Assembly (NCBI GenBank): GCA_041483455.1
Contig: JBGPFS010000003.1
Span: forward strand, 1-38,157
Origin: Candidatus Limnocylindria bacterium
Lineage (GTDB): Bacteria > Chloroflexota > Limnocylindria > Limnocylindrales > CSP1-4
Direction: 5' to 3'
DNA length: 38,157 nt
The notes under the pieces are model-generated. The model was not told where the DNA came from. It worked only from the letters and a program-made list of their open reading frames with translations, and did no database searches. The translations under genes were made by a program, and so were the position numbers. Positions 1 through 38,157 of the stretch are shown here, piece after piece. Position 1 is the stretch's first letter. Every line of letters starts with the position of its first letter.

Positions 1-715
1 CGATCGGCTCGAGGGCGCCGGCCAGCGCCTCGCGCGGCACCAGGTAGTGGAACAGCGAGTACGGCTGGAGCCCCTTCGCGTCCGGCCACAGGGAGCCGAG
101 GATCTCCAGGAAGTAGCTCACCAGGACGAGGGCGACCGTGACCCCGATCGCCGGGGTGAGTCGGTCGAACGAGACCGAGGCCGCCAGCGCGAACGCGCCG
201 ATCGCCCCGTAGACCAGGAACCCGTTCAGCCACATCGAGGGCAGGCGCGCGGCGTCGAGGTCGGCCAGCGCGCCCGCGAGGGTCGCCCCGAAGACCGTGC
301 CGGCCACCTCCGCCGCGACCGCGATGGCCACGAACGCGAGCGTCGCGATCAACAGGGTCAGGTATAGCCGGCGCCGCGAGATCGGGCGGGCGAGCAGCAC
401 CTCGAGCGTGCCTCGCTGCCGCTCGCCGGCCACGGCGGCGACCGGGAACCCGGCCGCGAAGACGACGTTCAGGGCGATCGCGATCGGATGGATGAAGCCC
501 AGCCCGATCGACCCGTTCAGGCTCAGCAGGTCGCCGGTGCCGAAGCTGGCGAACTGGGGCGGGATGACGCCACTCTTGAGGAACTCGGCGATCTGCTTGC
601 CGTACTGCTCGTAGATGACCGGCATGAACAGGCTCCAGACGACCAGCCCGATCACGACCGCCAGCAGCTTGCCCTGCTGGGAGCGCCAGGTGCGAACGAG
701 GAGCGGCAGGTTCAT
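1..715 (-). CDS. ABC-2 type transporter permease (3' end runs off the window; not in ORF track)
   Basis: Manual translation from ATG 715: MNLPLLVRTWRSQQGKLLAVVIGLVVWSLF...AGERQRGTLEVLLARPISRRRLY. Multiple TM segments and the ExxxGTLExLLxxP motif; ATGA overlap with the upstream ATPase stop. Confidence 0.9.
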   Translation of the reverse strand, partial: MNLPLLVRTWRSQQGKLLAVVIGLVVWSLFMPVIYEQYGKQIAEFLKSGVIPPQFASFGTGDLLSLNGSIGLGFIHPIAIALNVVFAAGFPVAAVAGERQRGTLEVLLARPISRRRLYLTLLIATLAFVAIAVAAEVAGTVFGATLAGALADLDAARLPSMWLNGFLVYGAIGAFALAASVSFDRLTPAIGVTVALVLVSYFLEILGSLWPDAKGLQPYSLFHYLVPREALAGALEPI

Positions 716-1737
716 CGGCCGGACGTCGCGTCCCTGCCGACGGCCGGCCCGGCGGTCGCCCCGGCGGCCGACCCCGCGACAACGGCCACCTCCGCGTCGC
801 GGTCGCCGTTCGGCAGGTCCTCGCCCTCGTAGAACTCGAGGAACGCCTCCTCGAGGTGGGCCGGCTCGATCGTCACGTCGCGGACGGCCAGGCCGCCCAG
901 GACGCGGACGAAGGGCTCGACGTCGCCCTCGAGCTGGCAGGTCACGAGCCCGTCGTGGACCGCCACGCCGCTCACGCCCGGGATGGCCCCGAGGTCCGGC
1001 AGGCTCGCGCCCGGCCGGAGGCGCAGCTCGACCCGCCGCTTCCGGTGGGCCAGCAGCGAGCCGATCTCCTCGAGGGCGACGATCCGTCCTCGCCGGATGA
1101 TCGCCACCCGGTCGCAGACCCGCTCGACCTCGGACAGGATGTGCGAGGACAGGAAGATCGTCCGGCCGGCGGCGCGCAGCTCGTCGAGGAGCTCGTAGAA
1201 GGCGCGCTGCATCAGCGGGTCGAGGCCCTCGGTCGGTTCGTCGAGGATCGCCAGCTCGGGGTCGTGCTGGAGGGCCTGGATGATGCCGAGCTTCTGGCGC
1301 ATCCCGCGCGAGTAGTCCCGGACCGGTCGGCGGAGCGTCCGGCCGGAGAGCTCGAGCCGCTCGACCAGCTCGGCGCGCCGGACCGGCGGCCGGTCGTACA
1401 GGTCGCCCAGGTAGTCGAGCAGCCGTTCCCCGGTCAGGCCGTCGTAGAGGGCGATCCCGCCGGGCAGGTAGCCGACCCGGGCCCGGATCGCGACCGTCTC
1501 ACGCTCGATATCGAGCCCCAGCACCTGTGCGTGCCCGGACGTCGGGTGGAGGAACCCCAGGAGCGTCCGGATCGCCGTGCTCTTGCCGGCGCCGTTCGGA
1601 CCGAGGAAGCCGAAGATCTCGCCGGTGCGGACCTCGATCGAGAGGTCGTCGAGGGCCGCCACCTCGGACCCGCGCCCCAACGGTCCGCGCCGGTGGCCGT
1701 AGTGCTTGGTCAGCCGGTCGGTCCGGATGGCGGGCAT
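712..1737 (-). CDS. ABC transporter ATP-binding protein
   Basis: Walker A GPNGAGKST, signature YSRGMRQ, Walker B ILDEPT, H-loop SSH. Confidence 0.95.
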   Translation of the reverse strand: MPAIRTDRLTKHYGHRRGPLGRGSEVAALDDLSIEVRTGEIFGFLGPNGAGKSTAIRTLLGFLHPTSGHAQVLGLDIERETVAIRARVGYLPGGIALYDGLTGERLLDYLGDLYDRPPVRRAELVERLELSGRTLRRPVRDYSRGMRQKLGIIQALQHDPELAILDEPTEGLDPLMQRAFYELLDELRAAGRTIFLSSHILSEVERVCDRVAIIRRGRIVALEEIGSLLAHRKRRVELRLRPGASLPDLGAIPGVSGVAVHDGLVTCQLEGDVEPFVRVLGGLAVRDVTIEPAHLEEAFLEFYEGEDLPNGDRDAEVAVVAGSAAGATAGPAVGRDATSGR

Positions 1738-1888
1738 CGCTCTACCCTACAGGAGGGATCGGACCTCCGCCGCGGGGCCGGCCGGCTGGGACCTTCGGGT
1801 GGGGTCCGGCCTGGGTCGGTCGGGTGATGTCCGACCGGTTCGACGCCCGACCATCCTTCGTCTCCGACCGAAGCCCCCGAGGAGACGA

Positions 1889-3247
1889 ATGACCGTATCG
1901 ATCCCGCCAGCCAGGCGAGCCGCACGCGGATCCCGGCGCCGGGCGCTGGCGCGGGCGACCACCTCCGTCGGACTGCTCGGCGGACTCCTGGCCGGCCTGC
2001 TCGGCCCGGTCGCCCCGGTCGTGGCCGGCGCGACGCCTGCACCGACGACCGTCGCCGCCACGACACCGGCACCCACGATCACGCTCTACGGGCGGGGCTT
2101 CGGTCACGGGGTCGGGATGAGCCAGTACGGCGCCCGAGGCCGGGCGCTCGCGGGCCAGGCGGCCGGCGAGATCCTGGCCCACTACTACCAGGGCGCAACG
2201 ATCCTGACGGGCTCTCCCGGCACGAAGGTCCGGGTCCTGGTCCTGCCGACCATCGCGGCGAGCGCCGCCAAGCCCCTCCGCCTGGTCGGGCATGGGGCCA
2301 CCTGGACCGTCTCGGGCCGGGGCCCGTTCCCGGCCGAGGCGGCCCTCCGGGTCACCAGGACGGGCCGCGCGACCCTCGCCCTGACGGTGACCGAGGCGAA
2401 CGGCACCGTCCTGCTCAAGCTCTCGATGACGACGGCCGAACTGCTCGTCCAGCCGACGAGCGACGCCGGGCGGATCGAGGTCGTCTCGAAGGCCTCCACC
2501 TACGACACCTACCGGGGCACGATCCACATCCGGGGCGTGGCGGGCGGGCTGATCGCGGTGAACGAGCTGGGGATGGACGACTACCTCCGGGGCGTCCTCC
2601 CGCTCGAGATGCCGTCCAGCTGGCCCGCCGAGGCGCTCAAGGCCCAGGCGATCGCGGCCCGGAGCTACGCGCTCCGCCGGCTCCACCCGACGGTCGGGAC
2701 GTACGACCTGACCGACGGGTCGAGCTCGCAGCTCTACCGCGGCTCCCTGGCCGAGTCGGCCGCCACCGACGCGGCGATCAGCGCCACGGGCGGCCAGGTC
2801 CTGGTGAGCGGGCGGACGATCGTGAACGCGGTCTACGACTCGACCGGTGGCGGCGCGACCGAGAACAGCGAGAACGCCTGGCCCTCGTCGAGCGGGAGGA
2901 TCGTCGCCGGCCCGGTCAGCTACCTGCGCGGCTCGCCCGACCGCGACCCGACCGGCGTTTCATACGACGCGGCAGCGCCCCACGCGACCTGGCAGAGCGC
3001 GCCGTACACGATGGCCCAGCTCTCCGGCTTCTTCGCGACCGACAGCCGGACGAAGGTCGGGACCCTGACCGCCATGGACCTCTCGAAGGTCGGGGTCTCC
3101 GGGCGCCTGATCAGCGTGAAGCTGACCGGCAGCGGGGGGACGAAGACCGTCTCGGGCGAAGTATTCCGGTCGGTGCTGAACGCGGCGACCCCCGCGACCG
3201 ACCCGTACCTCTGGAGCACGCTCATCGCGACGGCCCCGATCCCGTAG
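1889..3247 (+). CDS. SpoIID/LytB-domain protein (putative exported lytic transglycosylase)
   Basis: GRGFGHGVGMSQYGA and YLRGVLPLEMPSSWPAEALKAQAIAARSYA SpoIID motifs; Arg-rich plus hydrophobic signal peptide; GGAG RBS before ATG 1889. Confidence 0.9.
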   Translation: MTVSIPPARRAARGSRRRALARATTSVGLLGGLLAGLLGPVAPVVAGATPAPTTVAATTPAPTITLYGRGFGHGVGMSQYGARGRALAGQAAGEILAHYYQGATILTGSPGTKVRVLVLPTIAASAAKPLRLVGHGATWTVSGRGPFPAEAALRVTRTGRATLALTVTEANGTVLLKLSMTTAELLVQPTSDAGRIEVVSKASTYDTYRGTIHIRGVAGGLIAVNELGMDDYLRGVLPLEMPSSWPAEALKAQAIAARSYALRRLHPTVGTYDLTDGSSSQLYRGSLAESAATDAAISATGGQVLVSGRTIVNAVYDSTGGGATENSENAWPSSSGRIVAGPVSYLRGSPDRDPTGVSYDAAAPHATWQSAPYTMAQLSGFFATDSRTKVGTLTAMDLSKVGVSGRLISVKLTGSGGTKTVSGEVFRSVLNAATPATDPYLWSTLIATAPIP

Positions 3248-3328
3248 GGGCCGGTCCCGCGTCGCCGGGCTGCGGTGCCTCGATGAGGGAGTACCGATGG
3301 GTCCTCACGCGCCGGCTATCCTGCGCCG

Positions 3329-3964
3329 ATGAGCGTCCCTGCGCGAATGCCCGTCCCTGCGCCGACGACCGCCCCCATCGCGGACCCGGGCCGCCCTCGC
3401 TGCTGGTGGGCGGCCGCGGACCTCGCCGGCGCCGACCCCCTGATGGTCGCCTACCACGACGAAGAGTGGGGCACCCCTGTCGACGGCGACGTCGAGCTGT
3501 TCGAGCGGCTCGCCCTCGAGGGGTTCCAGGCGGGCCTGTCGTGGGCCACGATCCTGCGCAAGCGGGCCGCTTTCCTGGCCGCCTTCCAGGGCTTCGAGCC
3601 GGCCGTCGTGGCCGCCTTCGGCGTGGACGACCGGGCGCGACTCCTCGCCGATGCCGGGATCGTCCGGAACGGCGCGAAGATCGACGCGACCATCCGCAAC
3701 GCCGCCGCCTTCCTGGCCGTCGCGGCGGAGCACGGCTCGTTCGCCCGCTACCTGCGATCGGTGATCCCGGATCCGGCCCGACCCCTCCCGGTCGGCGCCA
3801 CGATGGCCGACATCCCGGACCGCACCCCGCCCTCGGAGGCCCTCTCGGCCGACCTGCGCCGGCGCGGCTTCGGCTTCGTCGGCCCGACGATCGTGTACGC
3901 CTTCATGCAGAGCGTCGGCCTCGTCGACGATCACCTGCCCGGCTGCTTCCGCTACCGCGGCTGA
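3329..3964 (+). CDS. tag: DNA-3-methyladenine glycosylase I
   Basis: RCWW...YHDEEWG, LEGFQAGLSW, FVGPTIVYAFMQSVGLVDDHLPGC. Confidence 0.95.
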   Translation: MSVPARMPVPAPTTAPIADPGRPRCWWAAADLAGADPLMVAYHDEEWGTPVDGDVELFERLALEGFQAGLSWATILRKRAAFLAAFQGFEPAVVAAFGVDDRARLLADAGIVRNGAKIDATIRNAAAFLAVAAEHGSFARYLRSVIPDPARPLPVGATMADIPDRTPPSEALSADLRRRGFGFVGPTIVYAFMQSVGLVDDHLPGCFRYRG

Positions 3965-4005
3965 GCGCCGACGAGAGTCGATCGGGCCGCCCAGGTCGGC
4001 GAGAG

Positions 4006-4863
4006 CTACAGCTCGCGCCGCCCGAATGACGCGATCGCGAGACCGACCACGCCGGCGAGCCAGGCCGCACTCCAGGCGAGGTAGAGCGGATCCGGGCCCG
4101 TGCTCGCGAAGAACGGGTTCGCCTCGAGGACCCGGAACGGTCGTCCGGCGGCGATCGTCGCGATGAGGATCGGCGGCTCGAGGCTGAAGATCGTCGCCCG
4201 CCACAGGCCGTCGGACGGGAAGACGAGCCGGCCCACGCTCCCGGCGACCCCGAGCGATGGCACGCCGAGCGCGCTCGCGACGCCGCCCAGGACGCCGACG
4301 CCCCACGAGAGCCCGAACAGGACGATCGCGGTGGCCCCGGCGGCGATGGTCGGCAGGCGCGTGCTGAGCAGGAGGGCGACCGTCATCACGATCACCCCTT
4401 CGCCGGCCAGCGCTGCGACGGCCCCGAGCGGATCGGGTGGGCCGTAGCCCGAGACCAGGCGCAGCGCCCCGATCTCGAGCAGCCCGGCGGCGACCGCATA
4501 ACCGACGACGACGATCGCCAGCCCGACCCACCGGCCGACGATCAGGCTCGAGCGGGCGAGCGGTCGGGCGAGCATCGCCTGGAGGACGCCCGACTCGACG
4601 TCCGACGCGACCGCCGGCGCTCCGAGGAACGCGGCCGTGGTCGCCAGGATGAAGCTGAACATGAAGGCGCAGAAGATGAGGACCTGGCTGACGCCGATCT
4701 GGATCTGGAGCTCGGTCGTGCTCGCCGCGGCCCTGGCGGAGCTGACGAGCCACTGGAAACCGAGCCCTGTGACCACGACGATCGCTCCGGTCAGGAGTGC
4801 CAGGGCCCACAGGGTCCGCCGGCGCACGGCTTCGAAGAGCGTGAGGCGGACGACCACGATCAT
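4006..4863 (-). CDS. ABC-2 type transporter permease
   Basis: About 6 TM segments, DVESGVLQAMLARPLAR motif; ATGA overlap with the ATPase gene. Confidence 0.88.
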   Translation of the reverse strand: MIVVVRLTLFEAVRRRTLWALALLTGAIVVVTGLGFQWLVSSARAAASTTELQIQIGVSQVLIFCAFMFSFILATTAAFLGAPAVASDVESGVLQAMLARPLARSSLIVGRWVGLAIVVVGYAVAAGLLEIGALRLVSGYGPPDPLGAVAALAGEGVIVMTVALLLSTRLPTIAAGATAIVLFGLSWGVGVLGGVASALGVPSLGVAGSVGRLVFPSDGLWRATIFSLEPPILIATIAAGRPFRVLEANPFFASTGPDPLYLAWSAAWLAGVVGLAIASFGRREL

Positions 4864-5879
4864 CGAGGGCCACCGTCCATGCCCAGGGCCTCGCCGTCCT
4901 CGCCGCGCCCGAGCAGGTCGAGGAAGCGCGCCTCGAGGCTCGCCCGGCCCGGTTCCAGCGCGTGGATCCGACCGCCGGCCGCCACGATCGCCGCGGCCAG
5001 CTCGGGGATCCGCTCCGGGTCGATCGGGCGGACCGCGAAGGCCGACGGATCCGCCGGGTCCTCGAGGTGGAGCGGCCCGAAGCGGGCCAGGCCGGCCCTC
5101 GCTTCAGCCGGCAGGGCGGTCGCCCGGACCCGGACAGTCCGTTCGCCGAGCAGCTCGTCGAGCGTGCCGGCCGCCACGACCCGGCCCCGGTCGATCACCG
5201 CCACCCGGTCGCAGACCTGCTCGACTTCGCCCAGGAGATGCGAGTTGAGGAAGACGGTCGTGCCCCGCTCGCGCACGGCCCGCACGATCCGCCGGACATC
5301 CGCCCGACCGACCGGGTCGAGAGCGGAGGTCGGCTCGTCGAGAAAGACGAGGTCCGGGCGACCCAGGAGCGCCGCACCCAGCCCGAGCCGTTGCTGCATC
5401 CCCTTCGAGAACGTGCCCGACTGGTCGTTCGCCCGCTCGGTCAGGCCGACGAGCTCGAGCGCATCGGCGATCGCCGATGACCGTTCCGAGACGGGCATCC
5501 CGGCCAGCTCGGCATGGAGCGCCAGCACCTCCCGGGCACGGAGCCAGGGCTGATAGCGGAAGAGCTCCGGCAGGTAGCCGATCCGGCGGCGGGCCTCGCG
5601 CTCGCCGGCCGGACGGCCGAGGACGCGAGCGGAGCCGGCGGTCGCCCGGGCCAACCCGAGGAGGATCTTGACCACGGTCGTCTTGCCGGCTCCATTCGGG
5701 CCGAGGAACCCGAAGACCTCGCCGCGCTCGACCCGCATCGACAGGCCGTCGAGGGCGGTGATCCGGCCGTAGCGCTTGACGAGATCGGTCGTCTCGATGG
5801 CGGGCGGGGTACGTCCAGAGGCTGACACGGTCTCGTCGGCGGCTGACGCGGTCGGGGCGACGTTCATCGGCGACATCAT
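4860..5879 (-). CDS. ABC transporter ATP-binding protein (start may be ATG 5867)
   Basis: GPNGAGKTT, FSKGMQQR, FLDEPT, NSH. Confidence 0.95.
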   Translation of the reverse strand: MMSPMNVAPTASAADETVSASGRTPPAIETTDLVKRYGRITALDGLSMRVERGEVFGFLGPNGAGKTTVVKILLGLARATAGSARVLGRPAGEREARRRIGYLPELFRYQPWLRAREVLALHAELAGMPVSERSSAIADALELVGLTERANDQSGTFSKGMQQRLGLGAALLGRPDLVFLDEPTSALDPVGRADVRRIVRAVRERGTTVFLNSHLLGEVEQVCDRVAVIDRGRVVAAGTLDELLGERTVRVRATALPAEARAGLARFGPLHLEDPADPSAFAVRPIDPERIPELAAAIVAAGGRIHALEPGRASLEARFLDLLGRGEDGEALGMDGGPR

Positions 5880-5903
5880 CGGTCAGGACGGCGACCTCGC
5901 GCT

Positions 5904-5926
5904 CCGTGACACGCTAGCTGTCACGG
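5904..5926. promoter_or_regulatory. Candidate operator, inverted repeat CCGTGACA-N7-TGTCACGG
   Basis: Perfect 8-bp arms in the short divergent intergenic region between the ABC operon and the Zn-ribbon gene. Confidence 0.45.
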
Positions 5927-5946
5927 GTGCGTCGCACGATCCAGCC

Positions 5947-6120
5947 ATGGAACCTCAGGACACGCTCCGAACCGCGGTCGTCGAGCTCGAGTGCCCATGG
6001 TGCGAGGGGGCCCTCCGGATCGCTGAGGTCGAGCTGGCGACCGAGATCCGTTGCCCGGACTGCCTCGTCGCCTTCAGCCTCGCCGAACCGGCCGCTGCCG
6101 GGCTCGCCACCGCGGCCTGA
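5947..6120 (+). CDS. Small (57 aa) zinc-ribbon protein
   Basis: MEPQDTLRTAVVELECPWCEGALRIAEVELATEIRCPDCLVAF: two CPxC pairs; fills an otherwise empty gap. Confidence 0.75.
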   Translation: MEPQDTLRTAVVELECPWCEGALRIAEVELATEIRCPDCLVAFSLAEPAAAGLATAA

Positions 6121-6129
6121 CCGGCCGGG

Positions 6130-6221
6130 GGGGCAGGGCGGCCGGTCGAGCCGGGCGGTCGCACGGGCTGGGCCGCCGGATGAGCCGGGCGGCCGGACGA
6201 GCCGGGCGGCCGGACGAGCCG
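6130..6221. repeat. Degenerate 17-bp tandem repeat (CGAGCCGGGCGGCCGGA, ~5 copies)
   Basis: Units start at 6130, 6147, 6164, 6181, 6198 and (partial) 6215, between convergent stop codons. Confidence 0.8.
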
Positions 6222-6231
6222 CCGCCCCCGC

Positions 6232-7002
6232 TCAGCCGAGCCGGATCGACGAGGCGCCGCCCGTGAACCGGATCAAAACGCGATCCGTCGCGGTCGCGTA
6301 GCCGGGCGTCTCGGTCCGGCCGTCGACGCTGTTCAGGCCGCCGCTCGACTCGAAGCGGTATTCGACGCCCGCCGGGGCATGGAACTCGAGCCTGGTCGCG
6401 CCGCCCGTCACGCGGATCTCGACGGCCCCGCGCGGCTGCGGGAGCGCGATCCTGGCCTTCGCGGCGCCGATCTGGATCCGCGCGTCGACGATCGGGATCG
6501 CCGAGAGGTCGAGCGTGAAGTCGCCGGCGCCGGCGTCGAGCCGGAGGGCCGTCGGGATGTCGCTCGCGCTCCGAATCTCCCAGTCGGTGGCGCCGCGCCA
6601 GGTGGTCGGCCAGGTGGCGACGTCCTGCCGGAGCGAGACCCGGCCGAGGTCACCCTCGCGGTCGAGCCGCGTGGCGATGTCCGAGCGGCTCGAGCGGACC
6701 TCGAGGAGCTCGCTCGCCCCGCCCGCGAACCGGAACGTGCCCGCCCCGACGGCGATCTCGAGCGCGAGCCGGCTGACGCCCTCGCGGGGAACGCTCGCGC
6801 TGCTGGCACCCTCGTCCCGTTGCGTCGCGTTGAGGAGCACGACGACCCCGATCGCGACGATGACGGCCGGCCAGAAGAACCGGCCCACGAACCGGGCGAA
6901 CCCGAGGGTGTCGAGGAGGAACAGGATCCCCAGCCCGATCAGGACCAGCCCCGCGACCTGTCCACCGTTCCACCCGGACGCTCGTCGATCGTGACCCGCC
7001 AT
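6232..7002 (-). CDS. Membrane protein with LiaF/LiaI-like N-terminal TM hairpin and beta-rich C-terminal domain
   Basis: GLVLIGLGILFLLDTLG...FFWPAVIVAIGVVVLL followed by repeated GAG/GAA/GGA beta turns; GGGAGG RBS before ATG 7002. Confidence 0.8.
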   Translation of the reverse strand: MAGHDRRASGWNGGQVAGLVLIGLGILFLLDTLGFARFVGRFFWPAVIVAIGVVVLLNATQRDEGASSASVPREGVSRLALEIAVGAGTFRFAGGASELLEVRSSRSDIATRLDREGDLGRVSLRQDVATWPTTWRGATDWEIRSASDIPTALRLDAGAGDFTLDLSAIPIVDARIQIGAAKARIALPQPRGAVEIRVTGGATRLEFHAPAGVEYRFESSGGLNSVDGRTETPGYATATDRVLIRFTGGASSIRLG

Positions 7003-7100
7003 CCAGCGCCTCCCTTCATGCTGTCGCGTCCAGCGTAGCGCGCCCCGACGGCCGCGTGGCCGGCCTGTCGACGGACCGGCCGATGGCCGAAGATGGGGCG

Positions 7101-7739
7101 ATGCAGCCGGCCGATCGTTCCACGGGCCTCGACCACCTCGACGCCGCGCTCGCGATCGTCCGGGCCGGGGCACGGCTCGGCGCACGCGGGCTCATCGTGG
7201 CGACCGAGGGGAACCTGTCGATCCGCCTCGGCGACGCGTTGCTCGTGACGCCGTCGGGCCGCCGCAAGGACGAGCTGGAGCCGTCCGATCTCCTCCTCGT
7301 CCCGCTCGACGAGCCGCGGGACGAGAGCTTCGAGGGCCCTCGCCCGTCGTCGGACATCCGGATCCACCGCGCGATCTACCGCGCCCGGCCCGACGTCGGA
7401 GCCGTCGCGCACGCCCACCTCGCGGCGTCCCTGGCGCTCACGCTCGCCGGCGGCCGACCCGATCCCGCGGACCTGCCCGAGACGCGCCTGCTCCTGCCCC
7501 GACTCCCGTTCGTCCCGCTCATGGCTCCCGGCTCGCCCGAGCTGGCGACGGCGATCGCGGCGGCCCTCTCGGAGTCGCCGGAACCGCCGGCCGACGCGGT
7601 CCTGCTCGAGCGCCACGGGGCGGTCGCCGTCGGCAGGACGCTCGACGCGGCGACCGACCGGCTCGAGCTCGTCGATCTGCTCTGTCGGGTCCGGCGGGAC
7701 GCCATCCTGCTCGGGCTCGGCCGCGGGTCGGGTCAGTAG
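7101..7739 (+). CDS. Class II aldolase/adducin family protein
   Basis: EGNLS, VTPSG, PSSDxxIHRAIY, HAH and LERHG metal-ligand motifs; start uncertain (7056/7083/7101). Confidence 0.9.
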   Translation: MQPADRSTGLDHLDAALAIVRAGARLGARGLIVATEGNLSIRLGDALLVTPSGRRKDELEPSDLLLVPLDEPRDESFEGPRPSSDIRIHRAIYRARPDVGAVAHAHLAASLALTLAGGRPDPADLPETRLLLPRLPFVPLMAPGSPELATAIAAALSESPEPPADAVLLERHGAVAVGRTLDAATDRLELVDLLCRVRRDAILLGLGRGSGQ

Positions 7740-7782
7740 AGCCCGGGGGTCAGTAGAGCCCCGGGGTCAGTAGAGCCCGGGG
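7733..7782. repeat. Three tandem 17-bp copies of TCAGTAGAGCCC(G/C)GGGG
   Basis: Units at 7733, 7750 and 7767; they contain the stop codons of both convergent genes. Confidence 0.95.
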
Positions 7783-8243
7783 ATCATCCGCTTCGTTCGG
7801 GCCCGGTAGGCCGCGTAGCCCGGGTGGCGCGCGACGAGCCAGGCCTCCTCGCGGCGCGACTTGAGATCGAACAGGATCCCGAGGGCGAGCGCGAAGCCGA
7901 GGCAGACCGGACTGGCCGCCGCCAGGCCCAGGCCGACCGAGCCGGTCACCAGGCCGCCGTAGATCGGGTGGCGGGCGAGTCGGTAGGCACCGTCCTCGAT
8001 CAGCCGGCTCCCCTCCCCCGGGCGCGGCCAGGGGGTCAGGTTCTCGCGCAGGTCGATCATCCCGCGGGGCACAAGCCAGCCGCCCACCGCCATCAGCGCG
8101 GCTCCGGCCGCGATCCCGACCACGCGGAGCGGCCCGGTCCAGGCCGGACCGAGCATCGCCGTCCCGAGGATCGCGACGATGAGGACCCCCTGGATCGCCA
8201 CGTACCCCTCGCCCCGCGGCCCCAGGTCGGGCAGCCGGCTCAC
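7767..8243 (-). CDS. Isoprenylcysteine carboxyl methyltransferase / phospholipid methyltransferase family protein
   Basis: LIEDGAYRLARHPIYGG and REEAWL...YAAYRARTKRMIP motifs; GTG start overlaps the DinB-family stop (GTGA). Confidence 0.88.
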   Translation of the reverse strand: MSRLPDLGPRGEGYVAIQGVLIVAILGTAMLGPAWTGPLRVVGIAAGAALMAVGGWLVPRGMIDLRENLTPWPRPGEGSRLIEDGAYRLARHPIYGGLVTGSVGLGLAAASPVCLGFALALGILFDLKSRREEAWLVARHPGYAAYRARTKRMIPGLY

Positions 8244-8809
8244 GGTCGCGAGAAGCGCTGCGTCGCGCCCATCTGGCCCCAGATCCGGGCCTGGGTCACG
8301 GCGAGCGCCTGACGGACGTGCTCGCGGTCGTGATGGACCCATTCCGCGAGGATCTCGGCGACGGTCAGCTCGCCCACGACCGGGTGAACGCCGATCCGTC
8401 CGAGATCCGCCTCGCTGAGCGAACGGACGAGGGCGATCCCCGCGCTGCGCCCCGCGGCGAACGCCTCGACCAGCTCGAGCGGGTCGCGCTCGTCGTCGCG
8501 CCGGGCGGCGGCCACGGCCGGCTGGTCCCAGGTCTCGAGGGCCGGGCGGTCGGTGTCGAGGATCATCCGGATCCGGCCGGCGAACCCACGCCGATCCGCC
8601 TCCAGCAGGTGCCCGATGCAGGTGCTGACCGACCAGTCGCCCGGCCCGGGCCGCCAGCGCGCCTCATCGCGCAGCGCCCGCACCTCGGCCCGGAGGGTCG
8701 AGACGGTCGCGGCCAGGAGCGGCGCGATCCGCTCGGGACCGAGGGGCGCGGGCGGCGGCACGGCAGGCGGCGAGACCGGCGGGACGAAGGGCGGCACGGC
8801 AGGCGTCAC
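8240..8809 (-). CDS. DinB/YfiT-family protein
   Basis: PGPGDWSVSTCIGHL...HDREH His triad; GTG start overlaps the Nudix stop. Confidence 0.88.
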   Translation of the reverse strand: MTPAVPPFVPPVSPPAVPPPAPLGPERIAPLLAATVSTLRAEVRALRDEARWRPGPGDWSVSTCIGHLLEADRRGFAGRIRMILDTDRPALETWDQPAVAAARRDDERDPLELVEAFAAGRSAGIALVRSLSEADLGRIGVHPVVGELTVAEILAEWVHHDREHVRQALAVTQARIWGQMGATQRFSRP

Positions 8810-9378
8810 GACGACCCTCCGGATCCAGCCACGACGCCCGACGCCCGCATTCGCGCGACCCGGTCCAGGGCGGCCTGGGTCAGCAGGTCGCTGATCTCCG
8901 CTCGGTCGGCCATCGCGAGCGCCTCGGCGAAGGGGACCCAGCGGATCGCGAGCTCCTCCGTCCCATCCGGCTCCGCCCGGCCCGGCACCAGATCGGTGGC
9001 CAGGAACAGGACGCCGGCCTCGTCGGTGACCGAGTTCGAGAGGTGGCTCCGGCCGATCTCTCGCCACGTCCGGGCCGTGTAGCCGGTCTCCTCGCGCAGC
9101 TCACGGCGGGCGCCCTCGAGGGGATCCTCGTCGAACACCGCACCACCCTCGACGATCTCCCACGAGTAGCGATCGAGCGTGTAGCGCCACTGGCCGACGA
9201 GGAGCACCCGGTCGTCCGGATCGAGCGCGACGACCCCGACGGCGAGGGTCTTGAAGTGGACGACCCCGTAGATCCCGGGCGTCCCGTCCGGCCGGGTCAC
9301 CTCGTCGTGATGGAGGGCGATCCAGTCGTTCTCGTATACGAGCCGACGCGAACGACGGCCCCATGGGTCGCGGGGCAT
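8806..9378 (-). CDS. NUDIX hydrolase (ADP-ribose pyrophosphatase-like)
   Basis: Nudix box GAVFDEDPLEGARRELREETGY; GGAG RBS before ATG 9378. Confidence 0.92.
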   Translation of the reverse strand: MPRDPWGRRSRRLVYENDWIALHHDEVTRPDGTPGIYGVVHFKTLAVGVVALDPDDRVLLVGQWRYTLDRYSWEIVEGGAVFDEDPLEGARRELREETGYTARTWREIGRSHLSNSVTDEAGVLFLATDLVPGRAEPDGTEELAIRWVPFAEALAMADRAEISDLLTQAALDRVARMRASGVVAGSGGSS

Positions 9379-9419
9379 CGGATGCTCCTGTGGCAAGCCG
9401 CGACCGCGATGGTAGCGGC

Positions 9420-10073
9420 TCAATGGGCGACCAGCTCGAGGGCGATGCGGGCCGCGAAGCCGAGGATGACGAGGCTGCCGACGATGCTGACCCCGACGAT
9501 CGCCCGCGGCGGGAGGCGCCGATGCGCCAGCGAACCGAGGAGCGCGAGGACGCTCTGCCACGAGAGCGAGGCGCCCGCGACACCGACGACGAAGGCGACC
9601 CTGCCGAGGGCACCATCGCCGATCGGCGGCAGACCGAGGATGAGGGCGGCGAAGTAGATCACGGTCGCCGGGTTGAGCAGGGTCAGGCCGACGAACCGGA
9701 GGTAGGTCGCGCGGGCGTCCGGGCCCGTCGTCCGGGCCACCACGCCGGCGCCCTGCCCGGCCTCGGCCCGGGCCTCCGCCCGGACCCCGGCCCGGATCCC
9801 GCGGAGGCCGTGCCAGGCGATCGCGACGAGCGCGCCGATCGCGACGATCCGGAGCGGGGTCGCCAGCGGTTCGATGAGTGGCGCGAGGGCCGTCCCGAAC
9901 ACGGCGGCCAGCGCCGCGTAGGCGAAGTCGGCGGTCGCGGCCCCGGCGCCCGCCGCGAACGCGACCGACCGGCCCCGCCGGATCCCCGTCTCGATGATCA
10001 GGACGGCGATCGCCCCGACCGGGATGGCGATCGCGTAGCCGGCGACCACGCCGGCCAGGAAGGCGGCCACCAT
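9420..10073 (-). CDS. LysE family translocator
   Basis: IAIPVGAIAVL, GAATAD, LTLLNPATVIYF; about 6 TM segments. Confidence 0.9.
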   Translation of the reverse strand: MVAAFLAGVVAGYAIAIPVGAIAVLIIETGIRRGRSVAFAAGAGAATADFAYAALAAVFGTALAPLIEPLATPLRIVAIGALVAIAWHGLRGIRAGVRAEARAEAGQGAGVVARTTGPDARATYLRFVGLTLLNPATVIYFAALILGLPPIGDGALGRVAFVVGVAGASLSWQSVLALLGSLAHRRLPPRAIVGVSIVGSLVILGFAARIALELVAH

Positions 10074-10783
10074 CAGGCCGGCGCTCGCTCCGGCGCTCGC
10101 TCCGGCGCGCCGGCAGGCTCCTCGCTGGGCCCGGGGCTCCCGTCGCCCCCTTCGGGCCCGGCGACCCCGGCGAGCGAGCGGATCGCCCGGGCCAGCCGCT
10201 CGATCGAGCGAACGCCCGCCCGTTCGGCCGTCACCGACACGGTCGCCCGACTCACGCCCAGGTGGTCGGCGGCGTCGGACCGGCGCAGCCCGTCCACGAT
10301 GAGCAGGCGAGCCACCGCCCGCTGGGCCACGCTCAGCCCAAGGAGCGCTCCCCCGAGGACGGGCGCCAGGTCGGCGAGCAGGGCGTCGCGGCCGCGGTCG
10401 CCCGTCTGGATCCGCAGGAACGAGCGTTCCGCGCGCGCCGCCGCCAGGCCCGCCCGGGCGGCGAGGACGGCCGGGCCGGTGCGCTCGTCGGCCGCTCCCG
10501 ACCCGCGATCAACAGGTCCGAACGCGAACGACCAGCGCAGGACGAGCGGCTGGTCGTCCAGCGAGGAGCGAAGGACGGCCAAGAGCGGATCCGCCGGGGG
10601 CCGGAGGAGGCCGTGGAGCTCGGTCCCATGGGTCGCACCGAAGTCGGCGAGCCGCGCGGAGCCGTAGGCCGCGTCGAGCTCGCGACAGAGGCGGCGGAGC
10701 GCTTCGGAGGGGATGGCCCCGCCGGCGCCGGCGCCGCCGGGGCGCACGATCTCGGCGATGAGGACGATCCCCTGATCCTGCAC
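10073..10783 (-). CDS. SatD-like protein with C-terminal HTH
   Basis: VLIAEIV...GTELHGLL...FAFGPV...TGPAVLAAR pattern resembles SatD; C-terminal QRAVAR...RSDAADHLGVSRATVS HTH; GTG 10783 preceded by TACCGT-N6. Confidence 0.65.
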   Translation of the reverse strand: MQDQGIVLIAEIVRPGGAGAGGAIPSEALRRLCRELDAAYGSARLADFGATHGTELHGLLRPPADPLLAVLRSSLDDQPLVLRWSFAFGPVDRGSGAADERTGPAVLAARAGLAAARAERSFLRIQTGDRGRDALLADLAPVLGGALLGLSVAQRAVARLLIVDGLRRSDAADHLGVSRATVSVTAERAGVRSIERLARAIRSLAGVAGPEGGDGSPGPSEEPAGAPERAPERAPA

Positions 10784-10880
10784 GGCCCGACGGTAGCGGG
10801 CGGTCCAGTCAGCCGTCAATGGCTGACTCGTATGCAATCAGTCGCTCACGTCTAACCCGCCCTGGACGGAGACCCGACCG

Positions 10881-11126
10881 TCAGTGACGCACCGTCGTCT
10901 TGGTCTCGTGGATCCCCTGCGCTGCGGCCACGATCACCTGGTTGAGCGAATCCGCGATGGCCTTGGCGAGGTTCTGGTTCATCCGAACCCGGGCGACGAT
11001 CACGGTGGGTTCCGCATGCGCCCCCGCTTCACCGGTCGGCTCCGATCGATTGAGCGTGATCGTGACACCGAACTGACCGGCGCTGACGCTGAAGCCATCC
11101 GCGTAGATGTCGGGGTAGTCGGCCAT
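10881..11126 (-). CDS. Small hypothetical protein (DUF3467-like)
   Basis: IYADGFSV...VARVRMNQNLAKAI pattern; strong AGAGGAGA RBS; visibly lower GC than the flanks. Confidence 0.75.
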   Translation of the reverse strand: MADYPDIYADGFSVSAGQFGVTITLNRSEPTGEAGAHAEPTVIVARVRMNQNLAKAIADSLNQVIVAAAQGIHETKTTVRH

Positions 11127-11262
11127 CTCATCTCCTCTGTTGACAAACGATCCAGCGTGGACGCTCCATCATCCCGGATCGCGAGTCTCTGCCTTCCTCA
11201 CGGCATCCACCTCACCGGCCGAAGGCCACCGGCACCTGGTGGACCGGTCTTGGCCACGATCG

Positions 11263-11295
11263 GTCATCCGTCTCGCCGCTGGCGAGACGGATGAC
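11263..11295. repeat. Perfect inverted repeat, 15-bp arms with 3-nt centre
   Basis: GTCATCCGTCTCGCC-GCT-GGCGAGACGGATGAC. Confidence 0.95.
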
Positions 11296-11422
11296 GCCAG
11301 GACGCGTGAAGGGGGGACGATCGGACAGCCGGGACCAGCGAGCCAGGTCACGGACCGATCGGCGGCGTTCGAGCCGGAGTGTACCCGTGCTCGATCCGCT
11401 GGCGCGGATGTCCATCCCGCCG

Positions 11423-11824
11423 TCAGGACCGTCGGGACCGGATGAGCGCGGATGCAACGAGAGCGGCAAGCGCGCCGGTCGCGTCGATCCCGACGTCGAG
11501 GATGGACGGGTGGCGCCCGATCACGAATCCCTGGTGCAGCTCATCGCCGGCCGCGTAGACGATCGCCAGCGCCAGCGCCCCGGCCCACGGCCGGCGCCAG
11601 GCGGTCGTGCGCGCCAGTGCTCGCCAGAGCAGCAGCGCCAGGACCCCGAAGACCCCCATGTGCCCGGCTTTGCGGATCAGGAAGTCCAGCCCCTCGTCGG
11701 GGACGAAGCGCAGGTTCGGCTGGGCCGAGAGCGCGAAGATCAGCCCGGCCCACGCGACGGCCGGGGTCCAGGCCGCGAGTGGCCGGCCGCGCACGAGCCG
11801 GACAAGCCACACGCGAAGGTCCAT
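11423..11824 (-). CDS. VanZ family membrane protein
   Basis: IFALSAQP, IRKAGHMGVFGVL, YAAGDELHQGFVIGRHPSILDVGID. Confidence 0.92.
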   Translation of the reverse strand: MDLRVWLVRLVRGRPLAAWTPAVAWAGLIFALSAQPNLRFVPDEGLDFLIRKAGHMGVFGVLALLLWRALARTTAWRRPWAGALALAIVYAAGDELHQGFVIGRHPSILDVGIDATGALAALVASALIRSRRS

Positions 11825-11895
11825 CGCCGACAGGATACGAGCGCACGATCCCGCCGCGCCCTCTCGGATGGGCCGCGACCGCCGGGGCGCCCCGG

Positions 11896-13413
11896 TCAGG
11901 CCAGGCCCGGGTCGACCCCCCGCAGGATCGCGGCGATCGCCGTCCGGGCCGCCGGCGTCTCGTAGTCGAGGAGCGGATGGGCATCGATCCGGTGCTCCGC
12001 CACTCGGCCGGCGATCCGGGTGTAGAGGACCGGGTAGACGTCGCCGCTGCCGTCCATCTCGAGCGTGATCGCCAGCGCGTCCGGCCCGCCGGCGTCGACG
12101 AAGTCCGCCAGCGGCCCGATCCCCTCGTCGAGGATCCCGGCCGCCGGATCGAGCGACACGACCCGCGCCAGGTAGGCGCGCTGGTGCCAGATCTCGGGGC
12201 CGCACGTGAGCTCCCCGGCCACGAAGTCGCCCAGCTCGGCCGCCGGGATCGACGGCCGCTCGGGCGTGACGCCGAACCGGGTCCGCGCGATGTGGCGGGC
12301 CAGGACCCGGGCGTTGTAGCGCGCCCCCTGGACGGCCCCGGAGTTGGCCGGGATGCCGTGCTTGAGCAGGCCCTTCGCGCCCTGGCCGATCGTGCCAGCG
12401 AAGAAGATCCCGGGGGCCGTCGCGCTCTCCCAGAACGGGGTCTGGGCCGGCAGCCGGCTCTGCCCGAACGTGGCCACGCCGAGCGCCGGAAGGTCGCGCA
12501 GCGGGGTGACGAAGCCGGTCGCCGCGATCACCTCGTCGACCTCGAAGGCCATCTCGCTGGCGTCGTCGGATCGGCGCGTCCGCACCACGAGGGCGGCGCC
12601 GTCGGCGGTCCGCTCGATCGACTGGATCGAGGCGTCGAGGACGGCGACCCCGCCGCCCAGGACGTGGTCCTCGTAGGGCTGGACGTAGCGCGCCCGGATC
12701 CCGACCAGCGAATGGGTCTGGACGGACAGCTTGGCCGGGCTCGGCGAGGCGATGAGGATCCGCTTCGCCCAGGGCAGGAAGCCCGAGGCGAGCTCGAACC
12801 CGGAGTTCTGCTTGCCGATGATGAAGATCCGCTTGTCCGCGTACGTCTCGACCGGGCGGGTCTCGGCGTAGTGGGCGGTCAGGTCCATCCCCGGCGCCTC
12901 CGGGCGCCAGGGCTCGGCGACGCCGACGGCGAAGACGAGCGTCGCGGCGGTGTAGACGCCGTCGCTCGTGGTCAGCTCGAACCGGCCGTCGTCGAGCCGG
13001 CGGGTCGATTCCCAGCGGCAGCCGTACCGGACGACCAGCCTGGTCCGCTCGGCGAACGCCGCGAGCGAGGCCTCCATCTCGGGTCGGCTCGGGAAGTAGG
13101 ACGAGCCGTCCATGAACCGCGGCTGGAGCGCCCGGTGCTCGTCCTCCTCCGGGATGAGGCTGTTCCAGTCGTAGCGCTCATAGGCCCGGCTGCCGCGGGC
13201 GAACGGGGCGTAGGGCTTGGTCCAGGACAGGAGCCGCTGGAAGAACGGCCACTTCCGGAACATCCCGCCGGCGGACTCGTCGGCCGAGATGACGGCGTGC
13301 GCGACGCCGAGTCCGCGCAGGGCGTACGAGGCCTGGAGGCCGCCCGGGCCGCTGCCGACGACGACGATCGGGTAATCGCCGGGCGGGAACGGCCGCTGGC
13401 TCAGCTCCGCCAC
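11896..13413 (-). CDS. NAD(P)/FAD-dependent oxidoreductase, FOXRED2-like
   Basis: FAD motif VVVGSGPGGLQ, second dinucleotide motif IIGKQNSGFE, ATGF; RYDWNSL and YFPS motifs; GTG start lies inside the 3' end of the upstream cNMP gene. Confidence 0.85.
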   Translation of the reverse strand: MAELSQRPFPPGDYPIVVVGSGPGGLQASYALRGLGVAHAVISADESAGGMFRKWPFFQRLLSWTKPYAPFARGSRAYERYDWNSLIPEEDEHRALQPRFMDGSSYFPSRPEMEASLAAFAERTRLVVRYGCRWESTRRLDDGRFELTTSDGVYTAATLVFAVGVAEPWRPEAPGMDLTAHYAETRPVETYADKRIFIIGKQNSGFELASGFLPWAKRILIASPSPAKLSVQTHSLVGIRARYVQPYEDHVLGGGVAVLDASIQSIERTADGAALVVRTRRSDDASEMAFEVDEVIAATGFVTPLRDLPALGVATFGQSRLPAQTPFWESATAPGIFFAGTIGQGAKGLLKHGIPANSGAVQGARYNARVLARHIARTRFGVTPERPSIPAAELGDFVAGELTCGPEIWHQRAYLARVVSLDPAAGILDEGIGPLADFVDAGGPDALAITLEMDGSGDVYPVLYTRIAGRVAEHRIDAHPLLDYETPAARTAIAAILRGVDPGLA

Positions 13414-13823
13414 CGGTTCGCATTCCGCAGGCGGCGGGCCGACGCCTGGAGCATCCGGTACATCACCCGCGGGTGGTCGACGAGGAAGTCCTCCACGGCG
13501 GGTCCGGCCAGGACGAGGCAGCGCAGCGGACCGAGCGCGATGACGTCGGCCACCGGCGACTCGCCCAGCAGGATCGAGACTTCGCCGAAGAACTCGCCCC
13601 GCGAGAGCGTCGCCCGCTCCTGGCCGTCGACCTGGATCGAGCAGCTCCCCTCCAGGATGAGGTAGAAGCCCGAGCCGCTGAGGCCCTGGCGGAGGACCCG
13701 CTGGCCGGCCGGGAACCACTGCTCCTCGAAGGTGTGGGCCACCGCCTGGAGCTGGGGCGTCGTCAGGTCCGCGAAGAGGGCGAACCCGGCGATCGTATCG
13801 ACGATCTCGTCCTGTCCCGCCAT
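13401..13823 (-). CDS. Stand-alone cyclic nucleotide-binding domain protein (degenerate phosphate-binding cassette)
   Basis: LFADL...QGLSGSGFYLILEG...GEFFGEVSILLGESPVADV; no HTH; GAGGAGG RBS upstream. Confidence 0.9.
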   Translation of the reverse strand: MAGQDEIVDTIAGFALFADLTTPQLQAVAHTFEEQWFPAGQRVLRQGLSGSGFYLILEGSCSIQVDGQERATLSRGEFFGEVSILLGESPVADVIALGPLRCLVLAGPAVEDFLVDHPRVMYRMLQASARRLRNANRWRS

Positions 13824-13971
13824 GGGCCCCGTCGTCCTCCTCGGCACGGTCGTGCGACCATCGGCGCAACGAAGGGGCTCCCCAGCGCGGCCGTGTTCTG
13901 CCATCGTATCGTCCACAGCCGGCTCGACAAGCCCCGTCGTCGCGGCGTCCCGTTCCTGGAGGGTGACGATC

Positions 13972-14397
13972 ATGGTCTCGAGCGACCGGCGGACCGAGCT
14001 TCTCGGCGCGGTGGAGCTCTTCGCCGGCATCGATCCGGCCGACCTTGAGGCGATCGCCGCGCGGGCGACCGAGGTCGAGTTCCCGGCCGGTCGACCCATC
14101 GCCCGCCAGGGCGAGGTGGGGACCGGCTTCTTCGTCGTGGAGTCGGGTCGGGCGCGCGTCGTCCGGGACGGCGAGACGCTGGCCGAGCTCGGGCCGGGCG
14201 GCTTCTTCGGCGAGCTGTCGCTGCTCGACGGCGGGCCCCGGATCGCGAGCGTCGTGGCCGAGGAGCCCACCCGCTGCCTGGCCCTGCCGAGCTGGGAGTT
14301 CGAGCGGCTCCTGGAGGAGCGGCCGCGGATCGCGATCCTCATCCTCAAGGGCGTGGCCCGCCGCCTGCGGGCCGTCACCACGAGCCACCATCACTGA
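13972..14397 (+). CDS. Stand-alone cyclic nucleotide-binding domain protein
   Basis: QGEVGTGFFVVESG...GGFFGELSLLDGGPRIASV; no HTH; GGAGG RBS. Confidence 0.92.
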   Translation: MVSSDRRTELLGAVELFAGIDPADLEAIAARATEVEFPAGRPIARQGEVGTGFFVVESGRARVVRDGETLAELGPGGFFGELSLLDGGPRIASVVAEEPTRCLALPSWEFERLLEERPRIAILILKGVARRLRAVTTSHHH

Positions 14398-14420
14398 CCG
14401 GCGGTCGGTCCAAGGAGCGG

Positions 14421-14441
14421 ATGACCACGGAGCGCGGATGA
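14421..14441 (+). other. 6-codon upstream minigene MTTERG* from a 17-bp-period duplication of the cyclase start
   Basis: GCGGATGACCACGGA at 14417 and 14434; AAGGAG RBS at 14412; the TGA at 14439-14441 overlaps the ATG at 14438. Confidence 0.6.
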
Positions 14442-17173
14442 CCACGGAACGGCCGAGCCAGGCCGGGACGATCACCTTCCTGTTCAGCGACATCGAGGGC
14501 TCGAGCCGGCTCGAGCAATCGGTCGGCACGGAGGCGTACGCGACCGTCCTCGCCCGTCACCGGGCCATCCTCCGGGCGTCCTTCGCCGCCCACGGTGGCG
14601 ACGAGCAGGGGACGGAGGGCGACTCGTTCTTCGTGGTCTTCGCCAGCGCCGCCGAGGCCGTCCGGGCGGCCGTGGAGGGCCAGCGCGGCCTGTTCGCGGA
14701 GGACTGGCCGGACGACCGCCCGGTCCGCGTCCGGATCGGGCTCCACACCGGCGATGCCACCCACGGGCCCGACGGCTACGTCGGGATCGACATCAACCGG
14801 GCCGCCCGGATCTCGGCGGCCGGCCACGGCGGCCAGGTGGTCGTCTCGGCCGCGACCGCCGCCCTCGTCGGCGAGAGCCTGCCGGCGGGGGTCACCTGGC
14901 GCGAGCTCGGCTCCTACCGGCTGAAGGACTTCGCGGATCCGCAGCGCCTGAGCCAGCTGGTGGTCGAGGGCCTGCCGGCCGACTTCCCGGCCCTCCGGAC
15001 GGTCGACGCGCGACCCAACAACCTGCCGGCCACGATGACCACCTTCGTCGGGCGGGAGCGCGAGCTCGCCGATGGGCTGCGCCTCCTCGGTTCCGCCCGG
15101 CTGCTGACCGTCACCGGACCCGGGGGCATCGGCAAGACCCGGTTCGCCCTCGAGCTGGCGACCCATGCCGCGGCCGACTTCCCCGACGGGACCTTCTTCG
15201 TCCCGTTCGAGCCGGTCGACGACCCGACGCTCGTCCCGGGCACGATCGCCCGGGCCGTGGGCATCGTCGAGACCGGGGTCCGGCCGCCGCTCGAGCTGCT
15301 CGTCGAGCTGCTGGCCGGCCAGCGGGCGCTGCTCGTCCTCGACAACTTCGAGCGCCTGACGGGCGCCGCACCGATCATCGGCGACCTGCTCCGGGCCGGG
15401 CCGGGCCTGCGGATCGTGGTGACGAGCCGGGCGATCCTCCACCTCTCGGGCGAGCAGGAGTTCCCGCTCGACGGGCTGTCGATGCCGCCGGACCTCGAGC
15501 GGCGCACCCCGAGCCAGCGGACCGGCCGGGCCGGGACCGACGCCGGGGCGTTCGAGCCCGAGCGGCTCCTGGGCTTCGCGGCGATCCGGCTGTTCGTCGA
15601 GCGGGCCATGGCGGCCCGGCCCAGCTTCGGCCTCGACCGTTCGAATGCGGCCGCGGTCGCCCGGATCTGTGCCCGTCTCGACGGGATGCCGCTGGCCATC
15701 GAGCTGGCGGCCGTCCGGGTCCGGCTCCTGTCGCCGGACGCGATCCTGGCCCGCCTCGAGAAGCAGTTCGAGCTGCTGGCCTCGGGCGCCCGGGACGTGC
15801 CGGAGCGCCAGCGGACCCTGCGCGGCGCGATCGCCTGGAGCTACGACCTGCTCGACGAGCCGAGCCGGCGGCTCCTCGAGCGGCTGGCCTGCTTCGTCGG
15901 GGGCTGCGACCTCGGGACGGCCGAGCGCGTCTGCGGCCCGGCCGAGGAGCTGGGCCGCGACGTGTTCGACGGGATCGCCGAGCTCGCCGACCAGAGCCTC
16001 CTCCGGCGCTCGGAGGCGGACGGCGAGCCGCGCTTCGCGATGGCCGACACGATCCGGGCGTTCGCCCTCGAGCGACTCGAGGCCCGGGGCGAGGCAGCGC
16101 TCATCCGGCGACGCCACGCCGAGGCCTTCCTCGACCTCGCCCGGGAGGCCACGCCGCGCCTTGCCGGGGAGGACCAGCGGCGCTGGATCGAGCGCCTGGA
16201 GCGCGAGCACGACAACCTCCGCTCCGCGCTCGCCTGGGCGGTCGAGGCGCCCGAACCGGAGGTCGCCCTCGGCCTCGGCTTCCACCTCTGGCGGTTCTGG
16301 CAGAAGCGCGGTCACCTCGTCGAAGCCCGCCGACGGCTCGACGAGATCGCCGCGAAGCCCTGGGCGAAGGCCGATCCGGTCGCCCACGCCCGGCTGCTCG
16401 AGGCCCTCGGGGGGATCGCCTACTGGCAGGGCGACTTCCTCGCGGCGATCCCGGCCTACCAGACGAGCCTCGACCTGTGGCGGGGGCTGGGCGATCGCTC
16501 GGAGATCGCCAACGCGCTCTACAACCTGGCCTTCACCTACAGCATCGACGCCAACGCCCACTCGGTCGCCCCCACCTTCGACATGTCGCTCGGGCGGCCG
16601 CTCCTCGAGGAGAGCCTGGCCATCTACCGCGAGATCGGCGACGCCCGGGGGGTCGGCAACGTCCTGTGGGCGATCGGCAGCGCCGACCTGTTCGCCAGCC
16701 GGTTCGACGGGACGCGATCCGTCTTCGAGGAAGCCCAGGCGGCGTTCAAGGCGGTCGGCGACCGGACGATGGAGGCATGGGCGCTCCACATGGCCGGGGT
16801 CGTCGACGTCCACCTCCGCGACTGGCCGGCGGCAGTCGATGCCTTCCGGCACGCCCTGCGCCACTTCGTCGAGGCAGGCGACAGCACCGGGCAGGCCCTC
16901 GTCCTCGACGACTACGCGACGCTGGCCCTCGCCTCTGGCGACAAGGAGCGCGGGATCCGGCTCTGGGCGGCGGCTCGCCGGATCCAGGAGACGTTCGGGA
17001 CGGGGCTGGTGCAGGCCCAGATCAACGCCTCCGGCCAGAAGGCCTGGCTCGACCCGGAGCCGGGCGACGCCACCCCCGAGCGACGGGCCGAGCTGGAAGC
17101 CGAGGGTCGCGCGTGGACCCTCGAGGAGGCGCTCGCCTACGCCCTCGACGACGACCTGCCCGGCGTAGGATGA
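14438..17173 (+). CDS. Class III nucleotidyl cyclase - STAND (NB-ARC-like) NTPase - TPR protein
   Basis: FLFSDIEGSS, TEGDSF, RIGLHTG, INRAAR; P-loop GPGGIGKT, Walker B LLVLDNFE, GMPLAIEL; C-terminal helical repeats; no LuxR HTH. Confidence 0.93.
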   Translation: MTTERPSQAGTITFLFSDIEGSSRLEQSVGTEAYATVLARHRAILRASFAAHGGDEQGTEGDSFFVVFASAAEAVRAAVEGQRGLFAEDWPDDRPVRVRIGLHTGDATHGPDGYVGIDINRAARISAAGHGGQVVVSAATAALVGESLPAGVTWRELGSYRLKDFADPQRLSQLVVEGLPADFPALRTVDARPNNLPATMTTFVGRERELADGLRLLGSARLLTVTGPGGIGKTRFALELATHAAADFPDGTFFVPFEPVDDPTLVPGTIARAVGIVETGVRPPLELLVELLAGQRALLVLDNFERLTGAAPIIGDLLRAGPGLRIVVTSRAILHLSGEQEFPLDGLSMPPDLERRTPSQRTGRAGTDAGAFEPERLLGFAAIRLFVERAMAARPSFGLDRSNAAAVARICARLDGMPLAIELAAVRVRLLSPDAILARLEKQFELLASGARDVPERQRTLRGAIAWSYDLLDEPSRRLLERLACFVGGCDLGTAERVCGPAEELGRDVFDGIAELADQSLLRRSEADGEPRFAMADTIRAFALERLEARGEAALIRRRHAEAFLDLAREATPRLAGEDQRRWIERLEREHDNLRSALAWAVEAPEPEVALGLGFHLWRFWQKRGHLVEARRRLDEIAAKPWAKADPVAHARLLEALGGIAYWQGDFLAAIPAYQTSLDLWRGLGDRSEIANALYNLAFTYSIDANAHSVAPTFDMSLGRPLLEESLAIYREIGDARGVGNVLWAIGSADLFASRFDGTRSVFEEAQAAFKAVGDRTMEAWALHMAGVVDVHLRDWPAAVDAFRHALRHFVEAGDSTGQALVLDDYATLALASGDKERGIRLWAAARRIQETFGTGLVQAQINASGQKAWLDPEPGDATPERRAELEAEGRAWTLEEALAYALDDDLPGVG

Positions 17174-17220
17174 GGTCGCCGACCCGCGGGTCCCCCGCCC
17201 CGCCGGTCCACCGTCCCGCA

Positions 17221-17250
17221 GGTCCACGCCTGACTGGTCCACGCTTGACT
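17221..17250 (+). repeat. 15-bp direct repeat GGTCCACGC(C/T)TGACT x2 upstream of the SRPBCC gene
   Basis: Tandem copies at 17221 and 17236, plus a third GGTCCAC at 17204. Confidence 0.7.
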
Positions 17251-17265
17251 GCCCGGAGGCCACCG

Positions 17266-17751
17266 ATGACGGCGATCGCCCCGTACCAGAGCTGGATCGA
17301 GACGCCGGCCACCGTCGCGCGGGCCTGGCTGGCCGTGACCGACCCGGCGCAGATCGCCGCCTGGTTCACCGACGCGAGCCAGCTCGGGGCCGTGGGCGAT
17401 CCGTACCGGCTCGATTTCGGCGACGGCAGCCTGGTCGAGGGCGTCGTCAGGGAGCTCGACCCCGGCCGCTCGTTCGCCTACACGTGGGCCTGGTCGAGCG
17501 CCGAGGGCAGAGCCGATGCCGGGGCCGGGGCCGGCGGCCGACCGGGCGGCACTGGCGGCCGACCGGGCGCCACCCTGGTCCGTTGGATCGTCGAGCCGCT
17601 GCCCTGGGGGGGCAGCCGGATCACGCTCGTCCACGAGGCGTGGGACGAGGCCGGCCTCGACGCCGGGGCCCGCGACGAGCACGCCGCCTACTGGGACGAC
17701 TACCTCAAGGCGCTCGCGGAATACCTGGCCGACTCGCCGCCCGCAGGGTGA
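17266..17751 (+). CDS. SRPBCC (AHSA1/START-like) domain protein
   Basis: ARAWLAVTDPAQIAAWF...ELDPGRSFAYTW...SRITLVHE...YWDDYLKALAEYL; GGAGG RBS. Confidence 0.88.
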   Translation: MTAIAPYQSWIETPATVARAWLAVTDPAQIAAWFTDASQLGAVGDPYRLDFGDGSLVEGVVRELDPGRSFAYTWAWSSAEGRADAGAGAGGRPGGTGGRPGATLVRWIVEPLPWGGSRITLVHEAWDEAGLDAGARDEHAAYWDDYLKALAEYLADSPPAG

Positions 17752-17773
17752 GCCCCCGGCGGCCGGCGTTGCG

Positions 17774-19111
17774 ATGGCGGGGTTGAGCCACCTCCGGGCC
17801 TACGTCCGCACGTTCACCGGCTTCGAGCGCGATGCCCGGGTCTTCCTCCTCGCCTACCTGGTCGCCGGGGCGGCGATCGGCCTCTACTGGATCGACTTCA
17901 ACCTCTACCTCGCGGCCCTCGGGATCGAGCCCGCCACGATCGGGCTGATCGCCACCGCGAACTCGGCCGCGGCGGCCCTGATCGCGCTGCCGGCCAGCCT
18001 CCTGTCCGACCGGATCGGGCGGCGCCTGGTGCTCGCCGGCGGCCTGGCCGTGATGGGCGTCTCCGTCGCCGGGTTCCTGCTCGTCCACGGCCCGCTCGCG
18101 CTGGGGTTCCTCGCCGGCGCCTACGGGGCGGGACAGCAGGTCTTCTTCGTCGTCCAGAACCCGTTCCTCACCGAGCGGAGCCGGCCGGAGCACCGGAGCG
18201 AGCTGTTCGCGCTCGCCTTCGCGATCCAGAGCGCGACGAGCATCGTCGCCGCGCTGGTCGGCGGCCTCGTCGCCGCCTGGGTCGCCCGGGCCGGGGGCTT
18301 CGATCCGCAGGGGCCCGAAGCCTACCGGGTCCTGCTCGTCCTGATGGTCGTCCTGCTGGGGGCGGGCTGCGCCACGATCCTGGTCATCTCCGACGATCGG
18401 CCGCGCCGGCGACGCGCGACGCTGACGCCGGCCGGTGCGGGCGAGCCGGCCGCCTTTCCCGCGTCCGCGTACCGCGGCCGGGGCGGCCGGCTCCGGGGAC
18501 TCCACCTGGGCGACCGGGCGACGTTCGTCAAGCTGGTCCTGCCCGGCTTCCTGATCGCGCTCGGCGCGGGCCAGGTGATCCCGTTCCTCAACCTCTTCGT
18601 CCAGCGAAAGTTCGGGCTGGAGCTGGCCGCGCTGAACGCCGTCTTCGCGCTGACGAGCCTGGGCACGGTCCTCGCGATCCTGCTCCAGCCGGCCCTCGCC
18701 CGGCGGCTCGGGAAGATCCCGTCGGTGGTCCTCGTCCAGGGGGTGAGCATCCCGTTCCTGGTCGTGCTCGGCTTCTCGCCGGTCCTGTGGACCGTGATCC
18801 TCGCGATGGCCGTCCGGAACTCGCTGATGAACGCCGGCAACCCGATCTTCAACGCCTTCGCGATGGAGCGGGTCGCCCCGGGCGACCGGGCGACCCTGTC
18901 GGCGACGATGAGCATCCTCTGGTCGCTCGGCTGGGTCGTCGCGGGGCCGTGGTACAGCCTGCTCCAGGCGACCCTCGGTTTCGACGGCGGCTACGCGGTG
19001 AACTTCGCCACGATCATCGTCCTCTACTCGGTCGCCACCGGCCTCTACTGGATCTGGTTCGGGCGGCCCGAGCGGGCCTCGCGGGCGGCGGCCGCGGCCG
19101 GCGCGGGCTAG
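17774..19111 (+). CDS. MFS transporter
   Basis: About 12 TM segments; motif A SLLSDRIGRR and its repeat ALARRLGKI. Confidence 0.92.
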   Translation: MAGLSHLRAYVRTFTGFERDARVFLLAYLVAGAAIGLYWIDFNLYLAALGIEPATIGLIATANSAAAALIALPASLLSDRIGRRLVLAGGLAVMGVSVAGFLLVHGPLALGFLAGAYGAGQQVFFVVQNPFLTERSRPEHRSELFALAFAIQSATSIVAALVGGLVAAWVARAGGFDPQGPEAYRVLLVLMVVLLGAGCATILVISDDRPRRRRATLTPAGAGEPAAFPASAYRGRGGRLRGLHLGDRATFVKLVLPGFLIALGAGQVIPFLNLFVQRKFGLELAALNAVFALTSLGTVLAILLQPALARRLGKIPSVVLVQGVSIPFLVVLGFSPVLWTVILAMAVRNSLMNAGNPIFNAFAMERVAPGDRATLSATMSILWSLGWVVAGPWYSLLQATLGFDGGYAVNFATIIVLYSVATGLYWIWFGRPERASRAAAAAGAG

Positions 19112-19121
19112 ACTCTGCCCG

Positions 19122-20012
19122 ATGACCGCCGAGACGTCCCCCGCCCCCGGTCCGGTCCCCGACGCGGTCCGCGACAAGTCGGGGATCCCGCGCAACCCGG
19201 GCCGGCGCGACCTCGGGATGAAGGCGACCCTGCTCTTCCCCGACCGCGAGATCGTCGAGCGCTTCTACGTCCCGCTCGTCTACACCGCCTGTCGGACCTG
19301 CTACTCCGAGCTCGAGCCCGACGAGATCTTCCGGCGCGCGGTCGCTGGCGAGATCGACCCGGCCAAGCAGCGCAAGCTCATCTCGGGGGTCATCGAGTCG
19401 GGCCACGGGAGCACGATCGAGCACATCGTCTTCACCTTCGGGATCAGCGGCGTGAGCCGGACGCTCTCGCACCAGCTGGTCCGCCACCGGGCCGGCGTGG
19501 CCTTCGATCAGCAGAGCCAGCGCTACGTCAAGTTCCGCGGCGCCTCGACGATGCTGCCGAGCACCATCGCCGACGCGGACGACGCGCTGCGCGAACGGTA
19601 CGAGGAGCAGGTGGCCGGCTCGCTCGGGCTGTACGGCGACCTGGTGGCCGCGGGGATCCCCGGCGAGGACGCCCGGTTCGTCTTCCCCAACGCCACCCGC
19701 ACGAACCTGGTGATGACCACGAACCTGCGGGCCCTCATCCACATGAGCGGGCTGCGCCTGTGCACCATGGCGCAGTGGGAGATCCGCCGGCTCTTCCAGC
19801 TCATCCGGCACGAGATCTTCGGGGTCTCGCCGTTCCTGGGCAGCTTCCTCGCCCCGAAGTGCGTCGCCCTCGGCTACTGCGACGAGATGGGCAACCGCGA
19901 CGAGCACTGCCCGATCCGGCCGCACAAGGACAACGTCCTCGGGGCGTGGGCGGAGAAGTCGAAGGCCGCGAAGGTGGCCGGGCGCGAGCTGCCCGTCCGG
20001 ACCGAACCCTAG
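19122..20012 (+). CDS. thyX: FAD-dependent thymidylate synthase
   Basis: GHGSTIEH, SRTLSHQLVRHRAGVAFDQQSQRY (RHR-X8-S), EDARFVFP, AQWEIR. Confidence 0.95.
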   Translation: MTAETSPAPGPVPDAVRDKSGIPRNPGRRDLGMKATLLFPDREIVERFYVPLVYTACRTCYSELEPDEIFRRAVAGEIDPAKQRKLISGVIESGHGSTIEHIVFTFGISGVSRTLSHQLVRHRAGVAFDQQSQRYVKFRGASTMLPSTIADADDALRERYEEQVAGSLGLYGDLVAAGIPGEDARFVFPNATRTNLVMTTNLRALIHMSGLRLCTMAQWEIRRLFQLIRHEIFGVSPFLGSFLAPKCVALGYCDEMGNRDEHCPIRPHKDNVLGAWAEKSKAAKVAGRELPVRTEP

Positions 20013-20872
20013 ACGGGTCCGAGCTCCCGGACGAAGCGCCGGATCAGCCTGGCGAAGCGCGGCCCGGCCTCGGCACCGGCCGCCAGGACCTCTTCGTGGC
20101 TGAGCGGCGCCCCGGTCAGGCCGGCGCCCGCATTCGTGACGAGCGAGACGCCGGCCACCTCGATCCCCGCCCAGCGGCAGGCGATCGCCTCGAGCACGGT
20201 CGACATCCCGACGGCGTTCGCGCCGAGGATCCCGAGCATCCGGACCTCGGCCGGGGTCTCGTAGGTGGGGCCGAGGAGCCCGGCGTAGACACCTTCCTCG
20301 AGTGCCACCCCTTCGGCCCGGCCCGCGGCGTGAAGGCGAGCCCGGAGGGCCGGCGCGTACAGGTCGGTCAGGTCCGTGAACCGCGGGCCGATCGCGTCGG
20401 CGTTGGGCCCGAGCAGCGGCGTCCGCCCGGTCAGGTTGAGGTGGTCGGCGATGACCATGAGCGTGCCCGGGCCGTAGCCCGGATCGACGCCGCCGGCCGC
20501 GTTCGTCAGGACCACGGTCCGCGCCCCGAGCCGTCCCATGAGCAGGACCGGCTGGACGACGAGGCCCGGGTCGTTGCCCTCGTAGACGTGGAGGCGGCCC
20601 TGGAGCATGACGACCGGGACGTCGTCCAGCCGCCCGAGGAGGAGGCGCCCCACGTGACCCGGGGCGGTCGCGGCCGGCCAGCCGGGCAGCTCGGCGAACG
20701 GGATCGAGACGGCATCGACCAGGTCGTCGGCGAGGGCGCCCAGCCCCGACCCCAGGACGATCCCGAGCCGCGGGACGAGGTCGGTCCGGGCCCGGACGGC
20801 GGCCTCGAGGGCGGCGAGGCGGGCGGGCTGTTCGGCCGGGTGGATCGGGCGGGCGGGGTCGAGCTCGGTCAT
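20009..20872 (-). CDS. punA: Purine nucleoside phosphorylase (trimeric PNP-I type)
   Basis: IVLGSGLG, PGHVG, QGRLHVYEG, TNAAGG, GPTYETPAE, VGMSTV, LSHEEV. Confidence 0.93.
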   Translation of the reverse strand: MTELDPARPIHPAEQPARLAALEAAVRARTDLVPRLGIVLGSGLGALADDLVDAVSIPFAELPGWPAATAPGHVGRLLLGRLDDVPVVMLQGRLHVYEGNDPGLVVQPVLLMGRLGARTVVLTNAAGGVDPGYGPGTLMVIADHLNLTGRTPLLGPNADAIGPRFTDLTDLYAPALRARLHAAGRAEGVALEEGVYAGLLGPTYETPAEVRMLGILGANAVGMSTVLEAIACRWAGIEVAGVSLVTNAGAGLTGAPLSHEEVLAAGAEAGPRFARLIRRFVRELGPV

Positions 20873-20982
20873 GGCCGGGAGTCTACGCGTCGCCGGCTCG
20901 GGCCGATCCGGCCCCGACGATCCAAGCGGGCGCCCGGCGGGCGGGCTGCGTGGGCCGCCGAGCGCCCGGCCCCGGACGCTTC

Positions 20983-21159
20983 GATCGCCCGGAGCGAGTA
21001 CCGACACCGGGATGCCGATCGCGTCGCTACCGGGCGATCCCCGCCGACGCGGGCCCGAGGGCCGCGAAGCGGGTCGAGAAGCGCCTGAAGTGACCGGTCG
21101 AGAGACCGGAGGTCCTTGATGCGATCGCGGTCCTGTCGGCTCCCCTGGCCCCTTCGGGT
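20983..21159 (-). ncRNA. Putative structured non-coding RNA of unknown family
   Basis: Lies downstream of a TTGACC-N17-TACCGT promoter; no credible ORF; several stems including a 57-nt terminal hairpin (20983-21039). Confidence 0.45.
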
Positions 21160-21166
21160 GAGTCGT

Positions 21167-21195
21167 ACGGTAGGGACGGTCGGAAGGCCGGTCAA
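21167..21195 (-). promoter_or_regulatory. sigma70-type promoter TTGACC-N17-TACCGT
   Basis: -35 at 21195-21190, -10 at 21172-21167, spacer exactly 17 nt. Confidence 0.65.
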
Positions 21196-21200
21196 CGCGC

Positions 21201-21276
21201 TTATCCACCGGCCGGGCCGACCCCGAACGGGACCTGTCCACCAGAATCGGCAGCGTTGTGGACGGACTGTGGATAA
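21201..21276. promoter_or_regulatory. Cluster of four DnaA-box-like 9-mers
   Basis: TTATCCACC 21201(+), CTGTCCACC 21234(+), CCGTCCACA 21265-21257(-), perfect TTATCCACA 21276-21268(-). Confidence 0.7.
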
Positions 21277-21295
21277 CCGGCCGGACGACGGGGCG

Positions 21296-22321
21296 TCAGC
21301 CGCCCATCGCGAACATCTCGACCCGCGGCAGGCGGGCGGTCGCCTCGGAGCGGAGCTCGGAGTAGCGGTCCGCCCGGATCCGCCAGGTGGACCGGATGAC
21401 CTCCCGCAGATCGTCGTCCGAGGCCTCGCTTCGCAGGGCCGTCCGAAGGTCCGTCCCCTCGCCGGCGAACAGGCAGGTGTAGAGGCGACCCTCCGCGCTC
21501 AACCGGGCCCGGGTGCACGAGCCGCAGAACGGCCGCGTCACGCTCGCGATCAGGCCCACCTCCCCGGAGCCGTCGCGGTAGCGCCAGCGGTCGGCGACCT
21601 CGCCGGGATAGTTGGGCGGCACCGCCTCGAGACCGAGCTCCGCATCGATCGCGGCGACGAGCTCGGCGGCGGGCACCACCTCGTCGAGCCGCCAGCCGTT
21701 CGAGTGGCCGACGTCCATGAACTCGATGAAGCGGAGGATATGGCCCTCGGTCCGTGCCCAGCGGGCCATCGGGAGCACGGATGATTCGTTCAGGCCGCGC
21801 CGGACCACCATGTTCACCTTGAGCGGCCCGAAGCCTGCCTCGCAGGCGGCGGCGATGCCGTCCAGGACCCGCGCGACCGGGAAGTCGACCCCGTTCATCG
21901 CCCGGAACGTCGCGTCGTCGAGCGAGTCCAGGCTCACGGTCAGCCGGGTCAGCCCGGCCTCCCGGAGCTCACCGGCGAGGGCCCGCAGCGCCGAGCCGTT
22001 CGTGGTCAGGGTCAGGTCGGGCCGTCCGCCGTCGGGGAGCCGAAGCTCGGCCAGCTGGCGGACGAGCTCGGGCAGGTCGTGGCGGACGAGCGGTTCGCCC
22101 CCGGTGATCCGCAGCTTCTCGACCCCTTCTCCGACGAAGACCCCGGCGAGCCGCCGGATCTCCTCGAAGGTCAGCACCTCGGAGCGGGGCAGGAAGGCGA
22201 AGTCCCGACCGTAGATCTCGCGCGGCATGCAGTACGTGCAGCGGAAGTTGCAGCGGTCGGTGACCGAGATCCGGAGATCGCGCATCGACCGGCCGAGCCG
22301 GTCGGAGACGGGGAGCGCCAT
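21296..22321 (-). CDS. moaA: GTP 3',8-cyclase (molybdenum cofactor biosynthesis)
   Basis: LRISVTDRCNFRCTYCMP, TGGEP, FCGSCTRARL...C, C-terminal GG. Confidence 0.97.
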   Translation of the reverse strand: MALPVSDRLGRSMRDLRISVTDRCNFRCTYCMPREIYGRDFAFLPRSEVLTFEEIRRLAGVFVGEGVEKLRITGGEPLVRHDLPELVRQLAELRLPDGGRPDLTLTTNGSALRALAGELREAGLTRLTVSLDSLDDATFRAMNGVDFPVARVLDGIAAACEAGFGPLKVNMVVRRGLNESSVLPMARWARTEGHILRFIEFMDVGHSNGWRLDEVVPAAELVAAIDAELGLEAVPPNYPGEVADRWRYRDGSGEVGLIASVTRPFCGSCTRARLSAEGRLYTCLFAGEGTDLRTALRSEASDDDLREVIRSTWRIRADRYSELRSEATARLPRVEMFAMGG

Positions 22322-22551
22322 GCACGGGATGGTACTGCGTCATCGCCCGACCCCGGATGGAGGTCGATGCGTCCGCGCACCGAACCGGCGGTGCGGGCCG
22401 GCACCGCCGTGCGTGGCGCGCGGTCCGGCGGTACCACCGGGTCCGCCGTGCGGTACTACCGGCGTACTCCGCTCCGCACCATCCCGCACCTACGATGCGG
22501 ACACGGCCGGATGAAGACCCGGACGACGGCAGGGAGGCAAACGTAGGACCG

Positions 22552-24225
22552 ATGGCCACGACTGAAACGCGGACCGGATTCCGGCTCCCGTGGAGCTCGG
22601 CCGATCGCGGCGACACCGCGGCCGATCCCGGCACGCCCGGCACCGACGAACCGACCGATCCGGCAGGGGCCAGCGAGTCGCAGCCGGAGGGCACCGAGAC
22701 GCAGCCGATGGCGATCGAACCGGTGACCGCGGCCGAAGCCGACGGAGCGGCGCCCGGGGGCGCCTCCGAAGACGTCGCGGCCCACGAGCCTTCGCCCGAA
22801 CCGACCACCGCAACCTCGTCATACGAAGAGGGATCCCCCGTGGAGTCCGCCGTCACCGTGGCCGCCCCGACTCGGCCCACCGCCGTTTCCCCCCCGGTCA
22901 GCCCGAAGAAGCCGTCCCAGTTCATGGCCGACCTCTCGCGGGCGATGCAGGCCGCGGCCTCGAGCGCCCGGGCCGCCAGCCTGACCCAGTTCCAGGTCGA
23001 CGCCAAGACCCATGTCGAGGGGATCCACTCCCGGTCCACGACCGAGGCGACCGACCTCCGCACCGGGGCCGACGAGGATATCGCCAGCTACCGCGACTGG
23101 CAGAAGGCACAGATCGCCCGGATCCGCGAAGAGACCGAGACGAGGATCGGCGACCGGAAGGCCGGGCTCGAGCGGGAGCTGGAAGCCCACGCTGCCCGGA
23201 TCGAGCGGGAGATCGAGCGGGTCCAGTCCTGCGTCGCCGAATACGAGACCGAGATGGACCGGTTCTTCCAGAGCCTCCTGGCCGAGGACGACCCGACCCG
23301 GATCGCCGAGCTCGCCGAGCGCCTGCCCGAGCCGCCGTCGTTCGAGGCCCTGGTGGGCGGACCGGCGACCGAGCCGGCCTGGTCGCAGCCGACCGCGGCG
23401 ACCGTCGTCGTCGACGAAGCGCCCGCCGTCGAAGCGCCCGCCGTCGAGGCCCCCGCCGTCGAAGCGCCCGCCGTCGAAGCGCCCGCCGTCGAAGCGGTGG
23501 CGCCGACGATCGACGAAGTGTCGGACGACGCGGGCCCTGGCGAAGCCGTATCCCCCGCATCCGAGAACGAATCGATCGAGGCGGCGATGGCCGCCATCGA
23601 GGCCGCCTACCACGCGGCCGATGCCGAGGAGCTGGCGACGCCCGACCCTGAGGACGCCGCCGGAACGTCGGTCGAGGCCGTCGCCGAGTCGACGAGCGAT
23701 CCGGTCGAGGCGACCGCGGAGCCGACCACGAGCGAGACCGCGGAGCCGGCCCCGAGCGAGACCGAGGACGAGCCGGTCGCCGATCTCCGGCTCGCCGCCC
23801 TCGGGCTGACCCACGATCTCAGCCATGCCGAGGCCGAGGCCGTCGCCGAGGCCGTCTGGCACGACGACGACGGGATCACCACGATCGCCGACGACGCGCT
23901 CGCCGCGCGGCTGGCCGGACTGGTGCCTCACGTCGAGGACGCCGAGGCCGACGGACCCACCGAACGAAGCCAGGTCGTCGTCACCGGCCTGGTCAGCGTC
24001 GCCAGCATCGCCGGCTTTAAGCGACAGCTCGGACGGCTGAACGGCGTTCGGTCGGTCGGCGTCTCGAGCGGCCCGGACGGCGAGTTCGTCTTCAACGTCG
24101 AGCACGGCAGCGGGGTCGACCTCGGGTCGGCCGTGCCCACGCTGTCGGGCTTCCAGGCCCGGGTGACCGGGAGCGGCGATGGGATCCTCAGCGTGAGCGC
24201 CCGCGACCCCGAATCCGAGAGCTGA
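22552..24225 (+). CDS. Acidic, largely disordered protein with central coiled coil and small C-terminal globular domain
   Basis: AGGA RBS before ATG 22552; E/A/P-rich linkers, heptad-like IARIREETE...LERELEAH...IEREIERV segment; 7 bp from the downstream ATPase gene. Confidence 0.85.
   Translation: MATTETRTGFRLPWSSADRGDTAADPGTPGTDEPTDPAGASESQPEGTETQPMAIEPVTAAEADGAAPGGASEDVAAHEPSPEPTTATSSYEEGSPVESAVTVAAPTRPTAVSPPVSPKKPSQFMADLSRAMQAAASSARAASLTQFQVDAKTHVEGIHSRSTTEATDLRTGADEDIASYRDWQKAQIARIREETETRIGDRKAGLERELEAHAARIEREIERVQSCVAEYETEMDRFFQSLLAEDDPTRIAELAERLPEPPSFEALVGGPATEPAWSQPTAATVVVDEAPAVEAPAVEAPAVEAPAVEAPAVEAVAPTIDEVSDDAGPGEAVSPASENESIEAAMAAIEAAYHAADAEELATPDPEDAAGTSVEAVAESTSDPVEATAEPTTSETAEPAPSETEDEPVADLRLAALGLTHDLSHAEAEAVAEAVWHDDDGITTIADDALAARLAGLVPHVEDAEADGPTERSQVVVTGLVSVASIAGFKRQLGRLNGVRSVGVSSGPDGEFVFNVEHGSGVDLGSAVPTLSGFQARVTGSGDGILSVSARDPESES
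23416..23496 (+). repeat. In-frame 15-bp tandem repeat encoding (EAPAV)x5
   Basis: GAAGCGCCCGCCGTC at 23416, 23431, 23446 (variant), 23461, 23476, plus a partial copy. Confidence 0.95.
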
Positions 24226-24232
24226 TCGCCCG

Positions 24233-25489
24233 ATGACCCGCCAGACCGTCATCGTCGCGCTGCCGCCCGACGAGTCGGCGCCGGTCCGCCACGAGCTGGC
24301 CGAGGCCGGCTTCGAGGCGATCGCGGTCACCTCGTCCGAGCAGCTCGACGCCGTCCTCGCCAGCCGCCGCGAGGTCGGCGTGGCGATCCTCGACGGCGAG
24401 CGCGACTTCGACACCTCGCTCGAGCTGTACAGCCTCCTTCACGAGGACGGCCGGTCGATCCCGGCCTTGATGATCGTGTCGGCGAGGGCCCTCGAGCGCC
24501 TCGAGTCGAACGCCACCGGCACCTCGATCGAGGACGAGTACTTCACCCGCCCGTACTCCGCGGACGCACTCCGCTGGCGCGTCGAAGCGATGCTCATCCG
24601 GTCCCAGACGGTCGACGACGGGAGCGGTCCCGTTCTCGCGGCCGACGGCCCGCTCGATCCGGCCGCCTTCACGCGCAAGGCGCCCATCATCGCGATCTTC
24701 AATCCGAAGGGCGGCGTCGGCAAGACGACCATCGCCCTGAACCTCGCGGCCACGCTCCAGGTCCGGCGCGGACAGCGCGTCCTGCTGGTCGACGCGGATA
24801 CCGTGACCGGGCATGTGGCGACGTCGCTCGGCCTCGAGGGCGTCCTGACCGTTTCCGACGCATGGGGCGAAGACGCGGCCGAGAACGTCCCGCTGCGGTC
24901 CCTCACCGAGTTCGCGACCAGCCACCAGAACGGCCTGACCGTGACCACCCTGACCTCGAGCCCGCTCCATACCGAGCACCTCGACCCGAAGCAGGTGATC
25001 GACGCGATCGAGGCGGTCCGGCGGGCCTTCGACTTCATCGTGGTGGACATGCATCCGTCGTACAGCCCGCTGAACCAGGCGATCTTCACTCGAGCCGACC
25101 GGATCCTCGTCCCGATCACGCCCGACGTGCCGGCCCTGCGGGCAGGCCTCCAGCTGCGCGACATCGCGATGGAGCTTGGCCTTCGCGAGAAGCTCTCGAT
25201 GATCGTCAACCGGGCGAACAGCGGGGTCTCGGTCGCCGACATGGAGCGGACGGTCGGGCTGTCCGCGATGGCCCTCATCCGGTCGGGTGGACTGCTCTTC
25301 GTCCACGCCGCGAATGCGGGACGGACCGTGGTCGAGCAGTACCCGCACGAGCGCGTGACCGCCGACTTCGACGGGCTCGCTGAGGCGCTGATCGGCCGGC
25401 GGGCGGCGAATGCACCAGCCGCCGCGCCAGCCGCGAAGAGCGTCTTCGGGAACCTCTTCCGGCGGGCCAAGCAGCCGGTCCGCGTCTGA
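24233..25489 (+). CDS. Receiver-like domain + MinD/ParA (CpaE/TadZ-like) ATPase
   Basis: Deviant Walker A PKGGVGKTT, LLVDAD, IVVDM, IVNRA; N-terminal receiver-like fold (VAILDG); amphipathic tail KSVFGNLFRRAK. Confidence 0.88.
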   Translation: MTRQTVIVALPPDESAPVRHELAEAGFEAIAVTSSEQLDAVLASRREVGVAILDGERDFDTSLELYSLLHEDGRSIPALMIVSARALERLESNATGTSIEDEYFTRPYSADALRWRVEAMLIRSQTVDDGSGPVLAADGPLDPAAFTRKAPIIAIFNPKGGVGKTTIALNLAATLQVRRGQRVLLVDADTVTGHVATSLGLEGVLTVSDAWGEDAAENVPLRSLTEFATSHQNGLTVTTLTSSPLHTEHLDPKQVIDAIEAVRRAFDFIVVDMHPSYSPLNQAIFTRADRILVPITPDVPALRAGLQLRDIAMELGLREKLSMIVNRANSGVSVADMERTVGLSAMALIRSGGLLFVHAANAGRTVVEQYPHERVTADFDGLAEALIGRRAANAPAAAPAAKSVFGNLFRRAKQPVRV

Positions 25490-25535
25490 CCGCCAGCCGA
25501 CGCGGCGGGCCTGAACGCCGGGTTCCGCGCCGGTC

Positions 25536-26180
25536 CTAGCGGCTTCGGTCCTGCCAGCTCACCCCGCCGAGCGGCGACCCCGGCAGCTTCTGATGGGGCG
25601 CCCCCGTCCGCTTGTCGACCTGCTCGACGCCGCGCAGGTAGCGCCGGTTGACCAGGAGCGCATCCGTCTCCGCCTCGCCGAGCCGGCGCTCGCCGTACAT
25701 GGCGACCGCGTCCGTCACGGCGACGAACATCTCGGTCGAGCGTTCGAGGAGCCGGTCGGGTTCGGAGCCGGGGTGGAGATGGACCGTCCCGATCACCCGG
25801 AACGGCGGCACCTCGAGCGCCACGTCGTAGGCGATCTTGTGGACCCGGTGAGCAGCCCGCTCGTCGTCGGACAGGTCCGGCAGCGTCTCCTGCCCGGCCA
25901 TCACCAGGATGAGGTCGTACGGATCGACGCTGCGCAGGCCCGGGACCGGGACCAGCGGCCCGGATCCGTCGAGCGGCTGCCAGGAGACGTCGCCGATCGT
26001 GATCGGCTCGCGCTTGTTCAGGGCGTCCGAGAGGCGGTCGTCGATCTCCATCCGGCCGACGAGACGCCACTCCTCGGTGAACCCATCGAACGCGATCCCC
26101 TTCGCCGGGCGGCCAGCCGCCTCAGCGGCCCCTGTCGGGGCTCCGGCTGGCTTCCTGCGCCTGAGGAAGTCGAAGGGCAC
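25536..26180 (-). CDS. Conserved hypothetical protein with two similar beta-rich modules
   Basis: WRLVGRM...RLSDALN and FRVIGTVHL...FVAVTDA...LLVNR; GTG start 2 bp after the acs stop with GGAGGA RBS. Confidence 0.8.
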   Translation of the reverse strand: MPFDFLRRRKPAGAPTGAAEAAGRPAKGIAFDGFTEEWRLVGRMEIDDRLSDALNKREPITIGDVSWQPLDGSGPLVPVPGLRSVDPYDLILVMAGQETLPDLSDDERAAHRVHKIAYDVALEVPPFRVIGTVHLHPGSEPDRLLERSTEMFVAVTDAVAMYGERRLGEAETDALLVNRRYLRGVEQVDKRTGAPHQKLPGSPLGGVSWQDRSR

Positions 26181-26182
26181 GC

Positions 26183-28153
<1,971 letters not shown>

Positions 28154-28200
28154 GGGACCCTCACGGCTTGATCGCCTGCTCGCCCCCCGATTGTAGCCGC

Positions 28201-28262
28201 CGGCCCGGGGTCCGAGCGGCCCGCGGCCCGAGCGGCCCGGGGTCCCGAGCGTCCCGGCGGCC
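28201..28262. repeat. Degenerate 16-17-bp tandem repeat (CCGAGCGGCCCGGGGT-like)
   Basis: CCGAGCG at 28212, 28228 and 28245, in the intergenic region between mscS and acs. Confidence 0.6.
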
Positions 28263-28268
28263 GGGGGC

Positions 28269-29177
28269 TCATCCGGGGGCTGAGCCGGGGGCGTCGATGC
28301 CGGGTCCGGAGCTCGACTCCCCGGCCGCCTGGACCGCCCCCGACGCCCCGGGGGGCGGCGGGGGCTCGATCCCCTGCGCCGCCATCGCGACGAGGATCCG
28401 CTTGCGCAGCTCGGCGGAGACCGGGATCATCTCGCCGGCCCGGGCCCGACCGACGATCTTCAGGGTGATCCCGCGCTCGCCGAGCTGGTCGACCCGGTCG
28501 ACCCGTGGCTCTTCGAGGACGCGATCCGCCCAGACCGGGTCGGCCGCGATCTCGCTCCCGACCGCGTCGAAGACCTGGATCGCCCGTTCCACGTCGCTCC
28601 CGTAGGCGATGACCACGTCGAGGTCGACCCGCCGCCAGACGCGGGTCCGGTTCGAGGCCACGATGATCGCTCCGTTCGGCACGGAGTGGACGACCCCGTC
28701 CACGTCACGGAGGACCGTTCGTCGGAGCGTCAGGTCCTCGACCGTCCCGGTGACGTCGGCGATCGTGACGACGTCACCGCGCCCGTACTGGTTCTCGAGG
28801 AAGATGAGCAGGCCCCCGAAGTAGTCCCGGATGATCGCCTGGGCCCCGAATCCGATCGCGATCCCGGCCACCCCGAGGCCCGCGACGGCCGGTCCGACAT
28901 CGAGACCGAGGATCTCCAGGATCCAGACGGCGACGATCGTGATCGCGAACACCTGGGCCACCGACCGGGCCAGCGATTCGATCGTCGCGTACCGCTTCCG
29001 GATCTCGTCCGCGTCGCCGGCCGGAGCGTCGGCCTCGGCTCGGGCGCGAAGGGCCGCGACGAACCGGCGGATCGCCGTCAGAAGGAGCCGTACGACGACG
29101 ATCGCGACCGCGACGAGGACGACGATGGCGAGGAATCGGACGGTTGCCGCCTCGAGGAACGTGGACACGGTAGACAT
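28269..29177 (-). CDS. Small-conductance mechanosensitive channel (MscS family)
   Basis: AGLGVAGIAIGFGAQAIIRDYFGG, GDVV, GTVEDLTLRRT, VPNG. Confidence 0.93.
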   Translation of the reverse strand: MSTVSTFLEAATVRFLAIVVLVAVAIVVVRLLLTAIRRFVAALRARAEADAPAGDADEIRKRYATIESLARSVAQVFAITIVAVWILEILGLDVGPAVAGLGVAGIAIGFGAQAIIRDYFGGLLIFLENQYGRGDVVTIADVTGTVEDLTLRRTVLRDVDGVVHSVPNGAIIVASNRTRVWRRVDLDVVIAYGSDVERAIQVFDAVGSEIAADPVWADRVLEEPRVDRVDQLGERGITLKIVGRARAGEMIPVSAELRKRILVAMAAQGIEPPPPPGASGAVQAAGESSSGPGIDAPGSAPG

Positions 29178-29233
29178 CCTATCGGGCCGGGGGGCAGGCC
29201 GGGGGGCGGACGGGACGGGCGGACCGCCGGCCG

Positions 29234-30037
29234 TCAGGCCGCCGCGCCGCCGAGCCGGAGCGAGATGGCCGTGGCGGCTTCGCGAACCTGGAGCGCGAGC
29301 TACGGGATCCGCTTCGAGGTGAGCCGGAACTCCGGGCCCCAGATGTCCACGGCCGCGACGACCTGGCCTCGTGCGTCGTGGACCGGCGCCGCGACCGCAT
29401 TCAGCCCCCGCTTGAACTCCCCGAGCGCGACGGCGTAGCCGCGCCGCCGGATCCGGGCGAGCTCCGCGAGGAGCGGCTCGAGCTCGGTGATCGTCCGGTC
29501 GGTGTACGCGACCAGCCCGGCCCGGACGATCCGGCCGACTTCGCGCTCGGCCACCGCCGCCAGGAGGACCTTGCCCGATGCGACGCAGTGGAGCGGAGTC
29601 GAGCGGTCGGTCCAGTCGCTGACGGCGATGAGATTCGGGCCGTCGGCCTGGGCGACCGTGAGAACGCGATCCGCGCCGTCGAGGATGCCCAGCCCCGTCG
29701 TCTCCCGGGTGAGCCGGGCGAGCCGCTGAAGCTCGGGCGTCGCCAGCCGCCGGAGGTCGAGGGTGCGCTCGGCACGCTCGGCCAGCCGGATCACGATCAG
29801 CCCGAGACGATACTTGCCCGTCTCCTCGTCCTGTTCGACGAGGCCCCGTTTCTCGAGTGTCGCCAGGAGGCGCGACGCCGTCGACTTGTGCAGGCCGAGC
29901 CGACGGGCGAGCTCGGTGACCCCGGCCGCGCCCTGGCAATCGCCCAGCGCGAGCAGGAGCGCGGCCGCGCGATCGACGGACCGGACGGCGTTCCCGTCGA
30001 GGGCCACGGTCTCGCCGGCGGGGCCGACGTGGATCAA
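29234..30037 (-). pseudogene. IclR family transcriptional regulator with in-frame TAG at 29302-29300 (truncated, read through, or sequence error)
   Basis: VRSVDRAAALL...ELARRLGLHKSTASRLL HTH, PLHCVASGKVLLA, IRRRGYA; the frame continues after TAG as LALQVREAATAISLRLGGAAA to TGA at 29236-29234; start TTG 30037 or GTG 30007. Confidence 0.8.
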
Positions 30038-31392
30038 TGGGCCGCGCCGGCCGCGCGCGCCTCGAGGGCGGCGTCGAGCGAGTCCGAGAACGCCTCCAGG
30101 ATCTTCGCCTCGTCGGCGGCGTCGTGGGCGGCGCACAGGAACCACGGCTCGCGGGAATCCGGCTCGGGCATCGCCCCCCGGGCCTGCATGCCGACGGCGA
30201 TCGCGTCGTACAGCTCGTGGTCGGTCTTCACCCAGTCGCGGTACTCGCGGATCTCGGTCTCGGCGAAGATGATCCCGAACATGGCCGGGACGCCGGTGAA
30301 GACGTGGGCCAGGCCCTTCGCGGTCAGCAGCTGCCTGATCCCGCGCTGGATCGACAGTCCCCGCTGGCGGATCCCCTCGATCACCGTCCCGTCCCGGAGG
30401 ATCGACAGCGTCGCGACGGCGGCCGCGGCCGCCACCCGGTTGCCGGCATAGGTGCCACCGTGGCTGACGTGGTCCGGCAGGACGCTCATCACCTCGGCGG
30501 TCCCGCCGAACGCCGCGGCCGGATAACCGTTGCCCATCGCCTTGGCATAGGTCGCCAGGTCCGGGGTGATCCCGAAGAACTCGGCGGCGCCGCCCCGGGC
30601 GAGCCGGAAGCCGGTCTTCACCTCGTCGAAGATGAGCAGCGCGCCGAACTCCTTGGTGAGCGCCCGGACGCCCTGGTGGAAGCCCTCGCGCGGGAGGATC
30701 CCCTGGGCGTTGCCCAGGATCGGCTCGATGATCACCCCGGCGATGTCGTCGCCGTCGCGCTCGAAGACCCGACGGAGCGTCGCGAGATCGTTGAACGGGA
30801 CGGGGATGACCGTCTCGGTGATCTGCTTGGGGATGCCCCGGCCCCAGGTCAGGCGGACCGGGTTGTCGCGGTCGCCGAGCTCGCTCATGTCGGTCGGGGC
30901 GACGCTGATCAGGGCGTAGTCGTGGACACCGTGGTACTGGCCTTCGAATTTCACGATCTTCGTGCGGTTCGTGTAGGCCCGGGCGATCCGCATCGCGTGC
31001 ATCGTGCACTCGGTCCCGGACACCGTCAGGCGGACCTTGTCGACCCACGGGTTCAGGGCCTTGACCAGCTCGCCCGCCTGGACCTCGTCCTCGCTCGTCA
31101 GCGAGAAGCTGACCCCCCGGCGCATCCGCTCGTTGACGTAGTCGTCGACCCGCTCGTCGGCGTGACCCAGGATCACCGGGCCGTAACCCATGCGCAGGTC
31201 CACGAACTCGTTCCCATCGAGGTCCCAGACCCGGCCGCCCTTGCCCCGATCGACGTAGATCGTCTTCTCGCCCCAGGCCCGGAAGTTCGAGTCGGTGCCC
31301 CCGGGCAGGGTCTTGAGCGCGCGGGTCCACATCTCGAGCTGGCGGTCGCGCCGCAGCGTCAGGCCGGGTCGGGCGGCGGGTTCGGCGGTCAT
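30034..31392 (-). CDS. Class III PLP aminotransferase (glutamate-1-semialdehyde aminomutase-like)
   Basis: WDLDGNEFVD, SGTE, FEGQYHG, LIFDEVKTGFR, PDLATYAKAMGNG, GGTYAGN; GGAGGA RBS before ATG 31392. Confidence 0.92.
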   Translation of the reverse strand: MTAEPAARPGLTLRRDRQLEMWTRALKTLPGGTDSNFRAWGEKTIYVDRGKGGRVWDLDGNEFVDLRMGYGPVILGHADERVDDYVNERMRRGVSFSLTSEDEVQAGELVKALNPWVDKVRLTVSGTECTMHAMRIARAYTNRTKIVKFEGQYHGVHDYALISVAPTDMSELGDRDNPVRLTWGRGIPKQITETVIPVPFNDLATLRRVFERDGDDIAGVIIEPILGNAQGILPREGFHQGVRALTKEFGALLIFDEVKTGFRLARGGAAEFFGITPDLATYAKAMGNGYPAAAFGGTAEVMSVLPDHVSHGGTYAGNRVAAAAAVATLSILRDGTVIEGIRQRGLSIQRGIRQLLTAKGLAHVFTGVPAMFGIIFAETEIREYRDWVKTDHELYDAIAVGMQARGAMPEPDSREPWFLCAAHDAADEAKILEAFSDSLDAALEARAAGAAH

Positions 31393-31633
31393 GATTCCTC
31401 CGGTTCGGCGGTCGGCGGGCCCTGGTCCCGGTGACCCGGACGGGCGATCCGCCCGGACGGCTGGGGGGAGCGCAGGTCGCCGTGTTGCGCGCTGCGAGAC
31501 GCTGGGGCCGCCATCTTGGCATATCCGGTTCTGGGCCGTCAATGCGATATTCGGGGCTCGGAGGCCGGAACGCGACGAATCACCACCTTCAGGGTCCCCT
31601 TCACCATGCCGATGCGTGTGCGAAGATGTCGGC

Positions 31634-33211
31634 ATGGCTCACGACGACGGATCGCCGGAGCGCCCCGCCCCCGACGACTCGGTCTCGTACTGGCACACGA
31701 CCGGCCACTCGAGGCGCGAGCCGACGTTCCGGGGTCGGGCGGCGGCGGACGTGGTGATCGTGGGCGGCGGATTCACCGGCCTCTGGACGGCGATCCGGCT
31801 GACCGAGACCGCCCCCGATCTGCGGGTGGTCGTCCTCGAGCAGGCCTACGTCGGGTTCGGAGCGAGCGGGCGGAACGGCGGCTTCTGCGAGGCGAGCCTC
31901 ACCCACGGCTGGGCCAACGCCGTCCGCCAGTTCCCTGACGAGGCGGCCCTTCTCGAGGCGGAGGGGCTCCGGAACCTGGCCGAGCTCGTCGCCTTCACCC
32001 GCGACCAGGCGATCGACTGCGAGCTCGAGGAGACCGGTGTCCTCGAGGTCGCCGGCCGGCCGAGCCAGGTCGAGGCCTTCCGTGCCACCGCTGAGGCGGA
32101 TCGCGCCCGCGGCGCGACCAGCCGGTTCCTCGACCGGGCCGAGCTCCAGGCCGAGGTCCACTCGCCGCTCTGGCTGGCCGGCCTTGAGCGCGGGCCAGAG
32201 CACAACGTCAACCTCAATCCGGCGAAGCTCGCCTGGGGCCTCAAGCGGGTGGCCCTGGAACGGGGCATCCGGATCCACGAGGGGACCCGGGTCACGGCTC
32301 TCGAGCGGCGGGCCGGCGGTGTGCGCGTCCGGACGACCGCCTGGTCGGCGGATCGCGATGAGCCGATGTCGCTCGAGCGTCGGCTCGGGATGAACGCCCC
32401 GTTCCCGTTAGCCGGCGCATTCGCGGGCGCCTTCGGCGGCCGACGCTCGGCGGCCGGCCCAGCCGGCCCCAAGACGGTCGGCTCAGCGGATACCCCGGCG
32501 GATCCCGACGCCGGCGTGGTCGAAGCCGGCCAGGTCGTGATCGCGACCTCGGCCTACAGCGGCTGGTACCCTCGGCTCGGCGGGCTCTTCGTCCCGGTCT
32601 ACGACTACGTCCTCGTGACCGACCCGCTGACGCCCGACCAGGCCGAGGCGATCGGCTGGCGGCGGCGCCAGGGCATGGCCGACTCGGACAACCAGTTCCA
32701 CTACTTTCGGCGGACCGCGGACGATCGGATCCTGTGGGGTGGCTACGACGTCGTCTACCACGCCGGGAACGGGGTCGGGCCGCGCTACGACCGGCGCCCC
32801 GCCACGTTCGAGAAGCTCGAGGCGCACTTCCTCGCCGCGTTCCCGCAGCTCACCGGGATCGGCTTCCCGTTCCGCTGGGGCGGGGCGATCGACACGACGA
32901 GCCGCTTCACCGTCACCTTCGGCCGGGCACTCGGCGACCGGGTCGTCTACGCCCTCGGCTACACCGGGCTGGGGGTGGGCGCGAGTCGCTGGGCGGCGGG
33001 GGTCGTGCGCGACTTCATCCTCCGCCCCGACTCCGACCTGCTGCGGCTTCGCTTCGTCCGCAGCCGCCCGCTGCCCTTCCCGCCGGAGCCGTTCCGGTCG
33101 GTGGTCGTCAACGTCGTCCGGCACGAACTCGGCCGGGCGGATCGCGAGGACGGCCGCCGGGGCCTGATCCTGCGGACCCTCGATGCCCTGGGGATCGGCT
33201 TCGACAGCTGA
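31634..33211 (+). CDS. FAD-dependent oxidoreductase, DAO family (PuuB/OrdL-like amine oxidase)
   Basis: SYW, DVVIVGGGFTGLWTA, GASGRNGG, GYTGLGVGASR. Confidence 0.9.
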   Translation: MAHDDGSPERPAPDDSVSYWHTTGHSRREPTFRGRAAADVVIVGGGFTGLWTAIRLTETAPDLRVVVLEQAYVGFGASGRNGGFCEASLTHGWANAVRQFPDEAALLEAEGLRNLAELVAFTRDQAIDCELEETGVLEVAGRPSQVEAFRATAEADRARGATSRFLDRAELQAEVHSPLWLAGLERGPEHNVNLNPAKLAWGLKRVALERGIRIHEGTRVTALERRAGGVRVRTTAWSADRDEPMSLERRLGMNAPFPLAGAFAGAFGGRRSAAGPAGPKTVGSADTPADPDAGVVEAGQVVIATSAYSGWYPRLGGLFVPVYDYVLVTDPLTPDQAEAIGWRRRQGMADSDNQFHYFRRTADDRILWGGYDVVYHAGNGVGPRYDRRPATFEKLEAHFLAAFPQLTGIGFPFRWGGAIDTTSRFTVTFGRALGDRVVYALGYTGLGVGASRWAAGVVRDFILRPDSDLLRLRFVRSRPLPFPPEPFRSVVVNVVRHELGRADREDGRRGLILRTLDALGIGFDS

Positions 33212-33225
33212 GGAGGGTCGGTCGG

Positions 33226-33693
33226 TCAGCTCGCGCCGACGAGCGGGACCTCACCGATCAGGAGCTGGGCGAGGTGGTCGAGCGCGAGGCGGACATCCCG
33301 ATCGATCGCGGCCGCCACGAGCGCCCGATCGGCATCGCTCGGCGCCAGCTTCAGCGCAAGCTCGGACTCGAAGACGATCCCGACCGAGCTGCGCGTCCCG
33401 GCCGGCGTGACGACCAGGGAGCGCCGGGCACGGGTCCCGTCCGGACATCGCCCGGCGAGGACCAGGAGACGGCCCGCGACGATGTCGTCGACCTCCCAGC
33501 GCAGGTCGACCCGCCGGCCACCGAAGCGCATGACGCCCAGGAACCCCGCGCCGATCCGGTCGAGGATCGGCGTCTCATCGCGCACCTCGACGAACAGCGG
33601 GTCCCAATCCGGGAGCCGCGCGGGCCTGGTCACGAGGTCGAACACGACCTCGGCCGGGGCGTCGACGACCCGGACGTGGCGGATCTCGCCCAT
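33226..33693 (-). CDS. SRPBCC / polyketide cyclase-like protein
   Basis: VDAPAEVVFDLVTRPARLPDWDP N-terminal motif and C-terminal helix; AGGAGG RBS. Confidence 0.82.
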   Translation of the reverse strand: MGEIRHVRVVDAPAEVVFDLVTRPARLPDWDPLFVEVRDETPILDRIGAGFLGVMRFGGRRVDLRWEVDDIVAGRLLVLAGRCPDGTRARRSLVVTPAGTRSSVGIVFESELALKLAPSDADRALVAAAIDRDVRLALDHLAQLLIGEVPLVGAS

Positions 33694-33775
33694 GGCGCAC
33701 CTCCTGGGGCCATGGTCGGCGCCGGACGGAGCACTGCCAAGTGCCTCACGGCCCGTCCGGGCGCCGACCGGCTGG

Positions 33776-35461
33776 TCAGGCCGGGGCGGCGACCCAGGTC
33801 GGCAGCTCGCGGGCGAGCGTCGCCAGCGGCAGCGAGCCGTGGCCCAGGACCGCATCGTGGAAGGCTCGCAGATCGAAGTCCGAGCCGTCCCGAGCCGCGA
33901 TCTCCGCCCTTAGTCGCTCGATCTCGCGGCGACCGAGCATGTAGGTGAGGGCCTGGCCCGGCCAGCAGATGTAGCGGTCGGTCTCGATCGTCGCCTCGAT
34001 CTCGGTGAGGCCGGCCTCGACGAGGAACGCGATCGAGCGCTCCCGCGGCCAGTGCAGCGCGTGGAGTCCCGTGTCCACCACCAACCGCGCTGCCCGCCAG
34101 GCCTGTCCGTCGAGCATGCCGAATCGCTCGCCCTCGCTGCGGTAGAGCCCGAGCTCATCGGCCAGTCGCTCCGAGTACAGCCCCCATCCTTCGACGTATG
34201 CCCCGCCGACGACCCGGGCGCCCAGGCGGCGAAACCGGGACAGCGCCTCGTTCTCCTGCTCGAGGGCGATCTGGAAGTGATGTCCGGGGACCGCCTCGTG
34301 GTAGGTCGTGGTCGCGAGCTTGGTGTAGAGCCCGGTCGAGAGGTCGTAGCCGTTCACGAAGTAGATCCCGTCGCGGCTGCCGTCCGTCGCCGGGGGGTAG
34401 TAGTAGGCGAACGGGCTGTCCGCCTCCTTGTACTCCTCGACCGGACGGACCTCGCAACCGGCGATCGGCAGGCGACCGAAGACCGCCGGAGCGGCCGCCA
34501 TCGCCCGCGCGATGTCCTCGTTCGCGCGGGTGACCAGGTCCGCCTTCGTCCCCGGGAGGTTCGAGGGGTCCGCGGCGAGCGACGCGCGGTACCCCTTCGT
34601 GTCCTCGCCGAAGCCCTGCGACCTGGCGATGGCCCGCCGCTCGGATTCCAGCCGGGCGAGCTCGTCGAGCCCGATCCGGTGGATCTCCTCGGCCGACAGG
34701 TCGAGCGTTGTCCAGGCCCGGATCTGGGTCCGGTACAGCGCGTCGCCGTCCGGCGCGGACCACAGTCCCGGGTCGATCCGGCTCGCCTCGAGATAGCCAT
34801 CCTCGGCCAGCGCGGCCAGGAACCGCTCGTCGGCGGGCCGGATGACCTCGCGGACGAGCGCGACGATCCGCTCCCGGTCGGCCTCGGAGGCGACCTTGGC
34901 CATCGTGGCCACCACGGATGCCTCGGCCGGGGTGGCGAGCAGCCGCTTGAGCTGGGCGATCGTCCGCTCGGTCACGATGCGGGGCGCGGTCAGGCCGGTG
35001 TCGATCCCCTCGCGGAGCAGGTCGCGGATGGCGGCCATGTACTCGCCGTACGCCCGCAGGCGGGCCTCGAATCGGTCCATCCGCTCGGGCGTGTCGACTC
35101 GCTGGAACCCGGTGATCGAGGGCATCAGGGTCTGCGGGCCGGCCATGTGGTCGACCACCTTGAGCAGGTCGGTCCGCTGGTCGTCCTGCTCGATCGCCAG
35201 GTCCGCGATGACCCGCAGCATGTCGAGGGTGATCCGATCCTCGAGGCTCTGGTCGGCCGGGTCCAGCGCGGCGGCCGCCGCCCGGGCCGTCTCGTTGATC
35301 GCCCGGAGACGGGCCCGTCCGGCCGGGCTCGGGTCCTCGAGCCGATCGTCGTAGCGCTCGTCGCCGTAGATGGTGGCGGTCGTCGGGCTCTCGCGGAGGG
35401 TCGCCTCCCAGTACCCGTCGGCGAGGACGTTGACGGGGGACGACGGGTCGTAGTCGGTCAC
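33776..35461 (-). CDS. DUF885 family protein (putative metallopeptidase)
   Basis: YHEAVPGHHFQ, YVEGWGLYSE, RAARLVVDTGLH, PGQALTYMLG, FDLRAFHD. Confidence 0.92.
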   Translation of the reverse strand: MTDYDPSSPVNVLADGYWEATLRESPTTATIYGDERYDDRLEDPSPAGRARLRAINETARAAAAALDPADQSLEDRITLDMLRVIADLAIEQDDQRTDLLKVVDHMAGPQTLMPSITGFQRVDTPERMDRFEARLRAYGEYMAAIRDLLREGIDTGLTAPRIVTERTIAQLKRLLATPAEASVVATMAKVASEADRERIVALVREVIRPADERFLAALAEDGYLEASRIDPGLWSAPDGDALYRTQIRAWTTLDLSAEEIHRIGLDELARLESERRAIARSQGFGEDTKGYRASLAADPSNLPGTKADLVTRANEDIARAMAAAPAVFGRLPIAGCEVRPVEEYKEADSPFAYYYPPATDGSRDGIYFVNGYDLSTGLYTKLATTTYHEAVPGHHFQIALEQENEALSRFRRLGARVVGGAYVEGWGLYSERLADELGLYRSEGERFGMLDGQAWRAARLVVDTGLHALHWPRERSIAFLVEAGLTEIEATIETDRYICWPGQALTYMLGRREIERLRAEIAARDGSDFDLRAFHDAVLGHGSLPLATLARELPTWVAAPA

Positions 35462-35562
35462 TGGATCTCCCGGGTCGGCGGCTACACGGGCGGTCCGCCC
35501 GCCCGTCGGTTCTCGTCAGCGTACACGGCGGAGCGGACCCCGGGCGGCGCGCCCCCGCCGGG

Positions 35563-38157
35563 TCAACCGAAGAGCGTCGTCTGCTGCCCCCCGCGGTGCT
35601 CGACCGCCGGGTCGAGCCCGAGGTACGGCTCGAGCGCCTCGAGGGTCGGGTCCTCGCCCGCGGCCCAGGTCCGGAGGTGGTTCGCCTTGAGGATGTGCCA
35701 GTCGCCCTCCTCGAGGGCGGCGCGGAGGAGCGGCGACCGCTCGAGCTTGTAGCGCACGAGCTCGGTCCGCTCGGGGAGCACGATCAGGAACCGGACGAGA
35801 TCGGGTTCCGGGGCGATGAGGGAGCCGCGCCGGATGAGGGGATCGCCCAGCATCGCGGTCCACTCCACCTCGAACAGGAAGGTCAGCCGGCCGCGCCGGT
35901 GCCAGGTGACGTCGACCTGGTCGATCGCCTCCGCCCGGGCTCGGCCGACATGAGGCGGTCCGGATCGGAACTCCGCGTCGTCGAGCCGGAGCGAGAGGAT
36001 CCGGCCGTCGACCTTGCGCACCTGCTCCCGACTCGCGATCCAGACCCGGAGACCCAGGCGATGGCCGAGGTCCGCGAGCAGGCCGACGAGCTCGCTGTGC
36101 TCGTGCGATCGGCGCAGGAGGTCGTCCGAGGTCACGAGCCGGTCGGGCGTGCTGGCGAGGCTCCGGTAGCTCTCCAGGCAGGCGCCGACGAGCGCTTCGT
36201 CGGGCAGATCGTGGCCGGTGAACAGGCTCGCGATCCGCTCGTTGAAGGCCGACTCGGACAGGTGGGCGCCGGCGGTCGAGAGGAGGCTGAAGACCGCCCA
36301 CTCCACCCGATCCGCCAGGGGGAGGGCGACGGCCGCCTGGTCCTCGCGACCGGCCAGCCACCAGCGGCCGGGCTCGATCTCCTGGATCCGGCGGTGATCG
36401 GGGCGGGTGAGCTCTCCGCGGATGATCGACAGCAAGCGGTCGACCTGGTCGGGGGCGGCGGATCGGGCGGCTCGGGCTCCAGCCCGGATGGCGACCTCGG
36501 GCGCGGCGGGCCGGGCATCAGGGCCGGCGGCATCCGGGCCGGCGGCATCGCGGGTCCCGGGGTCGGCCCCGAGGGCCGCGGCGACGCCGGTCGTCAGGCT
36601 TGAAGGGCCGGGAGCCGCCGCCTCGCCGTCCGTGGATTCGGGAGCCACCAGGCGGCGGAGCTGGCCCGCCCGGTCGAGCCCGACCAGGATCTCGCCGAGC
36701 AGGCGCTCGGTGCGGGCCGGTTCGCCCCGGGCCTGCAGGATCTCCACCACGGTCTCGGTCACCGAGCGCGCGACCGTCGCCTCCGAGAACGGGCCGCGGT
36801 CGAACCGCTCGGGCGGGGCGAAGAGGCCGCGCCCGGGGACCAGGTCCGGATCGCCCACGCCGCCCGGGACGGCCGGCAATCCGACGTTCGCCCGGGTCCG
36901 CGGGCCCTTCGGGATCGGGGCGCCGGGTGGCACGAACTCGACCGTGCCGCCGATCTCCTCGCCGGGCTCCGCGAGCCGCGCGGCGATCAGGCGGTAGCCC
37001 GCGGAGATCCCCCCGAGCGCGGCCGCCACGAGCCCCTCGGGGCCGCCCGATTCGAGCACGAGCACGACCCGGCTGTCGCGGCCCAGGATCGGGGCCGTCG
37101 ACTCGAGCGCCCGCCGGAGCGCGCTCGCCTGCCAGCTCCAGGGGACCCGGCCGGTCGTACCGAAGACGGCCTCGAGCGGCAGGAGCGACGCCGCCTCGCG
37201 ACCCAGCACCCAGCCGGTCGCGAAGTAGGCGAAGGCGACCCGCTCCGGGGTCGGGCGAGCCGGCGGCTGGCCGATGACCAGGCGCACCCGGGGCCGATGA
37301 GCCGCCCGGCTGAGCGCTTCGCCCTCGGCGCCCAGCGCCCGATAGGCCGAGGCGGTCCCCAGCCGGACCACGACGTTCGCCGCACCCTCGGCCAGGCTCT
37401 GGAGGTCCTCGCCGAACCGAACGGTCATCGGTCCGAGCGGCGCGCCCTCGAGCCGCTGGACGAACCCGCGGACCAGTTTGAACCCGTCCTCGAAGGCGAG
37501 CCAGGGATTGCGCTCGCGCCATTGGCCACCGGCGGGCAGGCGGACCCGCCCACCCGAGATCCGGAGGGTCGCGATCCGACCCGGATACCCGTTCAGGCGC
37601 GTCGACGGCAGAAGGGCGTGCAGGAGGGCCAGGCGCATCGCGGCCTCGACGGGCGCCGAGCGGAGATCGCCGTCGATCCGGCCGAGGATGGCGTGGAGCC
37701 CGGCGAGCTGTCGCGGCGTGTGGAGCTCGAGGATCGATTCGACCAGCCCCGTGTCGCCGTCGAGGGTCGGGAAACGCTCCCGGACGGCGCGCCAGGCGGC
37801 GCCCCGCGGGTCGGTGGACCCGATCCGGGCCAGGTCGTCGTCGTCGATCGAGCCGTGGCGCTGGTCTCCCCCGCCCTGCTGGTCGCGGCAGACGGGGCAG
37901 CGGTAGTGCTTGTGGACGGGACGCGGGGCGCCGTCAGGGACCGCCTCCCAGACCACCTCCTCAACGGCGACCTGTCGGCCGCACGTCCCACAGCGACTGC
38001 TGAACCGGTCGCCGATCGAGACCTTGAGGCTGCTCTGCTCGCGTGGGGCGGCAGCGATCGCCTGGAATGCGGCATCGAGGTGGCGGACGTCGGGCGGCCG
38101 GAGGACGACCTCCGCCAGGAGCCGGGTCAGCGGGCTCGTCTCGAGCGTGACCGCCCG
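35563..38157 (-). CDS. Large Zn-ribbon DNA methyltransferase-like protein with C-terminal PD-(D/E)xK-like domain (5' end beyond the window)
   Basis: Frame is open to the window edge (RAVTLETSPLTRLLAEVVL...); CGTC and CPVC pairs; LVIGQPP at the expected DPPY position; VDVTW...FLFEVE near the C-terminus. Confidence 0.65.
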   Translation of the reverse strand, partial: RAVTLETSPLTRLLAEVVLRPPDVRHLDAAFQAIAAAPREQSSLKVSIGDRFSSRCGTCGRQVAVEEVVWEAVPDGAPRPVHKHYRCPVCRDQQGGGDQRHGSIDDDDLARIGSTDPRGAAWRAVRERFPTLDGDTGLVESILELHTPRQLAGLHAILGRIDGDLRSAPVEAAMRLALLHALLPSTRLNGYPGRIATLRISGGRVRLPAGGQWRERNPWLAFEDGFKLVRGFVQRLEGAPLGPMTVRFGEDLQSLAEGAANVVVRLGTASAYRALGAEGEALSRAAHRPRVRLVIGQPPARPTPERVAFAYFATGWVLGREAASLLPLEAVFGTTGRVPWSWQASALRRALESTAPILGRDSRVVLVLESGGPEGLVAAALGGISAGYRLIAARLAEPGEEIGGTVEFVPPGAPIPKGPRTRANVGLPAVPGGVGDPDLVPGRGLFAPPERFDRGPFSEATVARSVTETVVEILQARGEPARTERLLGEILVGLDRAGQLRRLVAPESTDGEAAAPGPSSLTTGVAAALGADPGTRDAAGPDAAGPDARPAAPEVAIRAGARAARSAAPDQVDRLLSIIRGELTRPDHRRIQEIEPGRWWLAGREDQAAVALPLADRVEWAVFSLLSTAGAHLSESAFNERIASLFTGHDLPDEALVGACLESYRSLASTPDRLVTSDDLLRRSHEHSELVGLLADLGHRLGLRVWIASREQVRKVDGRILSLRLDDAEFRSGPPHVGRARAEAIDQVDVTWHRRGRLTFLFEVEWTAMLGDPLIRRGSLIAPEPDLVRFLIVLPERTELVRYKLERSPLLRAALEEGDWHILKANHLRTWAAGEDPTLEALEPYLGLDPAVEHRGGQQTTLFG

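Follow-up and report, generated by a model that had tools for sequence, protein, structure and literature searches.

The receptors for cyclic nucleotides (cNMPs) known from bacteria are mostly domains that form part of a transcription factor, channel or enzyme, and a cNMP-binding (CNB) domain that is competent to bind its ligand carries a cassette of the form G-E ... R-x-A-[ST]. Class III cyclases specify their substrate with a residue pair that is Lys/Asp in adenylate cyclases (AC) and of the Glu/Cys type in guanylate cyclases (GC). M. tuberculosis Rv0386, Rv1358 and Rv2488c have the order class III cyclase, P-loop NTPase and TPR(-LuxR), with non-canonical residues at the substrate-specifying positions. 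On the side of flavoproteins, the class B monooxygenases are marked by GxGxxG for FAD, GxGxxG/A for NADPH and an ATG linker. In the eukaryotic kinases PKA and PKG, the CNB protein acts on a separate catalytic partner. In trypanosomatid PKA regulatory subunits, according to PMC10959531, another residue stands in place of the cassette Arg and there is a clash between cyclic phosphate and an acidic residue, such that this 'ribose-binding cassette' binds purine nucleosides and not cAMP. In the literature on CNB domains, cyclases, STAND proteins, oxidoreductases and Limnocylindria, we found no description of a module like the one reported here; PMC4886424 concerns DUF2652 cyclase-like proteins and has no bearing on the locus.

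The window, a stretch of 38,157 nucleotides, comes from a 73% G+C Limnocylindria-type Chloroflexota MAG, and carriers of the module form a group of soil and sediment Chloroflexota. Gene calls combined GC3 frame analysis, translation and Pfam, and gave these features:

10073-10837, minus strand: SatD-family protein with a C-terminal sigma-70 region 4-type HTH, 254 aa
11896-13413, minus strand: flavoprotein oxidoreductase, 505 aa (Pfam Pyr_redox_3, E 5e-28)
13401-13823, minus strand: cnmp1, a stand-alone CNB-fold protein, 140 aa (Pfam cNMP_binding, E 1e-15)
13824-13971, no strand: divergent spacer between cnmp1 and cnmp2, 148 bp
13972-14397, plus strand: cnmp2, a stand-alone CNB protein, 141 aa (Pfam cNMP_binding, E 2e-23)
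14438-17173, plus strand: cyclase-NTPase-TPR protein, 911 aa (Guanylate_cyc, E 5e-10; P-loop families; TPR_12, E 1.5e-17)
17266-17751, plus strand: AHSA1/SRPBCC protein, 161 aa (Pfam AHSA1, E 3e-13)

The sequence-only reading of this DNA had called five of these genes, from the oxidoreductase to the SRPBCC protein, and all five were confirmed where it had placed them. Its picture of two divergent units around a region of about 150 bp also held (the spacer is 148 bp), as did that of a left unit with overlapping genes, in which the end of cnmp1 overlaps the start of the oxidoreductase by 13 nt. We set the start of cnmp1 at 13823 because most orthologs have 140 aa; an alternative ATG upstream, at 13904, would leave a spacer of only 67 bp. 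A consensus scan of 11300-19200 for sigma-70 promoters and terminators detected neither (0 sites each). Among relatives, 36 of 43 spacers carry the motif TTGACG-N-CAGCAT, read on the cnmp2 strand, but the 148-bp spacer of the window lacks it.

The gene set recurs in relatives, and thus is not a chance arrangement. We compared 80 related loci, 79 of which include DNA upstream of the oxidoreductase; all come from related lineages, so that the counts are not independent. We found cnmp1 directly upstream of the oxidoreductase in 79/79 loci; the same pairing is seen in 16/16 relatives in the family and in 12/12 loci of another class. The gap between the two genes, measured in 63 clean pairs, was -13 nt in 31, -4 nt in 6 and +2 to +37 nt in 23 (60/63); cnmp1 is translationally coupled to the oxidoreductase. 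A cyclase-NTPase-TPR gene adjoins the pair in 66/80 loci: divergent with cnmp2 (44 loci), divergent without cnmp2 (12), or co-directional and 30-90 nt past the oxidoreductase (9). These three arrangements fall into separate clades on the oxidoreductase tree (13 label changes, compared to a mean of 38.6 when labels were shuffled). We found cnmp2 in 51/80 loci, where it is transcribed divergently from cnmp1 or precedes it in tandem, and six loci (L026, L028, L032, L097, L099 and L108) carry a tandem cnmp2-cnmp1-oxidoreductase trio with the cyclase elsewhere. The co-conservation of the four genes, which the sequence-only reading had proposed to check across genomes, was borne out.

Several departures mark the edges of the module. 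It is missing from 8 of the 24 genera of the family. Among the cyclase-linked loci, 22/66 have no cnmp2, and none of five genomes with such loci encodes a cnmp2-like protein above 44% identity. In one clade (12 tree rows), cnmp1 and the oxidoreductase are accompanied by a different, canonical CNB gene, and 0/9 loci of this clade have a STAND cyclase within 6-8 kb. A distant, 33%-identical Pyr_redox_3 protein (in G275) lacks a CNB neighbor and has instead a divergent GCS2 ligase gene, a single case. We also considered fusions of CNB and oxidoreductase domains, several of which exist in databases; all four that we inspected were frameshift-riddled gene calls, and fusions were therefore not used as evidence.

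The oxidoreductase consists of two dinucleotide-binding domains, a small-FMO/YpdA-like core, followed by a C-terminal alpha/beta domain of ~115 aa (about 390-505). Its AF2 model (pLDDT 86.8) aligned by VIA-align with SMFMO (4a9w; Z 26.6, rmsd 2.6, 304 aligned), the YpdA bacillithiol disulfide reductase (7a76; Z 26.6, rmsd 3.1, 311 aligned) and a putative monooxygenase of S. aureus (3d1c; Z 26.2, rmsd 3.1, 343 aligned), at 18-22% sequence identity to this group; this whole-model search speaks for the core and barely probes the C-terminal domain. The FAD motif GSGPGG and the AATGF motif are present and conserved, while the second Rossmann motif reads GKQNSG, in which Gln takes the place of the second Gly. 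Thus, on the strength of the model, we regard the oxidoreductase as a small-FMO/YpdA-like flavoprotein that has the two-dinucleotide-domain core in common with these three proteins, but differs in the GKQNSG motif, in the absence of a conserved Cys and in the extra C-terminal domain, which contacts cnmp1 in the complex model described below. The label 'FOXRED2-like', given earlier, is fair as a lead: the eukaryotic FOXRED2 cluster came at rank 13 (score 0.98) in a feature-space neighbor search, the one search by which FOXRED2 was compared. The name thioredoxin reductase, used by one source, was rejected, since in an alignment of 60 orthologs no invariant or nearly invariant column holds a Cys and the protein thus has no conserved redox-active CxxC.

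It had been proposed that the locus encodes two cNMP receptors, and this stands for cnmp2 but not for cnmp1. The cassette of cnmp2, FGELSLLDGGPRIAS, is canonical, its Arg and Gly-Glu are conserved in all the ortholog cassettes that we recovered, and the domain scores 82.5 bits against a Pfam cNMP_binding cut-off of 27.5; the C-terminal end of the protein is His-rich. By its cassette, cnmp2 is thus predicted to be a CNB domain competent to bind cNMP. In cnmp1 the CNB fold is likewise clear (57.8 bits), and the best solved matches of its profile are the CNB domains of PKG and of PKA regulatory subunits, but its phosphate-binding cassette, FGEVSILLGESPVAD, has Pro in place of the Arg and Asp in place of the Thr/Ser. 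Both changes were confirmed by HMM alignment to PKG/PKA cassettes and are found in 60/60 aligned orthologs, and in every ortholog recovered. Four pocket residues, G80, E81, A92 and D93 (the Asp of the Thr/Ser column), are invariant. With Pro and Asp in its cassette, cnmp1 cannot engage a cyclic phosphate as canonical CNB domains do, and the locus thus has one canonical receptor and one non-canonical CNB protein. Since cnmp1 lacks the Arg, its probable role is that of a docking subunit or pseudo-receptor, or else it binds another ligand. The trypanosomatid PKA subunits described in PMC10959531 may serve by analogy as a precedent for such re-purposed pockets, although the acidic residue of cnmp1 is an Asp at the Thr/Ser position rather than a Glu at the Ala202-equivalent, and its Arg has become Pro. 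The pocket of cnmp1 would be a clear instance from nature of a CNB site put to a new use.

Modeling a cNMP protein with the oxidoreductase had been suggested as a check; we ran this for cnmp1, and the model supports binding (ipSAE 0.78, 0.80 and 0.79, compared to 0.00 for the best of 3 controls). At least 86% of contacts were common to the runs, and partner pLDDT was at least 85; in calibration this ipSAE mark was reached by 116/157 solved complexes and 2/215 mismatched pairs, counts that apply here only roughly, as our own alignments were used. In the model, cnmp1 contacts the oxidoreductase at the NADPH-binding domain and the C-terminal domain, and its own cassette (residues 76-96) and C-helix, the most conserved parts of cnmp1, stay free. 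The predicted interface is not enriched in conserved positions relative to the rest of either protein (cnmp1, 0.64 vs 0.75; oxidoreductase, 0.71 vs 0.71). The idea of a cNMP protein as a separate regulatory subunit is thus supported by the model for cnmp1, as a subunit bound to the oxidoreductase. Such a module would resemble PKA/PKG in that a separately encoded protein of the CNB fold is predicted to be bound to a catalytic partner; it differs in that the partner is a flavoprotein instead of a kinase, cnmp1 lacks the cassette Arg, a separate canonical cnmp2 is present, and an inhibitor or pseudosubstrate segment is not evident.

The cyclase protein comprises a class III cyclase domain (~8-175), a P-loop STAND-type NTPase (~197-348) and a TPR sensor (~629-911). 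The NTPase has Walker A GPGGIGKT and Walker B LLVLDNFE, and region 180-348 is AfsR-like (NCBIfam, E 5e-21), while matches to Pfam AAA_22, AAA_16 and NACHT fell below their cut-offs; with its P-loop module between a cyclase domain and a TPR arm, the protein is classed by sequence as a STAND NTPase. We assigned catalytic columns by alignment to the closest solved cyclase, Ma1120 (E 7e-17). Among 72 orthologs, Asp18 and Asp62, which we take to be metal-binding, and Arg124, presumably a transition-state residue together with Asn120, are kept in 72/72, and the Asn120 column holds N (34), H (36) or V (2). The column that we take to hold the substrate-specifying Lys has G in 32, R in 19, S in 13, K in 2 and others in 6, and the corresponding Asp column varies as well. 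Thus the substrate-specifying positions appear non-canonical and variable, and cyclase activity is putative. The domain order and the non-canonical residues are shared with actinobacterial proteins such as Rv0386, Rv1358 and Rv2488c, but the locus cyclase lacks a LuxR HTH and appears dedicated to the adjacent CNB/flavoenzyme pair. Unlike the actinobacterial proteins, it is one of the many paralogs that make up a large family in Limnocylindria-type genomes: this genome (G000) has 9 cyclase domains, and each of 5 relatives has 11-16 matches. A CNB neighbor was found at 0/10 loci of other paralogs examined; 6 CNB domains occur in the genome.

Our preferred reading is that the locus encodes a lineage-restricted cNMP module acting on an enzyme, in which the cyclase feeds cNMP via cnmp2 to the cnmp1-oxidoreductase complex, and we give this reading a probability of about 40%. 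Its invariant core would be a two-subunit flavoenzyme, a FOXRED2-related NAD(P)H flavoprotein with cnmp1, and the cyclase-NTPase-TPR protein would be the source of the signal: binding of a ligand or partner by the TPR would drive NTP-dependent oligomerization, which would pair the cyclase domains so that cNMP is made. In the window's clade, cnmp2, which would be co-transcribed with the cyclase, would read the cNMP and signal to the cnmp1-flavoenzyme complex, most simply via the free and highly conserved C-helices of both CNB proteins, and this signal would switch turnover of the flavoenzyme. The analysis shows which genes make up the set, how they are conserved, the state of each cassette and the class of fold, and the binding of cnmp1 to the oxidoreductase is supported by a model; we infer the direction of signaling, the contact between cnmp1 and cnmp2, which nucleotide is made and what the enzyme acts on. 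Because cnmp1 is non-canonical and cnmp2 is missing from a third of the cyclase-linked loci, a relay through cnmp2 cannot be the general mechanism. It is possible, if somewhat doubtful, that cnmp1 with its rebuilt pocket is a permanent subunit of the flavoenzyme that either pairs with a canonical receptor as a switch or binds a non-cyclic ligand such as a nucleoside, so that a STAND cyclase gates redox chemistry post-translationally and without a transcription factor, as a bacterial counterpart of PKA-type regulation with metabolism as its target.

The same parts could be read in the opposite direction, with the cnmp1-flavoenzyme complex as the sensor (of redox state, NAD(P)H or a ligand of the cnmp1 pocket), the TPR recognizing this complex, and cNMP as the output that is read by cnmp2 and other CNB proteins. 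We think this unlikely, though it deserves weight: the invariant pocket of cnmp1, lacking the Arg for a cyclic phosphate, fits a non-cNMP ligand, the TPR arms of STAND proteins often bind a protein or a ligand, the cyclase linkage stays where cnmp2 is missing, and the 6 CNB domains of the genome could read a diffusible signal. The tandem trios, however, keep cnmp2 beside cnmp1 and the oxidoreductase with the cyclase located elsewhere, which is easier to understand if the receptor acts on the enzyme. There is still less reason to see only two unrelated neighbors, a self-contained, ligand-regulated cnmp1-oxidoreductase and a separate cnmp2-cyclase unit whose adjacency is inherited synteny. Since flanking thyX and SatD-HTH genes are also conserved, synteny is generally high in this region; since the arrangements are clade-specific, few independent events are needed; and one clade has no STAND cyclase nearby. 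Nevertheless, the cyclase is adjacent in three orientations or positions across deep clades, including an operon-like one that follows the oxidoreductase by 30-90 nt at loci with no thyX nearby, only the module's cyclase has CNB neighbors among the paralogs examined, and cnmp2 relocates along with cnmp1 and the oxidoreductase, all of which argue against mere neighborhood.

We regard as highly improbable a Pycsar-like anti-phage system, in which the cyclase would sense infection and cNMP would activate a flavoenzyme effector that works by using up NAD(P)H or generating reactive oxygen. The parts list is formally similar, a class III-type cyclase gene adjoining genes for CNB proteins, the substrate-specifying residues of the cyclase are non-canonical, and the CNB domains are hit by PADLOC PycTIR/effector models at E values of about 1e-11 to 1e-12. 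However, these matches span the generic CNB domain alone, and the cyclase matches PADLOC PycC models (E 0.0055, 13.8 bits, and 0.0067, about 14 bits). Pycsar effectors fuse the CNB domain to a TIR or transmembrane part, but cnmp1 (140 aa) and cnmp2 (141 aa) are CNB only, with no fused effector or killing domain, and the cyclase is of the STAND-TPR kind. Moreover, a patchy and island-borne distribution is typical of defense genes, but here the same flanks (thyX, SatD-HTH) recur across genera, in a housekeeping setting that has ABC transporters, MoaA and acetyl-CoA synthetase and no mobile or defense genes; the oxidoreductase tree groups by arrangement and lineage label, as expected of vertical descent, even though some genera lack the module. 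The locus is core, syntenic chromosome and not a defense island, and the defense role raised in the sequence-only reading is thus unlikely in so housekeeping a region.

If our preferred reading of a cNMP module acting on the flavoenzyme is right, it looks like a second-messenger switch whose direct target is an enzyme and not gene expression, and with a separate CNB subunit on a metabolic flavoenzyme it would be wired differently from what is mostly known of bacterial cNMP receptors. Coupling to the STAND cyclase would offer a first approach to the physiology of the cyclase-ATPase-TPR proteins, a large and unexplained family. Since the oxidoreductase belongs to a poorly understood FOXRED2-like group, knowing its regulatory partner and its conserved operon could aid the search for the substrate.

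Some neighboring genes fall outside the module. The right unit was confirmed as cnmp2 followed by the cyclase, but the SRPBCC gene noted after it earlier is only an occasional passenger (8/80 loci; 2/16 family relatives), and so is an occasional neighbor outside the core. We considered thyX as a functional partner and rejected it, as it is absent where the cyclase comes after the oxidoreductase. As had been claimed, neither CNB protein nor the cyclase has an HTH (the three proteins gave no match to an HTH family in Pfam at E <= 0.01). The further claim that the locus has no transcriptional output was too strong, however, as a SatD-family gene with a sigma-70 region 4 HTH lies downstream of the oxidoreductase on the same strand; among 12 orthologs of this gene, SatD (PF16264) matched 9 and Sigma70_r4_2 matched 11. 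The gene was found in 14/80 loci, 16-106 nt downstream of the oxidoreductase in 9/11 measured relatives and 1 kb downstream in the window, and is possibly an accessory transcriptional arm.

Because the window has a G+C content of 73%, we called genes from third-position G+C and frame, and checked the calls against Pfam with a threshold of E ≤ 0.01 for HTH matches.

Features of the locus
10073-10837, minus strand: SatD-family protein with a sigma-70 region 4 HTH (SatD gene), downstream of the oxidoreductase on the same strand
11896-13413, minus strand: oxidoreductase, 505 aa; Pyr_redox_3, E 5e-28
13401-13823, minus strand: cnmp1, a CNB-fold protein, 140 aa; cNMP_binding, E 1e-15
13824-13971, no strand: spacer between cnmp1 and cnmp2, 148 bp; no key match
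13972-14397, plus strand: cnmp2, a second CNB protein, 141 aa; cNMP_binding, E 2e-23
14438-17173, plus strand: cyclase-NTPase-TPR protein (the cyclase), 911 aa; Guanylate_cyc, P-loop families, TPR_12
17266-17751, plus strand: AHSA1/SRPBCC protein, 161 aa; AHSA1, E 3e-13

The cnmp1 gene overlaps the start of the oxidoreductase gene by 13 nt, and Pfam gave no HTH match at E ≤ 0.01 in the oxidoreductase, cnmp1, cnmp2, cyclase or AHSA1/SRPBCC proteins. Thus, gene calls, Pfam matches and the absent HTH confirm the gene set that the sequence-only reading had described. The window comes from contig 3 of a 2.46-Mb MAG (86% complete), and the oxidoreductase homologs bearing names are from Chloroflexota (‘Candidatus Limnocylindrales’). 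The rest of the window holds housekeeping genes (ABC transporters, SpoIID, Tag glycosylase, aldolase, NUDIX, LysE, thyX, nucleoside phosphorylase, MoaA, acetyl-CoA synthetase, MscS, IclR, aminotransferase), and we saw no mobile or defense genes there. Proteins of 81, 461 and 797 aa (10881-11126, minus; 22840-24225, plus; 35563-37956, minus) have coding-type composition but matched no Pfam family at our thresholds.

Of 24 further genera in the family, 16 have the oxidoreductase. At each of these 16 loci cnmp1 lies 5′ of it; cnmp2 is close by in 14 of them and the cyclase in 10. A species-level scan with one genome per species yielded 80 oxidoreductase loci (52-79% identity), including L105, from a genome flagged unpublished, on which alone we base no claim.

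Arrangements at the 80 oxidoreductase loci
44: cnmp1 with divergent cnmp2 and cyclase, as in the window
12: cnmp1 with divergent cyclase, without cnmp2
8, plus L083 (a locus without upstream DNA): cnmp1 and oxidoreductase, with a co-directional cyclase 30-90 nt after the oxidoreductase
3: tandem cnmp2, cnmp1 and oxidoreductase, without nearby cyclase
4: cnmp1 and cnmp2, full cyclase missing (contig ends or fragmented)
7: cnmp1 as sole partner
1: cyclase 1.5 kb downstream on the opposite strand

The co-conservation check proposed from the sequence was borne out, in that cnmp1 was found in all 79 loci having upstream DNA and 66 of the 80 are cyclase-linked; the loci belong to related lineages, which makes such counts non-independent. 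The gap between cnmp1 and the oxidoreductase in 63 clean pairs was −13 nt in 31, −4 in 6 and +2 to +37 in 23, the start assignment being off in the remaining 3. Each arrangement occupied separate clades in a quick maximum-likelihood tree of 83 oxidoreductases (rooted for drawing only), and the arrangement labels needed 13 changes, compared to a shuffled mean of 38.6. The SRPBCC gene was found in only 8 of the 80 loci. The oxidoreductases from MAGs labeled Bauldia, Actinomycetes/Actinomycetota or Dormiibacterota (L055, L066, L100, L101, L105, L106, L113 and the ‘Dormiibacterota’ loci) nest among Chloroflexota-labeled ones; the labels or binning of these MAGs may be unreliable.

When the phylum was sampled evenly, the oxidoreductase turned up at E ≤ 1e-30 in 32 of 401 genomes, concentrated in a few families. 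It also occurs in 14 of 21 genomes of a further small class. The locus there begins with a divergent CNB gene whose cassette is canonical and which is 39-46% identical to cnmp2; cnmp1, the oxidoreductase and a CoA_binding_2 gene follow, and no STAND cyclase was found within 6-8 kb at any of 9 loci. One genome has a 677-aa protein with N-terminal TPR and C-terminal cyclase domain, built unlike the STAND cyclase (L155:5516-7549), convergent to its cnmp1-oxidoreductase-CoA-binding operon.

We predicted the complex of oxidoreductase and cnmp1 from matched 60-row alignments, with three controls. The pair scored ipSAE 0.78, 0.80 and 0.79, compared to 0.00 for the best of the three controls, with at least 86% of contacts in common between runs and partner pLDDT of at least 85. 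When the tool was calibrated, 116 of the 157 solved complexes passed this mark, as did 2 of the 215 mismatched pairs; these counts are only rough here because we used our own alignments. The predicted interface comprises cnmp1 residues 3-4, 23-52 and 99-108 and oxidoreductase residues 224-225, 262, 280-285, 314-318, 323, 331-332, 347-354, 439-440, 454-455, 471 and 473. The oxidoreductase residues fall within its NADPH-domain region, where the second Rossmann motif occupies residues 200-205, and within its C-terminal domain. On cnmp1, the phosphate-binding cassette and C-helix stay free. The interface residues showed no conservation excess over the rest of the proteins. The prediction supports binding of cnmp1 to the oxidoreductase.

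Both CNB proteins had been read as cNMP receptors, a description that fits cnmp2 but sits poorly with cnmp1. The cnmp2 cassette is canonical (FGELSLLDGGPRIAS), its Arg retained in all orthologs recovered, but in that of cnmp1 (FGEVSILLGESPVAD) Pro replaces the Arg and an invariant Asp replaces the Thr/Ser, a state common to all arrangements, including those without cnmp2. We confirmed these positions by HMM alignment of the cnmp1 profile with PKG CNB domains. The cnmp1 pocket therefore probably does not bind a cyclic phosphate as CNB domains normally do. Nevertheless, conservation within cnmp1 peaks at the cassette and C-helix, and the pocket is therefore under selection. In trypanosomatid PKA regulatory subunits, Arg loss combined with an acidic residue switches the pocket to purine nucleosides (PMC10959531), a precedent for an altered CNB pocket; because the cnmp1 substitutions affect other positions, we take it as no more than an analogy. 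The cnmp2 C terminus is His-rich, ending HHH in the window; in most orthologs the final two residues are RH, HH or QH, and two or more of the last five are His in 17 of 51.

The AlphaFold2 model of the oxidoreductase (60-sequence alignment; pLDDT 86.8, pTM 0.87) includes a C-terminal domain of ~115 aa folded with confidence. Three solved structures share the top place in matches to it, with Foldseek in agreement: 4a9w, a small flavin monooxygenase (Z 26.6, rmsd 2.6, 304 aligned); 7a76, the bacillithiol disulfide reductase YpdA (Z 26.6, rmsd 3.1, 311 aligned); and 3d1c, an S. aureus putative monooxygenase (Z 26.2, rmsd 3.1, 343 aligned). Orthologs keep both the FAD motif GSGPGG and the ATG linker; the second Rossmann motif is GKQNSG. 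One source labeled the protein a thioredoxin reductase, a name we rejected because it has no conserved Cys. The proposed likeness to FOXRED2 holds as a lead only, a eukaryotic FOXRED2 cluster ranking 13 among nearest Atlas neighbors (score 0.98).

In all four sister-class loci examined, a 141-aa CoA_binding_2 (PF13380) gene lies directly 3′ of the oxidoreductase (L149:8425-8850; L150:9653-9934; L155:7546-7971; L157:7562-7987). A distant Pyr_redox_3 homolog (33% identical, with the same C-terminal extension) has no CNB neighbor and is divergent from a glutamate-cysteine ligase family 2 gene (L158:99-1745 and 2016-3296). The YpdA likeness, the sister-clade CoA-binding gene and this neighbor of one distant homolog give a weak hint that the substrate is linked to low-molecular-weight thiol chemistry; the CoA-binding gene points to CoA disulfide as one candidate. 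Four database ‘proteins’ that appear to be CNB-oxidoreductase fusions (P0141, P0150, P0210, P0228) are chains of frameshifted segments; for genomes of high G+C, singleton gene calls from metagenomes are an unsafe basis for inferring domain fusions.

The cyclase protein has a STAND layout, with Walker A and Walker B motifs and a TPR arm, and Ma1120 is its nearest solved structure (E 7e-17). Both metal-binding Asp residues and Arg124 are retained in 72 of 72 orthologs, and the domain is probably active. The position of the transition-state Asn holds N in 34 orthologs, H in 36 and V in 2. Of the substrate-specifying positions, that of Lys holds G in 32, R in 19, S in 13, K in 2 and others in 6, and that of Asp is variable as well. 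Sequence alone does not reveal the product.

Cyclase linkage could reflect coupling or mere synteny. The MAG of the window encodes nine cyclase domains of class III and six CNB domains, and five relatives have 11-16 cyclase-NTPase-TPR matches per genome (several full length, 42-51% identity), a strong expansion for small genomes (2.46 Mb at 86% completeness here). No CNB gene was found within 1.5 kb at 10 loci of other cyclase paralogs. The cyclase is retained beside the cnmp1-oxidoreductase pair in three orientations in deep clades, and cnmp2 remains with the pair where the cyclase is elsewhere. These observations argue for functional coupling, short of proof, and we consider it unlikely that these are unrelated neighbors. 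The best reading, to which we give a probability of about 40%, is that a TPR/STAND sensor would drive synthesis of a cNMP, which would be bound by cnmp2; cnmp2 would then act on a constitutive cnmp1-flavoenzyme complex, with cnmp1 as a docking or pseudo-receptor subunit. Its main weakness lies in the 22 of 66 loci that have a linked cyclase but lack cnmp2; in five genomes with such loci, nothing resembling cnmp2 exceeded 44% identity. Signal flow might instead be reversed, the flavoenzyme complex being the input to the TPR arm, which we regard as doubtful, if less so than the reading as unrelated neighbors.

The defense role raised from sequence, as a Pycsar-like system, is very improbable, given the core-genome setting, the clade-consistent oxidoreductase tree, CNB proteins without an effector domain, and PADLOC matches confined to the generic CNB domain. 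A full-text literature search found no description of this module. Every part is from known families; M. tuberculosis Rv0386, for example, has the same order of cyclase, NTPase and TPR. What is new is the wiring and the altered pocket: a stand-alone CNB subunit predicted to sit on a flavoenzyme, a proposed pairing of receptor with pseudo-receptor, and a STAND cyclase dedicated to them.

The locus had been said to have no transcriptional output. Of 11 relatives measured, however, 9 have the SatD gene 16-106 nt downstream of the oxidoreductase, and 14 of the 80 loci contain it. Part of the clade may therefore have such an output. SatD orthologs mostly carry GDVVxSR and QGDExQG motifs, which resemble cyclase or GGDEF-type metal sites; the window copy may be a degenerate member, since it has AEIV and HGTE at the conserved GDVV and QGDE positions.

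A promoter-like TTGACG-N(15-20)-CAGCAT lies 5′ of cnmp2, on its strand, in 36 of 43 divergent spacers (L037-L111). It is not in the spacers of the window (13824-13971) or its closest relative, L036, which have another block in common: TACGATGGCAGAAC.
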